From assembly GCA_022711335.1 (NCBI GenBank), contig JAKLFF010000001.1, forward strand, positions 323,016-387,015: 64,000 nt of DNA, in the 5' to 3' direction. Below, piece by piece: positions 1 to 64,000 of this stretch. The stretch is from Patescibacteria group bacterium (lineage in GTDB: Bacteria; Patescibacteriota; Minisyncoccia; Moranbacterales; UBA2206). The notes under the pieces are model-generated. The model was not told where the DNA came from and did not search any database. It was given only the letters and a program-made list of their open reading frames with translations. Both the position numbers and the translations under genes were made by a program. The stretch's first letter is position 1. Each line of letters begins with the position of its first letter.

Positions 1-360
1 CTTATCGCATTCCTTGATTTTATTTCTTATTTCTTCAGAAGTGATGCCGTCAGCAAACCCTACAAAATACTTGTCTCCGATGACGGAAAATGGCACCCCT
101 GAAACATCAGCACTCAATGCCTTGCCAATCTTTTGCAGCAATAACGCATTATCCTTATTGTTATATATTTCATAAGTTATTATTTCAAGATTGGGATAAT
201 TTTTTTGCAAATCCTGTAAAAATTGCATTTCTTTGGCACAATGCGGACAGCCATTTCCATAGAAAAGATAAGCATTAATTTTTTCAGAAGCATTTGCCAA
301 AAAATATGCTTGGGAAAAAACAAGAATTGAAATAAAAAATATGGCTAACGATTTTTTCAT
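1..360 (-). CDS. Secreted thioredoxin-fold DsbA-like protein; 3' part runs off the window edge
   Basis: Minus-strand ATG at 358-360. Hydrophobic N-terminal signal/anchor. CxxC motif GCPHCAKE typical of DsbA/thiol-disulfide oxidoreductases. Not in the ORF track because the ORF is open at the window edge. Confidence 0.55.
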   Translation of the reverse strand, partial: MKKSLAIFFISILVFSQAYFLANASEKINAYLFYGNGCPHCAKEMQFLQDLQKNYPNLEIITYEIYNNKDNALLLQKIGKALSADVSGVPFSVIGDKYFVGFADGITSEEIRNKIKECDK

Positions 361-363
361 AGG

Positions 364-633
364 CTATTTATTTTTATGCTGATTGATAAGCTCGACTAAT
401 TTTTCCTTGTCAATTTCTCCGTTTAATCTTAAAATCTCATTTTCTTGACTATCAAGAAAAATAAAAGTTGGAAGAGTTCTATCAACTTTATATTTTTCCA
501 CCATCTCTTTGTTATTATCGAAATCATAATATTCGGTTTTCAGCCAAGAATTTTCTTCTTCTATTTTCTTCCATCTCGGCTTCATCACCAAACAGCCTGA
601 ACACCAAACAGCCCCAAATTTTAAGACTTTCAT
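364..633 (-). CDS. Thioredoxin-family protein
   Basis: 89 aa with a WCSGC active-site motif near the N-terminus and thioredoxin-length fold. Confidence 0.7.
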   Translation of the reverse strand: MKVLKFGAVWCSGCLVMKPRWKKIEEENSWLKTEYYDFDNNKEMVEKYKVDRTLPTFIFLDSQENEILRLNGEIDKEKLVELINQHKNK

Positions 634-1562
634 AAATTTTGTTTTAAATTATTATTCATTTCTATATTAACAATGATTTCTTGAAATAATTTTTCATATT
701 CAGGATTTATTTCCAGAATCGGTTTCATTCGAATAGTTGCATCTACAAAATCTTTTCGGTAAGGAATCTTGCCTAAAATTGGAATGCCTTTTTCTTCGGC
801 AAACTTTTCTATCTCCAAGCAAAAACTACTCGCCAAGTCGTATTTGTTTATGACAATACCGTGCTTGATTTGAAAATGGCGGGCCAGATATAAAACTCTT
901 TTCAAATCGTGAAGAGCTGAAGGTGTCGGTTCGGTAACGGCCACGATATAGTCCGTGCCTACTAAAGAAGCAATTACGGGACAACCCACTCCCGCTGAAG
1001 AATCCACGAGCAACATTTCAGCTTTCAATTGCTGGCTTATTTTGTCCGCATATTTTCGGACTTCTGCCACAATTTCCCCCGAAGCCAGCTCGCCCAACTT
1101 AAGTTCACCTGAAATTAGATTGACTTTGAAATTCTTTCCTTCATATATCTCGCCAATTTCCTTTTTAGTTTCAGAAATAGCTTTCGTTGGACAAGCTACC
1201 AGACAAGCCTTGCATCCGATGCAAACATCCTTAACAAAAGCAGGGTATTTATCTTTAGCAAAAATAATGGCATCTTGCTTGCAAACGTCCGCACATTTTC
1301 CGCACTTCGTGCATTTTTTAAAATCCCATTTGGGAATGGCTTGATAGACTGTTTCGTTTTTTTTTCTTTTAACGGAAAGCAGAAGGTGGTCATTGGGACA
1401 CTCCACATCGGCATCAACCAAAAGCGTAATATATCTTTTGGCATATTCAATCGCCAAGGAAGTCGCAACCATTGATTTTCCAGTTCCGCCTTTTCCGCCA
1501 GTAACAGCTATTTTTACCCCGTTAAATACTTCATTTTGTAAATTTTTTTTATTATTTGACAT
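630..1562 (-). CDS. MinD/ParA-family P-loop ATPase with Cys-rich [4Fe-4S]-type motifs
   Basis: Deviant Walker A GGKGGTGKS. CxxCxxC-type clusters CTKCGKCADVC and CIGCKACLVACP. Same architecture as the archaeal MinD-like Fe-S ATPases that cluster with NifX-like proteins. Confidence 0.75.
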   Translation of the reverse strand: MSNNKKNLQNEVFNGVKIAVTGGKGGTGKSMVATSLAIEYAKRYITLLVDADVECPNDHLLLSVKRKKNETVYQAIPKWDFKKCTKCGKCADVCKQDAIIFAKDKYPAFVKDVCIGCKACLVACPTKAISETKKEIGEIYEGKNFKVNLISGELKLGELASGEIVAEVRKYADKISQQLKAEMLLVDSSAGVGCPVIASLVGTDYIVAVTEPTPSALHDLKRVLYLARHFQIKHGIVINKYDLASSFCLEIEKFAEEKGIPILGKIPYRKDFVDATIRMKPILEINPEYEKLFQEIIVNIEMNNNLKQNL

Positions 1563-1594
1563 ATCTTATTTCCAAGATGTAATTCTATATTTAT

Positions 1595-1972
1595 CTATTT
1601 ATTTAACGGGGTAAATATTTTATGTTCTTCGCAAACATCTTGAGAAGTCGCTTTTTGAAGTTGGTTATTTTTCCATAATTCAAAAATCTCTTTAACTATT
1701 TCCGTCTGATGAACATATACCTCTATGCCAAATTCCCCGCATAAATTAAGAGCTCTTGGGCCCAAACCTCTGCAAAGTAAAACATTAGCACTGTGTGCTT
1801 TCATCAGCTCTGGAGGCAAGCCCTGTCCACCCATATGCTCGCTGGTATTATCTATTATCTCCAGAACTTCGCCTTTCTCATCAAGAAAAGTATAAGTATT
1901 GCATCTGCCAAAATGCTCGGCTATTTTGGCGTCTAATCCTTTTTTATCGTCTGTTGGAATTACGATTTTCAT
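1595..1972 (-). CDS. NifX/NafY-like protein (dinitrogenase FeMo-cofactor biosynthesis domain family)
   Basis: 125 aa. MKIVIP...HFGRC...F N-terminal pattern and length match MTH1175-like Fe-S cofactor carrier proteins. Confidence 0.65.
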   Translation of the reverse strand: MKIVIPTDDKKGLDAKIAEHFGRCNTYTFLDEKGEVLEIIDNTSEHMGGQGLPPELMKAHSANVLLCRGLGPRALNLCGEFGIEVYVHQTEIVKEIFELWKNNQLQKATSQDVCEEHKIFTPLNK

Positions 1973-1978
1973 ATTAAG

Positions 1979-2311
1979 TTATTTTTTAAATTTTTTATCA
2001 ATAAAATCCTGCAAAACATTCTGAATTTTACCCTCTCCATTATATACATCAATATTAAATTGTTTTAGGACATCCATCGCTCTCGGTCCAATGGTTTTTG
2101 CTATTACAGCATTAACATTGTTTTCCGCCAATAACTTGGCAGCTGACATTCCCGCTCCGCTTGATTGGTTTTCACTTTCATTTTTCAAAGCTTCGGTTTT
2201 TACAATTTTTCCAGCCTCAATTTCCGCAATGATAAAATACGGACATCTTCCAAATAACTCAGAAACACTGTCGGACAATTTTTTGCCTGTTGAAGTAATT
2301 GCTATTTTCAT
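1979..2311 (-). CDS. NifX/NafY-like protein (second paralog)
   Basis: 110 aa. MKIAI...LFGRCPYFII...AVI...GPRA pattern of the Nitro_FeMo-Co domain. Confidence 0.65.
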   Translation of the reverse strand: MKIAITSTGKKLSDSVSELFGRCPYFIIAEIEAGKIVKTEALKNESENQSSGAGMSAAKLLAENNVNAVIAKTIGPRAMDVLKQFNIDVYNGEGKIQNVLQDFIDKKFKK

Positions 2312-2329
2312 AACAAAATATTTTACGAA

Positions 2330-2593
2330 TTATTTTTGATTTTTAATTTCGTCCAAGCGAGATTTTACCGCCTTTAATTCTTCTTCCAAAATTTGGGCCT
2401 CTTCAGAAAGAATATCGGTTTCTTCTTTTTTGGTCATATTTGGTGCAGGATAATATCCCCAAAATCTTCTCCAACCCAAACCACGTCCACCGCTTCTTCT
2501 ACCATAACCCATACCTCCACCGCAAGGACCCATTCCCCAGCCTGTTCCAGGACCGTATCCCATTGGACCTGTTCCATTTTGTCTTGGCATATT
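2330..2593 (-). CDS. DUF5320-like glycine-rich small protein
   Basis: N-terminal MPRQNGTGPMGYGPGTGWGMGPCGG matches the DUF5320 signature. The real start is the internal ATG at 2593, preceded by a perfect SD (AAAGGAGGTGA, 6 nt upstream). The track ORF 2330..2653 is over-extended. Confidence 0.5.
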   Translation of the reverse strand, partial: NMPRQNGTGPMGYGPGTGWGMGPCGGGMGYGRRSGGRGLGWRRFWGYYPAPNMTKKEETDILSEEAQILEEELKAVKSRLDEIKNQK

Positions 2594-2770
2594 TATCACC
2601 TCCTTTTCTAATCTACTTATTTTAGCTGTTGTATACTTTGAATATATACCCATTATATATTACTGTCAATAATAAGAATATCTTTCAAGCGGAGAACGGA
2701 GCAAATAAAAAAACCGCCAATTTGTAGCGATTCTGTAGAAATTTAACCCCAATCTCTTTTTTTATATAAC

Positions 2771-3109
2771 CTATTTTTTATACCCTGCAACCAGATATAA
2801 CACACCTGGAATCAAAGGCAAAAGCATATTGCTGCTAAAGCTTGCTTCTGTCATTATCCCCACTAAAAAACCTATCATCATTGGAATGACGATGAGATAG
2901 CCTCCAGCCTTTTCAAATTTCCATCCCACCAAAAGCCCTGTAAAAATTATCGGCATCATTGCCAATGCGACATTTTCCCACAATGAATAATTAGGATTGA
3001 TAAAAGGCAACGGATTTCCATAACCGAAATAAAAAGGCAAGCCGAATACCAATATTGCCAAGGCAATGATTCTGGCAGTCCATCTGATTGTTTTTAATTG
3101 ATTTTCCAT
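2771..3109 (-). CDS. Small integral membrane protein (3-4 TM), unknown function
   Basis: Hydrophobic segments throughout. No recognisable motif. Confidence 0.35.
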   Translation of the reverse strand: MENQLKTIRWTARIIALAILVFGLPFYFGYGNPLPFINPNYSLWENVALAMMPIIFTGLLVGWKFEKAGGYLIVIPMMIGFLVGIMTEASFSSNMLLPLIPGVLYLVAGYKK

Positions 3110-3215
3110 ATAAATCTATTTCTTAAGGATTCCATACATCCAGCTGGTCGCATTCCCATTTTTTACCCAACGGATGGCTTTTTCTACTTCATATGCTGAT
3201 TGCATAAAATTAATT

Positions 3216-4538
3216 TTATGACTTATTTGCATTTTTCTTCACAAACTCCTTCTGCTTTTTTCTTTTCTCCAAAAACCCCATATTATCGACCTCCCTCGCA
3301 TTTATATCTGATAACTCTTCTAGTTCCCTGTCCAGCTTGCACACATCAGGATTGACTTCCAGCGCCACTTCGTTAAGCCCCAGCAGTTTTATGCCATTAA
3401 GCGTTCTGATCCTGGAAAGCGCCACATAACCCATCCCGTATTCAAAGGATTTGCTCAAATCCATTTCCACCGCGTCCAGTGTCATGCCTTGGCTTTTGTG
3501 AACGGTTATTGCCCAAGCTAGTCTCAATGGAATCTGACTAATAGAAGCAATTTCTATGTCGTCTTCCTCAATTGACCATTTCTCCGGCTGGGCAATAATT
3601 TCCTTGCCTTTGAAAGTTCGTATGATCGGCAATTTATGTTTGTCAAAATCAATGACTTTCCCTAAAGTTCCGTTGACATAGCCTCGGTCAAAATTGTTTT
3701 TGACAAACATCACCACCGCGTCTTTTTTGAGTATCAGTCGTTCTGGAGCAAGACACCCTTGCTTGAGCATTTTTATAAGAGGCTCTATTCCCTTGGAATG
3801 CATCCTGTAGGCAATCGGTTTTTCATTGATTTTTTCCAGCTCCATTTCGTTTATGGTATCAACGTTAGCATTGTGCGTGAAAAGTCTGGCTGGAATAATG
3901 TCGCTTTTAATTGGTTTGTTTTCTCTGGAAAGCACGAGTCCTAAAATTTCCGAATCCACTGCTTGACAGCGGATAGCGTTCAAGACCTTTGTCATCTGGG
4001 AATCTTCCTGACGATATTGTTCTTCCAGATAACAGATTCTGGGATTCATTTCCTGCCAAGATTGGGACTCGGTTACAAATCTGGCTCTTTGATCGCCTTT
4101 TGTTACCGGCGGAAGCTGGAAAAAATCTCCACAGAGAATCACTTGCAGTCCGCCGAAAGGCAAAAATGGTTCTTTGAATCTTTTGCAGATACTATTCACG
4201 ATATCCAGCTGATGGGCGTGCAGCATGGATATTTCGTCAATAATCAGAACTTTGGCTTTGGTTATTTTTCTCTGGTAAAAATACTTCCGTTTTAATTTGT
4301 TATAATCAGCTTCACTGAAGCTGTCTTTAATGCCCATGCCTGACCAGCTATGCACAGTTTGGCCGTTCATGTGAGTCGCAGCAATGCCGGTGGAAGCTGT
4401 CACCGCCACACCGATGTTTTTGCTTTTGAGATACTGGATATACTGATTGAGCAGATGAGTTTTCCCGCTTCCGGCCGGGCCAGTCAAAAACACATTATGC
4501 CCCATTTTCAAGATATCCAGAGCTGTTTTCTGTTTCAT
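3216..4538 (-). CDS. PIF1-family (RecD-like SF1B) DNA helicase
   Basis: Walker A GPAGSGKTHLL, DEISM (Walker B), motif QLPPV and overall PIF1 motif order. 440 aa is bacterial Pif1 size. 4 bp downstream of the Fic-like gene. Confidence 0.8.
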   Translation of the reverse strand: MKQKTALDILKMGHNVFLTGPAGSGKTHLLNQYIQYLKSKNIGVAVTASTGIAATHMNGQTVHSWSGMGIKDSFSEADYNKLKRKYFYQRKITKAKVLIIDEISMLHAHQLDIVNSICKRFKEPFLPFGGLQVILCGDFFQLPPVTKGDQRARFVTESQSWQEMNPRICYLEEQYRQEDSQMTKVLNAIRCQAVDSEILGLVLSRENKPIKSDIIPARLFTHNANVDTINEMELEKINEKPIAYRMHSKGIEPLIKMLKQGCLAPERLILKKDAVVMFVKNNFDRGYVNGTLGKVIDFDKHKLPIIRTFKGKEIIAQPEKWSIEEDDIEIASISQIPLRLAWAITVHKSQGMTLDAVEMDLSKSFEYGMGYVALSRIRTLNGIKLLGLNEVALEVNPDVCKLDRELEELSDINAREVDNMGFLEKRKKQKEFVKKNANKS

Positions 4539-4541
4539 TGC

Positions 4542-5597
4542 TTATTTCACCGCATAATTTTCTGCGGCAAACTCGTATTGCTCAATAAATATCTTTTTCA
4601 TCGGCACGATTGAATTTAGTTCGTAGAAAACCAGAACGGCTGATTTGTATTCTTCTTCGTCCACGCTGCGATACGACAATGGAGCGAGTGAATGAGAGAT
4701 TAGAAGAGCGTTAGTCATAAGCCTGGATGTTCTTTTATTCCCATCTTCAAACGGTTGGATATAACTGATGCCGAGAAGCGCTAAAAGAGCCTTGACATAA
4801 GGCGTGTCGTTTTTGGAAACTACTTTTGAAAGCGTTTCGATAGCTTCGGTTATTTGATAGATGTTATCCAACGGTTTATAAACTGATCCGGTAATTCCAA
4901 CGGCTCTTGATCTAAAGCCTGTGCTGACATTCAAATCTTTGATGACAATTAAATGCAGTTCTTCCAGATTTTTCCGAGTGATAGTCTGGAATTGGGAAGA
5001 ATGCGAACGGATATAATTAAAAGCGTCTTTATGATTCAGGATCATCTGAGTTTCATTCTTGCTATGTCCCGGAGCCTCCTTGTTTTCCAAAATTAGTTTT
5101 TCCGTATCAAGAAGCGTGTAGGTATTACCTTCAATTTTGGACGATTTCCAGGAAAGTTCAATTACCAAACGTTCCAGTTCTTTTTTCTGGATGGTAGAAG
5201 AAATGCCAACCGTTCTTTTTTTGTATATCCGGGTAGCTTTTTCCAATTTTCCCAACTCCTCTTCAGTAAAAATATCAGCGGGAAAATTTGACAGCAAATT
5301 GAAATTGTACTGGTTAAAACCATATCTCTTATCTGGTTCGACTGCCACATATTGTTTGGCATTAACATCCGCCAAAACTCGTCCAGCAATGCTTAACTCA
5401 TAGCTTGTTGACCGTCCCGAACCGGATACTTCCAAAAAGCCTTTTTCAGTTAGTTCCGACAAGGCTCTTTTGACTGTCACCAGAGAAACATCTTCTCCGG
5501 CACTTTTTAATTCTTCGTGCAGTTGAGAAGACTGCATTTTCCCTTTTTCAAGGAAAATCTCAATGACTTTTTGTTGTTTTGTGGTTATTTTTTGCAT
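4542..5597 (-). CDS. Fic/DOC-family protein with N-terminal winged-helix domain; catalytic motif degenerate (QPFEDGNKRTSR)
   Basis: Fic core HxFx(D/E)GNGRxxR is present as QPFEDGNKRTSR, with Gln in place of the catalytic His. The N-terminal ~70 aa are wHTH-like. Confidence 0.7.
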   Translation of the reverse strand: MQKITTKQQKVIEIFLEKGKMQSSQLHEELKSAGEDVSLVTVKRALSELTEKGFLEVSGSGRSTSYELSIAGRVLADVNAKQYVAVEPDKRYGFNQYNFNLLSNFPADIFTEEELGKLEKATRIYKKRTVGISSTIQKKELERLVIELSWKSSKIEGNTYTLLDTEKLILENKEAPGHSKNETQMILNHKDAFNYIRSHSSQFQTITRKNLEELHLIVIKDLNVSTGFRSRAVGITGSVYKPLDNIYQITEAIETLSKVVSKNDTPYVKALLALLGISYIQPFEDGNKRTSRLMTNALLISHSLAPLSYRSVDEEEYKSAVLVFYELNSIVPMKKIFIEQYEFAAENYAVK

Positions 5598-5918
5598 AAT
5601 CGTATCATTTAATTAACCTAATCATATCATAATGATACGATTATAGCAAGTAACCGGCAAATTAGTTGGGCTCTTAATGTGTGTGTATACACTCATTTCC
5701 GCACTTTTTCGTAGGCGTGGAATTTCTTTTTGTTCATTATTTTATTGCTTAATGCTAATGCAACAGCAATTTAGATTCGGTTGCGAAACAAAGCAAGTCC
5801 GAAAAGCCAGAGTTATCCACTTAGGCGGGGAACGGAGGCAATAACGCAAAAACTGCTATTTCTGGCGATTAAACGGAGCGGAGCGGTGGCTAATTTAAGA
5901 TAAACTATCGCTTCTATT

Positions 5919-6686
5919 TTATCCAAAAAAACGTAACAAGAAATTATAGAATTTACGTTCTTTTATAGAAATATGCTTATTCAGCATAATACTTTCGTCA
6001 TCGTTCCAACCTCCGTCAAACTCTAATACCCATCTTTTTCTTATAAAGTTAGTATTCACCCCGCTTAACATAAGTTCAAATTCATATTTGCCAGGCTCAA
6101 TGACATTAGGAATTTCACCTTTGCTGACTTTATTAGGCTGAACTGCAGTATCAAGAAGCAGGATTGTGTATTTACTATTTATTGGTCTAAAACTCCCAAA
6201 ATCACAGTGCCTAAAAAATCTCCTGGGTATGCTTCTTTTTTTTCCTTCAAAATGACTCCACTTCAAATTCATAGGAAGGAACGCTTTTTTGACCTTCTTC
6301 TCACCATTTTCATCAATAGTCCAAAAATTTGAGATGATAATCTCAGCATCATCAGCTGAGTTACCTTTAATATGAGAAACCCTTATCCTAATATAAACAC
6401 AATTTGATACAAACTCTCTTGTGGCAGAGTTAGTCAGTTCAATCTGATGACAATCGGGCGAAGTAGTGTTAATAAACATTGAAACTTTGGCTTTCCTGTT
6501 CTTATATCTATCATAGAAAAAGGTTGAAAGTGCCACTGCACCCAAAAAAATAGTACCTATAGCAGTCCAAGCGTCTGTATTGATAGTTTTTACATAAGAA
6601 TTATTCTGAAAGAAAGCAAAGACAACCCAGCCCATTTCAATGATAAGGACTAACGCAATAAGTTTAGTAATAAAATTTTTAATCAT
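5919..6686 (-). CDS. Hypothetical membrane-anchored protein (2 N-terminal TM helices, ~190 aa soluble domain)
   Basis: ORF only. No family recognised. Lies directly downstream of the 16S rRNA on the same strand. Confidence 0.35.
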   Translation of the reverse strand: MIKNFITKLIALVLIIEMGWVVFAFFQNNSYVKTINTDAWTAIGTIFLGAVALSTFFYDRYKNRKAKVSMFINTTSPDCHQIELTNSATREFVSNCVYIRIRVSHIKGNSADDAEIIISNFWTIDENGEKKVKKAFLPMNLKWSHFEGKKRSIPRRFFRHCDFGSFRPINSKYTILLLDTAVQPNKVSKGEIPNVIEPGKYEFELMLSGVNTNFIRKRWVLEFDGGWNDDESIMLNKHISIKERKFYNFLLRFFG

Positions 6687-7027
6687 ATGCCTACCAAAAA
6701 ACGGGGAATAAATCCCCGAATTTTGTATTTAGTAAATCACAAATTTTTGCGGTTCCCCGAACTAATGTTCAGGGCCGTTAACCTATCGTTAACGGAGTCC
6801 TTTAAGAGTCTATCGGTGTGTATACTTGCACACCTAGGGATTATATAGCTCCCATGGGCATTGCTGTTCCTTTGAATAAATCCAAAGGTCGACCAGCGGA
6901 TAGAATCTACATTCCACAACGCTAGGTTTGACCCTATGCGTCTTTGTGTGAAATGCTCTCAGATTCTACCAAATTCTCCCTAGAAAGGAGGTGATCCATC
7001 CACAGGTTCCCCTACGGATGCCTTGTT

Positions 7028-7865
7028 CATGTTTTCTCCAAACGTGTTTCCACGGGCATGGACTATATCTTCACCCCGATTAAATCGGGGGCCAACGTGT
7101 AGTCTCTACGGGGTCAAAGGTAGCTTGTAAACCATATTGGGATGCATATAAGGAAAAACTAATTCCTTAAATTTATTGATGTTACTAACTGGCACATAAA
7201 GCCTGCATCCTTTACTGTCCCAATTGAGATTAACTTGAAGATTAAAATTACGCTTCAAGCAATCAATCAGTGACCTATTTTCATCCCTCGAAAAACTGTG
7301 AGTGCTTATAGTAATGGTTTTCTTAGAAGTACTAAGACTGCCATCATCCATAAACCACACAGCCAAACTTATTGGATCAACGAAAATTTCTTTAATGTTT
7401 TTTGGAATAATTTTCTTCCCAACAGGATAGAATATCTCTCGATACTCTGTAAGTTGATAGTGAGAAATGGTTCTAAATCTGAACGACCGATGCTGCTGCA
7501 AATATTTCGGTTGAGTAAGAACCCAATCTTCAAATATTCCAGCAGTCCATAAGACATAGTCTTTATGTTCAGCTTTTTGTTCCACCTGCAATCTATAACT
7601 TTTTCCCGTTAAGGTAGAAATTAGAGAACCATCGCCTAAAATTTTTCCCACCAAAACTCCTTTTTGGATTTCAGTGAGATTTAGACTACTTCTAATATTC
7701 CTAACAATTTTCGAGTTCCAATTTTTTATACCTCGACTTCCCACGGTATTACCATAAGCTAATTATGTCTTAATTTTAACATAATTGTAGCTGTTAGGCT
7801 TCACCGTTACAGTTGGGTTTGTCGTGAGGATTGCTCCTCAAGGTCGCAACGATTAGTGTAATCAA
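7028..7865 (-). mobile_element. Intron in 16S rRNA (~E. coli position 1506) carrying a LAGLIDADG homing endonuclease gene
   Basis: Exon sequence CCTTGTT | ACGACTTCACCC is split by ~838 nt, and an ORF lies wholly inside the insert. Confidence 0.8.
7106..7744 (-). CDS. LAGLIDADG homing endonuclease (double-motif, single-chain type)
   Basis: Two LAGLIDADG motifs: ILGDGSL (N-terminal) and FMDDGSL (C-terminal). 212 aa. Sits entirely inside the 16S insertion. Confidence 0.85.
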   Translation of the reverse strand: MGSRGIKNWNSKIVRNIRSSLNLTEIQKGVLVGKILGDGSLISTLTGKSYRLQVEQKAEHKDYVLWTAGIFEDWVLTQPKYLQQHRSFRFRTISHYQLTEYREIFYPVGKKIIPKNIKEIFVDPISLAVWFMDDGSLSTSKKTITISTHSFSRDENRSLIDCLKRNFNLQVNLNWDSKGCRLYVPVSNINKFKELVFPYMHPNMVYKLPLTP

Positions 7866-7954
7866 ACGACTTCACCCTTATCATCGATCCCACCCTGGTC
7901 CCTGCTTTGAAACAGGGCCTTCCGGTGTTACCGACTCTCTTGGTGTGACGGGCG

Positions 7955-8405
7955 ATTATCTTTGAGAAACTTCAAATTGATGTTCCCATCGCGCCTGCGG
8001 ATTTCCCGCACGCGACGAGCTCTAATGCATTTTAATTTCAAAGTCACATTTAAAAAATGAAATATAATTTCTTATGCAATTGAGTAAGTCCTTCACCTTT
8101 AATAAAGTTACTACGACTTAGCTGACTTCTTATAAAGTCATAAGTTTCTTGGCTTTATAAGATCTCCCGGGGTTATATATTATTCCATTCCTGACATTCC
8201 AACGCATCGAGTCTAGGCATCTTCCCTAACCTCACCACCCAATCATAGGTCGATGCGATGCTTTTTATTGTTGGACTGCCGTTTGTTTCCAGGTCCTTCA
8301 CCGCATTGCTCGCGCAATGCGACTACCTTTCAACTACGCTCTCGTGACGAACGAGAGGGAGAGATTTTAACTCTCTTAAACAATACACTGCCCGGCGCTT
8401 TTATT
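7955..8405 (-). other. ORF-less ~450-nt insertion (putative intron) in the 16S 1390s region
   Basis: GGTGTGACGGGCG and GTGAGTACAAGATCCGAGAACGTATTCACCG, contiguous in all 16S genes, are separated here by ~450 nt of GC-moderate structured sequence. Confidence 0.5.
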
Positions 8406-8635
8406 GTGAGTACAAGATCCGAGAACGTATTCACCGTGACATGGCTGATTCACGATTACTAGTGATTCCGGCTTCATGAGGTCGAGTTGCAGACCTCAAT
8501 CCGAACTGAGACCAAGTTTTTGGGATTAGCTCCGCCTTGCGGCTTGGCAACCCTTTGTCTTGGCCATTGTAGCACGTGTGTCGCCCAGGGCGTCAAAGGG
8601 CCACGCTGATCTGACGTCATCCCCGCCTTCCTCCC

Positions 8636-8830
8636 AGAACTTTGCACGCGAAACGTGCAAAGTAAATCCGAAGCACGAAATCCTAAATCCAAAACAAATT
8701 CAAATAATAAAATTTAAATTTTCAAAACGTATTTGTTTTGAATTTTAAAAATTAGAATTTTGAAAATTGTTTGGGATTTCGATATTCGAATTTCGAATTT
8801 ACTTTGCGCTCTCGCGCAAAGTTCTGGGCA
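8636..8830 (-). repeat. ~190-nt AT-rich hairpin insertion in 16S (copy 1 of a duplicated element) closed by a GC-rich stem
   Basis: The insert is flanked by complementary arms CAGAACTTTGCACGCGAAACGTGCAAAGTAAAT / ATTTACTTTGCGCTCTCGCGCAAAGTTCTGG. Its ~110-nt core is ~85% identical to 10330-10445. Confidence 0.5.
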
Positions 8831-9051
8831 GTCTCGCGTGACATAGTAACACGCGACAGGGGTTGCGCTCGTTTCCTGACTTAACAGAACACCTTACGGC
8901 ACGAGCTGACGACGACCGTGCAACGCCTGCTTAGCACCCTCGAAGGCTTATCTGTTTCCAGATAATGCAGCTAAGTTTCAAGCCCTGGTAAGGTTCCTCG
9001 CTTATTGACGAATTAAACCACATGCTCCACCACTTGTGCGGATCCCCGTCT

Positions 9052-9083
<32 letters not shown>

Positions 9084-9709
9084 TCCCAGGCGGCAGACTT
9101 AACGCGTTAGCTACGACACCGGAAGGGTCGATTCTCCCGATACCTAGTCTGCATCGTTTAGGGCGTGGACTACTGGGGTATCTAATCCCATTCGCTACCC
9201 ACGCTTTCGCATCTCAGCGTCAGAAAAGTGCCAATCAAATGCCTTCGCCTTTGGTGTTCCATATGATATCAACGCATTTCACTGCTACACCATATGTTCC
9301 ATTGATCTCTCACTTTCTCAAGATATGCCGTTTCAAATGCAGTTTTCGAGTTGAGCTCGAAGATTTGACATCTGACTAACATACCCGCCTACATGCGCTT
9401 TACGCCCAATAAATCCGGATAACGCTTGAGGTCTCTGTATTACCGCTACTGCTGGCACAGAGTTAGTAACCTCTTATTCAATCGGTACCGTCAAATTGTG
9501 CCTCACTATTGCTTTGTAATTTTCAATTTACAATTATCAATTTTCAATAAATTTACAATTTATTAATTTCCAATTTTCAAATCGTCATATTGATAATTGA
9601 AAATTGAATCTTGATAATTTTTTGTAAATTGTAAATTGGTAAATGTAAATTGTTTTTTTAGGAATTGAATGGAGATTGCGAGACCGCGAGGTTCCGCAAT
9701 CCCGCAGTT

Positions 9710-9928
9710 TTAATCGGCATAGTCATCGCCCAATAATGCTCTCTTGTGAGCTTCTCTGGCTTGAGCTAAGGTTTCGAATTTTTTTCCCGAATAACATTCT
9801 TTCCATTTTGATGAAAAAGGCTCCTCAAGGCTTTCAATCTTTTTTGTTTCCGCATTATAGCGAAATTTGACAAAGGAACTGCGACTAAGTTGCATTTCTC
9901 CCAGCCCGAAATATTTTTTCTCTGTCAT
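9710..9928 (-). CDS. 72-aa ORF inside the 16S insertion (hypothetical; could be non-coding)
   Basis: ORF only. No homing-endonuclease motif (LAGLIDADG, GIY-YIG, HNH) seen. Confidence 0.2.
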   Translation of the reverse strand: MTEKKYFGLGEMQLSRSSFVKFRYNAETKKIESLEEPFSSKWKECYSGKKFETLAQAREAHKRALLGDDYAD

Positions 9929-9990
9929 ACATCATCCTTTCTTTGCCATTAGAATTGTTGTAGACAACCTCAATTCAATCCCTAATTGAC

Positions 9991-10046
9991 TTGTCATCCT
10001 GAAATCGTTTCAGGATCTAGATGCTGAAATAAATTCAGCATGACAA
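9991..10046. repeat. Small inverted-repeat element copy A (TTGTCAT ... TCTAG ... ATGACAA, two internal hairpins)
   Basis: TTGTCATCCTGAAATCGTTTCAGGATCTAGATGCTGAAATAAATTCAGCATGACAA. The 7-bp terminal inverted repeats and the TCTAG core are shared with 35234-35313. Confidence 0.5.
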
Positions 10047-10320
10047 AGCCACCAAACAATAGTGAGACACAATTTCTTCCCGATTAAAAGCGGTTTACAA
10101 CCCAAGGGCCTTCATCCCGCACGCGGCGTCGCTCCATCAGGCTTTCGCCCATTGTGGAATATTCTCGACTGCAGCCACCCGTAGGTGTTTGGACAGTGTC
10201 TCAGTTCCAATGTTGGGGGTCACGCTCTCACGTCCCCTACCCGTCATAGCCTTGGTGAGCCTTTACCTCACCAACAAGCTGATAGGACACAGGCCGCTCT
10301 CTAAGCGCTGTATACAGCGC

Positions 10321-10452
10321 AAAAATTCGAAATTTGAATATCGAAATCCAAAACAAATTCAAATACTTAAATTCAAATGTCCAAAACATAGTTGTTTTGA
10401 ATTTTGAAAATTAGAATTTTGATATTGTTTAGAATTTCGAATTTCGCGCTTC
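10321..10452 (-). repeat. ~130-nt AT-rich hairpin insertion in the 16S 5' domain (copy 2 of the element at 8636-8830)
   Basis: The core CGAAATCCAAAACAAATTCAAATA...GTTGTTTTGAATTTTGAAAATTAGAATTTTGA...TTCGAATTTCG is shared with 8680-8800. Confidence 0.5.
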
Positions 10453-10603
10453 GGATTTCTGTGCTATATACGGCTTTACTTCGTAAAGCTTATCATGTAT
10501 TATTTCTCCTTTCGAAGAATTATTCATGACTTAGAGGTACGTTCCTATGCATTACTAACCCGTTTGCCATGGGCCTAAACCCATGCGACTTGCATGCCTT
10601 ATC

Positions 10604-10643
<40 letters not shown>

Positions 10644-11198
10644 AATGAAAATCGAAATTTCAAATCGCGAAGCGATGCAGAAATTTCGCTAGTTTCATTA
10701 GACTCCGTGATTCCGCGGAGCGGAATTTTACGGGGTCAAAAAACCAGATATTAAAAGAAAATAAATTCTTTGAGTTCCCGACGCAAAGGTCGGGATAAAT
10801 TGAATAGACTCTAATTGTCCGATCCCGCTTAGCGGGACCAGACGAGGACTAATCGCAAAAAATTGTGATTTACCCCGTGATCGCGTGCGCGATTTTACGG
10901 GGTTTCGTCCAAATCTTTCCAATGACTTAAAAAGATTTGAACTATTTAATTTTAAAAGTTCTTGCTTTTTGTGTCGAACCGTTTGACAAGCTCACAGCGA
11001 ACAAAAAACACATCCTTATGCGCAATTTTATTACACGCAAGGATGTATTTTATATCACCCGAATTTTAAAGTAATTTTGAGCCTTTAATTACTGCCGTTT
11101 TGGTCTTAAATAATTATATGCAACTCGTGATATCTATATTAGCAAATACACAAATGCTGTCAACCCCTAATTTTATCATCTTAAAAAATACGTTAAAT

Positions 11199-12452
11199 TT
11201 AAACTTCAAGCTCATTGCTCCTACAAATTTTAGCGTATTTTAAGGCGCTTGGGCGAATCTTTCTTTCTAGCGTTTTATAATCAACTTCGACTAATCCAAA
11301 CCGCGGCCAGAATCCCTTGTCCCATTCAAAATTATCCAGTAGCGACCAATAAAAATATCCGCGTACATCAGCTCCATCTTGAATTGCTCTTTGCATTTCC
11401 CAAAGATGGTGAAAAATAAAACTTTGGCGTTTGGAATCATCCGCATCCGCCAAGCCGTTTTCGGTGATATATATCGGCAAATTATGCTCTTTGAGTTTGT
11501 TGATTATGCGATAAATCCCATGGGGGAAAATTTCCCAATTCATATCCGTTACCGGCAAATGTTCTGTCCTCACTTTCTTAGGAAACCGGAAACGGTTATG
11601 AAAATAATATTGCACCGTCAAAAAATCATTATATCCTTCGGTCAAATTAAGCATTCTCCGATTTGTCAGATATTTTCCGATCCTGACCATCAGCTCATCC
11701 AAAAACCATTTTCTTCTGTAAGGCTCAAAAGAATGGAGAATATTGGCAAAGCCGACTTGCGCATCTGGACAATTTTTATGGATAATTTCATAAGCCCTGA
11801 TATGAGAGCGCGCAAAGATTTTATAAAGCCTCCAGGCTTTTAAAATATTTTTTTTCTGCGGAGGCCATACTCCCGTCAAATAAGAACTGGCAATAACAGA
11901 TGTCGGCTCGTTCAAAGTTATCCAAAATTTTACTTCTTTTCCCAATTTTTTTGCCACATATTCGGAGTATTTGGAAAAATATTCAGGAAATTTCCGGCTT
12001 TCGCACCCGCCTTTTTTTTCCAGCCACAAAGGAATTGTCCAGTGCCAAAGTGTTACAAACGGTTCCATCCCCCGGTTTTTTATAGCTTGGATTACTTTTC
12101 GGTAATGTTCGACTTCCCGCTCATCGAATTTTCCTTCTTCCGGCTCAATTCTCGACCACTCAACGGAAAAACGATGGGCGTTATGGCCCAGTTCTTTCGC
12201 AATATCAAGGTCATTTTCGTATCGATTATAGTGATCGCAAGCCCGGCCGGAAACATAATTTTCCGAATTAAACATTTCCGGAAATTTGTCTTGCTGCCAT
12301 TTTTCCCATTTGCTTCCTGCTTCTTTGGCAAGCCTTTCGGCGTTGGCTTTCTCCCATTCGCTCCAATCGTTCCGGTTTCCACCCTCAACCTGATGCGCAG
12401 AAGTCGCCGCGCCCCATAAAAAATTATCTGGGAATTTTAGCTTTTCCGACAT
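11199..12452 (-). CDS. Glycoside hydrolase family 1 beta-glucosidase
   Basis: GH1 catalytic motifs TLNEP (acid/base Glu) and ITENG (nucleophile Glu), plus N-terminal WGAATSAHQVEG. Confidence 0.85.
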   Translation of the reverse strand: MSEKLKFPDNFLWGAATSAHQVEGGNRNDWSEWEKANAERLAKEAGSKWEKWQQDKFPEMFNSENYVSGRACDHYNRYENDLDIAKELGHNAHRFSVEWSRIEPEEGKFDEREVEHYRKVIQAIKNRGMEPFVTLWHWTIPLWLEKKGGCESRKFPEYFSKYSEYVAKKLGKEVKFWITLNEPTSVIASSYLTGVWPPQKKNILKAWRLYKIFARSHIRAYEIIHKNCPDAQVGFANILHSFEPYRRKWFLDELMVRIGKYLTNRRMLNLTEGYNDFLTVQYYFHNRFRFPKKVRTEHLPVTDMNWEIFPHGIYRIINKLKEHNLPIYITENGLADADDSKRQSFIFHHLWEMQRAIQDGADVRGYFYWSLLDNFEWDKGFWPRFGLVEVDYKTLERKIRPSALKYAKICRSNELEV

Positions 12453-12694
12453 TTGCTTTTTATGAATAAAATTAAAGTGTATAAGACTGAAATCACAAGC
12501 AACCCGGCTGACAATAACGCCAAAATAAAAGCCACTCCTTCTTCAAAATGAAACACAGCATAGATCACATTATGCAAAACCGCAAAAATAAAAAATAGAG
12601 CAAGAAAAAGCAAAGATAATTTAAGCCATTTTTTCATTTTTATTTTTTGAAACTTTAAGCCGCTTTTTTCCGAACTAAAAAAATTACAAAGCAC
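12437..12694 (-). CDS. Small membrane protein (2 TM), hypothetical
   Basis: ORF with two hydrophobic helices. Overlaps the GH1 start by 16 nt. Confidence 0.3.
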   Translation of the reverse strand: MLCNFFSSEKSGLKFQKIKMKKWLKLSLLFLALFFIFAVLHNVIYAVFHFEEGVAFILALLSAGLLVISVLYTLILFIKSKCRKS

Positions 12695-12761
12695 ATCCAG
12701 TTTTTTTGATCAGACATTTTTTCAGCTGCTCGCTGAATTTTTCCGTTTTTTCAAAAGACAT

Positions 12762-14033
12762 TTAATTTTTCTCTATTTTTTCCATCCCATCCGGTATAAA
12801 TGGTTTCAAGACTTCCGGAATCAATACACTGCCATCGGCTTGCTGGTAGTTTTCGATGATAGCAATTAAGGCGCGGGAGATAGCAACGGCTGTGCCGTTT
12901 AGCATATGCAGATATTCTTTTTTGCCGTCTTTTCGCTCAACTTTCACATTTAATCTCCTGGCTTGATAGGAAGTGGTGTCAGAAGTGGAAGTTACTTCTC
13001 CCCAGTCATTTCTTGACGTCATCCAGGCTTCCAAGTCATATTTCCTTTGCGCCGGTCCGCCAAGATCGCCAGTGCAAATGTCAACAACACGGAAAGGCAC
13101 GCCCAAGTCTTTGAAAATTTCCACTTCGAGATTTTTTATTTCCGTATGCATCTTTTCACTTTCTTCAGGCAAGGTATAAGCAAACATTTCCACTTTGGTG
13201 AATTGATGGACACGGTATAACCCGGCGCTGTGGCGACCATAAGATCCGGCTTCGGTCCGATAGCAATGGGAAAGTGCGACATATTTTAAAGGTAATTTAT
13301 CTTCCGGAATTACTTCGTCCATATGATATCCTCCCATGGTGATTTCAGCTGTTCCGACTAAATTTAGATCGGTATTTTCCACTGAATAAATCTGCGTTTC
13401 TGCTCCGCGTGGGTTGTATCCGATGCCAAGCAGAACCTTATCCTTGGCCAGATCCGGCGTAGAAAAAGGAACGAGTCCTTTTTTAACCAGTTTTTGAAAA
13501 GCAAAATTAATAAGCGCCTGTTCTAGAAAAACACCCTCATTTTTGAGAAAATAAAATTTTGATCCGGCCACTTTTGCACCTCTTTCGAAATCGATTATAT
13601 CTAAATTAACCATCAACTCTTCATGCCCTTTTGGCTCAAAATCAAATTTTGGCGGTTCGCCGTATCTTTCGATTTCCTTGTTCTCACTGTCGTCTTTTCC
13701 AACAGGAGAATCCGGATGAGTCATGTTAGGAACTTGGAGGAGCAATTCGCGATATTCTTTTTCAATATTTTCCAACTCCGGTTCAGCTGCCCCCAATTTT
13801 TCTTTCACTGCTTTTCCCTGCTCAATAAGCGATTTGCGTTCATCATCTTTCGCTGATTGAATAAGATCATTAAGTTTATTTTTTTCCGCTTTCAGTTCCT
13901 CAATGTATTGAAGTGATTTTTTACGCTTGCTATCTAGACTTAAAAGTTCGCCTACATCGCATTTTATATTTCTCAATTCGCAGTTTTTTTTGACCGCCTC
14001 CGCATTCTCACGGATATATTTTATGTCTAACAT
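12762..14033 (-). CDS. serS: Seryl-tRNA synthetase
   Basis: N-terminal coiled-coil arm, class II aaRS motifs and SerRS-typical length (423 aa). Confidence 0.9.
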   Translation of the reverse strand: MLDIKYIRENAEAVKKNCELRNIKCDVGELLSLDSKRKKSLQYIEELKAEKNKLNDLIQSAKDDERKSLIEQGKAVKEKLGAAEPELENIEKEYRELLLQVPNMTHPDSPVGKDDSENKEIERYGEPPKFDFEPKGHEELMVNLDIIDFERGAKVAGSKFYFLKNEGVFLEQALINFAFQKLVKKGLVPFSTPDLAKDKVLLGIGYNPRGAETQIYSVENTDLNLVGTAEITMGGYHMDEVIPEDKLPLKYVALSHCYRTEAGSYGRHSAGLYRVHQFTKVEMFAYTLPEESEKMHTEIKNLEVEIFKDLGVPFRVVDICTGDLGGPAQRKYDLEAWMTSRNDWGEVTSTSDTTSYQARRLNVKVERKDGKKEYLHMLNGTAVAISRALIAIIENYQQADGSVLIPEVLKPFIPDGMEKIEKN

Positions 14034-14230
14034 AAATTTAAATTGTTTAATGGTTAAATGATTAAAAACACAGTAAAATTAGCTTATTTCTGTAATCTAA
14101 ATATATCACGCCATACAAAATTTATCCAGTATTTCCATCATTTGTAATTCTTATATTCGTACTTAATTCGTAATTCGTAGAGAAAACAAAAAGGCCGCCG
14201 GAGAAAATTTCTCCAGCAGCCCGGTAAACA

Positions 14231-14470
14231 TTATCCAAACAAGACCTCCTTTTCGGCAGCTTCTATTTCCTTTCGCACTGCATTCGCAAGAAGCTTGCCT
14301 CTAGCCATTTCTATATCCTTAATGGCCATCGAAAGAGGCCTCCTTCTTTGGACAAGAAGGACTAGAATTGCCAGACAGCGCCTAATGTCTTGTTGAGTAA
14401 ATTCTTTAACACTGTCCTGGCAATCCCCGAGCTCTGAATATGAATATTTTCTTTCATTGTCCAGCGGCAT
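14231..14470 (-). CDS. Small protein (78 aa), third gene of the GC-rich small-gene cassette
   Basis: Start ATG at 14468-14470 is preceded by AGGAGGAAG-ACG. A downstream intrinsic terminator (GGAGAAAtTTTCTCC plus T-run, rc of 14190-14225) follows. The track's TTG-start version is 94 aa. Confidence 0.4.
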   Translation of the reverse strand: MPLDNERKYSYSELGDCQDSVKEFTQQDIRRCLAILVLLVQRRRPLSMAIKDIEMARGKLLANAVRKEIEAAEKEVLFG

Positions 14471-14633
14471 CGTCTTCCTCCTGTTTTGAAAACATGGCAT
14501 TTTTTTGATATTCAAGAATCCTTTTCCAGGTTCCCGGCTTTGAGTTTATGATTTGCAACAGTCCGCCCAGCGATAATGGCTTATGCTGCCGTTCCATCCA
14601 ACCCTTCTTCGCTTGTCTAATATTGTATGCCAT
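14454..14633 (-). CDS. Small protein (59 aa), middle gene of the cassette; below the ORF-track cutoff
   Basis: Its ATG overlaps the upstream stop as TAATG (rc 14631-14635). Protein: MAYNIRQAKKGWMERQHKPLSLGGLLQIINSKPGTWKRILEYQKNAMFSKQEEDDAAGQ. Confidence 0.35.
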   Translation of the reverse strand: MAYNIRQAKKGWMERQHKPLSLGGLLQIINSKPGTWKRILEYQKNAMFSKQEEDDAAGQ

Positions 14634-14851
14634 TATATCTCCCTCCCTAATAATCTTAATATAATTTCAGCTTCTCTTCTGGCAACTGCCCCGTATTTTC
14701 TGTAAATATGCGCCAGCGCTTCTTCAATTGGCCGGCCATCTTCTGCGCACTTCCGGAGATGCAGTTTGATTATTTCTGTCCTGAAAGCAGGACAATAAAA
14801 AAGATCGGCCAGAAAACTTTCTTCCATGCAGCCCAAAGTATGCAAAGACAT
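14633..14851 (-). CDS. Small protein (72 aa) with a C-terminal sigma-70 region-4-like HTH; first gene of the cassette
   Basis: Perfect SD AAAGGAGGG 5 nt upstream. Sigma-70-like promoter TTGACT-17-TATATA upstream (rc of ~14880-14915). C-terminal PIEEALAHIYRKYGAVARREAEIILRL resembles the region-4 HTH. Confidence 0.4.
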   Translation of the reverse strand: MSLHTLGCMEESFLADLFYCPAFRTEIIKLHLRKCAEDGRPIEEALAHIYRKYGAVARREAEIILRLLGREI

Positions 14852-14946
14852 AAAGACCCTCCTTTCTTCACTATTGAAAGAACATTATCCTTTTAAATTT
14901 AAACAAGTTATATTTCTATATATATTTTTTACTCTCAAAAGTCAAA

Positions 14947-16395
14947 TTATTTCTCCTTCACCGGCTGAAAAATGATTGTTTCCCGAATTGATTTATTCAT
15001 TATGAAGGCAAAAAATCGTTCGCTCATGCCAAAGCCGAAAGCCGGCGGCATGCCATATTCCAAAGCTTCTACAAAATCTTCATCCATCATCTGCGCTTCG
15101 GCGTCTCCGGCTTCACGGGCCTTCATCTGCTCCAAAAACCGGTTTTTTTGGTCGATCGGATCATTGAGCTCGGAAAAGGCATTGCAAAGTTCGGACCCTC
15201 CCGCCACAATCTGGAAGCGCAGAACTTTTTTGGGATTTTTGGGATCAATTTTTGAAAGAGGCGAAACTTCCAAGGGATGGCCGACAAGAAAACACGGCTG
15301 GATCAGTTTCTTGCGCACGGTTTTCTTATAGATCGTATCGATCATCCGCCCTTTGCCATAATTCGGCTCATATTTTATCCCTAATTCGTCCGCTTTTTTC
15401 TTTAGCGTTTCTAAGGTTATTTCTTTTTTTAAATCTATTCCGGTCTCTTTCTTGAATTCCTTGAAATAATCAACTGCCGGAAATTTCTTTTTCCAGTCTA
15501 TTTTTTCGCCATTATGTTCAGTTTCCAAACTGCCGGTTATTTCCAAAACAATTTTTTTAAACATCTTCTCGGAAAACTTCATCCCCTTTTTGAGATCCCA
15601 ATAAGCCGCATAAAATTCCATATGCTCAAACTCCTGAAGATGTTCGCGATCTATTCCTTCGTTTCGAAAAACCCGCCCGATTTCAAAAACCTTTTCATAA
15701 CCGCCGACCAAAAGCCTTTTCAACGGAAGCTCCAAAGAAATGCGCAGAAAAAAATCCTGGTTGAGAGCATTGTGATGCGTCAAAAATGGTTCGGCTTCGG
15801 CGCCTCCCGGAATATGCTCAAGCACCGGAGTCTGCACTTCCAAAAAATCATCTTTTACCAAAAAATGCCTTACAGTATGCCAAAAAAGTCTCTTTTTCCG
15901 GAAAAGTTCCCGTGTTTCCGGATTCATCATTAAATCCAAATATCTTCGACGCAATAATTCTTCCGTATCTTTCAAACCAAAATATTCAGTCGGAATCGGC
16001 CGCATGTTTTTGGACAGCATTTTCCAGCTTTTCACATTTAAAGTCTTTTCTTCCGTTCTGGTCTTAAAAAGATTTCCCGCTACTTCAATAAAGTCGCCTA
16101 TTTCCACCGAACTCGCGAACAAATAAAATTCTTTCCCGTCCAAATTCTGTTTGTTCAAAAATATTTGGATTTTACCGCTGCCGTCTTCAATGTGGGCAAA
16201 GATAGCGTTCCCCATCGGCCGAAAAGATTTAACTCTCCCGACCAGATGAATTTCACTCGCAGTGAGCTTGTCGAACTGTTCTAGGGCCTTCGAATTTGTC
16301 ATGGAACGCTCCGTTTTTTCCGGATAAGCTTCCATTTCGGATTTTTTTATATTTTCCAGCTTGTCCAGCTTGGTTTTTTGTATATCCTCGCGCAT
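14947..16395 (-). CDS. lysS: Lysyl-tRNA synthetase, class II
   Basis: N-terminal OB anticodon-binding domain, class II motifs (FRNEG..., GGxExxxAxxEL-like C-terminus), 482 aa. Confidence 0.9.
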   Translation of the reverse strand: MREDIQKTKLDKLENIKKSEMEAYPEKTERSMTNSKALEQFDKLTASEIHLVGRVKSFRPMGNAIFAHIEDGSGKIQIFLNKQNLDGKEFYLFASSVEIGDFIEVAGNLFKTRTEEKTLNVKSWKMLSKNMRPIPTEYFGLKDTEELLRRRYLDLMMNPETRELFRKKRLFWHTVRHFLVKDDFLEVQTPVLEHIPGGAEAEPFLTHHNALNQDFFLRISLELPLKRLLVGGYEKVFEIGRVFRNEGIDREHLQEFEHMEFYAAYWDLKKGMKFSEKMFKKIVLEITGSLETEHNGEKIDWKKKFPAVDYFKEFKKETGIDLKKEITLETLKKKADELGIKYEPNYGKGRMIDTIYKKTVRKKLIQPCFLVGHPLEVSPLSKIDPKNPKKVLRFQIVAGGSELCNAFSELNDPIDQKNRFLEQMKAREAGDAEAQMMDEDFVEALEYGMPPAFGFGMSERFFAFIMNKSIRETIIFQPVKEK

Positions 16396-16630
16396 AGATT
16401 TTTATAATATTAAAGCATTTAAGGTATTTTTATTGTAATTTAAAAAACAGTGGGTGTCCACTGATTCAAATAATATATTCCGCCATTGCGAAATAGAAAG
16501 AGCTAGCTTTCTAAGTATTCAATTTATAATTCAGCCTTGCGAAATGCGCCGCAACAAATTCAAGCGAAACGAGCGTTAAGAAATTTATCCTGTTTGATCC
16601 GCCAGCTGGCAAAGAGTAACCAGCCAAAAA

Positions 16631-17089
16631 TTATTTCACATCCAAAATCGCATAATTAACTTTTCCGCCTGGCGTGTCTACTTCCACTTTATCCCCCTTA
16701 GCATGTCCCATAAAAGCCTTTCCCATCGGCGATTCATTGGATATTTTGAATTCTCCCGGATTGGCTTCATTGGAACCAACTATTTGAAATTCCATTTCAG
16801 AGCCGTTGAATTTGACTTTCACGCTTGATCCCATCTGAACTATTCCGCCATTGGATTTGTTATATGAGACTACGGTCGATTCTTTGAGAGTATATTCAAG
16901 CTCGGCAATCCTGGCTTCGTTTTCCGCCTGCTGATGTTTGGCTTCTGAATATTCCGCATTTTCGCTAAGATCTCCCTGTTCCTTAGCTTCCTTAATCGCA
17001 TTGGCAATGCCCTGTCGAATTGTTGTCTTTCTTTTTGAAAGCTCTTCTTTAATTTTTCTAAGCCCTTCTTCGGTTATGAATTTTGCCAT
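16631..17089 (-). CDS. greA: Transcription elongation factor GreA
   Basis: N-terminal coiled coil with conserved acidic residues (DLSENAEY) and C-terminal FKBP-like domain. 152 aa. Confidence 0.85.
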   Translation of the reverse strand: MAKFITEEGLRKIKEELSKRKTTIRQGIANAIKEAKEQGDLSENAEYSEAKHQQAENEARIAELEYTLKESTVVSYNKSNGGIVQMGSSVKVKFNGSEMEFQIVGSNEANPGEFKISNESPMGKAFMGHAKGDKVEVDTPGGKVNYAILDVK

Positions 17090-17219
17090 AACTATTTTTT
17101 TATTTTTTTAAAAAATTACCCGAAATGCGGATAACAGAGGGAATTGTAGCAGAAAAAAAAATCATGTCAAACAGACCATCGACCCGCGCTTGATTTTAGG
17201 GCGCAAAAAACATCGCTCA

Positions 17220-19112
17220 TTATTTCTGACTTTGGGAAAAATACCATTCATAGACTTCTTTCGTTACCGGCACAGCACTGGAATGCCCTTCTCCTCCGCC
17301 TTCCACCAGCACTACCATGGCAATTTCCGGATTATCATATGGCGCAAAAGAAGTGAACCAGGCATGCGTTTTATCTTCTGTTCCGAATTGAGCCGTTCCG
17401 GTTTTTCCCGCCACAGCTACCGGCAAATTTTTGAGCGTCTGGGCCGTTCCTGATTCCACCGTCTGGCGCATTCCTTCCCGAACAACATCCATGGCGCTTT
17501 TTGAAATAAAGCCGCTTCGTATAATTTCAGCGCTGATTATTTTTTCCTCTCCGTCGATATTTCTCACCCGATTGACAATCCGGGGAGAATAAAGCGTTCC
17601 GCCATTGGCAATTGAAGCAGTAAAATTGGCTAGCTGAAGAGGCGTTGTCGTGATAAATCCCTGTCCGATGGCCGAATGGTAGGAATCTCCAATATACCAT
17701 TTTTCCTTAATCTTATCCAGCTTCCATTGTTCATCTGGAATAAGCCCGCTTGATTCGCCCGGGAGATCAATTCCAAGAGGGCTTCCGAACCCAAAAAGAT
17801 TTTCGTATTTTTTCATCCGATTCATTCCCAGCCCCTCAATCCCGCCGTATCCTCCGCCTATCGTGTAGAAAAAAACGTCATTGCTTTCCGCAATCGCTTG
17901 CCTAACATCACTCGGCCCGTGCGCTTTCCAGTCTCCAAAACTGAAATTTCCAATTACAAGCCGCCCTCCTAACCCGTTTATAATAGTTGACGGAGTAATA
18001 GTGCCTTCCGAAAGCGCAGCCGCGGCAATCGCAGGTTTCAAAGTCGAACCGGGGGGATATTCGCCAGAAACCACCCGGTTAAAAAGAGGAAGGTCCCTGT
18101 TCTGTATGATTTCCTTATATTCATTGTCAGTTATCCCCCTGGCAAATAAATTATTATCATAGCTCGGAAGGCTGACCATGGCCAGCACTCCTCCGGTCTG
18201 AGGATTTATCGCTACCGCCGCCGCTGTTTTCGTGCCACTTTCTTCAAGCACCGAGGAAAGGTTGTCATAGATTTTTTTCTGCAGCCCCTCATCAATATTA
18301 AGGATCAGATCGTTTCCGGATATCGGATTTACCGTTCCCAAATTCTTTTTGACCTTTCCCATTGAATCTATTTCAACCTGATATGCTCCGTATCTCCCTT
18401 TAAGCTCGCTTTCATAGCTTTTTTCTATTCCTGATTTTCCGATATAGTCAGTCATTAAATACTCCTTGTTTTTTTCTATTTCCTCCCGCGTTATTTTTCC
18501 GTCGTATCCAATCACATGCGAAAAAATCAGGCTGTTCTCGTATTTTCTTATGGCCGTTTTATACAGCATTATTCCGGGGAGTTCTTTTTCTCTTTCCAAA
18601 AATAAAAGAGACTGCTCCTGGGAAATATTTTCCTTGAGTAAAATTGCATCAAGCGATTCCTCGTCCTGGCTGGCAATAATCGCTTCGGCATTGCCCGGAT
18701 CCATATCGAGAATTTCGGCTGCGATTTTTGAAATTTTTTCTTTTCCCGAATCATCTTTAGGCAGATAATATGGAACCAAAACGGCATCGATACTGGGGAT
18801 ATTGTGAGCCAAAAAATTTCCGTATTTATCCAAAATATTCCCCCGAGGAGCATTGATAGGTATGGACCGGATCCTATTTTCCCTCGATACTTCACTGTAA
18901 TATTCGCCCCGGATGACATCCAGATAAAAAACCCGGGTTAAAATTAAAAAGAGAGAACATAGAATAAAAATCCAGATTATTTTCAATCCTTTTTTCTTAT
19001 AAGGAGTTTCGATTATGGCTTCTTCCTTTTCGGTTATTGTCATTATAGAATCCTCGATTTCCGCTCCTTTGGCCGTTCCTTTTTTTCTAAAATTGCGCTT
19101 AAAAGACAGCAT
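17220..19112 (-). CDS. mrdA: Penicillin-binding protein 2 (elongasome transpeptidase)
   Basis: N-terminal TM, dimerisation domain, transpeptidase motifs (STxK, SxN, KTG). Lies immediately downstream of mreBCD. Confidence 0.8.
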   Translation of the reverse strand: MLSFKRNFRKKGTAKGAEIEDSIMTITEKEEAIIETPYKKKGLKIIWIFILCSLFLILTRVFYLDVIRGEYYSEVSRENRIRSIPINAPRGNILDKYGNFLAHNIPSIDAVLVPYYLPKDDSGKEKISKIAAEILDMDPGNAEAIIASQDEESLDAILLKENISQEQSLLFLEREKELPGIMLYKTAIRKYENSLIFSHVIGYDGKITREEIEKNKEYLMTDYIGKSGIEKSYESELKGRYGAYQVEIDSMGKVKKNLGTVNPISGNDLILNIDEGLQKKIYDNLSSVLEESGTKTAAAVAINPQTGGVLAMVSLPSYDNNLFARGITDNEYKEIIQNRDLPLFNRVVSGEYPPGSTLKPAIAAAALSEGTITPSTIINGLGGRLVIGNFSFGDWKAHGPSDVRQAIAESNDVFFYTIGGGYGGIEGLGMNRMKKYENLFGFGSPLGIDLPGESSGLIPDEQWKLDKIKEKWYIGDSYHSAIGQGFITTTPLQLANFTASIANGGTLYSPRIVNRVRNIDGEEKIISAEIIRSGFISKSAMDVVREGMRQTVESGTAQTLKNLPVAVAGKTGTAQFGTEDKTHAWFTSFAPYDNPEIAMVVLVEGGGEGHSSAVPVTKEVYEWYFSQSQK

Positions 19113-19123
19113 AAATTTTTTAT

Positions 19124-19675
19124 TTATTTAAAAAACCTTCCCTGCATAGATTTTTTTCCGTAAAAAGACAAAAATCTTTCCAAGCCTGAAAGGGGCCAAT
19201 AAATCATCACGAATAGCAGCATATCGATCAAAATTTTCAAAAAAATCATCCGATTCCAAAAATCCGGCAAAAAAATCCCGAGCTCTAAACCCAGGCCTTT
19301 ATAGATTTTTGCAAGAATAAGCAGGATCAGGCTGTTGGCCGCACTTCCCATCGCTGAAAGAAGAAGCAAAACAAGGAGCCCCATGTTTTTCTGCGATATC
19401 GTGAATCTCCTGGCAAAAAATCCAACGCCGTAAGACACTAAGGCAAATGCGATAATATTGGTTCCCGCCGGCCAAAAATAAAATAAATCCAGCATAAAAC
19501 CGGAAAGAACAGCTTTTGGCCAGGTTTTTTCAAATCCATCCCGGGATGTCCAGAAAATAACAAGCATGAGAACTATTTCCGGAGACAATCCGCTTGGGAA
19601 CAATCTGGGAAAAACAGAAACCTGGATCACGGCAGAAAAAAATATTATAAGCAAAATTATTATTTTTTGGAACAT
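19124..19675 (-). CDS. mreD: Rod shape-determining protein MreD
   Basis: Polytopic ~180-aa membrane protein in the canonical position after mreC. Confidence 0.6.
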   Translation of the reverse strand: MFQKIIILLIIFFSAVIQVSVFPRLFPSGLSPEIVLMLVIFWTSRDGFEKTWPKAVLSGFMLDLFYFWPAGTNIIAFALVSYGVGFFARRFTISQKNMGLLVLLLLSAMGSAANSLILLILAKIYKGLGLELGIFLPDFWNRMIFLKILIDMLLFVMIYWPLSGLERFLSFYGKKSMQGRFFK

Positions 19676-20490
19676 TAATTGATGCTTTTTTTAATAACAA
19701 AGACTGTTTCTAAGTTGGAATATCTTACCGAAGGAACAATCAGCGCTTGCTGAAAAAGCTTGTCCTGGGTTGTTTTAATTTCCTGGATCTTCCCTATAAG
19801 AAGCCCCTTGGGAACATCGCTACCAAGCCCTGATGTCACCACTTCATCGCCAACGTTCAGAACATCTGTTTGCGCCACCATGTCCAGAAGCACTCCCAGC
19901 CCAAACTCCCCCCTGACTATTCCTCGGGAATTAGTCTCCGAGTCAGAAGCGTTAATAGAGCTTAAAGAATTGGTAAGCAGTTCTATTTTGGAGCTGGTTA
20001 AATACGCCTCGCTGATTCTGCCGATAATAATCCCTTGAAAAACGATGACCGGCATTCCCGCTTCTATTCCGGAAGAGGTACCCTTGTCGATAATAAGCCA
20101 ACTGCCAAATTTTTGGGGATCCTGACCGATAACATATGCCGCTTCCAAATCAAACTTTTTTTTCGGGATAAGCCCTAGCTGCTCGCGCAGATTTTCGTTT
20201 TCTTTCTTTTCCTGGCGCAAATTCGAAATTTCTGAAATCAAAGAGCTATTTTCCTTTATCAGCCTTTCATTTTCAGCGTGAAGATTGGATATGGAGCCGA
20301 GAAATTCCATCGTATCGCCCGTTTTCTTGCTCAAAATGTAAAAAATTTTTTGGAAAGGATAGGCGGCAGTCAGAAAGAAATTGCGCAGCGGAGAAAAAGC
20401 CTGCTTTGGGTTTAAAAAAACCAGCAGGCTGCAGACTGCCAATATCGCCATTAATTTTATTAATCTGGGTGAAAGATATTTCCTAGGCAT
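19675..20490 (-). CDS. mreC: Rod shape-determining protein MreC
   Basis: N-terminal TM, coiled coil (…LRQEKKENENLREQL…), then beta-rich C-terminal domain. Follows mreB. Confidence 0.75.
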   Translation of the reverse strand: MPRKYLSPRLIKLMAILAVCSLLVFLNPKQAFSPLRNFFLTAAYPFQKIFYILSKKTGDTMEFLGSISNLHAENERLIKENSSLISEISNLRQEKKENENLREQLGLIPKKKFDLEAAYVIGQDPQKFGSWLIIDKGTSSGIEAGMPVIVFQGIIIGRISEAYLTSSKIELLTNSLSSINASDSETNSRGIVRGEFGLGVLLDMVAQTDVLNVGDEVVTSGLGSDVPKGLLIGKIQEIKTTQDKLFQQALIVPSVRYSNLETVFVIKKSIN

Positions 20491-20627
20491 AAGCTATGCG
20501 AGCACCAAATCCAAAATTTTAAATCCTAAATAATATCAAAATTCAAATAACCAAAATCTAAAACTGTTTTAATTTTATATTTTTAAAATTGTAATTTATT
20601 TGAAATTTGTAATTTTGAATTTGTAAT

Positions 20628-21710
20628 TTAGCGGAGCGACTTCTCATGCTGGTTCTCCACCAGAACTTCCCTCAAAGTCTCTATATCCTCCAAGACTATT
20701 CCTGCACCCCGCACCACCGCAGTCAGCGGATCCTCCATCATTCGAACCGGCATTTCCGTCTGATCAGCAATAATACGGTCCAGTCCCCGCACTAAGCTTC
20801 CTCCGCCCGCCAAAATTATCCCCCTTTGCATAATGTCAGAAAGAAGTTCTGGCGGAGTTTCTTCAATAGCTGTTTTTATATTATTTATAATAATGCGGAT
20901 TGATCTGGAAATTGCAATCCTGGCCTGTTCGTCAGTCAAAAGTATCTCCTTAGGAAGACCGGTTACCAAATCGCGCCCCCGAACTTCCATTTGCATTTTT
21001 TCCTTTTGCGGACAAGCGCTCCCGATGGCCATTTTCACGTCTTCAGCCGTCTTTTCGCCGATCAGCAAGTTGAATTCATCCCGGCAATAGCGGACCACGT
21101 CTTCATTCATTTCATCTCCGGCTACGCGCAAATTTCTGGAAACAACTATTCCTCCCAATGATATGACAGCGATATCAGTCGTTCCGCCGCCGATATCAAC
21201 GACCATATTTCCGGCTGCTTCCTGCACTGGAAGGCGCGCTCCGATTGCCGCTGCCATCGGTTCGTCGATAAGATAGGCTTCGCGCGCGCCGGCATTGAGC
21301 GTCGCATCAATCACCGCTCTTTTTTCCACCTCCGTTACTTCAGACGGAATCCCGACTACGATACGCGGGCGCGGAAAAAGGGTAAAGCTCCCTTTATGAA
21401 CCTTGTCGATAAAATATTTGAGCATCTGTTCCGTAACTTCAAAATCGCTGACCACGCCGTCAACCAAAGGCCTCGTCGCCACGATATGTCCCGGCGTTTT
21501 TCCCACCATCCGCTTGGCTTCTTTTCCAATAGCTAGAACCTGGCCGGTTTTTTTGTTGACTGCCACCACAGATGGTTCATTGATGATAATTCCGCTTCCG
21601 CGCACATAAACCAGCGTATTGGCTGTTCCCAAGTCAATGCCGATGTCCTTGGAAAGATTGCCGAATATATTGCCGGATATTTTTTTGAAAAATTTTCGAA
21701 CTTTATTCAT
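20628..21710 (-). CDS. mreB: Rod shape-determining actin homolog MreB
   Basis: DLGTANTLVYV phosphate-1 motif, and actin/Hsp70 fold motifs throughout. 360 aa. Confidence 0.9.
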   Translation of the reverse strand: MNKVRKFFKKISGNIFGNLSKDIGIDLGTANTLVYVRGSGIIINEPSVVAVNKKTGQVLAIGKEAKRMVGKTPGHIVATRPLVDGVVSDFEVTEQMLKYFIDKVHKGSFTLFPRPRIVVGIPSEVTEVEKRAVIDATLNAGAREAYLIDEPMAAAIGARLPVQEAAGNMVVDIGGGTTDIAVISLGGIVVSRNLRVAGDEMNEDVVRYCRDEFNLLIGEKTAEDVKMAIGSACPQKEKMQMEVRGRDLVTGLPKEILLTDEQARIAISRSIRIIINNIKTAIEETPPELLSDIMQRGIILAGGGSLVRGLDRIIADQTEMPVRMMEDPLTAVVRGAGIVLEDIETLREVLVENQHEKSLR

Positions 21711-21914
21711 AGTTAGAAAGCGCTACAAAACAAAAACCTAAGCATCCCAAAATGCTTTTTAATCCAAATCAAATTTATTTTTATTTTTCGACTGGCCGTG
21801 CCAGTTCTTTGTTTTCTGAACAGTCTCTACATTTTAGCATATCCTGACCTATAATCAAACTTAAGGAATGTTTTTTCAAAAAACACTGAATAATTTGTTT
21901 AATTATGCTATGTT

Positions 21915-22949
21915 TTATGATTCCAGCGCTTCTATCCCGGGCATTTTGCCGCCAGAAAGGTATTCCAGCATCGCTCCTCCGCCAGTAGAGACGAAACTGA
22001 CTCTATCCATAGCGTTGTTTTTTTCGAGAATCTCGAGAGTTTCCCCGCCACCGACCATAATATGCGCGCCGCTTGAAATTATGGATTCAAAAATATTTTT
22101 AGTTCCAGACGAATATTTTTCTTCCTCGAATTTCCCCATCGGCCCGTTCCAAACTATAGTTTTCGCACTTTTGATAATTTCTTTAAATTTTTCCACTGTT
22201 TTCGGACCGACATCCAGCCGGTCATCTACAAAATCAAACGGCAAAACCACTTTTCCGCCAAAATTCACTTTTTGGTCAATCGCCTCATTGGCGATTTTTC
22301 CGCCAACCAAAACAAAATCGTATTTTTCCTCAAAAAATTTGATGACCGGTAGTTTAGTTTCTATTTTAGCGCCCCCGACAATCGCCACCGCGGGGCAGAC
22401 GAAATTATTTTTCACCTTTTCCATTTCTTCAACCTCTTTTTGGAGCCACAAGCCTGCGAAGCTTGGCAAAAATTTTGCCACTCCAGTCACCGACGCCTGA
22501 TTGCGATGGCAAACAGAGAAAGCGTCGTTAACAAAAATATCAAAATTTTCTGAAAGTTTTTTGGCAAAAACCTCATCATTAGTTTCATCTCCTGGATAAA
22601 ATCTGACGTTTTCCAAAAGCAGCATCTCTCTGGGACTTAATCCGCCAATTTCGATTTTTACTTTTTCTCCGATGCAGTCATCGACGAATTTTGTCTTTAT
22701 GCCGATTATTCTTTCTGCATCATCTGCAATCTGTCCCAGGGAAAATTCCGGATCTGTTTTCCCTTCAGGCCTTCCTAAATGAGAAATAAGAGCTACTTTT
22801 GCACCTTTTTCCAAAAGATAGCTAACAGTTTCTTTGGCTGCCGCGATTTTGAACGCTTCTTTGGCGTCACCGCCTTCGATTCCGGAATTAAAATCCACTC
22901 TTAAAAGCACTTTTTTATTTTTTACATCAGCGTCTTGAATTTTTCGCAT
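21915..22949 (-). CDS. pgk: Phosphoglycerate kinase
   Basis: VLLRVDFN, ISHLGRP, FVNDAFS and GGGA motifs. Shorter (344 aa) than the typical ~395 aa, so the C-terminus may be truncated. Confidence 0.8.
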   Translation of the reverse strand: MRKIQDADVKNKKVLLRVDFNSGIEGGDAKEAFKIAAAKETVSYLLEKGAKVALISHLGRPEGKTDPEFSLGQIADDAERIIGIKTKFVDDCIGEKVKIEIGGLSPREMLLLENVRFYPGDETNDEVFAKKLSENFDIFVNDAFSVCHRNQASVTGVAKFLPSFAGLWLQKEVEEMEKVKNNFVCPAVAIVGGAKIETKLPVIKFFEEKYDFVLVGGKIANEAIDQKVNFGGKVVLPFDFVDDRLDVGPKTVEKFKEIIKSAKTIVWNGPMGKFEEEKYSSGTKNIFESIISSGAHIMVGGGETLEILEKNNAMDRVSFVSTGGGAMLEYLSGGKMPGIEALES

Positions 22950-23067
22950 TTATCTACAAATTACTAATTAATACGAATATACCAATGTGAATTAAATAAT
23001 ATTTATCAATAATATACCGCCTATTCGTAATTCGTACATTTGTACAAATTCGTATTTCGTAGAGATT

Positions 23068-24174
23068 TCATTGATGGAACTTCCCTGCTCCCAAAATTCC
23101 GATAATCACTCCAATAAGCGCCGTTACTATGGTAATAATCCAGGCGCGCATCGTCACTTTAGTTTCCGGCCAGCCTTTGGCCTCAAAATGATGGTGGATC
23201 GGCGCCGCCAAAAAAACTTTCCGCCCGAATATTTTTTTGGAAGTCAGCTGGATTATCACCGATCCCGATTCTAAAACATAAACAAAAACAATGAGAAATA
23301 AAACCAGAGCGGAATTGGTAAGCATCGCCACAACGCCGAGAGTAAGTCCCAAAGAAACCGCGCCGGTATCTCCCATGAAAAAACGAGCTGGATAAACGTT
23401 AAACCAAAGAAATGACAAAAGAGCGCCGGAAATAGCCGCGCAAAAAGCCGCCAAGTCCACTTTGTTTTGAAAAAAAGAAATGAAGGCAAACGAACTGAAA
23501 GCCATAAGCAGCACGCCTCCGTCAAGACCGTCAAGGCCGTCTGCTTCATTGGATGAAATAGCCGTAAAAAGAATAACAAATATGAAAAGCGGAACATACC
23601 AAAGGCCGATGCTAAAATCTCCCACCGCTGGAATGTGAATGGCATCCCAGCCCAGCTTCCAATGGAACCACCAGGCGCCGAGAATGGAAATTACGATAAG
23701 CCAGCCAAAGCGCGAAAAAAATCTCATTCCCCCGCCTTTATTTTTGCCATATCCTCTGACACTCATATAATCGTCAAAAAGCCCCAAAATTCCCGCCGCA
23801 ACCAAAGCAAAAAGCGGCAGCCAGACCTGGGAGCGGCTGAAAAAATCCAAGCGGGCGATGAAATTGGTATCCGTCCATTTAGCAACAATCGGAAAAAAAT
23901 AATGTGAAGCCAAAACCAAAACCCCCACCGTCGCCCAAATCAAGACTCCTCCCATGGTGGGCGTTCCGGCTTTGTGGGCATGGAGCTTGCTGACATAAGC
24001 AAGCTCTTTGCCATCGACTGATTTTTGCTTTATCTTTATTCCCAGTTTTTTCTTATATAAAAAATGGGTAAGCACGGGTGTAAATGAAAATGCTAAAACA
24101 AAAGCAGCAAGGCCGGTTACCAGGACTTTTAAAATATCTATCACTATCGGTATGGTTTGGATTTGTGAAAACAT
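23068..24174 (-). CDS. mraY: Phospho-N-acetylmuramoyl-pentapeptide transferase
   Basis: 10-TM protein with conserved MraY cytoplasmic-loop motifs (…AGTPTMGG…, …NxxNxxDGLDG…, …HHHFE…). Ends with TGA. Confidence 0.85.
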   Translation of the reverse strand: MFSQIQTIPIVIDILKVLVTGLAAFVLAFSFTPVLTHFLYKKKLGIKIKQKSVDGKELAYVSKLHAHKAGTPTMGGVLIWATVGVLVLASHYFFPIVAKWTDTNFIARLDFFSRSQVWLPLFALVAAGILGLFDDYMSVRGYGKNKGGGMRFFSRFGWLIVISILGAWWFHWKLGWDAIHIPAVGDFSIGLWYVPLFIFVILFTAISSNEADGLDGLDGGVLLMAFSSFAFISFFQNKVDLAAFCAAISGALLSFLWFNVYPARFFMGDTGAVSLGLTLGVVAMLTNSALVLFLIVFVYVLESGSVIIQLTSKKIFGRKVFLAAPIHHHFEAKGWPETKVTMRAWIITIVTALIGVIIGILGAGKFHQ

Positions 24175-24344
24175 AAGCGCTTCGCTAAAATTAAAAATAA
24201 AACCTCACCTGCCCGCCGACAGGCAGGAAATGAAAAATTAAGGAGCTGGCGGCAGACAGGTTTCGCGACAAATTATTTTATAAATAAATTGCGAACGAAG
24301 TGAGCACCAAAATTTTAATTTTTGATTTTTGCATTTTGATTTTT

Positions 24345-25388
24345 CTACCGCCATTCATAATTATCAAACACCCATCCAATCAGAGTCTTCATGTCTTCCC
24401 ATCGATTCTCGTCATTGAGAACAACAGCGATAATCCGGTGTTTTCCGCTCGAATCAGTCGCCCCCAGAAGAAGTGATTTCCCCGCTAAAGGCGTAAAACC
24501 TGTTTTTCCTCCAAGACAGTTAGGCATATCATCCAAAAGAATATCCGTATTTTTCAGCTGGTGCATATATTTTCCATCAATGGAATATATCTGTTCTTCC
24601 GGTATTTTCATTATGTTCCAGATATCCTTATATTGCAACGACAAAGAAGCGATCCTGGCTATATCATAAGCCGTGGAATAGCACTGGTCTTCCTGCCCGT
24701 CTATTTCCAATCCGGATGGGGTGCAAAAGTTTGTGTCTTTGAGCCCCAATTCTTTGGCTCGGTCATTCATCATTTTGGAAAAATTTTCCGTAGATCCTGC
24801 AATATGGACGCCAATGGCTGTTGCCGCGTCATTAGCGCTGTTTAGAAGCATGGCTTTCATAAGATCAACGGCTTTCAATTTTTCCCCTGCATACATTCTG
24901 TTGCTGACGCAATATCCGGACCTCGGGCATCCCACCACCGTTCCGGGAACTAAAAGCGCTTCGCGAGTTACCACAATTTCTTCGCTTTTAAGATCTTTTA
25001 TCTTTTCTACGGCCAAAATAGCCGTCATTATTTTTGTCAGCGACGCTATCTGGGTTTTTTTTCGGCCGTTTTCATAGTGAAGAATGGTTCCGCTGTCGAC
25101 ATCTATCGCCACAGACGATCCCGCCCAGACCTTGAGGTCATAATAGCCCTTTTTCCTAACCGGCATATATTCGCTTGCCGGAAAATCAGTCGGAAAAAGA
25201 TTGCAGCTTCGAAAATTTTCTGTTTTATTTTTATCTTCCGGCTTTTTATTCTCTTCCCCAAGAACGCGGTTTATTATCATGGTGTTCCTGGCGCCAGGCA
25301 GTTGAATTTCCGCATCAGCAAAAAAGCCTCCATACAAAAAAAATGGAACAAAGGGAATGAAAAAATAGGCTAGAAGCGCATTAAACAT
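24345..25388 (-). CDS. D-alanyl-D-alanine carboxypeptidase (peptidase S11, PBP5/6-like)
   Basis: SxxK (ASLTKIM), SxN (NSAND) and KTG (GKTGFT) motifs. N-terminal signal/anchor. Confidence 0.75.
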   Translation of the reverse strand: MFNALLAYFFIPFVPFFLYGGFFADAEIQLPGARNTMIINRVLGEENKKPEDKNKTENFRSCNLFPTDFPASEYMPVRKKGYYDLKVWAGSSVAIDVDSGTILHYENGRKKTQIASLTKIMTAILAVEKIKDLKSEEIVVTREALLVPGTVVGCPRSGYCVSNRMYAGEKLKAVDLMKAMLLNSANDAATAIGVHIAGSTENFSKMMNDRAKELGLKDTNFCTPSGLEIDGQEDQCYSTAYDIARIASLSLQYKDIWNIMKIPEEQIYSIDGKYMHQLKNTDILLDDMPNCLGGKTGFTPLAGKSLLLGATDSSGKHRIIAVVLNDENRWEDMKTLIGWVFDNYEWR

Positions 25389-25413
25389 AACGGTTTTTCT
25401 TTTTTCTTATTTC

Positions 25414-25986
25414 TTATTTCTGTGAATTATTATCCGAACCAAGCTGATGGCTCCCGACTATGCTGTCAATCCGCCCATCTTTAGAAAGTACCTCCCAGTC
25501 CGGAAGCTTTTCAACGCCTTCCACTCCCAATTTCTCTAAAAATTTGAAAGAAACCTTATAAAGATAGCCGCGTCCATCCCGGGGATTGTCGGTTCGTTCC
25601 AAGAGTCCGCGCATAAGGAGAGACCGGATCGTAAAACTTGAATTTACTCCTCTAATTGACTCGATTTCAGCTCTGGATATGGGGCTTCTATAAGCGATTA
25701 TTGACAGGACTTCCAGCGCCGCTTGGCTTAAATTTTCCTGAATTTCGGCCTTAACCAGTTCGGAAACATATCCAGAATTTTCGGGGTTAGTCGCCATTTC
25801 AACCATATCTTCTTTTTTGATTATTGCCAAACCTCTGTTTGAATATTCAGCTCCAAGCAACATAAGGGCATTTTCTACTTCCGGCTTCGGCGCTCCCAAA
25901 ATTTTGGAAATTTTGGAAATTTTTACCGGCTCGCCGGAAATAAACAGGACGCTTTCGATAATAGATTTAAGTTTATCAATATCCAC
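25414..25986 (-). CDS. scpB: Segregation and condensation protein B
   Basis: Tandem winged-helix ScpB signature (…SVLFISGEPV…, …AYRSPISRAEIESIRGV…). 190 aa. Downstream of scpA. Confidence 0.8.
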   Translation of the reverse strand: MDIDKLKSIIESVLFISGEPVKISKISKILGAPKPEVENALMLLGAEYSNRGLAIIKKEDMVEMATNPENSGYVSELVKAEIQENLSQAALEVLSIIAYRSPISRAEIESIRGVNSSFTIRSLLMRGLLERTDNPRDGRGYLYKVSFKFLEKLGVEGVEKLPDWEVLSKDGRIDSIVGSHQLGSDNNSQK

Positions 25987-26134
25987 AAATAAAAATTTTC
26001 AATTTTTAATTTTCAATTTTTAAACAATTTTTAATTTCTTAATTTTGAAATTATTGAAAGTTTAAAAAATTAGTCATTAAAACATTGGAAATTGTTTAGA
26101 AATTAGAAATTGGAAATTTAATTACCTAATTAAA

Positions 26135-26875
26135 TTACGCGTTTTTCATGCTCAATTTTATATCCTCAAACAGGCTTTTTTGTTCGACGTTTACAATCCT
26201 CTGTTTCACCATCTCCAGCACCGCCAAAAAGGAAACAATCACGTCGATTTTTTCTTTCGCGCCGGAAACCAGTTCGGAAAAGGAAGTTTCGATTCTTTTC
26301 CGAAGAGTTGATTCCAAATCATTTATTTTCTCCTCCAGAGTGACGACTTCCGAGACGATTTCTTCCTGCAATTTTTCCATAAGCGGTATTTCCGAAAGGA
26401 TTTTCAAAAAAGTTTTCTTGAGGTCGTATATATTGACATTCTCCGGCGGATAAAATACCGCTTCTATGCCGACAAAACCGCTTCTTGGAAAAGCCTGCTT
26501 TTTTAATTTTGACATTTTTCCCAATTTTTCCGAAGCCTCTTTGAATTTTCTATATTGTTCGAGCTGCCGCTTGAGATCGACTATTTCTTCTTCCTCCTCA
26601 TCAGTAAACTTGAGTGCCGGAAGAATTGACCGGGATTTAATCAGAATAAGCTTTGAAGCTACGGACAAAAACTCGGCCAGATGGCCAAGGTCTATCTTGT
26701 CGTTGTCCTTTATGAAATTAAGATACTCATCGGCCACTTTCGCCAGGCTAAGCTCGTTAATATCGAGCCTTTCCTTCTCAATAAGCTCCAAAAGAAGTTC
26801 CATCGGGCCTTCAAATTTTTCGAGTTTTACTTGATACACTATCGCAAAATTTTCAATTTTCAATTTTTCAGCCAA
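26135..26875 (-). CDS. scpA: Segregation and condensation protein A (kleisin)
   Basis: N-terminal FEGPMELLLELIEKERLDI, typical of ScpA. 246 aa. Confidence 0.8.
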   Translation of the reverse strand: MAEKLKIENFAIVYQVKLEKFEGPMELLLELIEKERLDINELSLAKVADEYLNFIKDNDKIDLGHLAEFLSVASKLILIKSRSILPALKFTDEEEEEIVDLKRQLEQYRKFKEASEKLGKMSKLKKQAFPRSGFVGIEAVFYPPENVNIYDLKKTFLKILSEIPLMEKLQEEIVSEVVTLEEKINDLESTLRKRIETSFSELVSGAKEKIDVIVSFLAVLEMVKQRIVNVEQKSLFEDIKLSMKNA

Positions 26876-27009
26876 AGACTAATCCGCCTATGGCAGACAA
26901 TTTTCAAACAATTCTCAATTTAATAATTTTTAAATTTATTAATTGATTTGAAAATTTAGTCATTGAAACATTGAAAATTGTTTAGAAATTAGAAATTGAA
27001 AATTAGAAA

Positions 27010-27510
27010 TTATTTTTTGGCCTTGCTGAAGCTTCCCTTCACCGGATTTTCAATTTTGACATACTGGCTCGTATTAATTAGAAGCGATTCCGTGTATTCT
27101 CCCGATCCGACATATATTTTTTTATTTTTCAAAAGCAGGCCGTCAGCATAAACGTCCAGTTTCAAAATCTCCTGAAACGGCGGAGTCGCTCCCACTTTTC
27201 CAGGCAGATTCTTTTTCATCCAAAGCTCTTTCGCAAAATCTATTTTTTTGAAAAGCTTTTCTTTGTTCTTCTTTCTCCGAGCGTTTATTGCCTTTAGAAG
27301 CTTCTGCTTGTCCAAATTTCTGTTCGACGGAACCATAGCCAAAAGATAATCATTGTCCGCTTTCATAACCAGCGCTTTCGCCACTTGCTGGGGCTTCACT
27401 TTTTCCGTCTGAGCCGTATCCCAGGCAGTAAAAGTGGTTCTATGCCCGATTATTTGGTATTTATATTTTTTCAAGTCGAGATAATTGGAAATTTTTTTAG
27501 GTATAGCCAT
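27010..27510 (-). CDS. YbaK/ProX-like aminoacyl-tRNA deacylase domain protein
   Basis: Length and conserved pattern (…KALVMK…, …GxxGATPPF…, …VYADGLL…) resemble the YbaK/ProX editing domain. Confidence 0.5.
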   Translation of the reverse strand: MAIPKKISNYLDLKKYKYQIIGHRTTFTAWDTAQTEKVKPQQVAKALVMKADNDYLLAMVPSNRNLDKQKLLKAINARRKKNKEKLFKKIDFAKELWMKKNLPGKVGATPPFQEILKLDVYADGLLLKNKKIYVGSGEYTESLLINTSQYVKIENPVKGSFSKAKK

Positions 27511-27629
27511 ATTTTCTGGAGTTAAATGTTACTTTTACAGACTAACATGATTTCACATTTTTTTCAAATTGAAAAAAAGGCTTATGAGCCGGATTTTTAT
27601 AAAAAACTTGGCTTTTTCCGTTCTAGAAT

Positions 27630-28844
27630 TTATTTCTCGCATTTGTTATCCACCAGAAAAAATGCCGGAATAAGAGATGAAAAAACAAAAATGGCCAGAA
27701 GCAGAAACAGCCCTTTCAAAGGGAAAAAAAATAGCATTGCGATAGAAAGCAACGATGCCGCAATGTAGCCGGCCGGCATGGCCGTGCGGTAGAAATGAAT
27801 GAGATCAACGTCGTTTGCATCAATTCTTTTGTAAAAATAGGAATCGCGGAGCACTTCCACGAGAGCGGCTCCGATCCGAGTGGCAAAAAGAACCGCCGCC
27901 CAGACAAACACGCTAGTTCCTGAAATAAAATACACCGCGGCCGAAGACGCTCCCATAATAGCGATAGAAACAATCAGCGCTTCTTTTTCGCCCATTTTTT
28001 TGTCCGCCAAAAAACCCATCGGGTATTGGACAAGCACGAAAGGAACAAGCATCAAAGTGAAGATTATCCCGATTTTGTCCCAGGAAAGCCCGAGATCACG
28101 AAGATAAATCGGAGAATAAACCACCATTACCGCGTAAAAAAATTCCAATATGAAGGAAATGTAATATATACGCAAAATATTTCTTCTCTGGCTGACTTTT
28201 CCAATGAGATCCCGAACAGTAACACTTCCTTCAAAACGATGGTTTATATTTCGGAAGCTTGCGAGAGTAATAATCAAAATTACGGAATTGACGATAAAGA
28301 TAAATATGAATATCCCGCTGAAATCAAAATGGCCCAAAAGCTTTGTCGCCAGCAGCGGACCAAACAGAAAGCCGGCATTAATGAGCGTCAGATGCTCCCC
28401 TCTGATCCTTCCGGATCTTTTGTCCACCGAGAAAGATTCAAGTATCACATCCAGGCTGGCCCATTCGAGGCCGCTGAAAATGAGATAAAAAACCAGAAGA
28501 ACCGCCGTCCAGGGTGATACCGGAGCTATCATAATGACCGCGATTGTTATTATTTTGAACAAAAGTGAAAAATAAAAAGCATTCGATTTTCCAAAAATTT
28601 TCACGACTTTATGAAAATTGAGCAACGCGAAAAGAACAATAAGATAGGCGATAAAATAAAAAAGGCCCACATTTTCGCTGCCTGTGGCCATTTTAAAATA
28701 CGACGACATCATATAGATAATCACCGACTGGGTGAAGCCCATAAGGAAAGAAATAGTGCCGATAGCATTTACTTTTCCGGCGCTATATTTTTCATGATGC
28801 CTTATTTTTTCTTCGTTTATTGTTTTTATTTTTGATTTTTGCAT
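27630..28844 (-). CDS. MFS transporter (12 TM)
   Basis: 12 predicted TM helices. MFS-type loop motif between TM2 and TM3. Confidence 0.7.
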   Translation of the reverse strand: MQKSKIKTINEEKIRHHEKYSAGKVNAIGTISFLMGFTQSVIIYMMSSYFKMATGSENVGLFYFIAYLIVLFALLNFHKVVKIFGKSNAFYFSLLFKIITIAVIMIAPVSPWTAVLLVFYLIFSGLEWASLDVILESFSVDKRSGRIRGEHLTLINAGFLFGPLLATKLLGHFDFSGIFIFIFIVNSVILIITLASFRNINHRFEGSVTVRDLIGKVSQRRNILRIYYISFILEFFYAVMVVYSPIYLRDLGLSWDKIGIIFTLMLVPFVLVQYPMGFLADKKMGEKEALIVSIAIMGASSAAVYFISGTSVFVWAAVLFATRIGAALVEVLRDSYFYKRIDANDVDLIHFYRTAMPAGYIAASLLSIAMLFFFPLKGLFLLLAIFVFSSLIPAFFLVDNKCEK

Positions 28845-28854
28845 TTTGGTTTTT

Positions 28855-30174
28855 CTACGGCGTCAGCCGCTTTACATCCCGCGGAAACAAAATCGCTTCC
28901 TTTATGCTTTGAAGGCTGAGGATTTTTTGCAAAATTCTTTCCGAGCCCAGCCCCCAGCCTCCGTGCGGCGGCATACCCAAGCGGAAAATTTCCAGATAAT
29001 CTTTATAATCAGCCGGGTTTAGCCGGTGGCGCCGAATATTGGCTAAAAGACGGCCATATTCGTGAATCCTTTGCCCGCCGGTCGCGATCTCTACGCCTTT
29101 GAAAAGAAGATCAAAACTTTCCGTATATTGGTGATCAGGACTCGGCATGACATAAAATGGCCGGGCGCTGGACGGATAATGGGTAAGAAAAATAAAATCG
29201 CTGTTATAGGTCTTTTTCGCCCATTCCGAAATCAAGCGCTCTCCTTCCGGATCGATATCTATTCCTTCCGACTCCTTGCCATATTCTTTTCTTAGAATTT
29301 CCAGAGCTTCGGTTAGCTTAACATTAGGAAATTTATTGGGAATAAAAAATTCTGATCCGCATTCGGCCAATATATCCTTGCAATGCCTTTCGACGTCCCT
29401 CAAAATTCTTTTCATCACCACTTCCAGCTGGTTCATGACGTCTTTATAGCTGCTGATAAAACCCATTTCTGCATCCAGTCCCGTATATTCATTGACATGC
29501 CGGCTGGTGAAATGCGGTTCCGCCCGAAAAACCGGGCCGATTTCGAAAACCCGTTCGAAAGCTCCCACTCCGGCTTGCTTATAAAACTGGGGGCTTTGCG
29601 CCAAAAACGCATCGCGCTTGAAATATTTTATTTTGAAAAAATTAGCTCCGCCTTCAGTTGCCGAAGAAAGAATTTTGGGAGTTTTTATTTCCAAAAAACC
29701 ATAGTCCCGCATAACTTCCCCATATGATTTCAATATCTGGCTGTAAACACGAAAAATATCATTGGTTTTTTTGTTTCTCAAGGACAGGCTTCTGTTGTCC
29801 AATAATGTCGGCAAAGTAAGATCCAGTTCTTTTTTGGAAACATCAAAAGAAAGCTCCCCCTCAACCCGGGAAATTATTTTCATCTCGCCGACTTCGATTT
29901 CCACTTTTCCCGTCGGACAATCATCCTTTGCCTGGCTTCCCGGCCGTTCTTTCACCAAGCCTTCCACTTCGATTACGAATTCGTTTCTTATTTCCCTGGC
30001 AGTGTTGTAAGCTTCGCTTTTATCCGGAATTACAACCATCTGGATGATTCCGGTCCGATCGCGAAGGTCGATAAAAATAAGCTTCCCATGATCGCGCCGA
30101 ACATTCACCCAGCCGGAGAGCTTTATTTTTTTTCCTATCAATTTTGGAGTATCGCCGATTAGGGTTCTTTTCAT
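28855..30174 (-). CDS. aspS: Aspartyl-tRNA synthetase, archaeal/eukaryal type (class IIb); AsnRS not excluded
   Basis: N-terminal OB fold, motif 2 FRAE…, motif 3 …GGWGLGSERL…. 439 aa is archaeal-type AspRS size rather than bacterial (~590 aa). Confidence 0.65.
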   Translation of the reverse strand: MKRTLIGDTPKLIGKKIKLSGWVNVRRDHGKLIFIDLRDRTGIIQMVVIPDKSEAYNTAREIRNEFVIEVEGLVKERPGSQAKDDCPTGKVEIEVGEMKIISRVEGELSFDVSKKELDLTLPTLLDNRSLSLRNKKTNDIFRVYSQILKSYGEVMRDYGFLEIKTPKILSSATEGGANFFKIKYFKRDAFLAQSPQFYKQAGVGAFERVFEIGPVFRAEPHFTSRHVNEYTGLDAEMGFISSYKDVMNQLEVVMKRILRDVERHCKDILAECGSEFFIPNKFPNVKLTEALEILRKEYGKESEGIDIDPEGERLISEWAKKTYNSDFIFLTHYPSSARPFYVMPSPDHQYTESFDLLFKGVEIATGGQRIHEYGRLLANIRRHRLNPADYKDYLEIFRLGMPPHGGWGLGSERILQKILSLQSIKEAILFPRDVKRLTP

Positions 30175-30179
30175 ATTTT

Positions 30180-31007
30180 TTATGCCTTAAGTATTTCCGT
30201 AATTTTTTTGGAAAGTTCGCTCGGAATCAGCTGAGTTTTCACAAAAAACGCCTCCACGCCCATTTTCAAGACCTTCTTTTCCATCCTTTCATCAACGGAT
30301 GCTGAAAGAATGATAAGGGGAATATTTTTTGTTTTTTCTTCCATTTTTAACCTGGCGACAATTTCGTCTCCGGTCATGCCAGGCAATATCATATCGATGA
30401 TTATAAGGTCAAAGTTATCCTTCATCGCTTCCTTGAGTCCCCAAACTCCGTTTTTTGCAAAAGTTACATCATATCCGTCCTGCCTTAACTTTCCGCCGAA
30501 CATTTCTTCAAAAATATCTTCGTCCTCAATCATAAGAATCTTTTTCTCGTGGCTGCCTCCTCCATTTGATCCGTTGGCGAAAAATTTTCCGGAACTGTCC
30601 AAAAATCCGTTCCTTTCATTCTTTTCCTCTTCATAAAATGCGTTGAGCAGCCTCCCAACTTCTTTCACCAAAGCACTCGGCGTATAATCCGATTTGGAAA
30701 TAAAACCGTCTGCTCCCAAATTAAGCGCCTTATCCCGATCTTCTTTCTGGCTTAAATTGCTGAAAACTATGATTTTTATATTAGGATCGTACTTCCCGCT
30801 TTTTTTGATGTTCTCGAGCACTTCAAATCCGCTCATCTTGGGAATGACCAGATCCAGAAGGATAGCATCGATTTTTTCTTTTTTCGCCAAAGACAGGACT
30901 TGTTCTCCTGAATCAACGGCAAAAACCTGAAAACCAGATTCAGAGAATTTTCTCTGATAAATCTCCGATATCATCGGATCGTCTTCAACGATGACTATTT
31001 TGGTCAT
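30180..31007 (-). CDS. Response regulator with two tandem receiver domains and no output domain
   Basis: Two REC domains, each with a phospho-acceptor D (…AILLDLVIPKMSG… and …LIIIDMILPGMTG…) and the conserved K. No DNA-binding or enzymatic domain. Confidence 0.75.
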   Translation of the reverse strand: MTKIVIVEDDPMISEIYQRKFSESGFQVFAVDSGEQVLSLAKKEKIDAILLDLVIPKMSGFEVLENIKKSGKYDPNIKIIVFSNLSQKEDRDKALNLGADGFISKSDYTPSALVKEVGRLLNAFYEEEKNERNGFLDSSGKFFANGSNGGGSHEKKILMIEDEDIFEEMFGGKLRQDGYDVTFAKNGVWGLKEAMKDNFDLIIIDMILPGMTGDEIVARLKMEEKTKNIPLIILSASVDERMEKKVLKMGVEAFFVKTQLIPSELSKKITEILKA

Positions 31008-31079
31008 AAAATTTGGTTAAATTCCTTATTTCTAATAAATTAATCCGTATTCAAATCATATCTTAAAACAAGCAGAAAA

Positions 31080-31937
31080 TCAAATTTTTTTAAGGCTTGA
31101 AATGACATCTTCGATTATCCAATGCGGGGCGGAAGCCCCGGCCGTTACTCCTGTTTTTGAAATACCGCTAAACCATTCCCTTTTGAGATCAGCCGCTTTT
31201 TCAATAAAATACGAGAGGGGATTTATGCTCTTGGAAATTTCAAAAAGCCGTTTGGAATTGGCGCTGACAACAGATCCGATAATTATCATAGCATCGTTAT
31301 TTTTTGCCATTTCCCTCGCTTCTTCCTGCCGCTCGTGCGTAGCGCTGCAGGTTGTATTTATAATTTCCGCGTTCGGATATTTTTCTCTGATCCCCTCCCC
31401 CGCGCGCAGGAAAAAATCTTCGTTTTGAGTTGTTTGCGCCAGAACCGCGATTCTATCATCTGTTTTATAATTTATGCTTTTTAGATCTTTTTCTTTCGAA
31501 ATAATCAGAGCGTTGCCGTCTCCCCATTCGTTTATGCCCCTGACTTCCTTATGGCCCTCGTCGCCGACGATAATTATCTTGTGTCCCCTGCTAGCATAAA
31601 CTTTCGCCAATCCTTGCACCTTTGTAACTTTCGGACAAGTCGTATCAAAAATTTCAATTCCCTTCACTCCGGCAATTTCATAAACATCCGGACCGGATCC
31701 ATGCGCCGTAATGATCAGCGTTCCAATCTCTCCCGGCTTCGCATTGAACAATTGCTCTCTTCCTATTTTTTTTATGCCTTTTTCTTCAACTTTTTTGTTG
31801 ACTTCATCGTTATGGACCAAAGATCCCAAAATAAAAACAGGCCTTCTGGCCTTTTCTAGATCCAAAGAATCTACCATATTATAGGCTCTCTTCACTCCAT
31901 CGCAAAAACCGGCATATTTTGAAAGGTTGATTTCCAT
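31080..31937 (-). CDS. ispH: 4-hydroxy-3-methylbut-2-enyl diphosphate reductase (IspH/LytB)
   Basis: GFCDGVKRA, TTCPKV and TTCSAT cysteine motifs (3 Cys ligands). Real start is probably the ATG at 31937 (MEINLSKYAGFC...). The track ORF extends to 31973. Confidence 0.9.
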   Translation of the reverse strand: MEINLSKYAGFCDGVKRAYNMVDSLDLEKARRPVFILGSLVHNDEVNKKVEEKGIKKIGREQLFNAKPGEIGTLIITAHGSGPDVYEIAGVKGIEIFDTTCPKVTKVQGLAKVYASRGHKIIIVGDEGHKEVRGINEWGDGNALIISKEKDLKSINYKTDDRIAVLAQTTQNEDFFLRAGEGIREKYPNAEIINTTCSATHERQEEAREMAKNNDAMIIIGSVVSANSKRLFEISKSINPLSYFIEKAADLKREWFSGISKTGVTAGASAPHWIIEDVISSLKKI

Positions 31938-32018
31938 ATGATTTAGGGTATTATATATTTGTTGTTTTGCCAAGGATCTATCTTTTTTACTGCAAACATA
32001 TTTAAAAAGGAGGAATTT

Positions 32019-32192
32019 ATGTGCGGAGATCAGAATAAGCTGCCTCTTCTAGAAGATCGGAAATCCAGCACAGTATCAATCGTAACTGTTGTCAATTGTA
32101 AAGCTAAGTATCTGCAAGAATCAGAAGATGAGCGTTTTATCAGGATTCTTGCGGAAGTTCTTTCCTGTGACGGCAGTCATAAACATACTTAA
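32019..32192 (+). CDS. Small Cys-containing protein (57 aa), hypothetical
   Basis: ATG at 32019 with a perfect SD (AAAGGAGGAATTT-ATG). Intrinsic terminator immediately downstream. Protein: MCGDQNKLPLLEDRKSSTVSIVTVVNCKAKYLQESEDERFIRILAEVLSCDGSHKHT. Confidence 0.35.
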   Translation: MCGDQNKLPLLEDRKSSTVSIVTVVNCKAKYLQESEDERFIRILAEVLSCDGSHKHT

Positions 32193-32215
32193 AATAAATT
32201 CGGGCATTTCAACAT

Positions 32216-32252
32216 GGCAATAGTTCAACAAAGCTATTGCCTTTCTTTTTTT
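32216..32252 (+). terminator. Rho-independent terminator after the small ORF
   Basis: GGCAATAGTTCAACAAAGCTATTGCC hairpin followed by TTTCTTTTTTTT. Confidence 0.6.
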
Positions 32253-32295
32253 TAAATTCTTCGCTAGACTAAAGACGCTAAATAGGTAAAAAATT

Positions 32296-33345
32296 ATGAA
32301 AAAGCATGCATCTTCGGTCGTCAAAGTCGGGCCATATAAGCTCGGCGGGAATAATCCGGTGCGGGTACAATCTATGTGCACTACCGATACCCGCGATGTA
32401 AAAACGACTGTCAAACAGATTTTATCTTTGGAAAAAGCCGGGTGCGAAATCATCCGCGTCGCCGTGCCGGATATGGCGGCCGCCAAAGCGATTGGAAAAA
32501 TAAAAAAGCAGATCCACATCCCTCTTGTGGCTGACATTCATTTCGATTACCTTTTGGCGCTGGAAGCCATAAGGCAAGGAATTGATAAAGTGAGAATTAA
32601 CCCGGGAAATATCGGCAGCGAAGAAAAAGTTGTTGCCGTAGTCAAAGCCTGCAAAGCTAAAAAAATTCCAATCAGGATCGGAGTCAATGTCGGATCGATT
32701 GAAAAAGACCTGCTCAAAAAATACGGCCCATCGCCCAGAGCTGCGGTTGAGTCCTGCCTCTGCCATGTCAGAATTTTAGAAAAACTTAATTTCAAAGATA
32801 TTTTGCTTTCCATAAAATTCAGCGACGTGCTTCCCATGATCGAAGCGTATAGGATTCTCGCCAAAAAAGTCCCTTATCCTTTGCATCTCGGCGTAACCCA
32901 CGCCGGAACGCCTTTTATCGGAACGCTCAAAAACGCCATGGGAATCGGAACATTGCTCCTGGAAGGAATAGGAGCGACAATTCGCGTATCCCTTACCGGA
33001 CCATTGGAAGAAGAAGTTAGGGCTGGCTTTGGCATATTGAAAGCTTTGGGAATCAGAAAAATCGGCCCGGAACTCATTTCCTGCCCGACCTGTGGGCGCA
33101 CGGAAGTCGATATGCTGAATCTGGCAGAAAAAGTCGAATCTGCGCTTTCCCATATCCAAAAACCGATAAAAGTGGCGGTGATGGGTTGCGTCGTAAACGG
33201 CCCGGGCGAAGCCCGTGAAGCTGATATCGGACTTGCTGGCGGAAAAGGCGCTTACGCGATTTTTGTCAAAGGAAAAATAATAAAAAGCGTCAAGGAAAAA
33301 GACGCTTTGCGCGAACTCTTGAAAGAAATTAAAAAGATTGTTTAA
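32296..33345 (+). CDS. ispG: 4-hydroxy-3-methylbut-2-en-1-yl diphosphate synthase (IspG/GcpE)
   Basis: TIM-barrel N-domain (…VRVQSMCTTDTRD…) and C-terminal Cys triad (…CPTCGR… and …GCVVNGPGE…). 349 aa. Confidence 0.9.
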   Translation: MKKHASSVVKVGPYKLGGNNPVRVQSMCTTDTRDVKTTVKQILSLEKAGCEIIRVAVPDMAAAKAIGKIKKQIHIPLVADIHFDYLLALEAIRQGIDKVRINPGNIGSEEKVVAVVKACKAKKIPIRIGVNVGSIEKDLLKKYGPSPRAAVESCLCHVRILEKLNFKDILLSIKFSDVLPMIEAYRILAKKVPYPLHLGVTHAGTPFIGTLKNAMGIGTLLLEGIGATIRVSLTGPLEEEVRAGFGILKALGIRKIGPELISCPTCGRTEVDMLNLAEKVESALSHIQKPIKVAVMGCVVNGPGEAREADIGLAGGKGAYAIFVKGKIIKSVKEKDALRELLKEIKKIV

Positions 33346-33791
33346 GCCGCTCTGGATAAAACCAGTTTTTCCAACTTCAAAACTTTTCTTTCCAGTTTTT
33401 GAAAATCTTCAAGATCAACTTTTTGAGACAGCTTGTGCTTTATTTCAACCACATCCTCCGCTACCGTATCCAGTTTATTTTTAACCTTGCCTAAATCATC
33501 TTCAGCCTTGTTTACTTTATCCTCGACTTTGCCTAATTTGACTTCAACCTTATCCAATTTGTCTTCGACTCTATCCAGTCTATTTTCGACTTTTCCTGTT
33601 TTATCAAATAAAACTTTCTGGCCAATTTCTAACCTGTCAACTTTTTTTACCAAAACTTTTTGTTCTTTTCCAAATTCTTCAAACTGTTCGCTTAAAGCAC
33701 CCAAACCTTCGCCAAACGCTTTGAACTGGCTTTGCATTTCTTCCAAGAGGACAGTTTCGTAGCTTTTAGATTTTTTATCCAGTTTTTTCAT
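33342..33791 (-). CDS. Coiled-coil repeat protein, hypothetical
   Basis: Degenerate 7-11-aa repeats: DKLDKVEVKLGKVEDKVNKAEDDLGKVKNKLD. No TM. Confidence 0.45.
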   Translation of the reverse strand: MKKLDKKSKSYETVLLEEMQSQFKAFGEGLGALSEQFEEFGKEQKVLVKKVDRLEIGQKVLFDKTGKVENRLDRVEDKLDKVEVKLGKVEDKVNKAEDDLGKVKNKLDTVAEDVVEIKHKLSQKVDLEDFQKLERKVLKLEKLVLSRAA

Positions 33792-33854
33792 GAGCTTATT
33801 ATACCAAACGCAAAAAATTAATCAAATTATCGAGTATTACATATTCTTTAATGA

Positions 33855-35144
33855 TTATTTTCTCCCGATTCCGTGATATTTTATTCCCAGCTTTTTGATT
33901 TTTTCAGCAGGAAGAGCGTTCATGCCGTCCACAATCGCCACGATCTTATTCTTCTTAAACTCTTTTGGATCAATTTCCATAAATTCCTTGTGATTGGTGA
34001 CTAAAATTATCGCCTGCGATTTCTGGAGGAATGTTTTCAGATTTTTCACGTCGGAAAGCTTCAAAATATACGGATCATAGCGGACGATTTTCGCCCCTTT
34101 TTTCTTAAGTTCCGAAATTATTTTTATCGCCGGAGATTCGCGAAGATCGTCCACATTGGCTTTATAGGAAAGACCCATGACTCCGACGGCCGTTCCCTTC
34201 ATGGCAAGTCCGGCGCCATTCAAAAGATCCTGCATCAGTTCGACAGTATAGTTCGGCATGGAATTGTTGATTTCCCGCGCCACGCGCAAAAACTTATGGT
34301 CAAATCCCGATTCTTTGGCTCTTTCAATGAGATAATACGGATCAACCGGAATGCAATGCCCGCCCACTCCCCGCCCGGGATAGTGCGCCATAAAAGCGAA
34401 CGGCTTTGTCGCTGCCCCGTCAATCACGTTTTTTACGTTAATATTCATTTGGTCAAAACTTTTCGCCAGTTCGTTCACAAAAGCGATGTTGATGTCGCGG
34501 AAAGAATTTTCCACCACTTTGCAGGCTTCCGCTTCTTTTATCGAAGCCATTAATTTTATAGGAGCATCGATGATCGATTCATAAAAATCTTTGGCAATTT
34601 CCAAACCCTTTTTGGAGCTCGCCCCAAGGACTCTCGGGATATTGGTCACATTCCATTTCGGATCGCCCGGGTTGATGCGCTCCGGGCAATGGGCGATATA
34701 AAAGTCTTTTCCTTCCTTCAGTCCGGCTTTTTGGAATATGGGCATGATCACTTCTTCGCAAATTCCAGGATTAATGGTTGATTCAATGACGATAAGCTGG
34801 CCCGGCTTCCTGTTTTTGATGATAATTTCAGCAGCGGAAATCAGTGGGTCGAGAATAGGAAAAAATTTTTCATCCACCGGCGTGGGAACGCAGACGATGG
34901 CTATATCCGATTTTTTTATCACTCCCGCGTCAGATGTGGCTGTGATTTTTCCAAGAAGCTCTTTCCTTTCAGAAATAAAATTTTCTTTGAACGGGCTTTT
35001 TCCTTTTTTTATCAGATTTATCTTTTTTTCATCCCGATCAAATCCAAAAACTTCATATCCCCTTTCCGCCGCGCGGATGGCCAGAGGCAGTCCGACATAG
35101 CCAAGGCCGATAATGGTGATGATTTTGTTCTTTTTTTCCGGCAT
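33855..35144 (-). CDS. Nucleotide-sugar dehydrogenase (UDP-glucose / UDP-ManNAc dehydrogenase family)
   Basis: N-terminal Rossmann IIGLGYVGLPLA, catalytic Cys region (…GGHCIPVDP…), three-domain length of 429 aa. Confidence 0.8.
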   Translation of the reverse strand: MPEKKNKIITIIGLGYVGLPLAIRAAERGYEVFGFDRDEKKINLIKKGKSPFKENFISERKELLGKITATSDAGVIKKSDIAIVCVPTPVDEKFFPILDPLISAAEIIIKNRKPGQLIVIESTINPGICEEVIMPIFQKAGLKEGKDFYIAHCPERINPGDPKWNVTNIPRVLGASSKKGLEIAKDFYESIIDAPIKLMASIKEAEACKVVENSFRDINIAFVNELAKSFDQMNINVKNVIDGAATKPFAFMAHYPGRGVGGHCIPVDPYYLIERAKESGFDHKFLRVAREINNSMPNYTVELMQDLLNGAGLAMKGTAVGVMGLSYKANVDDLRESPAIKIISELKKKGAKIVRYDPYILKLSDVKNLKTFLQKSQAIILVTNHKEFMEIDPKEFKKNKIVAIVDGMNALPAEKIKKLGIKYHGIGRK

Positions 35145-35233
35145 AATTTTTGATTTAATGGTATAACTGATTTTAATTAATTCTCACTCCTTATCTGAAA
35201 TAAGCCATTATATAAAAATAAGTTTGTACTTAA

Positions 35234-35313
35234 TTGTCATTCCCGCGAAAGCGGGAATCTAGTCTGATATTTTGGCTTATTCACTGGATTCCCAATCAAG
35301 TTGGGAATGACAA
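35234..35313. repeat. Small inverted-repeat element copy B (80 bp)
   Basis: TTGTCATTCCCGCGAAAGCGGGAATCTAG…GGATTCCCAATCAAGTTGGGAATGACAA. Same termini as copy A, with two hairpins. Confidence 0.5.
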
Positions 35314-35450
35314 AGCGAGGTCAATGTTAAATGAGCTCGTAACCTGGCAATTTTAGCACAAAACAACAGATGGGTAAAAAGCATGCAAGATATAAGTTAT
35401 GTTTGCGCCAAATTTAGCTTTATTTTAATATAAAGTAAAGTGTTAAATTT

Positions 35451-36059
35451 ATGCCAAACTATTACGATTCCATCTACAAAGAAAACACAAACTTTTGCAA
35501 TCAAAAACCAAATGAATTACTGGCCAAATTTTTGAAAAAATTGCCGAAAGGCAAGAAAGTTTTAGATTTGGGCTGCGGGCAAGGCCGCGATTCTTTTTAT
35601 CTAGCTCAAAAAAATCTCCACGTTACGGCAGTTGATAATTCCAAAGTAGCTATCGTGCAAATAAAAGAAGCCATAAAAGAAAAAAATGCAAAGAATATTT
35701 GGCCGGTTTGCAAAGATATCGCAAAGTTTAAAATTAAACCTGGGATTTTCGGCCTTATCAACTGCCAAAATGCCCTTCAATTTCTCCCTAAAAAAAGTGC
35801 TCTGAAAACCATTGAAAACATCAAGAAAAATATCTCCCCGGGTGGAATTATTATTCTTACTTCTTTTATCGCCCACACCCAACCTTTGGATAAAAATAAA
35901 TCCCGCTTTAAGCCGGGAGAAATGAAGAAATTATTTTCTGATTCTGATTTTAAAATTTATTATTATTTTGAAGGAATTTTAAATGACAAAGGCCATCTCG
36001 GAAATCCTAAACCGCATAAGCATGGAATTGTAAACATTGTGGCAAAAAAAGTGTTTTAA
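35451..36059 (+). CDS. Class I SAM-dependent methyltransferase (TehB-like)
   Basis: Motif I VLDLGCGQGRD, then motif II/III spacing of Rossmann-fold MTases. Confidence 0.7.
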   Translation: MPNYYDSIYKENTNFCNQKPNELLAKFLKKLPKGKKVLDLGCGQGRDSFYLAQKNLHVTAVDNSKVAIVQIKEAIKEKNAKNIWPVCKDIAKFKIKPGIFGLINCQNALQFLPKKSALKTIENIKKNISPGGIIILTSFIAHTQPLDKNKSRFKPGEMKKLFSDSDFKIYYYFEGILNDKGHLGNPKPHKHGIVNIVAKKVF

Positions 36060-36083
36060 ACAACAGGGTTTGTTAAGAGTAAA

Positions 36084-36102
36084 TTTGTCAAAATTTGACA
36101 AA
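36084..36102. promoter_or_regulatory. Perfect 9-1-9 palindrome TTTGTCAAA-A-TTTGACAAA (candidate operator; same TTGTCA/TGACAA half-sites as the inverted-repeat element termini)
   Basis: Exact inverted repeat read directly from the sequence, 300 nt upstream of the MFS gene. Confidence 0.35.
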
Positions 36103-36104
36103 CT

Positions 36105-36408
36105 CCCCTTTGCATGTTATTTTCAGGACGGAAAATAACTCATTAAAACGATGCGTAATAATCAGCGCAAAAATCACCTAAATATGGCCGAAAACTACGG
36201 AAATACCGTAGCCCTTTTTGGCATTTCCCCGTCTTTTCGAGACGCTTATCTAACCCAGGTGGTTTATGCGCTTAAACGTAATTTGATCACATAAACTTTG
36301 TTTGAATAATACATTTTAGACCACCTCGGCTAGATCAGAAGCCGAGTTTTTTTATTCTGATCTGGACGGCACATTCACAATTAAACACATCAACAAGAGG
36401 AGAAAAAA
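36105..36408 (+). promoter_or_regulatory. ~300-nt structured leader of the MFS gene with an intrinsic terminator (36325-36353) and a possible antiterminator
   Basis: Hairpins CTACGGAAATACCGTAG and CTCGGC-tagatcagaa-GCCGAG plus T7. Upstream CCCAGGTGG (36255) can pair with CCACCTCGG (36321), which would compete with the terminator. Confidence 0.4.
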
Positions 36409-37593
36409 ATGTCAACAAAAATTCTGAAAGTTTATCTTTTGGCAACGTTTCTCATTAACTTTTCCCATTCCTTTTTCTTCGCGACTTATTCGTTATTTCT
36501 GGCTTCTCGCGGACTGGATCTAATGGAACTAAACAGTGTGAACATTTTTTTCATGCTTTTCGCTGTTTTTTCTGAAATTCCAACAGGCGTATTTGCTGAT
36601 AGTTTCGGGCGAAAGAAATCAATTCTTGCCGGATGTTTTCTGTTTTCAGCAAGCTTTCTCGTTTATTTCCTGTCGTTTAGCTTCTGGCTTTTCGTCGCTG
36701 CTGAACTAATCGGAGCGCTAGCAAACGCTTTTATCAGCGGCGCGCTTGATGCTTGGGTTATCAGCACACTGAAAGAAAATAATTTCAACGGCGTATGGAA
36801 AAAAGTTTTCATACAGGAAGGAGACCGTCGGATTATCGGGTATGGATTGGGAGGGCTATTTGGAGCGTATTTGGGAAACTTTGATTTGAGTTATCCATGG
36901 CTGGCCGGATCAATTTCTTTCTTCGTTATGGCAATTGCTTTCAGTTTTATTCTCAAAGAAGAATATTTCAAAAAGGAGAAAGTGCGCAAAAAGATATTTC
37001 AGATAGCCAAAGAAGGCTGCATTTACAGCTGGAAAAGAAAAGCGATTTTTTATATAACGCTTTTCGGGCTGGTCTCCACTTTGGTTTTGCAAGCCATAAA
37101 CATGCAATGGCAGATACTTCTTGAGGGAAGTTTTGAAATGAGTGTCCTTAATTTAGGCTGGTCTTTCTTTTTTATGTCAGTTTTTATGTTTATTGGAAAC
37201 CGGCTGGCAGAAAAGTTCTCTGAAATTTCCCGAAGAGAAGAAGTGCCGATCATTCTGTCACAAACAATCACTGCATTTGGAATTGGCATCGCGGCTTTTT
37301 TTTCCGATTTCAGTATCATTATAGCAGGATTGATGATACATCAGTCGGGAAGAGCTATGCTGGAACCGCTCAAAAAAACATTCATCAATCATCGGATTAA
37401 TGATGAAAAAATCAGAGCAACTGTCAATTCCTTCAGTGCTATGATGGTAAAAGGAGGAGCAGTGATAGGACTCTTGATCAGTGGATACTTAGGGAAAAAT
37501 TATTCCATCACCCTGGCTTGGCAAACTTCTGCTGCCATTCTCATCGCCTCTATTCCCCTGTTTTTGAAATTCAATTATAGGGGGAAAACTTAA
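36409..37593 (+). CDS. MFS transporter (12 TM)
   Basis: SD AGAGGAG 7 nt upstream. 12 hydrophobic helices. MFS motif GRKKS in the loop after TM2. Confidence 0.75.
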   Translation: MSTKILKVYLLATFLINFSHSFFFATYSLFLASRGLDLMELNSVNIFFMLFAVFSEIPTGVFADSFGRKKSILAGCFLFSASFLVYFLSFSFWLFVAAELIGALANAFISGALDAWVISTLKENNFNGVWKKVFIQEGDRRIIGYGLGGLFGAYLGNFDLSYPWLAGSISFFVMAIAFSFILKEEYFKKEKVRKKIFQIAKEGCIYSWKRKAIFYITLFGLVSTLVLQAINMQWQILLEGSFEMSVLNLGWSFFFMSVFMFIGNRLAEKFSEISRREEVPIILSQTITAFGIGIAAFFSDFSIIIAGLMIHQSGRAMLEPLKKTFINHRINDEKIRATVNSFSAMMVKGGAVIGLLISGYLGKNYSITLAWQTSAAILIASIPLFLKFNYRGKT

Positions 37594-37651
37594 ACAGAAA
37601 AGGGCATCCTTCCTCGAAAAGAATGGTGCCCTTTATTAATTCAAAAAACAT

Positions 37652-38416
37652 TTATATTCTTCTCAAAAGCGCAATATTATCCGAAGATATTTTTCTGAGC
37701 GGTCGCGCTTTGTATCTCTCAAAAAATCCGATAAATTCAAACTTGCCGTTTTTCTCAACCAGCAGTTTTAGTTCTTCCGGAGCAATAATCTTCAGCTCGT
37801 CTTTATCAATAAATTCCATCCTTTTTCCATTATCATCAACTTTAAGCTTAATTGTTTGAGTTACAGTTTGTGATAAAAGATCTTTGGGAATTGGCTGATA
37901 AGTAGTTCTTACTTTTATTTTCCCCCGCCTCATTGTCCAAATCTGCGGTTTCCAAAATTTCGGATCCGCCCAATTGATAGTTAGATTTTCGATTAAATAC
38001 AGGCCGCCGGAATTTAAATATTCCGCCACTGAATTTAAATGAGAAAGAAATAACTTATTGTTTTTAGTGTAAGAAATCGAGCCCATCATGATATAAACAA
38101 AATCGACTTTTTGCTTTAAGCTAAACTTATTCATATCAGCCTTGACTGTTTCTATTTTGGCCCCATCTGCCAATAATTCGCGCCTTAAATAATCAAGCAT
38201 TTTAGCGCTAGCATCCAGCCCGATTGCCCCATAGCCTCTTTTTGCCATTTCTCTCAGTTGCAAAGCCGTCCCGCAACCCAAATCCAAGACCGTCTTCACT
38301 TTTCTTTTGCTGTACTTTTTTATGAACTCCTCAAACAAATCCCCCTGTTTTTTGGCATCTATGAAACTAAAAGCAATCTCATAATATTTAGCCTGATCGT
38401 AAATTTGTGATTTCAT
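37652..38416 (-). CDS. Class I SAM-dependent methyltransferase
   Basis: Motif I VLDLGCGTA. Acidic motif II region …GLDASAKM…. Confidence 0.7.
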   Translation of the reverse strand: MKSQIYDQAKYYEIAFSFIDAKKQGDLFEEFIKKYSKRKVKTVLDLGCGTALQLREMAKRGYGAIGLDASAKMLDYLRRELLADGAKIETVKADMNKFSLKQKVDFVYIMMGSISYTKNNKLFLSHLNSVAEYLNSGGLYLIENLTINWADPKFWKPQIWTMRRGKIKVRTTYQPIPKDLLSQTVTQTIKLKVDDNGKRMEFIDKDELKIIAPEELKLLVEKNGKFEFIGFFERYKARPLRKISSDNIALLRRI

Positions 38417-38499
38417 AATGTATTGATTAATGTTTATGATATAGATAACTTGCAGCTATTAATATTCAAGCATTTCCTGAAAATATTTTTTAGTGTCTT

Positions 38500-39171
38500 T
38501 TAAACTCCAATGACTCCAGAAATTTTCATCAGTTCTTTCGCTTTCATTTTTGCCAATTTTTTCCATTCGATTTCAGGATTGTTTTCACAGACTATTTTAA
38601 CTATCTGAAAACCCAATTTATACCCGATCCATCTTGGCAAGTCTCCCGTTCCATAAAACCAGTCATCATGACTATAGCCACTATCCAAATTCTTATCCCG
38701 ATTTTTATAAATTTCTATCAGTTTTTCAATTTCTTCTTGAGAATATTTGACCCATGGCGAGTTTGCTTTGTCCCAATTTTCTGCGGCAAAAACCGAAGCC
38801 AGTCCCTCGCTGATGATTGCCTCCGGAAAAGTCGAACCGTATCCGGTACTATTCCACCTAGCTACATGATTAAGCTCGTGATAAGTAGTAAGCGGTATAT
38901 TTTCATTAATTATTTTCACTAGATCTTTTTCCGGTCTGGTTGGGTCAATGTATATCTGGAACCAATCGCCGGAAACGGCATAACCGCCCTCTCCAGTTTC
39001 AGGAATTACAAAATTCGGATTAGAATAAACAGTTATGTTGACATAAGAAATACCCAAAAGATCGCAGGCCTTCGCGGCATGAATTTTAATTGTTTCCTCT
39101 AGAATCTCTTTTAGTTCAGGGTTAATCCTACTTTCTGTTTTGAGAAAGTGTATGTATAATTTTGATTCCAT
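38500..39171 (-). CDS. Putative zinc-dependent peptidase (HExxH; DUF2268-like)
   Basis: YHELNHVARW contains a zincin HExxH. No signal peptide. Confidence 0.45.
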   Translation of the reverse strand: MESKLYIHFLKTESRINPELKEILEETIKIHAAKACDLLGISYVNITVYSNPNFVIPETGEGGYAVSGDWFQIYIDPTRPEKDLVKIINENIPLTTYHELNHVARWNSTGYGSTFPEAIISEGLASVFAAENWDKANSPWVKYSQEEIEKLIEIYKNRDKNLDSGYSHDDWFYGTGDLPRWIGYKLGFQIVKIVCENNPEIEWKKLAKMKAKELMKISGVIGV

Positions 39172-39468
39172 ATTTTTAATATAAAGTATCCTTATTTAAT
39201 CATATCATTATATTACCATGTAAATATTTAATAACCAATACTCCCCAGAAACACACGAAAAAACACCTTACTCCAGGCATCTGTTTTTTACTTTATCTAA
39301 AGCAAATTAAATTTTACATATTCCCTATTTGGGAGGTGATCGGGAACGGATAAACGCACGTAAAAAATGAACACTTTATCTTATCTTCAGCTATTACCTA
39401 GAAATAATTGTTAAATTTCGCACTTGCATTCTAGGATAGTATTTGGTTATTAGCAAATTAGTTATTCC

Positions 39469-40524
39469 CTATTTTAGAACATAACTTGTCGCCCGTCCTT
39501 TGCCTACTGATTTGATAATTCCGAGCTTTTTGAGTTTTTGAAGCTCAGCTTGAGCAGTCCTCTGAGGACATTTTAAAATGTCCATTACATCATTAACCCT
39601 TATCCTCCCTAATTGATCAATAAAACCCAGAACCTGTTGCTGCTTGGGAGTTAGATAGACCTGGCTGTTGATGGTTTTGTCTATTTTCCGGAGAGCCAGC
39701 ATTGTCACCTGATTTTTGACATTCATAATTTCATCCCTGAATCCTTCCACAAAATATTCCAGCCATCTGGTTATTTCTGTTTCACGTTCTTCATAATTCC
39801 TTCCTATATTCACGGCTTTATAATAATTTGGCAGATCTTTGTTATAATAATCCTCAAGAGCAAACAACTGGCGAAAGTCATATCCTCGCTTGTATAGGAT
39901 CAAAGTCGCCAAAGCTCTGGCTGTCCGGCCGTTGCCGTCGTTAAAAGGGTGAATAGCTGCTATTTCCAGATGAGCTACTCCGGCCACAATTACCGGGTTG
40001 ATTTCTTCTTTTTCGCTTTGGTTTATCCAAGAAATCAAATCAGCGCAAAGATAAGGCACATTAACCGCTTTCGGACCAGCATAGACTATCTCATCTGAAA
40101 ATCCTAGTCTTCTTTTTACGACATAAACCGGACCAGGCCTGAAATGCCCGGACTGTTCTTTCGGCAAAGTTTTATCAGTAACCAGAGAGTGAATTTTAAG
40201 AAGTGTTTTGTCAGTGATGGGTTTTCCGCTTTTGACAAATTTTCCGATGTACTCCAATGCCCTCAGATAATTCTGCACTTCATAAATATCTCTGGTTGGA
40301 GCATCGATTTTTTTATTGGCATATAAAGCTTCTACCTGGCGAATATCTAAAACATTGCCCTCGATAGCTGTCGAACTATGAGACATCCTGATTATTGCCT
40401 GGCGTTTAAGTTTGAGTTCCTGCTTGGGCAAAAGTCTGGCCTTGGCAATTATGCCTTTGGCTTCCGCAATTTCTGCCAGATTCTTGAGTATTTTATTGGT
40501 GATTGTATATTGAGGCTTTAGCAT
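39469..40524 (-). CDS. Fic-family protein (canonical motif) with C-terminal winged-helix domain
   Basis: HPFNDGNGRTARALATL is the complete Fic motif HPFx(D/E)GNGRxxR. The likely true start is the ATG at 40524 (MLKPQYTITNKIL…). The track start at 40581 is a TTG. A -10-like TATAAT lies 7 nt upstream of the ATG with no SD, so the transcript may be leaderless. Confidence 0.8.
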   Translation of the reverse strand: MLKPQYTITNKILKNLAEIAEAKGIIAKARLLPKQELKLKRQAIIRMSHSSTAIEGNVLDIRQVEALYANKKIDAPTRDIYEVQNYLRALEYIGKFVKSGKPITDKTLLKIHSLVTDKTLPKEQSGHFRPGPVYVVKRRLGFSDEIVYAGPKAVNVPYLCADLISWINQSEKEEINPVIVAGVAHLEIAAIHPFNDGNGRTARALATLILYKRGYDFRQLFALEDYYNKDLPNYYKAVNIGRNYEERETEITRWLEYFVEGFRDEIMNVKNQVTMLALRKIDKTINSQVYLTPKQQQVLGFIDQLGRIRVNDVMDILKCPQRTAQAELQKLKKLGIIKSVGKGRATSYVLK

Positions 40525-40547
40525 ATTGCTATTATACACCCAATTGG

Positions 40548-40582
40548 GAAATCGCGCAAGAATCGCGCAAGAATCGCGCAAA
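40548..40582. repeat. Tandem direct repeat 3 x 11 bp (AATCGCGCAAG) upstream of the Fic gene
   Basis: AAATCGCGCAAG AATCGCGCAAG AATCGCGCAAAG read directly. Positioned in the -35/upstream region of the putative leaderless promoter. Confidence 0.6.
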
Positions 40583-40735
40583 GATTTATCGATTTTTTAT
40601 AGTCCCGCTTGGCACCTTTTTATATCATTTTAATAGAGTATATGGGGTATCTGCCAAATAATACAACAACTAAGGAAATTTGCAGCAAAAAAAGAGCCTT
40701 CGCCCTTTTTGCATTAGTATATTTTTCATTAGCAA

Positions 40736-41365
40736 TCACGTCGTCTGCCTTCTTAAAAATTCGTTGATCTTTTCTGAAATTTTTTTTTGGATTTCTTCCC
40801 ATCCGGCATTTTCAATCATCTTAGGCATCGGTTCATCTTTGGCAGCTTCAAAATATGCAAGGCTTTTAAGAATATGCAGCTTGTTATAACGGATATCTTT
40901 GAATTTTTTTTCAAAAAATCCTAGAAGTTCTTCCAAGGAATATTTTTTAAGCAAAAAAAATAAATCAATAAAATCCTTTTTGCTTCCCCTGGATGAGATA
41001 GCATCAATTTTCATAGCGGCAATATCCCGTTCATCGGCTAAATTTATTCCTTCAAAAGCAACCAATGGAAAAAGTCGGCCATAAGGATAATGCAAAAAAC
41101 TTACTTTTACATTATCAATCGCACCATGGACAGTGTTTTCTTCTTCACTGTTCAATTCGAAACTGCCTATTTTTGACAATTCGTTCTTTATTTTTTCATT
41201 GGCAAATTCTTTTTCCGAAAACCAATCCAAATCGATTGATTCTCTATGTCCTAACTGAATAGCCAAGGCGGTTCCGCCAGCCAGATAAAAATTGGAAACA
41301 AAAGCGCTTTTTCCTATCTTTTCGAGAACGCGCTTTGTTTCAAGATTGATTGATTCGCTAAACAT
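40736..41365 (-). CDS. AbiEii-like nucleotidyltransferase (DUF1814-type; putative type IV TA / abortive-infection toxin)
   Basis: N-terminal FYLAGGTALAIQLGHRESIDLDWF (GGTAL…R.S.DLD) is the AbiEii/DUF1814 NTase signature. 209 aa. Confidence 0.5.
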   Translation of the reverse strand: MFSESINLETKRVLEKIGKSAFVSNFYLAGGTALAIQLGHRESIDLDWFSEKEFANEKIKNELSKIGSFELNSEEENTVHGAIDNVKVSFLHYPYGRLFPLVAFEGINLADERDIAAMKIDAISSRGSKKDFIDLFFLLKKYSLEELLGFFEKKFKDIRYNKLHILKSLAYFEAAKDEPMPKMIENAGWEEIQKKISEKINEFLRRQTT

Positions 41366-41649
41366 TTGTTTATTTTCAAGTTAAAAAATTGGCACCAAAA
41401 ATACAAAGACTTCCCGGTAATCGACCGGCTTTTGAGGATCGCCGCCTTGAGTCTATCTTCTCCATAAAATTTCAAAGCCCAACGAAAGTCTTTTTCGTCT
41501 CCAAAATCAAGTATTCTTTCTATAACAAATTGTTCATTTTCTTGGGGATCAACACCTTCAACATCCCAAAAAAGAGAGCGTTTTTTAAGCGTATCCATAA
41601 GGCCATTATAGCATAAAACGGGCCGAATTGAAAGCCCGCTTATTTTCAA
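41314..41649 (-). CDS. Small protein upstream of, and overlapping, the NTase; putative cognate antitoxin or partner
   Basis: 111 aa (or ~94 from the internal M). Overlaps the NTase start by 52 nt. Family not recognised. Confidence 0.3.
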   Translation of the reverse strand: MKISGLSIRPVLCYNGLMDTLKKRSLFWDVEGVDPQENEQFVIERILDFGDEKDFRWALKFYGEDRLKAAILKSRSITGKSLYFWCQFFNLKINKCLANQSILKQSAFSKR

Positions 41650-41660
41650 AAAAAGCTTTT

Positions 41661-43355
41661 TTATTTCGCCTCCTTTATCTCCACCGGCAATTCCACAATG
41701 AAAGTCGAGCCTTTGCCGGCGCCTTCAGATTCGACCCAAAGCTTTCCGCTCAAAGATTCGATCATTTTCTTGCCCACATGGAGTCCCAGCCCCGTTCCGC
41801 CGGTATTCAGCCGGTTAATGTCCTTTCCCCGCGAGAATTTTTCAAAAAGATAAGGCATTTCTTCCTTGGGAACTCCGATTCCGGTGTCAATCACGGCAAT
41901 CCGAACCTTATCTTCGTTTTGAGAAAGTTTGACCGTCACCCAGCCTTTCAGGGTATATTTGATGGCGTTATCGACCAGATTGGAAATGACCTCGCGGATC
42001 TTGTTGCGGTCCGTCGTCACTTCAGGCAGCGGATTTTCAGGAAGCTTCAGCTCCAGCTTCAGGCCTTTTTCCTTGGAACGGATTGAAAAAGTGTCGCAGA
42101 TTTCCTTGAGCACTTCCTCCATATTCACTTTTTTGATGTCATATTCCATCCGGCCGGATTCGATCCGGGACAGGTTGAGCATATCTTCAACCAAATCAAT
42201 GAGCCGCTCGTTGCTGATGTATATTTTGTTGAGGACATCTTTCAGCATCGAGTTTATTTTCCCATAAGATCCTTCAAGCAGGAGCGATATGAAGCCTTTT
42301 ATGGCCGTGAGCGGAGTGCGCAGCTGGTGCGAGGCGATGGAAATAAATTCCGACTTGGCATTGTCGAGTTTTCTTAACTGGTCATTCGCCTGCGCCAGAC
42401 GGTTGGTCATAATCTGAAGCTCCTCTTTCCTTTGCACTTCCATTTTCACAGAGCGGATAAGCGTCCAGCCAAAACCAACCGCAATAGCCAGCGTGATGCC
42501 GGTGAGAACCATATTGATCGGATTTTGAATGAAAGCAAACTGCGATCCGATAAGAATGACAAGAGCGACCACCAAAGCCTGGACAGAAAGAATTTTAATG
42601 TCAAAAGCCTTATATTGGACGATGAGGTAAACCAAAAAACCTAAAAAAATAGGCATTCCAAAAAGACCATATAGTTCGTAGCCATATGCGCTGGTTGCAT
42701 CAGTAACATTGTGTTCAATTAAATAATCAGATATAAACCCCATCAAAATAAAAATAATTAAAAATAAATCAATTCCTATAGTAACTAATAATATTTGTTT
42801 TTTAAAGTCTTTTTCTGCCTTTACATATTTCGTAATAGAGAATATCGTAATATAAAAAATCACCATTAAATCAAAGGGTAAGATATAATTTTTCCACAAT
42901 GGTCCATTAATAGGAATGCAATCTGATATACTGAAAAAAGTCACGTAATATTTTGTGTTTACCAATGCAAGAACAGGCGCTATTAATAAAGCGAAAATTA
43001 ATTTAAACTTTAGAGAAATACTTCTTTTTTTTATAAATACATAAACAAAATACAAACTAACCAAGAAAAGTAGTATCTCAGATAATGCTGTACACACCCA
43101 AAAAAACATATACATCCTGCTATCATAGCTAGTCCATAATATTAGATCAGAAAATGTCCAAATAGAGAATACTATTGATATATAAAATAGCAACTTGCCT
43201 GATAGATTATTTCTATTTTTGATAAAAACAAAAAAACCAACCAGCAGAGAAACTACAGCAGTTGGAATATGTGAATAATAAACCATATTAAGAGGAACTG
43301 TATTGTTAATATATTGAGAACATGTTTCGATATTTGTTACCAAATTAAAATCCAT
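41661..43355 (-). CDS. Sensor histidine kinase with N-terminal 7-8 TM sensor domain (HisKA + HATPase_c)
   Basis: H-box SEFISIASHQLRTPLTAI. N, G1 and G2 boxes (…DNAIKYT…, …DTGIGV…, …GGTGLGL…). ~300-aa polytopic N-terminus. Confidence 0.8.
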   Translation of the reverse strand: MDFNLVTNIETCSQYINNTVPLNMVYYSHIPTAVVSLLVGFFVFIKNRNNLSGKLLFYISIVFSIWTFSDLILWTSYDSRMYMFFWVCTALSEILLFLVSLYFVYVFIKKRSISLKFKLIFALLIAPVLALVNTKYYVTFFSISDCIPINGPLWKNYILPFDLMVIFYITIFSITKYVKAEKDFKKQILLVTIGIDLFLIIFILMGFISDYLIEHNVTDATSAYGYELYGLFGMPIFLGFLVYLIVQYKAFDIKILSVQALVVALVILIGSQFAFIQNPINMVLTGITLAIAVGFGWTLIRSVKMEVQRKEELQIMTNRLAQANDQLRKLDNAKSEFISIASHQLRTPLTAIKGFISLLLEGSYGKINSMLKDVLNKIYISNERLIDLVEDMLNLSRIESGRMEYDIKKVNMEEVLKEICDTFSIRSKEKGLKLELKLPENPLPEVTTDRNKIREVISNLVDNAIKYTLKGWVTVKLSQNEDKVRIAVIDTGIGVPKEEMPYLFEKFSRGKDINRLNTGGTGLGLHVGKKMIESLSGKLWVESEGAGKGSTFIVELPVEIKEAK

Positions 43356-43920
43356 TTTTCTTTTTTATTTCATTAATTTTATTTTGTATATACCATTGAA
43401 AATAACCGTCGTATTTTTTCTGCAATTTAGGAATTTTCCAGTCGTCATCTCGGATTATTTTTCTACAATTATTTGCTCCACAATTACATTTCATTTCATC
43501 AAACCTGTCGACATCCTTTGGATTTGAAATCTTTGATGAAGACAGCTCCATCGCATAATCGAAAGTAATTTCCTCTCCCTTTTTTATTTTTCTCATTGCA
43601 ACCAAAAAAATTTGCCCTTTATATCCTGCGTTTGGGTTACAACTGTGATTAAAATAGCATGCATCCTCTAGCTCACTGATTTTTTTTATCCCAAATACAA
43701 AATCATCACTTATTTGGGAAAGGTAATGCATAACCTTCGGAGATAATTTATAGAATTCTTCTAGATGAACAGCATATCCTCCAAAAATAACAAGCAGTTC
43801 ATCTTTTTTTATATTTTCCTTAGCAAAAACTCCTCTGCCATATTTCGCTGTCTCATTGACTTTCAATTTTGGATTTGTCCAAGAGAAAACATTTTTTGAT
43901 TTCATTCTTCTATTTACCAT
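43345..43920 (-). CDS. SET-domain protein-lysine methyltransferase
   Basis: GRGVFA (N-SET GxG), FNHSCNPN, GEEITFDY and post-SET CNCGANNC. The stop overlaps the downstream HK start by 11 nt. Confidence 0.8.
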   Translation of the reverse strand: MVNRRMKSKNVFSWTNPKLKVNETAKYGRGVFAKENIKKDELLVIFGGYAVHLEEFYKLSPKVMHYLSQISDDFVFGIKKISELEDACYFNHSCNPNAGYKGQIFLVAMRKIKKGEEITFDYAMELSSSKISNPKDVDRFDEMKCNCGANNCRKIIRDDDWKIPKLQKKYDGYFQWYIQNKINEIKKKNGF

Positions 43921-43990
43921 AGGTGTATTATAACATATTATTGAAGAACTAAAAAAGTACAGCTACCCCTATCTCCTAGATTGAATTATA

Positions 43991-45703
43991 TTATTTTATC
44001 GGTAATTTAACAAAAGCTGTTGTGCCTTTGTTTATTTCACTTTCAAACCAAATTTCTCCTCTATGCCCATCAATAATTTCCCTGACAATAAACAAGCCAA
44101 GTCCTGATCCATCTGTATACAGTCTCTTCGCATTGCTAGCCCTATAAAATTTTTCAAATAAATAAGAAATTTCGTTTTTGGGAATTCCAATTCCATTATC
44201 TTTAACAGAAATTAATATTTTATTTTCCTCTCTACTAAAAATAATTTTGATATTCCCTCTTTTTTTCTTGCTGTCTTCAAAAATATCACCATCTTCAATT
44301 GAAGGCGTATATTTCAAAGCATTATTAATTATATTATTAAAAACTTCTTTTAAATCTGTTTTATTTCCTCTTACAGAAAACTCGCCTGTTTTTTTCTTAT
44401 CATAATCAATAATTATTCCTTTTCTTTCACTTTCAGATCTAAAATCATTTACAATTTGGGATATCAATTCGCTCAAATCAACCTCCTCGGTATGATTTTT
44501 TGATAATACATATTTTTTGTTGCTCAGAGAAGCTGCATTCAGAATATCTTTTATTATTTCCTCAAGCTTATTGGATTTATTCCATACAGATTCGTAGAAT
44601 TGGCTCTTTTCTTTCTCGGAAAGTTTTTCCATCTTTCCCGACATTATTAGCGATGCCACACCCCTTATTACTGTAACTGGAGTTCGTAATTGGTGTGAGG
44701 CAATGTTTATAAATTCCGATTTGGTTTGATCAAGCTTTAAAAGTTCTCTATTAACCCCTTCTAATTCCTTTCTTTTTTTCTCCTCTTCTCTTCTAATTGA
44801 GCGAATCAGAAAAAAGCCAATGATGAAGGCTATCACTAGAGTTATAATTACTATGACCTGATCGCCTGAATTCCTCATATAGAAAAGCTGTGCTCCCACC
44901 AAAAAAAACAATCCGAAAACAAGAGCCTGCCCTTCATGAATTTTTATGTTGAATAATTTATATTTAACTATCAAATAAACTATGCTCACAAGAAAAATTG
45001 GATAGCCCAAAATACCATATGGTTCCACTTCGTACAACACAGTTTCTCCAGAGTAAAAAAAATATGATGCTAATGCACAAAAAAAGAAATACGGAATAAG
45101 AAAACTGCTTATGCCAAACAGGAGAAGAGCTATCTTTTTTCTAAATAACTGACCTTTATTATTTCTACATTCGGATATCCCTCGAAATAAAATATAACCA
45201 ATAATAAATAATTCAAAAAAATATTCATAAAATAAATAAAGTCTGTTTTCAATAACATTGCAATTAACAGCTTCTAACGATATAACAAAATAATTAGAAA
45301 CCCAGAGGGGTAGTAATGGAAGGGAAAAAATCATCGGCCATAGTCTTTTTTTTGAAAAAAACGTTAACTTATCAATAAATGCTTCGAAGAAAAGAAAAAT
45401 AAATATAACTAATAAATAATTGAAGAAAACTGAATAAACCCAAGAGATAACGACATAATTACTGAAAAAATTTACCCACGTTACTAAAACAAAAAAGGAA
45501 TAAAGAAAAAAGGAAGCCGTAATCGCCAAAAATAATTTGACAAGTAATTCCTTTTTTTTCGCTTTAAAATAAACAAAAAATCCCAAAAAAAGGGACACTA
45601 TCATAGCAGGAATATAGAAATAATAAAGGATTCTGGGAATATAATCGGCAGATGATAAAATCAACAAAAAATTTAGTTGTGGCTGAAAGTCAGTGCAATA
45701 CAT
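43991..45703 (-). CDS. Sensor histidine kinase, paralog of 41661..43355 (7-8 TM N-domain, HisKA, HATPase_c)
   Basis: H-box SEFINIASHQLRTPVTVI, N box NNALKYT, G boxes DNGIGIP / GSGLGL. Confidence 0.8.
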   Translation of the reverse strand: MYCTDFQPQLNFLLILSSADYIPRILYYFYIPAMIVSLFLGFFVYFKAKKKELLVKLFLAITASFFLYSFFVLVTWVNFFSNYVVISWVYSVFFNYLLVIFIFLFFEAFIDKLTFFSKKRLWPMIFSLPLLPLWVSNYFVISLEAVNCNVIENRLYLFYEYFFELFIIGYILFRGISECRNNKGQLFRKKIALLLFGISSFLIPYFFFCALASYFFYSGETVLYEVEPYGILGYPIFLVSIVYLIVKYKLFNIKIHEGQALVFGLFFLVGAQLFYMRNSGDQVIVIITLVIAFIIGFFLIRSIRREEEKKRKELEGVNRELLKLDQTKSEFINIASHQLRTPVTVIRGVASLIMSGKMEKLSEKEKSQFYESVWNKSNKLEEIIKDILNAASLSNKKYVLSKNHTEEVDLSELISQIVNDFRSESERKGIIIDYDKKKTGEFSVRGNKTDLKEVFNNIINNALKYTPSIEDGDIFEDSKKKRGNIKIIFSREENKILISVKDNGIGIPKNEISYLFEKFYRASNAKRLYTDGSGLGLFIVREIIDGHRGEIWFESEINKGTTAFVKLPIK

Positions 45704-45713
45704 TTATCTAAAA

Positions 45714-46121
45714 TTAATTTTCGTCATCCAATTTTTTTTCATCATCAACTCCATTAGCAGACGCGATCCATTTGATCCTTTTGGCCATGTCTTCGGGAAC
45801 ATGCTCGGCTTTCAGGAAATAATCAATCGCCCCAAGCTTCACCGCCCTGTCCTGAAATTCCTTTTTCTCATAGTTGGTGAAGATGATGACCGGAATATCC
45901 CCCAGGATATTCTTTTTTTGCAGTTCTTCGACCACATCCAAACCATTCTCGTTTTTAAGGAGAATGTCGACCAGCATTATGTCTGGCTTTTCCGCCTTGA
46001 TTTTTTCTTCAGCTTCTCTGCTATTTTGCGCTCCAATCATTTCAATGTTTTCCAGCTGGAAGCCCTTCTGATAAAGAAAAATCTGATCAGGATCGTCTTC
46101 TAAAAATAAGACTTTGAGCAT
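45714..46121 (-). CDS. Single-domain response regulator (CheY-like receiver)
   Basis: Acidic pocket (LEDDPD), phospho-acceptor D in IMLVDILL, conserved T/K. No output domain. Confidence 0.8.
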   Translation of the reverse strand: MLKVLFLEDDPDQIFLYQKGFQLENIEMIGAQNSREAEEKIKAEKPDIMLVDILLKNENGLDVVEELQKKNILGDIPVIIFTNYEKKEFQDRAVKLGAIDYFLKAEHVPEDMAKRIKWIASANGVDDEKKLDDEN

Positions 46122-46266
46122 ATGTTTAAAATAATATTTAACGCGTTTTATTGTATATATCCTAGCATTTTAAAGAGTTATTGAAAAGCACAAAAAATAA
46201 ATGGGTTTAAATAAAAACTAGAGCTTCTCTGAATCAAAGAAGCTCTAAAAGTTGACATTTTTGATA

Positions 46267-46616
46267 TTATAACTTTGGCCTAATTTTTGGGTTAAATCCC
46301 GGGTAATTTTCACGAATATGATTTCTCGGTCTAAATCGAAGCGTTCCGTCCTCTTTTATTGATTCGTTTGCTAAATAAGAAAGTTTGCTCTCCAAGTCAG
46401 AATCCTCCTCTATTCTCTCAATGAGATCCCATTGAACAATCAGTCTTAATGGCGTAGCCTTAGGATCCTGCCTGAATTTACAATTGGTGCTTACATGGGG
46501 ATATCCAACCTCTCCAATAAAAGAAATGATATCTTTTTCACTCACTTCAACCAATGGCCTAACAATTCTTGTCCCATTTGGAAGTATCTCGACTGGAGGA
46601 TCATCCGTGGCCGTTC
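46267..46616 (-). pseudogene. 5'-truncated gene fragment (C-terminal ~115 codons of an unidentified protein) abutting the IS
   Basis: The reading frame is open from the IS boundary (46616) with no start codon: TATDDPPVEILPNGTRIVRPL|VEVSEK…KIRPKL. The track ORF begins at a TTG. The N-terminal portion is not found on the far side of the IS. Confidence 0.4.
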
Positions 46617-46618
46617 TG

Positions 46619-47425
46619 TCAAGTACCCATTTTCTTAGACACGAACTCTGAGATTAAAAAATGATTAGCGAATTGAATCGGCGACATTCTGAGAGCGGTA
46701 TGAATCCGCTCATTGTTATATCTGTAAATGGTTTGATAAATTTCATAAACCAGCTCGCCTAAAGTATCAAATCTGTTTGTGTCTCCCAAATCAACTTTAA
46801 ACTGCGAATAGAATGATTCCTGGTATCCGTTTTCCCATGGAGAACCTTTTTCGCTCATGGAAAGACGGATGCCAAGACTTCTTGCTAAGCTTATATAATC
46901 TTTGGATAAGTATTCCGATCCTTGATCGCTGTGTATTATTTCGGCCGGAGGATGTTTATGAATTGCCGATAGCAGGGCGCTGATAGTCAATTGGGACGAA
47001 TGATTTTTAAGAACTGAAAACCCGACAATTTCCCGATTGAATAGATCCATAACCGTAGCCAAATAAATCCAGCTTCCCTTAAACGGCAGATAAGTAAAAT
47101 CGGAAACCCAAATTTGATTTAGCTTTTTCGGGAATTCGGTTAAAAGTAAATTGGTGAAAGCGGTTAGCGGGTTCTTCTTTGATTTCCGCCATTTCTTGCC
47201 TCTTCTTCTGTATGGCTTGATGCCATAAATATTCATTACCCGAAGGATTCTTTTCTTGTTGGCTCTCAATTCCAAAGCTATTCTTTTGTGTCCGTAACTT
47301 TTCTTTTTGCGGAGGACTTTTTCAATTTCAATTTTCAGCTTCCAATCCTTATCTTTTTGCTTGTGCTTGTAATACAGAAGCGAACGGGATACTCCTAAGG
47401 CTTCGGCTAATTCTTTCTTGTTCAT
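46619..47425 (-). CDS. IS3-family transposase OrfB (DDE/rve integrase domain)
   Basis: DDE triad context (…WVSDFTYL…, …HSDQGSEY…, …SPWENGYQESF…). Confidence 0.85.
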   Translation of the reverse strand: MNKKELAEALGVSRSLLYYKHKQKDKDWKLKIEIEKVLRKKKSYGHKRIALELRANKKRILRVMNIYGIKPYRRRGKKWRKSKKNPLTAFTNLLLTEFPKKLNQIWVSDFTYLPFKGSWIYLATVMDLFNREIVGFSVLKNHSSQLTISALLSAIHKHPPAEIIHSDQGSEYLSKDYISLARSLGIRLSMSEKGSPWENGYQESFYSQFKVDLGDTNRFDTLGELVYEIYQTIYRYNNERIHTALRMSPIQFANHFLISEFVSKKMGT

Positions 47426-47442
47426 TTTGCTCGAAGAAAGAA

Positions 47443-47706
47443 CTAAATCTTTTTTTGGGCTTGGGATAGCTTGATGGTCAGCTCTCCAACCAGGGCCAAA
47501 AGCTCCTGGTTTTGTTTTTTCAATTTGTTGAATTCCTGGATGGTAGGAGTGCTTACTTTATTGGTCAGCCAGCGATAAATGGTATGCGTGGAAATGCCGT
47601 GTTCTTCAGAAGCCTTTACTACGGAAATTCCTTCTTCTTTGATTCTTTTTAAAACTTGTTCTTTGACATCGCTACTGATGCGATAATTGTGTTTTGTATT
47701 GCCCAT
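47443..47706 (-). CDS. IS3-family transposase OrfA (HTH)
   Basis: N-terminal HTH (…GISVVKASEEHGISTHTIYRW…) and C-terminal leucine-zipper-like region, as in IS3 OrfA. Confidence 0.8.
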   Translation of the reverse strand: MGNTKHNYRISSDVKEQVLKRIKEEGISVVKASEEHGISTHTIYRWLTNKVSTPTIQEFNKLKKQNQELLALVGELTIKLSQAQKKI

Positions 47707-47758
47707 ATACTTTGGATTATATCTGAGAATCCGTGTCTAGTATATGGGGTACCTGCCA

Positions 47759-48315
47759 ACACCAAAACAGCCTTCGCAACTTGCGCAATCTTTAATAGAA
47801 ATGGGAAAATTACAAGCCAAATTGCTTATGCCAGCACGGAAGTTGATTTTCCCTATATTCCAGGATTGTTGGCATTTAGAGTAGGGCCTGCGATTTACCT
47901 AGCCATCGACGATCTTGTTGGCAAAATTGATTTACTTCTGTTTGACGGACAAGGCATAGCTCATCCCGTCGGTTTTGGACTAGCATCACACATTGGTGTC
48001 TTGTTTAACAAGCCGTCCATAGGCATTACCAGAAAATCTCTTTTTGGTAATTATTCCATACCGCCAAGAGGCACTTACCACACGGACTTGAGACATCCAA
48101 AAACTAACAGAACGATCGGGTATTGTGTATCTTTTGGAAATACCTGCGAACCATTTTTTATGTCACCCGGACATCAAATAACCCTGCCAGAATCACTCGA
48201 CATCATAAAGACGATCACAAGCAACAACGATTTTCCATATCCGCTCAAAGCAGTTCACAGTCAGGCGAATAGACTAGCGAAGGAGCATTGGAATAAACTG
48301 AGGGGTTCGCGCTAA
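47759..48315 (+). pseudogene. nfi: Endonuclease V, 5'-truncated by the IS3 element (first ~40-45 codons missing); catalytic Glu position is Val
   Basis: FPYIPGLLAFR(V)GP, LFDGQGIAHP and SPGHQ match EndoV motifs. The first 34 codons of the track ORF (47656-47758) are IS sequence. The GVD(V/L)S N-terminal motif is absent on either side of the IS. Confidence 0.7.
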
Positions 48316-48388
48316 TTTTTGTTCGTCGCTTTGACAAAAGGTTTTGTTGCGGATACAATTCAAAAATAATAGAAGAAAGGAACGTCTT

Positions 48389-48943
48389 ATGAAAGAACAA
48401 ATATTATTCATTACTGGAAACACCAAAAAGGCTGAAGAAGTCAAGGCGATAACAGGGCTTGATGTATCGGCAAGAAATTTGGATATCCCAGAAATTCAAT
48501 CGTTGGACGTCGAAGAAGTCGCCAAGGCAAAAGCTTTGTCGGCTTTCGAAATCACCAACTCGCCTGTTATTGTTGATGACACAGGAATGAGCATCGATTC
48601 CCTTAATGGATTGCCAGGGGCATTGGTAGCTTGGTTTCTGGATAACCTTAAGCCAGAAGGTATTCTCAAGATTTTGGCAAATGAAGAAAACCGCAAAGCT
48701 TCTGTTTGCACTTGCATCGCCTACGCTGATCAAAACGGAGTTTTTGTTTTCACTGGAACAGTCAATGGAAGAGTGTCCAAATCCCTAATGGGAGAGAATG
48801 GATTTGGATATGATCCAATTTTTATCCCCGACGGTAGCGACAAAACTTATGCCGAAATGACTGCGGATGAAAAAAATGAGATATCTATGAGAAAGATTGC
48901 CCTGCTGAAATTCAAAGATTTTATAATGTCAGAAAGGGCATAG
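48389..48943 (+). CDS. rdgB: Non-canonical purine NTP pyrophosphatase (ITPase, RdgB/HAM1 family)
   Basis: ILFITGNTKK N-terminus, …FGYDPIF…, and C-terminal …EMTADEKNEISMR… typical of RdgB. Start ATG at 48389 with SD. The track ORF begins earlier, at 48344. Confidence 0.8.
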   Translation: MKEQILFITGNTKKAEEVKAITGLDVSARNLDIPEIQSLDVEEVAKAKALSAFEITNSPVIVDDTGMSIDSLNGLPGALVAWFLDNLKPEGILKILANEENRKASVCTCIAYADQNGVFVFTGTVNGRVSKSLMGENGFGYDPIFIPDGSDKTYAEMTADEKNEISMRKIALLKFKDFIMSERA

Positions 48944-49107
48944 CAACTACATCCAGCTCGAAGTTCGTCTTAATGCAATTCTATTGAGACGGACTTTTTT
49001 TATTTATCACTAGAGCTAGAAGGGGCTGTAATTGACCAATAACAGTTGCAGGATCAGGCAATTCTTCTAGCCAAGAAAAAGTTTGAAAGCTGTCCTGCCA
49101 AGCGAGC

Positions 49108-49145
49108 CAATAAAAATTACGAATTGCTTACGTAATTTTTTTATC
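49108..49145 (+). terminator. Rho-independent terminator-like hairpin
   Basis: AATTACG-aattgctta-CGTAATT followed by T7. Confidence 0.45.
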
Positions 49146-49250
49146 AAAAAAAGGTATTTTGACTCTTTTCTGCTCCCTATGAAACAACTTTAAAACACGC
49201 TCGATTTAGGATATAATAAAATCATAAAATAAAAAATTTACATATCTCAA

Positions 49251-50237
49251 ATGGTTCAGAAAGCCATAACATTTTTTAGTGTTCGAAGAAATTTTCGAAT
49301 ATTGTTTTTTGTTTTGTCCATTTTTGTTTTTTCCTTTCTTTTTTCTCACTCGGCCCAGGCTTCCTATACCGCTCAATACTGGAATATTGCCGCTGGTTCT
49401 TCACCAGATTTTCCCACTAGTTCGCCCAAATATACAACTACAACTGACGATATCAATTTCAACTGGGGAGAATTTTCACCAGTCTACGGCATAATCAATG
49501 CCAACGGCTTTACTACCCGTTGAACAGAAACAAAAACTTTTTCCGCCGGCATCTATTATTTTTCCGCCACAGCTGATGACGGCATCCGAGCATACATCGA
49601 CGACACGGAAATATTTAACTCCTGGATAGACCAGGGGTCGACATCTTACAGCAACACAAAAACCATCAGCGCCGGTTCTCATACCGTTAAAGTAGAGTAT
49701 TATGAAAATAGCAGCGACGCTGTTTGCCGGTTTTCCTATTACAAATTAAACCCCAGCATTTCTACCTTCTCCCCTTCCGACAATGCCACCGGCATCAGCC
49801 CGACCACAGAATTAAAGCTAAGCTTCGATCAAACTGTCTATACTTCCGATTCCGACAACAATGATATTGTTATTAAAAAAGCCTCTGATAATTCAACAGT
49901 TGAAACTATCTATACTAAAGACGCTACAGTCTCCGGCTCCGGGCCATCCACTATAACAATTAACCCTTCCGTAACACTTGCTGATTTAACCAATTATTAC
50001 ATCCAAATCAGCTCCAATGCTTTCTATAATGGTTCCGGAGATTATTATTCTGGAATAAGCGATACAACGACCTGGAATTTTACCACGAACAAATTAGGAT
50101 ATCTAGATAAAGAAAATATCACCGGCACTTATGGAATGATTACTACTAAAGCAGTCAAGAAATTCCAATCCGACAATGGAATCGAGCCGACTGGATTTTT
50201 CGGTCAGTTAACAAGAGCGAAACTAGAGAAAAGTTGA
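49251..50237 (+). pseudogene. Secreted PA14-domain / Ig-like / peptidoglycan-binding protein interrupted by one in-frame TGA (49521-49523) at a conserved Trp position
   Basis: Signal peptide, then PA14 consensus …GFTTR[TGA]TETKTFSAGIYYFSATADDGIRAYIDD…VEYYE…, matching the F[ST]ARW-G…DDG…IDG core with W at the stop position. The downstream 237 codons stay open in the same frame to a TGA at 50235. C-terminal YGMITTKAVKKFQSDNGIEPTGFFG resembles a PG-binding domain. Confidence 0.6.
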
Positions 50238-50341
50238 AGTAGGGACTGACTTCTTCCAAAATGCAAAGCGTGCTAAAAAAGAGGTGGTTGCCTCTTTTTT
50301 GATAGAATAAGCATATTTAGCCTTTTTTTCTGTCCAAAACT

Positions 50342-50932
50342 TCAAATAAGCACGCCTTTAAGAAAATCGTAAGCCTGTGTTGAAAAATACGCAAGAGCAA
50401 TATTGAAAATCAAATTGCCCGTTCCCAACGGCACCATTACCTTCCAAAAAGGATAGCGCGACATACCCATAGAGATAACGATAAAATCATTGGAAAAAGG
50501 AGAGCAAGATCCATAAAGCAGAAAAAACAGGGGCAGAATTTTGGGATATCGAAGGGCCAGCGAACGGACAAACTCTAAAACCTTATGCAACGTTTTGGGG
50601 ATAATAACGCTTCCCTGATATCCTATATAATATGAAGTTGAATCTCCCAGCATTACACCGGCCGCAGTTGAAAATCCAAGAGACAGAGGATTAAGCCCTC
50701 CTACAGCTAAAGTAACCAGAACTAAATGGTAGGGAATTCCGCTGAAAGTGGTTATTCCTCCCAAAAAAGCCAGAATAAAAATAAGCAAATAGGCGTTTTC
50801 GACGCCAATCATGGCAATCAGCTTCTCTGGCGAAGAGTATAGATAGGAAAAAACTGAGAAACTGATAAAAAGCAGAATCAATGCAATTCTCGGAAAATAT
50901 TTTAGTATTTTTTTCTTTTCCATTGGAAACAT
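50342..50932 (-). CDS. Polytopic membrane protein (DedA/TVP38-like?), hypothetical
   Basis: 5-6 TM helices. Weak resemblance to the DedA family only. Confidence 0.35.
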   Translation of the reverse strand: MFPMEKKKILKYFPRIALILLFISFSVFSYLYSSPEKLIAMIGVENAYLLIFILAFLGGITTFSGIPYHLVLVTLAVGGLNPLSLGFSTAAGVMLGDSTSYYIGYQGSVIIPKTLHKVLEFVRSLALRYPKILPLFFLLYGSCSPFSNDFIVISMGMSRYPFWKVMVPLGTGNLIFNIALAYFSTQAYDFLKGVLI

Positions 50933-50948
50933 GCTTATTATTTAGGAT

Positions 50949-51422
50949 TTATCTCGAAAAATGAGGCCAAAAATCTCCCGGATTTCGACGATCATTCTGG
51001 TCAAAAACGCGAATAAGCCTGGATTCAATCTGCCCTTTTTCATTTAGACGGCCGAAAACAATTACCTCATCGCCGACTTTTAAAGCATCTTTTACAGTGC
51101 CTGCCCCTTTTTTTACAACGGTGTTCCCGTCAATTAAAACTTCCTTTTTTTCATTGCTGCGACCTTGAATTGTAAAAATATCGCTATTTATTTCAATAAT
51201 TTTTCCAAAATACTGGTCGCCTGCCCAGCGGTCTCTTTTGACATTGACAATAAATACAACCGCGTTAAAAATCAGCGCTAGAATAAATAGGCCGGCAAAA
51301 ATAACTACTGCCTTCCTAAAAATGCTGCACCTGTTTTTTGCGTTTGTTTCACCGAAATTATAATTGGCGCCAATATTTTTTTTATCTTGTGGCATAATTA
51401 TTAAGATTAGTTCTATTATCAA
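50949..51422 (-). CDS. Membrane-anchored small beta-rich protein (DUF5666-like; paralog of 55391..55879)
   Basis: N-terminal TM, then …IIEINSDIFTIQG…VLIDGNTVVKKG…LKVGDEVIVFGRLNEKGQIESRLIRVFD. Shares the C-terminal LIRVFD and domain pattern with 55391..55879. Confidence 0.4.
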   Translation of the reverse strand: MIIELILIIMPQDKKNIGANYNFGETNAKNRCSIFRKAVVIFAGLFILALIFNAVVFIVNVKRDRWAGDQYFGKIIEINSDIFTIQGRSNEKKEVLIDGNTVVKKGAGTVKDALKVGDEVIVFGRLNEKGQIESRLIRVFDQNDRRNPGDFWPHFSR

Positions 51423-51547
51423 GTTAATTCTAGCCAGTTTGCCAAAAATTGCAACTGACTCTTATTCAATAGCCTGTTGTTTGTTTATGAAATATAGGTT
51501 AGAATTTTTATGTTATTCTGATTCAAAAAAATAACACAAACAAACAT

Positions 51548-52355
51548 ATGATCATCGATACTCACACTCACGTTTGCAGCCCGAAAACCCTGGAAGATTA
51601 CAGAAAAAAATCAAAAAATATGGTTTCTAAAATTATTGCCATACCTTTTTTTGAAAATCCTCCGAAAGTCGGAGAGGAAATAGAAAATCTTCTTTTGTTT
51701 TCAGAGAAAGAGCCGTCTATTTTCCCAACCGGGTGTTTTAACATGGAAAACGGCCTCAAAAGCCAGCTTGAATTTCACGAAAGGCTATTTTCGAGAGAAA
51801 AAATTTGCGCCGTGAAACTTTTTCCCGGATATCAGCAATTTTATCCCTCTGACGATAAAGTACTTTTTATTGCCAGGCTTTGCGAAAAATATAACCGGCC
51901 TCTTATTTTCCATTCCGGTGATTTTTATGATCCGGAAAACAAAAGTTTTTTAAAATATTCCCATCCTGCCCACATAGACGAACTGGCCGTAAAATCTCCT
52001 CGGACAAAAATAATCATTTCTCATTTCGGATTTCCCTATTTTTTAGAAACCGCCAATATAGTTTCCAAAAATAAAAATGTTTATACCGATATCTCAGGAA
52101 CCATTGATGATTGGGAGATATCGAAAAAAGAAATAAAAAAACCTGGCTAAACAATATGTGGCTGATTTAAAAAGAGTTTTCAACTACTATCCTGATATAA
52201 AAAGAAAGGTTATGTTTGCAACTGATTACAGCGGAGAAAATACCGATCTTAAGCTCGTAATTCCCTATATGAAAGTGATAAAAAAACTTTTTAGCAAAGA
52301 GGAGCAGAAAAGCGCCTTTTGCGGCCTGGCAGAAGAATTATTTTTTAGACAATAA
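51548..52355 (+). pseudogene. Amidohydrolase-2-family metal-dependent hydrolase split by a +1 frameshift in an A7 run (52135-52141)
   Basis: N-terminal MIIDTHTHV (HxH metal site) in ORF1 (51548..52150). The C-terminal …VMFATDYSG… is in ORF2 (52158..52355, GTG-start in the track). Removing one A gives a continuous protein …EIKNLAKQYVADLKRVF…. Confidence 0.6.
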
Positions 52356-52445
52356 TAAAAAACAATCAGCGTTTCAATCCGGATTTTGCGTCCGGATTTT
52401 GCCTTTTATTGCCATAATAGTTTTTAAGTGCTAGACTCGGAAGAT

Positions 52446-54230
52446 ATGGAAATTAGAAATATCGCCATTATCGCCCACGTAGATCATGGGAAAACCACTA
52501 TCACTGATGCCATCATGAAGCAAACCGGAATGACAAGCGATGAAGCCGCCAGCATGGATTCCAATGATCTTGAAAAGGAGCGCGGAATAACTATTTATTC
52601 CAAAAACGCTTCGGTTTTTTATCGTGGAACAAAAATCAATATTGTGGATACGCCAGGCCACGCCGATTTTGGATCGGAAGTTGAACGCGTGCTCCGTTCA
52701 ATAGACAGCGTATTGCTTGTAGTTGACGCCCAGGAAGGGCCGATGCCTCAAACTCGTTTTGTCCTCAAAAAGTCGCTGGAGCTGGGGCTTAAGCCGATTG
52801 TTGTGATAAACAAAATCGACAAACCGGCAGCCGACCCTGATCTCGTTCAAGAACAAGTTTTTGAATTATTTTTAGATTTGGGAGCGAGTGACGAACAGCT
52901 TGATTTTACCGTAGTTTATACCATCGGAAAGCAGGGCATTGCTAAAATTCATCTTGGAGATAATTCTGACAGTTTATCTCCCCTGCTTGACACTATTCTT
53001 CTTAAAGTAAAGCCCGCGCCGTCCAAAATTGACGCTCCTTTCCGTTTTCAGCCGTTCAATCTCGGATATGATAATTTCTTGGGACGGCTGGCTATCGGAA
53101 GAATACATGAAGGAACGATTGAAATTGGAAAAAATTTGGTTCTCAAAAAAAATGACGGCGAAGCCGAAGCTGGAAAAGTCACCAAACTTTTTACTTTTCA
53201 CGGCCTTGAACGAAAAGAAGTGGAAAAGGCCCTAGCCGGAGACATTGCAATGATCGCCGGATTTCCCGGAATTGACATTGGAGAAACTCTTTGTGAAAGC
53301 GCCAGCCAAGATGCTCTTCCGGCCATAACCGTAGACGAACCGACAATTTCGCTTAATTTCCTGGTCAACACATCCCCTTTCGCCGGACGCGAAGGAAAAT
53401 TCGTTACCAACAAACAACTTCGCGAGCGCCTGGAGAAAGAAATCGAAGTAAATGTAGGCCTGAAAATAGATTTTTCTTCTGACTCATACAAGGTTTATGG
53501 CCGAGGAGAATTGCATATAGCCATCCTTCTTGAAAACATGCGGCGCGAAGGCTATGAAGTCCAAGTTTCAAAACCCCAGGTTATCATCAAGGAAACGAAA
53601 GATGGAAAACTTGAGCCTCATGAAGAAGTAACCATCGATTCTCCCGCTCAGCTTTCTGGGACTGTTATCGAAAAGCTGGGAAAAAGGAAAGGCATTATGA
53701 AAGATATGAAAAATATAGGCTCGCAGACCCGAATGATTTTCGAAATTCCAACCAGAGGGCTTCTGGGATACCGCAGCGAATTTATTGTTGATACTCGCGG
53801 AGAAGGAATACTCTGCTCGAGATTTATTGGCTACGGGCCTTACGCCGGAGAAATAAAAAAGAGCGATTTGGGATCCATGATTTCCATGGCATCCGGCAAA
53901 GCTTTGGGATTCTCGCTTGCCAACCTTCAAAATCGCGGAACGCTTTATATTGAACCAGCCACGGAAGTTTATGAAGGCATGGTTATTGGAAATACCTCAA
54001 AAGGCGCCGATATGGCTGTTAATCCCATAAAGGGAAAGCAACTTACCAATATGCGCGCCTCCGGAACAGATGAATCTATCCAACTTACTCCGCCTCAAAT
54101 TCTTACTATTGAAAAAGGACTGGAAATAATTTCCGACGATGAATATCTGGAAATCACCCCCAAATCCGTACGCCTTCGAAAACAGCATCTCACCGAAATA
54201 GACAGAAAAAGAGCTGGGAGAAAAAACTAA
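52446..54230 (+). CDS. typA: Translational GTPase TypA/BipA
   Basis: G1 [10 protein letters not shown]3 DTPGH, G4 NKID, then EF-G-like domains. ~594 aa from [18 protein letters not shown]. Confidence 0.85.
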
Positions 54231-54307
54231 GATATCCAAATTTGCCAGGTAAGCAAAAAATTGTCTTGGCTTTTTTTATTATCCGATAATGTATTATACT
54301 TGCTAAT

Positions 54308-54859
54308 ATGGATTGTAATGATAATGATCTTATTGAAAATTTTCTGGCCGGAGACGACTCGGCTTTTTCCGAGCTCGTAAAAAAATACTTGAAACCCGTT
54401 TATAATTTCCTCTATCATTTTGTAACTGATCGCGAAGCGCTGGATGACATCACGCAAGAGACTTTTATAAAAGCTTGGAAAAATATCGGAAAATTCGACC
54501 AAGAAAAAAAATTTAAGACTTGGATTTTTACTATCGCCAAAAATACCGCTTACGACTGGCTCAAAAAAAAGAAAACTATTCCGTTTTCAAATTTTACCGA
54601 CGAAGAAGGCAACAATAAATTGGATAACATCGGGGATGAATCAATCCTTTCCGATGAACTCTTAATCCGCGCCGACTCAGCCAAAATACTCGAGGAAAAA
54701 TTAAAAGTACTTCCGGATATTTACCGGATAATTCTCATTATGCATTATAAAGAAGATTTTTCCCTCCAGGAAATCGCAAAAATTCTAGGGAAACCCTACA
54801 ATACCATAAAAAGCCAGCATCAAAGAGGGTTAAAAATACTAAAAGATACATTTTTTTAA
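54308..54859 (+). CDS. ECF-type sigma-70 family sigma factor
   Basis: Region 2 (…DITQETFIKAW…) and region 4 HTH (…FSLQEIAKILGKPYNTIKSQHQRGLKIL…). Confidence 0.8.
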   Translation: MDCNDNDLIENFLAGDDSAFSELVKKYLKPVYNFLYHFVTDREALDDITQETFIKAWKNIGKFDQEKKFKTWIFTIAKNTAYDWLKKKKTIPFSNFTDEEGNNKLDNIGDESILSDELLIRADSAKILEEKLKVLPDIYRIILIMHYKEDFSLQEIAKILGKPYNTIKSQHQRGLKILKDTFF

Positions 54860-54913
54860 AATTTTAAAAAATATTGTTTGCGTCTCGAATAACAATTTAA
54901 TCGTACTACCAGC

Positions 54914-55315
54914 ATGAATACTCTTCGTACTATCTTCAAAAAAATATCCGCGTTTGAACCATCTATTGGCTTAGAAAAGCGAATTATTGAAAAAATTGCT
55001 TTGCAAAATAAATTGGCCTTGAGACGAAAATTGGCCTTTATTTATACCGGTTTTATAGCATCATCTGGAGTTTTTATCTGGGCTATTTTCACTCTTGGAA
55101 AAGTTATTTATCAGTCAGCTTTTTGGGACTTGGCCGCTCTTTTCTTCTCGGATACCGGATTAATAATTCAAAATTGGAGTAGTTTCGCCTATTCGCTTAT
55201 GGAAACTCTGCCAATATTTGGAATTGTTGCGATATTAATTCCTATTTTTGCTTTATTTATGTTAATAAGCGCGTATTTCAAGGCGATCAATCATAATCAT
55301 TATAAATTTATATAA
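54914..55315 (+). CDS. Membrane protein downstream of the ECF sigma gene (putative anti-sigma factor)
   Basis: 133 aa with 3 TM helices. Position and size are consistent with an anti-sigma role. No zinc-finger motif. Confidence 0.35.
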   Translation: MNTLRTIFKKISAFEPSIGLEKRIIEKIALQNKLALRRKLAFIYTGFIASSGVFIWAIFTLGKVIYQSAFWDLAALFFSDTGLIIQNWSSFAYSLMETLPIFGIVAILIPIFALFMLISAYFKAINHNHYKFI

Positions 55316-55326
55316 TATACACCAGC

Positions 55327-55357
55327 TTGTCATCCCCGACTTGATCAGGAATGACAA
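55327..55357. repeat. Small inverted-repeat element copy C (31-bp mini variant)
   Basis: TTGTCATCCCCGACTTGATCAGGAATGACAA. Same TTGTCAT/ATGACAA termini. Confidence 0.45.
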
Positions 55358-55390
55358 TTAATAAGTATTCTAAATTTTAAGTTAAATTTT

Positions 55391-55879
55391 ATGAACGAAC
55401 TATTAAAATCTAAAAAATTCAAAATGGCTTCTGGAATTGTCGGGGCCTTGATCCTGGCCTTTATTATTTTCGGCGCCGGAGTGTCAGTCGGAATCCATAA
55501 AGCCCGCTTTTCGTACAAATTCGGCGAAAACTATGAAAGAAATTTTATGGGGCCAAGAGACAAAGGACCAATGGGAAAACCAATGGGATTTTTCCGCGAT
55601 ATGGAAGGCCGGGATTTTCGAAACGGACATGGAATTGCTGGCAGCATAGTGTCAATCTCTGATAACACTATCATTATTAAAGATTCGGAAAACAAGGAAA
55701 CTTCCATTGCAGTGAATGACAAAACTGCCATCAAAGACCGACGGGATGATATAAAAATAACCGATCTCAAACGGGATGAAAAAATCGTAGTTCTCGGAAA
55801 GCCAGGAGACAATGGGGTTATTAATGCTGACCTGATCCGAGTTTTTGACAATAATCCGAATAATAATCCACAAAATTAA
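55391..55879 (+). CDS. Membrane-anchored beta-rich protein (DUF5666-like), paralog of 50949..51422
   Basis: N-terminal TM, then …GSIVSISDNTIIIKDSENKETSIAVNDKTAI…LKRDEKIVVLGKPGDNGVINADLIRVFD. Confidence 0.4.
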   Translation: MNELLKSKKFKMASGIVGALILAFIIFGAGVSVGIHKARFSYKFGENYERNFMGPRDKGPMGKPMGFFRDMEGRDFRNGHGIAGSIVSISDNTIIIKDSENKETSIAVNDKTAIKDRRDDIKITDLKRDEKIVVLGKPGDNGVINADLIRVFDNNPNNNPQN

Positions 55880-55880
55880 T

Positions 55881-57044
55881 ATGAAATTATCTGAATTAGC
55901 GAAAAAAAATAAAAAATATATCATAATCGCCACAATCATACTAATAGCCGGGGGGTACTATTGGTATAGCAAATCCAGCTCCAAAAATACTGCGGTGCAA
56001 TACAAAACTGCCACAGTTGAAAAAGGAACATTGGCTGTTTCTGTTTCCGGATCTGGAAATGTAATCGTCGATCAAAGTTCCAATATCGATCCCACAATCA
56101 CCGGAACAGTTCAGAATCTTTCGGTCTCTGTCGGAGATAAAGTGGAAAAAGGGCAATTTCTTTTTGATATCAAAAATGATGATTTAAGTTTAAATGTTAC
56201 TAAAGCATATGCTTCCTATCTTTCATCATTGCAATCATTAGAGTCGGCTAAGGCCAACAAAAAAGAAGCTCGAACCAATCTTGATGAAGCAAATTCGACA
56301 AATAAATCAGCTCTGAAAAAAAAACATGAAGCGGCACAAATTGCGGTTTCTGCGGCCGAAGAAAGTGTAAAATCTGCTTTGCAAAACTACCAGAATGAAA
56401 AATCAAACTATTCCGACAGAAAAGTAACTGCCCCCATTTCTGGAACAGTCAATGAAATCAATATCAAAAATGGAGACGATTTAAGCAAGCTTTCATCGGG
56501 AAGCTCCCGGGAAGTTCCAATAATCATCGGGGATCTCGGAACTATGAAAGCCCAGGTTCAAATTAATGAGGTAGATATTGCAAATGTCAATATCGGACAA
56601 GAAGTTGCCCTTACATTCAGTGCTATTGACGGATTGAATGTCGCCGGAAAAGTAGAAAAGATTGACTCCATAGGAACATTGAGCTCTGGCGTCGTCACAT
56701 ATAACGTAACAATCAATTTTGACACCCTTGATTCAAGAATAAAGCCGGAGATGAGCGTTTCAGCTTCTATAAACACCCAAACTAAACAAGACGTTATTGT
56801 AGTTCCCAGCGGAGCAGTAAAAATCCAAAACGGAGAAAATTATGTAGAAGTCCTAAACAGCGGGCAGACTCCTGTTGAAATAAAAGTAAAAACTGGGGTT
56901 TCTAACGACACGGAAACAGAAATTACAAGCGGACTAAAAACTGGTGATAAGATAGTAACGCAGACTATCGGTTCATCCAGCACGGCTTCGACTTCCAGCT
57001 CATCCAGCAATAAAGGCGGCGGAATGCGCATCCCCGGTTTATAA
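55881..57044 (+). CDS. Periplasmic adaptor (membrane fusion protein, HlyD/MacA-like)
   Basis: N-terminal TM, lipoyl/barrel-sandwich hybrid motifs, long coiled-coil hairpin (…LQSLESAKANKKEARTNLDEANS…), beta-barrel C-domain. Confidence 0.7.
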   Translation: MKLSELAKKNKKYIIIATIILIAGGYYWYSKSSSKNTAVQYKTATVEKGTLAVSVSGSGNVIVDQSSNIDPTITGTVQNLSVSVGDKVEKGQFLFDIKNDDLSLNVTKAYASYLSSLQSLESAKANKKEARTNLDEANSTNKSALKKKHEAAQIAVSAAEESVKSALQNYQNEKSNYSDRKVTAPISGTVNEINIKNGDDLSKLSSGSSREVPIIIGDLGTMKAQVQINEVDIANVNIGQEVALTFSAIDGLNVAGKVEKIDSIGTLSSGVVTYNVTINFDTLDSRIKPEMSVSASINTQTKQDVIVVPSGAVKIQNGENYVEVLNSGQTPVEIKVKTGVSNDTETEITSGLKTGDKIVTQTIGSSSTASTSSSSSNKGGGMRIPGL

Positions 57045-57181
57045 AACTATGACCCGGTAGTGAAATTTCGATTGGCCGAATTCGGCCAAAAATACGGGTT
57101 ATAATAATCTTAATATTTATTCAATAAGGAATTTCTATGTTAAACAATGTGTGATTATCATATCGAAATTTCACTACCGAG

Positions 57182-57880
57182 ATGATTGAATGCAAAAACC
57201 TTGTAAAAACCTATATAAATGGAGATGTTGAAACTAATGCTTTGAATGGAGTTTCTTTTGGAATCAAAAAAGGCGAGTTTGTTTCCATAATCGGCCCGTC
57301 TGGCAGCGGAAAATCAACACTTATGCATATTCTGGGAGCTCTTGACACGCCTACTTCAGGAGAATATTTTATTGACGGCCATGCAGTATCCAAACTTAAT
57401 GACGACGAACTTTCCGAACTTCGCAAAAATAAAATTGGTTTTGTTTTTCAGTCTTTTAATCTGCTTCCCAGGACCACAGTGCTAAGAAATGTTATGCTCC
57501 CACTCCTCTATTCCGGTGTAAACAAGGCAGAAAGAGAAAAGAGAGCCAGGGAATGTCTGAGCTATGCCGGCATGGAAGAAAGCAAGTTTATGAATCTTTC
57601 CAACCAGCTTTCTGGCGGACAAATGCAAAGAGTCGCCATAGCCCGAGCGCTTATCAATAACCCGTCCATAATTCTAGCCGATGAGCCTACGGGAAATCTT
57701 GATACCAAAACTAGCCGCGTTGTTATGGAAGCTTTTAGGGAATTGAACAAAAAAGGACACACCATCATTCTTATCACGCACGAAATGGATGTGGCCGATT
57801 ACGCCAACAGAATCATTCATGTGAGAGATGGAATCATTGAAAAAGATACTCCGAATAATCCAAATGACCATATTATTTAA
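57182..57880 (+). CDS. ABC transporter ATP-binding protein (MacB/LolD-like)
   Basis: Walker [11 protein letters not shown]-loop, signature [15 protein letters not shown], Walker [13 protein letters not shown]-loop ITHE. Confidence 0.85.
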
Positions 57881-57896
57881 GTACTGGTAAAAAACT

Positions 57897-59114
57897 ATGT
57901 TTTCTGATTTATTTAAAGAAACTATTTGGTCGCTCTCCAGCAATAAAGTCCGCTCCGGACTGACTATTCTTGGCATTGTAATCGGCATTGCTTCAGTCAT
58001 CACTATGGTCGCTATCGGGCAAGGAGCTAAAAATTCCATTTCTTCCAGCATTGAAGCTATCGGATCTAATTTGATTATAGTAATGCCGGGATCCCAGCGA
58101 GTAGGCGGCATTAATCAGGGCGGTGGAAGCGCCCAATCTTTGACCATTGAAGACGCCGACGCAATCAAAATCCAGATTTCGAGCATTAAAGCAGTCGCTC
58201 CTTCAATCACTAAGCGCTATCAAGTTACGGCCAAAGGAAATAATACCAACACCCAGGCCATCGGCACAACAGAAGATTATATGGTTGCTAGAAATGTGAG
58301 TATGGACGCCGGATCCTTTTTTAATACCCAGCAGATGAAAAGCTCAGCCAAGGTAGCCGTAATTGGCCCATCGGTCAGAGATGATCTTTTTGGGGAAAAT
58401 GTCAATCCTGTCGGCCAGACGATACGCATCAACAATATGGATTTTCAGATAGTTGGAATGACCAAGGCTAAGGGCGGATCGGGACCTAATAATCAGGATG
58501 ATGTCATTTATGTGCCGCTGACTAGCGCCCAGCATTATTTTTCCGGAGATGAATATGTCAACAATATCAGCATCGCAGCATCAGACCAAAATGCCATGGC
58601 ATCAGTCCAGGAAGATATTACCAACCTTCTTTTAAAGCGCCATAAAATTTCTGATCCTACCAAAGCTGATTTTAGCCTAATGAACCAAAATGACATTCTT
58701 TCTACCGCTTCCAGCATAACGAGCACTTTTACCATCCTGCTTTCCTCTATTGCTGGAATATCGCTTCTCGTTGGAGGAATCGGCATTATGAATATGATGC
58801 TGACGACTGTTACTGAAAGAACCAGAGAAATAGGCCTTAGAAAAGCGGTAGGAATAAAAAAAATCAATATTAATCTCCAATTTTTAGCTGAAGCTGTGGT
58901 TCTTACGCTTCTTGGCGGAATATTAGGCGTAGTGCTTGGATGGATCGCTTCTCTCGCCGTCACTCATTTTGTAAGCAGCCTAAAAACTAGTATTTCTTTT
59001 TCGGCAATCATGTTGGCTTTTGGCGTTTCCGCCGGAGTAGGAATTGTATTTGGTTTTTATCCGGCCCGGCGCGCGGCCAACTTAAGCCCGATTGAAGCTT
59101 TAAGATACGAATGA
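57897..59114 (+). CDS. ABC transporter permease, FtsX/MacB family
   Basis: N-terminal TM, large periplasmic domain, C-terminal 3-TM FtsX domain (…GGIGIMNMMLTTVTERTREIGLRKAVG…). Confidence 0.8.
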   Translation: MFSDLFKETIWSLSSNKVRSGLTILGIVIGIASVITMVAIGQGAKNSISSSIEAIGSNLIIVMPGSQRVGGINQGGGSAQSLTIEDADAIKIQISSIKAVAPSITKRYQVTAKGNNTNTQAIGTTEDYMVARNVSMDAGSFFNTQQMKSSAKVAVIGPSVRDDLFGENVNPVGQTIRINNMDFQIVGMTKAKGGSGPNNQDDVIYVPLTSAQHYFSGDEYVNNISIAASDQNAMASVQEDITNLLLKRHKISDPTKADFSLMNQNDILSTASSITSTFTILLSSIAGISLLVGGIGIMNMMLTTVTERTREIGLRKAVGIKKININLQFLAEAVVLTLLGGILGVVLGWIASLAVTHFVSSLKTSISFSAIMLAFGVSAGVGIVFGFYPARRAANLSPIEALRYE

Positions 59115-59205
59115 TAAAAAAAATTAATTTATTTTAAAATTACAGCTAAAGCAGCTGTAATTTTTTTTGGTTCTATGCTATTTTATATTCATAAAAATAA
59201 TCAGC

Positions 59206-61185
59206 ATGAAGAGGATAAGTTTTAAAATAAAAGTACTTGTTTTCCTGGAAATCATTGTTATAATTATCAATTCAATATTGGGCTATTTTATATGGAAGGA
59301 GTTAAGTTTTCTGGTACGCGAAATTTCCCGCAAAAAAATTATAGCCTTGGCTTCTACTACTGCCTATTTTATTGAGGGAGAAAAACATGAGGAAATTCAA
59401 TCAGAAAAAGACCAGCAATCCAATGCTTACCGAGAGATTCATGAAGTGCTTAAAAATATTATGGAAGCCAACCCGGAATTGGATGACATCTATACCTTGA
59501 AGCAGCTGGAAGACGGAAGCTGGATTTATGTCGCAGAGGGATATGAAACCAAAGATCTGGATGGAGACGGAGTAATAGCTGAAGATGAAATGGCAGCTTT
59601 AATTGGAGAGCCTTTCGACGCCAGCCCTTACCCAGAATTGTTTAACGCTCTTAACAATCCTTCAGCGGATTATGAAATGGGATGCGACAAATGGGGCTGC
59701 TTTCTTTCGGGATATGCCCCAATAAAGAATAAATCCGGCCAGACAGTTGCAATTGCCGCCGTAGACATCAGAGCGCAAGATGTTATTGATTTTGAAAAAA
59801 ATACGAGGATAGCTATATTCGCGACACTTGGATTTCTTTTTGTCTTTCTTCCTCTGGTCATCTACCTGTTTCTTGCCTTTATTACAAAACCAATATCTGA
59901 AATCATTAAGGGAATAAAAAATTTCGGGCAAGATCTTTCTACCCGGCTTCCCATTAAATCGGAAGATGAGTTCGGAATAATTTCCCGGACATTTAACAAC
60001 ATGGCTTCTGAACTCCAGGATCTTTATACCGGCTTGGAAGATAAAGTCAGAGAAAAAACCAGAAGTCTTGAAAAAAAAGTCAACGAGATAGAGGAAAAAA
60101 ACGCCAAAGAGGAGGCGCTTCTGACAAGCATCGGAGAAGGAATGATCGCTACTGATAAAAATGGAAAAATAATTATCACTAATAGCCAATTTGAAATATT
60201 TTTAAGGCTTTCGGCCGATAAAATAACTAACAAAAAAATATCATCCATTTGCAATCTATCCGACGACAAAGGAAATATCATCAGCGGCGAAAAACGGCCT
60301 GAAATAGCCGCCCTTAGCCATGCCAAAAAGACAACTGTTTCTCTTTTTTTAGAAAGAGCAGATAAAACAAAATTTCCGGTTATGATTACCGCTGCTCCGG
60401 TAATATTCAGAAACAAGATAATTGGATCGATAATAGTTTTCCGGGATATCACCAAAGAAAAAGAAGTTGACAGGGCAAAAAGTGAGTTTGTTTCATTGGC
60501 TTCCCACCAATTGCTGACGCCTCTAGCCAACATACGCTGGTACACTGAAATGCTTTTAGAAGATAATGGATATTCTGAAGATAAAAAGAAAAGATATTTT
60601 TCAAAAATAGAAAATTCCACCCAAAGAATGGTAGAACTGGTTCAAGATTTGCTCAATGTTAGCCGGATCGAAATGGGAGTATTTTCAATTGAAACAAGGC
60701 CTACAAATATAAAAGAGCTGATGCTGGACGCAATTAGCGAATTGTCCCATAAAATAAAAGATAAAAAAATAAAAATTCTAAAAAACTTTGATGATCTCAA
60801 AAGCTTTAATGCTGACCCCAAAATGCTCCGGATTATTTTCCAAAATCTGCTTTCCAACGCCGTAAAATACGCCAACCTCAATGGAAAAATAGAAGTCTCC
60901 GTAAGCAAAAATGAAAAAAGCGTACTTATTCGGATATCCAACAGCGGTTATGGAATTCCCCAAAATCAAGAAGATAAAATATTTACAAAATTATTCAGAG
61001 CTGATAATGTAAGAGAGGAAGAAACTGAAGGAACAGGACTGGGCCTCTACATAACAAAATCGGTAGTTGAAAATTCCGGAGGGAGAATATGGTTTGATTC
61101 AATTGAAAATAAAAACACGAATTTTTACGTTGAATATCCCTTATCCGGCATGAAAAACGTAAAGGGAAGCAAAAAATTAATCTAA
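59206..61185 (+). CDS. Sensor histidine kinase with extracytoplasmic Cache-like domain, HAMP, PAS, HisKA, HATPase_c
   Basis: TM at ~20-45, ~180-aa periplasmic domain, second TM, HAMP (…ISRTFNNMASELQD…), PAS, H-box SEFVSLASHQLLTPLANI, N/G boxes (…NAVKYA…, …GTGLGL…). Confidence 0.8.
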   Translation: MKRISFKIKVLVFLEIIVIIINSILGYFIWKELSFLVREISRKKIIALASTTAYFIEGEKHEEIQSEKDQQSNAYREIHEVLKNIMEANPELDDIYTLKQLEDGSWIYVAEGYETKDLDGDGVIAEDEMAALIGEPFDASPYPELFNALNNPSADYEMGCDKWGCFLSGYAPIKNKSGQTVAIAAVDIRAQDVIDFEKNTRIAIFATLGFLFVFLPLVIYLFLAFITKPISEIIKGIKNFGQDLSTRLPIKSEDEFGIISRTFNNMASELQDLYTGLEDKVREKTRSLEKKVNEIEEKNAKEEALLTSIGEGMIATDKNGKIIITNSQFEIFLRLSADKITNKKISSICNLSDDKGNIISGEKRPEIAALSHAKKTTVSLFLERADKTKFPVMITAAPVIFRNKIIGSIIVFRDITKEKEVDRAKSEFVSLASHQLLTPLANIRWYTEMLLEDNGYSEDKKKRYFSKIENSTQRMVELVQDLLNVSRIEMGVFSIETRPTNIKELMLDAISELSHKIKDKKIKILKNFDDLKSFNADPKMLRIIFQNLLSNAVKYANLNGKIEVSVSKNEKSVLIRISNSGYGIPQNQEDKIFTKLFRADNVREEETEGTGLGLYITKSVVENSGGRIWFDSIENKNTNFYVEYPLSGMKNVKGSKKLI

Positions 61186-61197
61186 TGCGCCAACATC

Positions 61198-61590
61198 ATG
61201 AGCAAAGAGAACAAATCAAAAACAATTCTTATCGTAGAAGATGACGGATCCATGCTTGAAGCCCTAGTCGAAAAATTCAGCTCCTCTAAATTTGATGTAT
61301 TATCAGCAAGAAACGGAGTAGAAGGCCTAGAACTGGCGCTATCCAAACATCCGGATATTATACTTCTGGATATAATAATGCCCAAGATGGACGGCCTTTC
61401 CATGCTTCGAAAATTAAAGGAAGATAGATGGGGAGCATTTGCGCCGGTTGTTATTCTTACTAATTTAAGCGACAGTCAAAAGTTATCCGAAGCGCTTGAA
61501 ATCGGCGTGGTTGAATACATCGTAAAAGCAGAAGTAAAATTAAGCGACATCGTTTTTAAGGTAAAGAGAGTTTTAGGAATGGGAGCGTAA
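61198..61590 (+). CDS. Single-domain response regulator receiver
   Basis: Acidic pocket (VEDDGS), phospho-acceptor D in IILLDIIMP, conserved T/K. 130 aa, no output domain. Confidence 0.8.
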   Translation: MSKENKSKTILIVEDDGSMLEALVEKFSSSKFDVLSARNGVEGLELALSKHPDIILLDIIMPKMDGLSMLRKLKEDRWGAFAPVVILTNLSDSQKLSEALEIGVVEYIVKAEVKLSDIVFKVKRVLGMGA

Positions 61591-61600
61591 AGCGAATTAA

Positions 61601-61640
61601 ATAAATTTAAAAAAGGCGCCGGCGCCTTTTTTGTTTTGTT
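61601..61640. terminator. Bidirectional rho-independent terminator
   Basis: AAAAAAGGCGCCGGCGCCTTTTTTGTTTTGTTTTTTTT: perfect GC palindrome flanked by A and T runs. Confidence 0.6.
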
Positions 61641-61707
61641 TTTTTTGGTGATGATTTGGATAAAAAAAGAGGGCAAACACAAAGATTCTTGCGCTTGCCC
61701 ATCGCAA

Positions 61708-62037
61708 TCATGCGCCGATAAGAAGATCAAAACCGTCTCGCAAAAGAGCCGCCTGACAATCCTGCTGGCTCCAGTCAGAGAAATGATAAACAAATCCTAT
61801 TCCCTTGATTTTGCTGGCTTTTTCGATTAAGTCTCCTACCTCTTGCTTTTCCACAGCCGGCTTAAGAGACAGGAAGATTTCCCTTTCTCCAAAAAAAATC
61901 TCAGGACAAATAAAGGATGCTGCCACCTGTTCCCGGATAACATTTGCTCCAGTGCCATTAGACGGAAACATTTTAAACACGACCACAACCGGATTTTCTT
62001 CTTTCATAAAAATCTCCCTTTCGATTTTAGTTCCCAA
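61708..62037 (-). CDS. Hypothetical protein (109 aa; possible ABM-like alpha+beta fold)
   Basis: ORF only. Overlaps the upstream small ORF by 11 nt. Confidence 0.3.
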   Translation of the reverse strand: MGTKIEREIFMKEENPVVVVFKMFPSNGTGANVIREQVAASFICPEIFFGEREIFLSLKPAVEKQEVGDLIEKASKIKGIGFVYHFSDWSQQDCQAALLRDGFDLLIGA

Positions 62038-62233
62038 TTACACTGTCTACAAATTCACGCATCCCCGGACTCATGGAACTGTTTGTAGAAGCTTTTATCA
62101 AAATAGCCTTCATCATAATTTCATCTTCTTTGGCAGCTCCTTTGAAAGCTTCTTTGGCTCCGTGAAAATTGTTCGCCTCCACAAAATTGGCGAACGTAAT
62201 AATTTTAAGCTCCGAATTCGACACTAATTTCAC
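62027..62233 (-). CDS. Hypothetical small protein (68 aa)
   Basis: ORF only, operonic with the next gene. Confidence 0.25.
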   Translation of the reverse strand: MKLVSNSELKIITFANFVEANNFHGAKEAFKGAAKEDEIMMKAILIKASTNSSMSPGMREFVDSVIGN

Positions 62234-62269
62234 CTCCTTTCGTATACATAGTTAACAAAGAACTGTTTC

Positions 62270-62312
62270 AAACCAACAAAAAAACCGATCTCACGCGAGG
62301 TCGGTTTTGGTT
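62270..62312 (-). terminator. Rho-independent terminator downstream of rpoD
   Basis: Hairpin ACCGATCTCACGCGAGGTCGGT with a T-run on the minus strand (A-run on plus). Confidence 0.5.
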
Positions 62313-62494
62313 TACTGAAAATGTTTTTATATTCTACGCCCTAATTTTCACGAAACCAAAACCGACCTTCTGGAAAAACCAGAAGAAAAAATAATAAAAG
62401 CTATAGAGGTTTTTAGTTTGTGAATTAATCATCTTTTACAATTTACAATTTAGCACCCTCAAAAATATTTGTCAAACAGGCTCGTTTTCTGATT

Positions 62495-63802
62495 CTAATA
62501 ATCCTTTAATTTCTTCACGGTTCCGTGCTCCCTAATCTTTTCAAGCGCTTTGGCTTCGATTTGCCGGATTCGTTCCCGTGTCACGCCAAACTCCTGTCCT
62601 ACTTCTTCAAGAGTGTGCGTAACGCCGTCTTCCAGCCCAAATCGGATTTTGAGAATTTTTTGCTCGCGGGGAGTAAGGTCTTTTAAAATTTCTTCCACGT
62701 GCTCTTTAAGCATTTTTCGGGAAGCCAGCTGATTCGGCATTACACCTTCAGTGTCTTCTATGAAATCGCCCAGAACTGAGTCGTCATCAGAATCGCCAAC
62801 AGAAGTTTCGAGTGAGACTGTTTCCTGGGAAATTTTTTGGATATGGCGGATTTTTTCCACTTCCAGCCCCATCTCCACGGCAATTTCCTCGGGAAGCGGC
62901 TCTCTTCCGAGATCCTGGACCAGGCGCCTTGTTACTTGGGTATATTTATTGATTGTTTCTACCATATGAACAGGAATACGAATAGTTCGAGACTGATCAG
63001 CCAGCGCACGCGTCACCGCCTGCCTTATCCACCAGGTAGCATAAGTGGAAAATTTATAGCCTTTTCGATAGTCAAATTTTTCCACTGCCCGAAAAAGACC
63101 AATATTTCCCTCCTGAATCAAATCCAAAAGAGAGAGATTGTGCGATCTTCCGACATATTTTTTAGCAATACTGACAACCAAGCGTAAATTAGCCTCGGTA
63201 AGCCGCTGTTTGGCAGCTATATCTCCCTTTTCTATTCTTTTTGCCAGCGATATTTCTTCTTCCGTAGTCAGAAGATTAACTCTCCCGATTTCCCGAAGAT
63301 ACATCTGAACAAGATCTGAGGAAGCGTCTTCGCCGATTGAAACTTCGGCAGCTTCTTTTTTAGAAGATTTTCTAGTTTTATATTTTTCCATTCCCTCCGA
63401 AATTCTATCCGTTTCCATTTTCAGCATTTCGTCGGAACTAATTACCGTTATATTGCTCTTTTCCAGCCTTTCATACAATTTTTCCAGTTTTTCAATTTCC
63501 CTCTCTGCATCCGGAATAGCATTCAAAATCTCGTCTTCCGTAATAAATCCTCTTTGCTTGGAGCGATAAATCAAATCTTCTAAAAGATCTTTCTTTTTTT
63601 CTTCCGCCTGCTCTTTTTCATCCGAACGTTGCTTTCTGGTTTTTTTTGCTGTCTTCTCTCTTCTTTTTTTCTCGGTTTTATGCAGACTCTTTTTATTCCG
63701 CAGATTTATCTTCTTCTTTCTTTTTTCCATTTTTTTCTTTCCGGATGCCTTCTTTTTTACTGCCGAATTTTTCCTTTTTTTCTTCTTTGATTTATTTTTC
63801 AT
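62495..63802 (-). CDS. rpoD: Primary sigma factor RpoD (sigma-70) with an unusually basic Lys/Arg-rich N-terminal ~80 aa
   Basis: Regions 1.2-4.2 (…[41 protein letters not shown]…, …[24 protein letters not shown]…). N-terminus [31 protein letters not shown]…. Confidence 0.9.
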
Positions 63803-63822
63803 AATTTTTGAAAAAACTTAAA

Positions 63823-64000
63823 CCAAATCCTGACAGATTTTGTTAAATTCGGACCTTAAAAATTTTATGGCCTCTTGATCTTTTTTTTCTTCGGCAACTT
63901 TCAGATCATGTGTAATTTTTTGAAGCTTTTCTTTTTTAAGTTCCCTTTTTATCTCAACTATGATTTCGTCCAATTCTCTATCCTGATCGGCTATGATTAT
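63823..64000 (-). CDS. 3' end of a gene running off the window (possibly dnaG primase C-terminus, by synteny with rpoD)
   Basis: Open minus-strand frame …ELDEIIVEIKRELKKEKLQKITHDLKVAEEKKDQEAIKFLRSEFNKICQDLV* ending just upstream of rpoD. Identity inferred only from the conserved dnaG-rpoD order. Confidence 0.3.

What the first reader, a model, noticed from the sequence alone, without database searches (positions are those of the whole stretch)
14185..14920. Compositionally distinct, tightly coupled cassette of three small genes (72, 59, 78 aa) between serS and lysS
About 45% GC against ~35% for the neighbours. A near-consensus sigma-70-like promoter (TTGACT-17-TATATA) and perfect SDs (AAAGGAGGG; AGGAGGAAG) are present. 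The first and second genes overlap as TAATG. The second and third overlap by ~16 nt in different frames. A clean intrinsic terminator follows the third (GGAGAAAtTTTCTCC plus T-run). Gene 1 ends in a sigma-70 region-4-like HTH. Gene 2 (59 aa, MAYNIRQAKKGW…) falls below the 60-aa cutoff of the ORF track and is reported only here. None of the three matches a family I recognise. The arrangement suggests a horizontally acquired regulatory or toxin-antitoxin-like module with an HTH autoregulator first.
Basis: partly seen in the sequence, partly recalled or inferred. Interest (0 to 1): 0.55.

Follow-up and report, generated by a model that had tools for sequence, protein, structure and literature searches.

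The report
Strain-variable small-gene islet in Moranbacteria
Three tiny, tightly coupled genes between the lysyl- and seryl-tRNA synthetase genes of a Candidatus Moranbacteria genome are real and conserved. They belong to protein families found almost only in this lineage, in a small islet whose gene content is swapped between related strains, and their function is still unknown.

Summary
The trio is real. On the minus strand lie g1 (14633-14851, 72 aa), g2 (14454-14633, 59 aa) and g3 (14231-14470, 79 aa). They have strong Shine-Dalgarno (SD) sites, 1-nt and 17-nt overlaps, a rare near-consensus promoter motif and a clean terminator. All three are under purifying selection (dN/dS 0.12-0.5).

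Three claims fail.
- The cassette is not compositionally distinct: 43% GC against 41-43.5% for neighbouring genes.
- g1 is not a demonstrable sigma-70 region-4 HTH. It has no Pfam or fold match and is absent from close relatives.
- g2 is already annotated in public records.

New findings:
- Homologues occur almost only in related candidate-phyla-radiation (CPR) contigs, nearly always just downstream of lysS.
- The constant core is g2 coupled to one or two helical proteins of the g1 and g3 families.
- The islet is a recombination hot spot. Against one relative, identity is 98% up to the lysS stop, non-homologous or 78% inside the islet, and 88% in serS.
- The lysS-g1 spacer, including the promoter motif, is a relic of a deleted DUF3850 gene.

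No toxin, antitoxin, defence or phage domain was found. My best inference, at low confidence, is a small hetero-oligomeric nucleic-acid-binding regulatory or conflict-type module. Interest is moderate to low.

The parts
14940..14945 (-). -35-like hexamer TTGACT, 1 nt after the lysS stop codon
   Evidence: Sequence. The motif is rare in the window and conserved in L019. It corresponds to codons L-T of a DUF3850 gene in L001, L003 and L014.
14917..14922 (-). -10-like hexamer TATATA, 17-nt spacer
   Evidence: It reads TATAGA in L019, L001 and L003, where it encodes D-I-E of DUF3850.
14889..14946 (-). Relic of the 3' end (about the last 20 codons) of a deleted DUF3850/ASCH-like gene. It forms most of the lysS-g1 spacer.
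   Evidence: DNA alignment with the intact DUF3850 genes of L001, L003 and L014. The frame is broken by stops in the window and in L019. DUF3850 identity of the intact gene: E=1.7e-19.
14857..14865 (-). Shine-Dalgarno AAAGGAGGG of g1, 5 nt before the ATG
   Evidence: Sequence. Conserved in L019, L001 and L003.
14633..14851 (-). g1: a 72-aa, four-helix protein. It is an accessory member of the islet and is absent in L014 and L018.
   Evidence: ORF. Orthologues at 76% identity. dN/dS 0.15-0.23 with an excess of third-position changes. AF2 pLDDT 82. Distant homologues are L022 126 aa (E=8e-16) and L025 90 aa.
14454..14633 (-). g2: a 59-aa protein and the invariant core of the islet. It has a basic body (pI 10.5) and an acidic tail. 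Conserved motifs are Y-x-x-R/K-x-A-K/R near the N-terminus and [ST]PG[AF]W[KR][KR] further on.
   Evidence: ORF. Family search (14 hits in 1.84 billion proteins). dN/dS 0.25-0.31. Charge.
14231..14470 (-). g3: a 79-aa protein with a conserved N-terminus MPLDNER, an acidic disordered stretch and then a basic three-helix domain. It is highly allelic between strains.
   Evidence: ORF. Homologues. dN/dS 0.12 against L014. AF2 pLDDT 73 with helices 26-41, 46-57 and 59-78. The ATG start, not the upstream TTG, is supported by the SD and by the homologues.
14192..14222 (-). Intrinsic terminator: a 14-bp stem followed by TTTTTGTTTT
   Evidence: Equivalent hairpins of different sequence occur in L019, L001 and L014.

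Best explanation
SHOWN. The trio is a genuine small operon. It belongs to a strain-variable gene islet specific to Candidatus Moranbacteria and near relatives. In nearly every contig long enough to show the flanks, the islet sits just downstream of lysS, and where serS is present it lies between lysS and serS.

The invariant component is g2, a 59-aa basic protein with an acidic tail. g2 is always translationally coupled to, or overlaps, one or two small helical proteins of the g1 and g3 families. These two families share an '(R)P-x11-[YF]G' helix-kink-helix core and may be distant paralogues.

Other genes come and go between close relatives: g1 itself, a DUF3850/ASCH protein and a Cys-rich protein. 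In the window lineage a deletion removed DUF3850. Its 3' relic remains as the lysS-g1 spacer, and that relic carries the rare near-consensus promoter motif.

Whole islet alleles are exchanged between related strains by homologous recombination anchored in the conserved flanking tRNA-synthetase genes.

INFERRED, low confidence. The coupled products assemble into a small hetero-oligomer. The basic domains of g2 and g3 bind nucleic acid, and the acidic tail and N-terminus mediate partner binding. The complex would act as a regulatory or conflict-type module (addiction or immunity-like), which would explain the rapid allelic turnover.
For: CODING AND MAINTAINED
- dN/dS is 0.15-0.23 for g1, 0.25-0.31 for g2 and 0.12-0.54 for g3, against about 0.05 for lysS and serS.
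- Third-codon-position changes are in excess.
- The locus is 100% identical in 10 independent assemblies.

OPERON SIGNALS.

NARROW DISTRIBUTION AND FIXED POSITION
- g1 has 3 clusters in 5.8 billion proteins.
- g2 has 14 hits in 1.84 billion representatives.
- Contexts are given.

g2 PAIRED WITH A g1-LIKE OR g3-LIKE GENE
- L022: g2, then a 126-aa g1 homologue (E=8e-16), then an 89-aa gene, with its own promoter and terminator.
- L021: g2, then a 128-aa g3 homologue (E=4e-6).
- L025: a g1-like gene, then g2.
- L026: g2, then a g3-like gene.

OTHER EVIDENCE
- g1/g3 paralogy: hhalign E=0.002-0.006 in the same register each time, and BLASTP g1 against L019 g3 E=0.005.
- Variable content among close relatives.
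- Recombination break at the lysS stop.
- DUF3850 relic.
- Charge layout.
- All-helical models.
Against: - No experimental or homology-based functional anchor exists. There is no significant hit in Pfam, NCBIfam, PHROGs, PADLOC, PDB sequence profiles, or Foldseek against PDB and BFVD.
- Complex formation was not tested, because no multimer prediction was available.
- g1/g3 paralogy has only 6-12% hhalign probability.
- Strict synteny over deep divergence, including a lineage with class I LysRS, argues for a vertically inherited host function rather than a selfish module.
- The promoter motif may be incidental, since it is ordinary coding sequence in relatives with an intact DUF3850. No terminator separates lysS from g1, so read-through is possible.
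- The islet sample is small, about ten distinct islet variants.
Confidence: 0.5

Rival explanations
1. A bona fide (tripartite) type II toxin-antitoxin system. One product is a growth-arresting toxin, one a neutralising antitoxin, and g1 a transcriptional autoregulator.
For: - The genes are small, overlap and have their own promoter and terminator.
- Evolution is fast, with allele replacement and presence/absence variation among close strains.
- One relative carries an apparently inactivated g2, with TGA at the conserved Trp codon.
- In one relative the g2-g3 pair sits next to an IS481-like transposase.
Against: - There is no toxin or antitoxin domain and no PADLOC hit.
- No fold match to any TA component was found.
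- g1 is dispensable and its position varies.
- The module is syntenic across deep divergence rather than patchily scattered.
- All three products are short helical proteins with no evident catalytic motif.
Confidence: 0.2
2. A vertically inherited, lineage-specific host-function operon. It might be linked to nucleotide or RNA metabolism, with g1 and g3 as degenerate MazG/HisE-like all-alpha domains working alongside the neighbouring ASCH/DUF3850, Ham1, Maf and HD proteins.
For: - Position downstream of lysS is conserved over deep divergence.
- The g3 profile hits HisE (PDB 1yvw) at E=0.005 over 55 residues.
- Foldseek lists a MazG-related protein among the weak hits.
- Relatives carry DUF3850/ASCH, Ham1, Maf or HD genes adjacent to the module.
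Against: - The HisE hit weakens to E=0.26 with a broader profile.
- hhalign probability is only 4-9%.
- Other HisE and MazG structures are not hit, and no PRA-PH or MazG Pfam hit appears.
- The acidic catalytic residues of the E-x-x-D helix align to Q and R in window g3 (alignments).
- Window g3 lacks the N-terminal helices.
- A housekeeping role fits poorly with the loss of g1 and the wholesale allele replacement between 98%-identical strains.
Confidence: 0.15
3. A decayed remnant of a prophage or other integrated mobile element, that is, a cluster of small 'moron' or early genes.
For: - The islet holds many small ORFan genes of variable content.
- DUF3850 is common in mobile elements (family knowledge).
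- An IS transposase lies next to the pair in L026.
Against: - There is no integrase, no flanking direct repeats and no tRNA.
- No relatives were found in IMG/VR viral contigs, GenBank phages or plasmids.
- There are no PHROG hits.
- Composition is native.
Confidence: 0.1
4. Spurious ORFs or a non-coding element (structured RNA) rather than protein genes.
For: - The ORFs are very short and have no family hits.
- g1 synonymous divergence is lower than that of its flanks, which could hint at a nucleotide-level constraint.
Against: - dN/dS is well below 1 and third-position changes are in excess.
- SD sites and starts are conserved.
- Protein-level homologues persist at saturated dS.
- No Rfam match was found.
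- Antisense frames are not consistently open.
Confidence: 0.03

Closest known systems
Type II (including tripartite) toxin-antitoxin operons
   Same: Small, co-oriented, overlapping genes with their own promoter and terminator. Fast evolution and strain-level presence/absence.
   Different: No recognised toxin or antitoxin fold or family. Fixed chromosomal position across deep relatives. g1 is optional and its order varies.
Replacement-type flexible genomic islets (alternative gene sets at one locus between conserved flanks)
   Same: A sharp drop from 98% identity to non-homology exactly at the end of a conserved flanking gene. Alternative gene contents occur at the same site in close relatives.
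   Different: Very small (0.6-2 kb) and made only of genes of at most about 130 codons. A core pair (g2 plus a helical partner) is retained in all variants.
DUF4248 (PF14053, uncharacterised family; Bacteroidota distribution recalled from memory)
   Same: g1 aligns over almost the whole model (residues 8-69 to positions 4-66 of 68) and is of similar size.
   Different: The score is 13.5 bits against a 27-bit cutoff (E=0.078). g1 orthologues give no hit. The function of DUF4248 is itself unknown.
HisE/MazG all-alpha NTP pyrophosphatases (C-terminal helix pair)
   Same: The g3 pattern 'LVLLVQRRRPLSMAIKDIEMARGKL' resembles '[25 protein letters not shown]' of HisE 1yvw. Nucleotide house-cleaning enzymes lie nearby in relatives.
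   Different: Statistically weak. Catalytic acidic residues are not conserved. Window g3 has only three helices.
Sigma-70 region 4 / LuxR-type HTH
   Same: g1 ends in two helices joined at a glycine.
   Different: No profile hit and no structural match. The first of these two helices spans 12 residues (42-53). From my own knowledge of HTH motifs, this is longer than the classic first helix, and the hydrophobic positions do not fit.

Membership tests
Type II toxin-antitoxin module | Adjacent, co-oriented, translationally coupled small genes forming one transcription unit | tested here: met
   1-nt and 17-nt overlaps, SD sites, promoter motif and terminator.
Type II toxin-antitoxin module | One product belongs to a recognised toxin superfamily (RelE/ParE, MazF/CcdB, PIN, HipA, Doc, GNAT, Zeta and others) | tested here: not met
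   No Pfam, NCBIfam or PADLOC hit. g1 and g3 have no significant fold match. g2 was tested by sequence only.
Type II toxin-antitoxin module | Antitoxin with a recognised DNA-binding fold (RHH, Xre-HTH, AbrB, Phd/YefM) | tested here: inconclusive
   No profile hit for g1, g2 or g3. g2 is basic (pI 10.5 without its tail).
Type II toxin-antitoxin module | Toxicity of one component, neutralised by the cognate partner | not testable with these tools
   Needs expression assays.
Type II toxin-antitoxin module | Patchy, mobile distribution at unrelated loci and in unrelated taxa | tested here: not met
   The flanks could be read for most contigs, and there all homologues lie downstream of lysS in one lineage. 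In L021, L023 and L026 they could not be read. One short contig (L026) has an adjacent IS transposase.
Sigma-70 region 4 / LuxR HTH (g1) | Match to Sigma70_r4, Sigma70_r4_2 or GerE profiles | tested here: not met
   No such hit at E<=10 for g1 or its orthologues.
Sigma-70 region 4 / LuxR HTH (g1) | Structural superposition on an HTH DNA-binding domain | tested here: not met
   The best HTH hit is the LiaR DNA-binding domain at E=5.1, TM 0.30. All hits have E>1.
DUF4248 (PF14053) | Score at or above the Pfam gathering threshold (27 bits) | tested here: not met
   13.5 bits, E=0.078. Orthologues P0002 and P0003 give no hit.
MazG/HisE all-alpha NTP pyrophosphatase | Significant sequence or profile similarity to family members | tested here: inconclusive
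   The g3 profile against 1yvw gives E=0.005, falling to 0.26 with a broader profile. hhalign probability is 4-9%. There is no Pfam PRA-PH or MazG hit.
MazG/HisE all-alpha NTP pyrophosphatase | Conserved acidic metal-binding motifs (EExxE and ExxD) on a four-helix bundle | tested here: not met
   In the register, the E and D of HisE 'E-M-V-D' fall on Q27 and R30 of window g3. The model has three helices and a disordered N-terminus.
Prophage / integrative element remnant | Integrase or recombinase, att-like direct repeats, tRNA target, or homologues in phage or plasmid collections | tested here: not met
   None found. No PHROG hits.
Replacement-type flexible genomic islet | Conserved flanks with an abrupt loss of homology, and alternative gene contents at the same site in close relatives | tested here: met
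   Window against L014 gives 98.1% over 5.4 kb up to 14924. The islet is then unalignable or 78%, and serS is 88%. Alternative contents are shown.

The most novel reading that the evidence does not exclude
g2 together with the g1/g3 helical family forms a previously undescribed conflict system (toxin-antitoxin, abortive-infection or immunity type) or regulatory system restricted to candidate-phyla-radiation bacteria. Its alleles are swapped by homologous recombination at a fixed hot spot between two aminoacyl-tRNA synthetase genes.
Probability: 0.3. Interest if true: 0.55.

Novelty: new variant of a known kind. Interest (0 to 1): 0.33.

Why it matters
CPR/Patescibacteria genomes are tiny and full of unannotated small genes. 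Few of those genes have been organised into recurring modules.

Here three orphan families (g1, g2, g3) can be defined as a recurrent, coupled unit at a fixed chromosomal site. Allelic replacement occurs between strains that are 98% identical in the flank. If the module proves to be a conflict or regulatory system, it would add a lineage-specific system to a group where known defence and TA families are scarce.

If it is merely a set of fast-evolving accessory proteins, the value is limited to better annotation. It also gives a clean example of a micro-islet maintained by recombination between housekeeping genes.

Tried and rejected
- Compositional foreignness: rejected. GC, GC3 and the window percentile are ordinary.
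- Known families for all three proteins and for the islet neighbours (Pfam, PHROGs, PADLOC, NCBIfam): nothing except chance-level hits. These were DUF4248 E=0.078, PirA, KH_PARP14, MRP-L46 and IL32.
- PDB profile searches for g1, g2, g3 and the combined profiles: only the weak HisE lead.
- Phage or plasmid origin: no relatives.
- Structured RNA or T-box in the spacers: nothing in Rfam.
- Flanking att-like repeats: only short AT-rich chance matches.
- Antisense ORF over g1: the frames are not consistently open, and the substitution pattern fits the sense frame.
- GTDB species genomes: the only 'hit' was an SDR dehydrogenase and is spurious.
- Paralogues elsewhere in the window: none.
- One broad g2 alignment was too divergent for a pattern scan.
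Full report
**WHAT IS THERE**

The finding's interval lies on the minus strand between lysS (14947-16395) and serS (12762-14033). Both flanking genes are also on the minus strand. The three ORFs are g1 (14633-14851, 72 aa), g2 (14454-14633, 59 aa) and g3 (14231-14470, 79 aa from the ATG).

- g1 and g2 share one base (TAATG). g2 and g3 overlap by 17 nt in different frames.
- Each start is preceded by a strong SD site: AAAGGAGGG, GGGAGGGAG and AGGAGGAAG.
- A 14-bp hairpin with a T-run follows g3 at 14222-14192.
- TTGACT-17-TATATA lies at 14945-14917, one base after the lysS stop.
- The general motif TTGAC-N16-18-TATAWW occurs at only two loci in the 64-kb window. That is 4 overlapping matches against 0.54 expected, and 0 of 100 shuffles reach 4.

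The anatomical part of the observation therefore holds.

**WHAT DOES NOT HOLD**

*Composition.* The three coding sequences together are 43.2% GC. lysS is 41.8%, serS 41.0%, the PBP2 gene 43.5% and the window mean 39.2% (sd 4.2). This places the cassette at the 82nd percentile, and GC3 is also ordinary.

*The g1 HTH.* g1 has no sigma-70 region-4 or LuxR profile hit even at E<=10. Its AlphaFold model (pLDDT 82; helices 3-18, 21-38, 42-53 and 55-67) has no Foldseek match better than E=1.5 in PDB or BFVD.

*Novelty of g2.* g2 is not newly discovered. It is hypothetical protein P5262_03755 of an NCBI Candidatus Moranbacteria MAG, and it is called in all public assemblies of this locus.

**ARE THEY GENES?**

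Yes.
- Orthologues in related contigs give dN/dS of 0.15-0.23 for g1, 0.25-0.31 for g2 and 0.12-0.54 for g3. The flanking synthetase genes give about 0.05.
- Substitutions in g1 concentrate at third codon positions, and the antisense frames are not consistently open.
- The 811-nt locus is 100% identical in ten independent assemblies from ENA, JGI and Logan samples.
- No Rfam family matches the region.

These were fragments of one frameshifted gene, or Ka/Ks near 1.

**DISTRIBUTION AND CONTEXT**

The window comes from a Candidatus Moranbacteria (CPR) genome. In passing, its 16S rRNA gene spans 2296 nt for a 1533-nt model.

The families are extremely narrow.
- g1 has 3 clusters in 5.8 billion proteins.
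- g3 has 6 clusters.
- g2 has 14 hits in an exhaustive HMMER scan of 1.84 billion representatives.

In nearly every contig long enough to show the flanks, the module lies directly downstream of lysS. Usually this is in the order mreCD-pbp2-greA-lysS-[islet]-serS. The islet content varies:

| Locus | Gene order |
|---|---|
| Window, L019 | lysS-g1-g2-g3-serS |
| L001 | lysS-Cys-rich-DUF3850-g1-g2-g3-serS |
| L003 | as L001, plus extra small genes; g2 carries TGA at the conserved Trp codon |
| L014, L018 | lysS-DUF3850-long g2-g3-serS, with no g1 |
| Two contigs from JGI sample 3300075153 | DUF3850-g2 followed by several small genes before serS; one also has Trp-repressor-like and Ham1 genes |
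| L025 | lysS-Cys-rich-g1-like-g2-serS |
| L022 (more distant; class I LysRS) | greA-lysS-HD-PAP2-[g2, 126 aa, 89 aa], with its own promoter and terminator |
| L021 | Maf-g2-128 aa |
| L026 | IS481-like transposase next to g2 and a 100-aa gene |

**THE CORE OF THE MODULE**

The 126-aa protein of L022 is a clear g1 homologue (BLASTP E=8e-16, 45% identity). It lies after g2, not before it. The 128-aa protein of L021 is a homologue of the L019-type g3 (E=4e-6). By eye, the L026 100-aa protein belongs with it.

The constant feature is therefore g2 coupled to at least one small helical protein of the g1 or g3 type.

g1 and g3 share a hydrophobic helix followed by (R)P-x11-[YF]G and another helix. 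Profile-profile comparisons align them in this same register three times, but only weakly. hhalign gives E=0.002-0.006 at 6-12% probability, and BLASTP of g1 against L019 g3 gives E=0.005. I regard paralogy as likely but unproven.

g3 is strikingly allelic. Three C-terminal types share less than 35% identity. They occur among genomes whose lysS and serS differ at only about 7-10% of non-synonymous sites. The N-terminal MP-x-D motif persists even where g2 and g3 do not overlap.

**THE ISLET IS EXCHANGED BETWEEN STRAINS**

- Window against L014 is 98.1% identical over 5.4 kb up to position 14924, just past the lysS stop. The islet is then unalignable, except for 172 nt of g3 at 78%. serS onward is 88%.
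- g1 synonymous divergence between the window and L019 (dS 0.78) is less than half that of the flanking lysS and serS (about 1.7).
- The 'deleted' islet form (lysS stop fused to a DUF3850 relic, then g1-g2-g3) is shared by the window and L019. Their lysS genes each group more closely with a genome that carries an intact DUF3850. The window pairs with L014 (dS 0.18) and L019 with L001 (dS 0.27).

This is the signature of a replacement-type flexible islet recombining through its conserved flanks. 'Horizontally acquired' is thus right only in the sense of within-lineage allele exchange. There are no homologues in viral contigs, GenBank phages or plasmids. There is no integrase, tRNA or att-like repeat.

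**THE PROMOTER SITS IN A GENE RELIC**

Aligning the lysS-g1 spacer with relatives shows that window positions about 14946-14889 are the decayed last 20 or so codons of a DUF3850/ASCH gene. In L001 these codons read N-N-L-T-F-W-K-K-K-D-I-E-K-Y-G-F-Q-V-L-G-F-stop. TTGACT corresponds to codons L-T, and the -10 hexamer corresponds to D-I-E.

The frame is broken in the window and in L019. The motif is rare enough to be a plausible promoter, and it may also act as an internal promoter in relatives. However, no terminator separates lysS from g1, so read-through cannot be excluded.

**FUNCTION**

Nothing anchors it.
- Pfam, NCBIfam, PHROGs and PADLOC give no hits beyond chance level.
- The g1 hit to DUF4248 covers the full model length but scores 13.5 bits against a 27-bit cutoff. 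It is not reproduced by orthologues. DUF4248 is itself uncharacterised.
- The g3 profile hits HisE (1yvw) at E=0.005 over 55 residues, with a suggestive pattern. Relatives carry Ham1, Maf, HD and ASCH genes nearby.
- That HisE hit falls to E=0.26 with a broader profile. hhalign probability against a small HisE alignment is 4-9%. The catalytic acidic positions are not conserved, and window g3 has only three helices after a disordered N-terminus. I keep this only as a lead.

Physical features fit a small hetero-oligomer with nucleic-acid-binding potential.
- g2 has a basic body (pI 10.5) and an acidic tail.
- g3 has an acidic disordered N-terminus and a basic helical domain (pI 10.4).
- g1 is near neutral.
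- All genes are translationally coupled.

Together with the rapid allelic turnover, I favour a regulatory or conflict-type module at low confidence. This could be addiction or immunity-like. Against a classical TA system stand the absence of any toxin or antitoxin domain and the deep synteny.

**VERDICT**

This is a real, well-delimited operon of three orphan small proteins. It is not compositionally foreign, and there is no demonstrable HTH in g1. It belongs to a lineage-restricted, recombining micro-islet whose core is g2 plus a g1-like or g3-like partner.

The protein families are new to the libraries searched. The kind of locus, a strain-variable islet of coupled small genes, is familiar. 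Interest is moderate to low unless the function proves to be a new conflict or regulatory system.

Noticed in passing
window 8354-10649 (-): The SSU rRNA gene spans 2296 nt for a 1533-nt Rfam model. This implies about 760 nt of insertion(s), as is often seen in CPR 16S genes. No ORF of 120 aa or more lies inside.
   Followed up: no
window 1-64000: ARAGORN finds no tRNA gene in the entire 64-kb window.
   Followed up: no
L022 2988-4571: A more distant relative keeps the mreD-pbp2-greA-lysS synteny, but its LysRS is class I (PF01921). The window, L001, L019 and L014 have class II (PF00152), and the L025 lysS aligns with the window's class II gene. This is an apparent LysRS class switch at a syntenic position.
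   Followed up: no
L003 1431-1622: g2 of this relative has an in-frame TGA exactly where all other family members have the conserved Trp (TGG) of the PG-x-W motif. It may be a pseudogene, an assembly error or recoding. It comes from a single low-coverage Logan contig.
   Followed up: partly
L001 5478-5711; L003 603-923; L025 1709-2005: A small Cys-rich protein with the motif C-x-W-G-K-C-K-D-C-G recurs in the islets of several relatives. It has no family hit.
   Followed up: partly
L026 9-1121 and 1146-1638: In one short contig the g2 and g3-like pair lies directly beside an IS481-like DDE transposase (rve/rve_3, HTH_28). This is the only context hinting at mobility.
   Followed up: partly
L014 3923-5407: The lysS of this relative is 98% identical in the flank. 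It carries a 12-aa insertion relative to the window's lysS, within a short divergent stretch around residues 290-310 (VMEVSGGLVTEHSSVNSAKAEHGAGGEKIDW against VLEITGSLETEHNGEKIDW).
   Followed up: no
window 2641-2669 (-): This is the only other near-consensus TTGAC-N16-18-TATAWW motif in the window (TTGACA-17-TATATA / TATATT). What it drives was not examined.
   Followed up: no
L020 5719-6450: The single GTDB-genome 'hit' for g2 is the motif ITPGTWKRIF inside a Clostridiales short-chain dehydrogenase. It is a chance match.
   Followed up: yes

Follow-up and report, generated by a model that had tools for sequence, protein, structure and literature searches.

About half of the dRS3 copies of Neisseria are part of a longer, oriented motif, the NTS (CGTCATTCCCGCGMAVGCGGGAATCYRG), and NTS-like repeats, the "Ssn-related motifs" (SRM), are present in many phyla (Chenal et al., Nat Commun 2025, PMC11893778). 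These repeats flank ssnA, a 94-aa single-domain GIY-YIG gene (cd10448), in an insertion sequence–like NTS-ssnA-NTS arrangement (PMC11893778). As reported there, SsnA binds the folded motif only as ssDNA and cuts a few nucleotides upstream, and Ssn action is limited to the strand that reads GTC-hairpin-C, with neither dsDNA nor RNA being acted on; the restriction of binding and cutting to ssDNA was shown with the enzymes of Neisseria and Wolbachia (PMC11893778). In N. meningitidis, binding depends most on the C directly behind the palindrome, and cleavage is governed by the GTC in front of it (PMC11893778). By analogy with the REP/RAYT and IS200/IS605 systems, Chenal et al. suggest Ssn-dependent movement of the repeats (PMC11893778). 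The partner enzyme of this hairpin class was identified only in 2025.

The three elements described here (A, B, and C; Table 1) are delimited by TTGTCAT and ATGACAA and lie in a stretch of 64,000 nucleotides from a Patescibacteria genome (the window). They probably belong to the oriented hairpin repeats of the NTS/SRM class, which includes the oriented dRS3 form of Neisseria, and represent nuclease-less forms of it. A and B, as inverted doublets, correspond to the ends of a hairpin-ssn-hairpin unit that has no gene between them, and C is a degenerate single hairpin. Like the described repeats, the arms of the window combine GTC, a palindrome starting with AT, and C(Y)(R)G in one frame; they form 20–21-nt hairpins in inverted pairs, and their stem classes flank Ssn genes elsewhere, including in a Patescibacteria relative. 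Unlike them, they are few locally and have no ssn gene between or near them (84 kb searched). In addition, A lies within an insertion of the 16S rRNA gene, and the elements belong to a CPR bacterium, a group that goes unmentioned in the main text of PMC11893778. The class itself is known; what is new here is its presence in a CPR genome and the stem classes outside the published search pattern. This reading removes an apparent oddity, in that the elements would not be a new family of miniature inverted-repeat elements (MITEs) but local members of a cross-phylum class of hairpin repeats.

Table 1. Elements A, B, and C and associated features of the window.
Feature	Position	Strand	Length	Description
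16S rRNA gene	8354-10649	minus		multiply interrupted
Insertion holding A	~9499-10065	minus	567 nt	Rfam model positions ~457-465, helix 17 region (cmscan alignment)
72-aa ORF	9710-9928			within the 567-nt 16S insertion
A	9991-10046		56 bp	compact inverted doublet, stems of the CTGAA…TTCAG class; within the 567-nt 16S rRNA insertion
A, first arm	9993-10020	plus		shares the central palindromic CTAG with the second arm
A, second arm	10017-10044	minus		shares the central palindromic CTAG with the first arm
UDP-glucose dehydrogenase gene	33855-35144	minus		divergent intergenic setting of B, one side
B	35234-35313		80 bp	inverted doublet of two SRM/NTS-type arms
B, left arm	35235-35262	plus		TGTCATTCCCGCGAAAGCGGGAATCTAG; strict dRS3 (ATTCCC-N8-GGGAAT)
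B, spacer	35263-35283		21 nt	between the two arms of B
B, right arm	35284-35313	minus		TTGTCATTCCCAACTTGATTGGGAATCCAG; CTTGAT-type loop; N9 between ATTCCC and GGGAAT
Methyltransferase gene	35451-36059	plus		divergent intergenic setting of B, other side
IS3 inverted repeats	46617-46654 / 47721-47758		38 nt	TGTCAAGTACCC…
C	55327-55357		31 bp	single imperfect 21-nt hairpin, CTTGAT-type loop

The sequences and coordinates of the three copies, first put forward in a reading of the window made from the DNA alone (the sequence-only reading), proved exact. Three TTGTCAT…ATGACAA pairs with a gap of 10–80 nt occur in the window, compared to a mean of 0.023 in 1000 dinucleotide-preserving shuffles of the window, none of which reached three. 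With the gap restricted to 10–40 nt, 0.01 pairs are expected. The remaining 12 TTGTCAT sites of the window are without a hairpin partner, and the majority of them lie inside listed ORFs. A palindrome at 36084-36102, to which the same half-sites had been ascribed, has only TTGTCA in common with the elements and was rejected as a family member on account of its lack of the GTC-hairpin-C frame.

The layout of A is TT-GTC-[ATCCTGAAATCGTTTCAGGAT]-CTAG-[ATGCTGAAATAAATTCAGCAT]-GAC-AA, with two 21-nt hairpins (in square brackets). B follows the order TT-GTC-[ATTCCCGCGAAAGCGGGAAT]-CTAG-(21-nt spacer)-CTGG-[ATTCCCAATCAAGTTGGGAAT]-GAC-AA, with hairpins of 20 nt on the left and 21 nt on the right. Read from its own outer end, each of the four arms of A and B obeys the scheme ttGTC-AT(stem-loop-stem)AT-C(T/C)AG, the right arm of B having the same frame as the left, and all four have both critical positions, GTC before and C after the palindrome. 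A generic arm search, defined as GTC, a hairpin of at least 7 bp, and C, identified five sites in the window, versus 0.74 in shuffles; the four arms of the two doublets are among them.

At 27 of its 28 positions, the NTS consensus CGTCATTCCCGCGMAVGCGGGAATCYRG agrees with the left arm of B (TGTCATTCCCGCGAAAGCGGGAATCTAG). This arm alone in the window fits the published SRM search pattern (0.10 expected), and it alone fits the NTS consensus once the first base is left off; it is also the only place where the dRS3 form ATTCCC-N8-GGGAAT is found exactly, A and C having other stems. Both arms of A, the right arm of B, and C fall outside the published SRM pattern, and their membership in the family was therefore tested independently. 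Their putative assignment draws on the common frame and on the Ssn-flanking examples described below. Neisseria dRS3 repeats and NIMEs are comparable to B in that the left arm is a strict dRS3 and hairpin arms bracket a short variable segment. In contrast to the Neisseria repeats, N9 separates the half-sites in the right arm of B, the stems of A and C are of other kinds, the phylum is unrelated, and the window shows neither long arrays nor clusters near surface-protein genes.

The hairpin-rich interiors noted in the sequence-only reading were borne out by folding as ssDNA. The folding energy is -15.3 kcal/mol (z -5.4) for A and -17.5 kcal/mol (z -4.3) for B; each forms its two hairpins, and no shuffle of either folds as well. 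For C, which has the layout TT-GTC-[ATCCCCGACTTGATCAGGAAT]-GAC-AA and thus a GTC terminus on both strands, the minus strand folds at -8.7 (z -4.35) and the plus strand at -5.6 (z -2.9); the three stem mismatches turn into G·T pairs on the minus strand. The hairpin of C is akin to the right arm of B (CCCCGACTTGATCAGG versus TCCCAACTTGATTGGGA). With G rather than C after the palindrome and three stem mismatches, C may be nonfunctional.

No direct repeats flank the elements (GAC/AGC at A, TAA/AGC at B, and AGC/TTA at C), a result that bears on the MITE interpretation of the sequence-only reading. As MITEs, the elements would be mobilized in trans, via matching inverted repeats, by an IS with a DDE transposase, such as the IS3-family element of the window. 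The elements do resemble MITEs such as Correia elements in being small, intergenic, and noncoding and in having terminal inverted repeats, and the IS3-family element at 46617-47758, the only transposase of the window, would be at hand. Unlike in MITEs, neither target-site duplications nor a parent DDE IS accompany the elements, and their arms are self-folding hairpins that are found across phyla and shared with Ssn-flanking arms. The partial resemblance to the IS3 ends (TGTCAAG…) did not survive comparison: the 38-nt inverted repeats (TGTCAAGTACCCATTTTC…) are unrelated to the element termini, with only TGTCA in common, and the IS3 was ruled out as a mobilizer on this ground. Since A, B, and C lack target-site duplications and no IS with matching ends lies in the window or in the ~20 kb around it, the classical MITE reading fails, and mobilization of this kind is extremely unlikely.

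The connection to Ssn was assessed in 80 metagenomic Ssn loci retrieved with an alignment of Ssn proteins. An outward-pointing arm (GTC plus hairpin) lies at most 250 nt from the gene in 64 of the 80 loci, compared to 4.45 with shuffled flanks, and arms are found on both sides of the gene in 40, compared to 0.25. The published SRM pattern detects 46 of the 80 loci, against 64 for the generic GTC-hairpin search, and misses the arms that directly flank the Ssn genes in two contigs (L319 and L364). Among the 228 arms from these loci, C follows the palindrome in 86% and the palindrome starts with AT in 79%, which indicates the same frame as in the arms of the window.

Elsewhere, each of the window's three stem classes occurs beside Ssn genes. 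The CAACTTGATTG class flanks the Ssn gene in L364 (GTCATCCCCAACTTGATTGGGGATccag), where it is paired with a GCGAAAGC arm as in B, and forms related to the class of the right arm of B flank Ssn in L303, L330, L351, and L368. The CTGAA…TTCAG class, to which the stems of A belong, is present on both sides of the Ssn gene in L319, the one contig that provides the direct Ssn link of this class; the same contig also carries, 2 kb away, an Ssn-less inverted doublet of that class. The remaining class of the three, GCGnAnGC, flanks Ssn genes in many loci. The stems that flank Ssn genes hence include two classes missed by the published pattern, CTGAA…TTCAG and the CTTGAT-loop class, both of which are very abundant in public data.

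The hairpin-ssn-hairpin unit was also found in L145, L015, L041, and L050. The first of these, a canonical unit, is from a related Patescibacteria genome (UBA2772), in which a 99-aa GIY-YIG gene (PF01541) is located between inverted GTCATTCCCGAGCAGTCGGGAAT arms (5532-5916), indicating that the hairpin-ssn system exists in this lineage. Both NTS/SRM-type repeats and the canonical unit thus occur in Patescibacteria. In another locus (L084), a hairpin, a truncated ssn, and a second hairpin follow in a row; this arrangement would be a decay intermediate on the path from the hairpin-ssn-hairpin unit to the doublet.

REPs, whose hairpins have a GTAG/CTAC tetranucleotide at their foot, and the BIMEs and REPINs built from them offer a second parallel. 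They too are extragenic inverted hairpin doublets, probably recognized as ssDNA and free of target duplications, and in both systems the repeats enclose the small nuclease-type gene that goes with them. A, B, and C could accordingly be read as elements of a RAYT system, in which an IS200/IS605-like Y1 transposase mobilizes hairpin pairs as ssDNA; two inverted hairpins with a short spacer have the architecture of a REPIN, and elements of the IS200/IS605 type predict the lack of target-site duplications. The conserved flanks GTC…C(T/C)AG are, however, those of the NTS rather than GTAG/CTAC, and the gene found between such arms elsewhere encodes a GIY-YIG nuclease and not an HUH/Y1 transposase. 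No Y1 transposase or Y1_Tnp domain was detected among the scanned window ORFs or in the precomputed Pfam lists, and a RAYT origin is highly improbable.

Repeats of the same make are widespread in public sequences. In IMG/VR, the pattern TTGTCATTCCC-N8/9-GGGAATC was found at at least 120 loci, on contigs of 31–71% GC, and the stem class of A (GTCATSCTGAA-N3-7-TTCAGSATC) also at at least 120 loci; by a rough estimate, chance would yield few matches to each pattern. Many of the listed matches are inverted doublets, one of which (L212) is nearly the same as A, and the CTTGAT-loop class represented by the right arm of B and by C was also found in external contigs. A stem-independent scan of IMG/VR for TTGTCAT-N15-20-ATCTAGAT-N15-20-ATGACAA returned only one unrelated phage locus, in eight contigs, and a literature search by sequence string gave unrelated primer matches only. 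The suggestion of a REP-like family of hairpin inverted repeats is supported, and the external search found very many further copies outside this genome.

This distribution also bears on a role in RNA or transcription, be it as terminator, attenuator, or mRNA stabilizer, as a processing structure of the 16S insertion in the case of A, or as operator palindromes in dsDNA. The hairpins are strong, and the setting of each element would suit such a role: A is transcribed within the pre-16S RNA, B lies in a divergent promoter region, and C stands between two co-directional genes, 12 nt past a 133-aa gene (54914-55315) and 34 nt ahead of a DUF5666-like gene (55391-55879). A local regulator would not be expected to recur as the same sequences in genomes of 31–71% GC and in all contexts, including phage contigs. 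No arm is followed by a T-run, and a terminator scan found no intrinsic terminator at B or C. Between copies, the stems vary and the nonpalindromic flanks are conserved, which is the reverse of what characterizes an operator. An allele of the 16S insertion in a closely related strain (L380, described below) is without A, and A is consequently not needed for the insertion. The proposal of a structured RNA finds no counterpart in Rfam, where no match overlapping A, B, or C was obtained at the gathering threshold or at E <= 1, and SsnA of N. meningitidis is reported not to bind the RNA form of its motif (PMC11893778). Taken together, a role in RNA or transcription is improbable. The companion proposal of a protein-binding site came closer, as the elements would belong to a class that Ssn GIY-YIG nucleases recognize on ssDNA (PMC11893778).

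Both motif patterns are abundant on contigs classed as viral, phage contigs among them, and the dRS3 repeats of Neisseria are known phage integration sites. The elements might instead be places where site-specific mobile elements integrate, or what such elements left behind; IS110/IS1111-family elements and filamentous phages, which in Neisseria enter dRS3 repeats, are examples. The spread of the repeats would then be unrelated to Ssn. Neither an IS110-type nor a phage integrase gene adjoins A, B, or C, though, and integration would account neither for the origin of the repeats nor for their tight association with Ssn, making this explanation very unlikely. Use as an integration target is possible as a secondary use and is compatible with membership in the NTS/SRM class.

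A cognate nuclease gene was sought by tblastn, with a 124-sequence Ssn profile on six frames, and with Pfam on small, unassigned ORFs. No Ssn or GIY-YIG gene was found in the 64-kb window or in ~20 kb of flank taken from contigs of this organism (L131, L140), and a Y1 transposase or an IS110-type gene is likewise absent there. As candidates for the host's own Ssn, the widely sampled proteins P0047 and P0056 were considered; both belong to other organisms and were found in other samples. The ~20-kb extensions contain no further copies of the elements, and the local density, three loci (five to six arms) in ~84 kb, is far below the hundreds per genome of SRM-rich species.

A simple model for the NTS/SRM class would suggest that each arm folds when the DNA is single-stranded, as in replication, DNA uptake, or transfer. 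A cognate Ssn, hypothetical here, would bind the palindrome and the C that follows, and would cleave each strand once, at a position outside the doublet and a few nucleotides 5' of GTC. Doublets would be hairpin-ssn-hairpin units that have lost the gene, the organism presumably having, or once having had, a cognate Ssn, and C, which is without C after the palindrome, would be a decayed or nonfunctional site. We hypothesize that the elements are mobile, in which case Ssn-dependent mobilization or recombination may have spread them. Such a mode of action would be reminiscent of IS200/IS605 elements, in which subterminal hairpins are recognized on one strand, the cut falls a few nucleotides outside, and no target duplication results. 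In contrast to the doublets, the ends of IS200/IS605 are not inverted copies, and their enzyme forms a covalent tyrosine intermediate, whereas Ssn has been shown only to cut, not to join. Patescibacteria are thought to depend on DNA uptake, and cleavage of incoming single strands by such a nuclease could therefore be of importance to them.

The organism is present in many public assemblies, including GCA_035453105.1. The window, which has a GC content of 39%, is identical to part of the ENA metagenome contig ERZ27257480 k141_651268. Strain contigs from these data allowed each element to be compared. As previously noted, A is located inside a 16S insertion; it is not flush with the exon junction but lies ~19 nt inside the insertion edge, beside the basal stem of the insertion. 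The ORFs of the insertion have no Pfam match. A is identical in 10 contigs (L131-L133, L136, L378, L379, L381-L384) and differs in one, L380 (JGI 3300028625), the flanks of which are ~0.5% different from the window. The interior of the L380 insertion is not homologous to that of the window and contains a 132-aa ORF in place of the 72-aa ORF. A is missing from it, and another compact doublet of the NTS type, TTGTCATTCCCGCGGAAGCGGGAATCCAGACTGGATTCCCGATCAAGTCGGGGATGACAA, lies near the opposite end of the insertion. The two alleles have in common the basal stem of the insertion and one 24-nt block. Hence, the window and L380 present a presence/absence polymorphism of the doublet with no clean empty site.

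The 16S helix beside the insertion also differs between the window and L380, with compensating changes, so that the insertions look like diverged alleles exchanged as a block rather than like the outcome of a recent insertion or excision. The idea that the homology breaks within the insertion are fresh recombination junctions cut by Ssn was rejected, since the adjoining helix differs as well and its changes compensate one another. Doublets inside the 16S insertion that differ between near-identical strains are nonetheless a natural place to seek movement or recombination, and this polymorphism is one point worth following. A possible, if rather doubtful, extension of the model is that nuclease-less doublets are non-autonomous elements, moved or recombined in trans by Ssn acting on ssDNA, and that they enter and remodel the 16S insertions of CPR bacteria. 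If true, this would amount to a type of bacterial transposon built on a GIY-YIG enzyme, and it would explain the presence of different doublets at opposite ends of one 16S insertion in strains ~0.5% apart.

No clean empty site was found among the strain contigs for A, B, or C; strain polymorphism is confined to the 16S copy, and B and C are fixed in the sampled strains. C is identical in 10 strain contigs, which are all those covering the site, and B is identical in every strain contig that covers it. The closest relatives of the UDP-glucose dehydrogenase beside B have 62–78% identity and come from metagenome-assembled genomes of Candidatus Moraniibacteriota and other Patescibacteria. L148 retains some of the gene order around B, which is otherwise not conserved in relatives. 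Together with the multiply interrupted 16S gene, these relationships make a Moranbacteria-like CPR bacterium the most probable source of the window. Assemblies tend to break at repeats, and two Logan contigs start exactly inside the right terminus of B.

The 16S rRNA gene in the window carries at least three insertions, and comparison with a near-identical strain (contig L380; JGI 3300028625, Ga0302251_1000382) suggests that the longest of them has been swapped as a block. When positions 6404-6994 of that contig were set against 9516-10049 of the window, the flanks of the insertion differed by about 0.5%, and its interior was non-homologous. The L380 insertion carries a 132-aa ORF, which, like the 72-aa ORF of the window allele, had no match in Pfam. 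Exchange of the insertion in its entirety is suggested because compensating changes between the two strains are found in the adjoining 16S helix. Matches to plant miRNA precursors (Rfam) within the gene were rejected as spurious, their source being the AT-rich hairpin.

The rRNA/LAGLIDADG region (6700-11200) varies among strains. The homing-endonuclease ORF lies directly 3' of the 16S gene and is overlapped by a weak group I intron match scoring below the gathering threshold. The window holds no 23S rRNA. In two other strain contigs, L130 and L134, Fic-domain genes and a PRiA4_ORF3 gene replace this locus beside the 255-aa gene; these contigs come from strains in which the 310-aa protein is identical to that of the window.

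Features of the window, with small genes bracketed by hairpin arms in other contigs
Feature	Position	Strand	Remarks
16S rRNA gene	8354-10649	minus	2296 nt vs 1533-position model
16S insertion, 162 nt	about 10300-10460	minus-strand gene
16S insertion, 567 nt	about 9499-10065	minus-strand gene
16S insertion, long AT-rich hairpin	about 8633-8829	minus-strand gene
72-aa ORF	9710-9928	minus	inside 567-nt insertion
LAGLIDADG_2 homing-endonuclease ORF	7106-7744	minus	E 3.8e-41
Group I intron match	7040-7247	minus	E 0.029
AT-rich repeats	9518-9620, 25994-26121, 26848-27011		AATTGAAAATT / AATTTTCAATT
Perfect palindrome	36084-36102		TTTGTCAAAATTTGACAAA; between methyltransferase and MFS transporter genes
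Accessory cluster	39469-41649		Fic, AbiEii toxin, DUF6922 genes
IS3-family insertion sequence	46617-47758		HTH_Tnp_1 ORF, rve integrase-core ORF
NTS-arm-bracketed non-Ssn small genes (IMG/VR)	L016 11722-12038; L020 359-681; L117 210-532

AT-rich repeats based on AATTGAAAATT / AATTTTCAATT occur in two intergenic regions as well as in the 16S insertion, and constitute a second repeat family of the window, unrelated to the hairpin family. The palindrome TTTGTCAAAATTTGACAAA, which the sequence-only reading had described as having the same half-sites as the TTGTCAT/ATGACAA elements, falls outside the hairpin family as well; it may be an operator, and a similar pair is present at 3636-3710. The IS3-family element is bounded by imperfect inverted repeats of 38 nt. 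The accessory cluster, flanked by histidine-kinase and methyltransferase genes, probably represents a module of the toxin-antitoxin or abortive-infection type.

Beyond the window, inverted NTS-type hairpin arms bracket small genes other than that of the GIY-YIG nuclease Ssn in contigs classed as viral, and the arms may therefore delimit cassettes besides ssn. Around some metagenomic Ssn loci, arms belonging to several stem classes form a dense mosaic (22 arms within 6.3 kb in L364, 20 within 4.4 kb in L335), similar to the BIME/NIME arrays of other bacteria.
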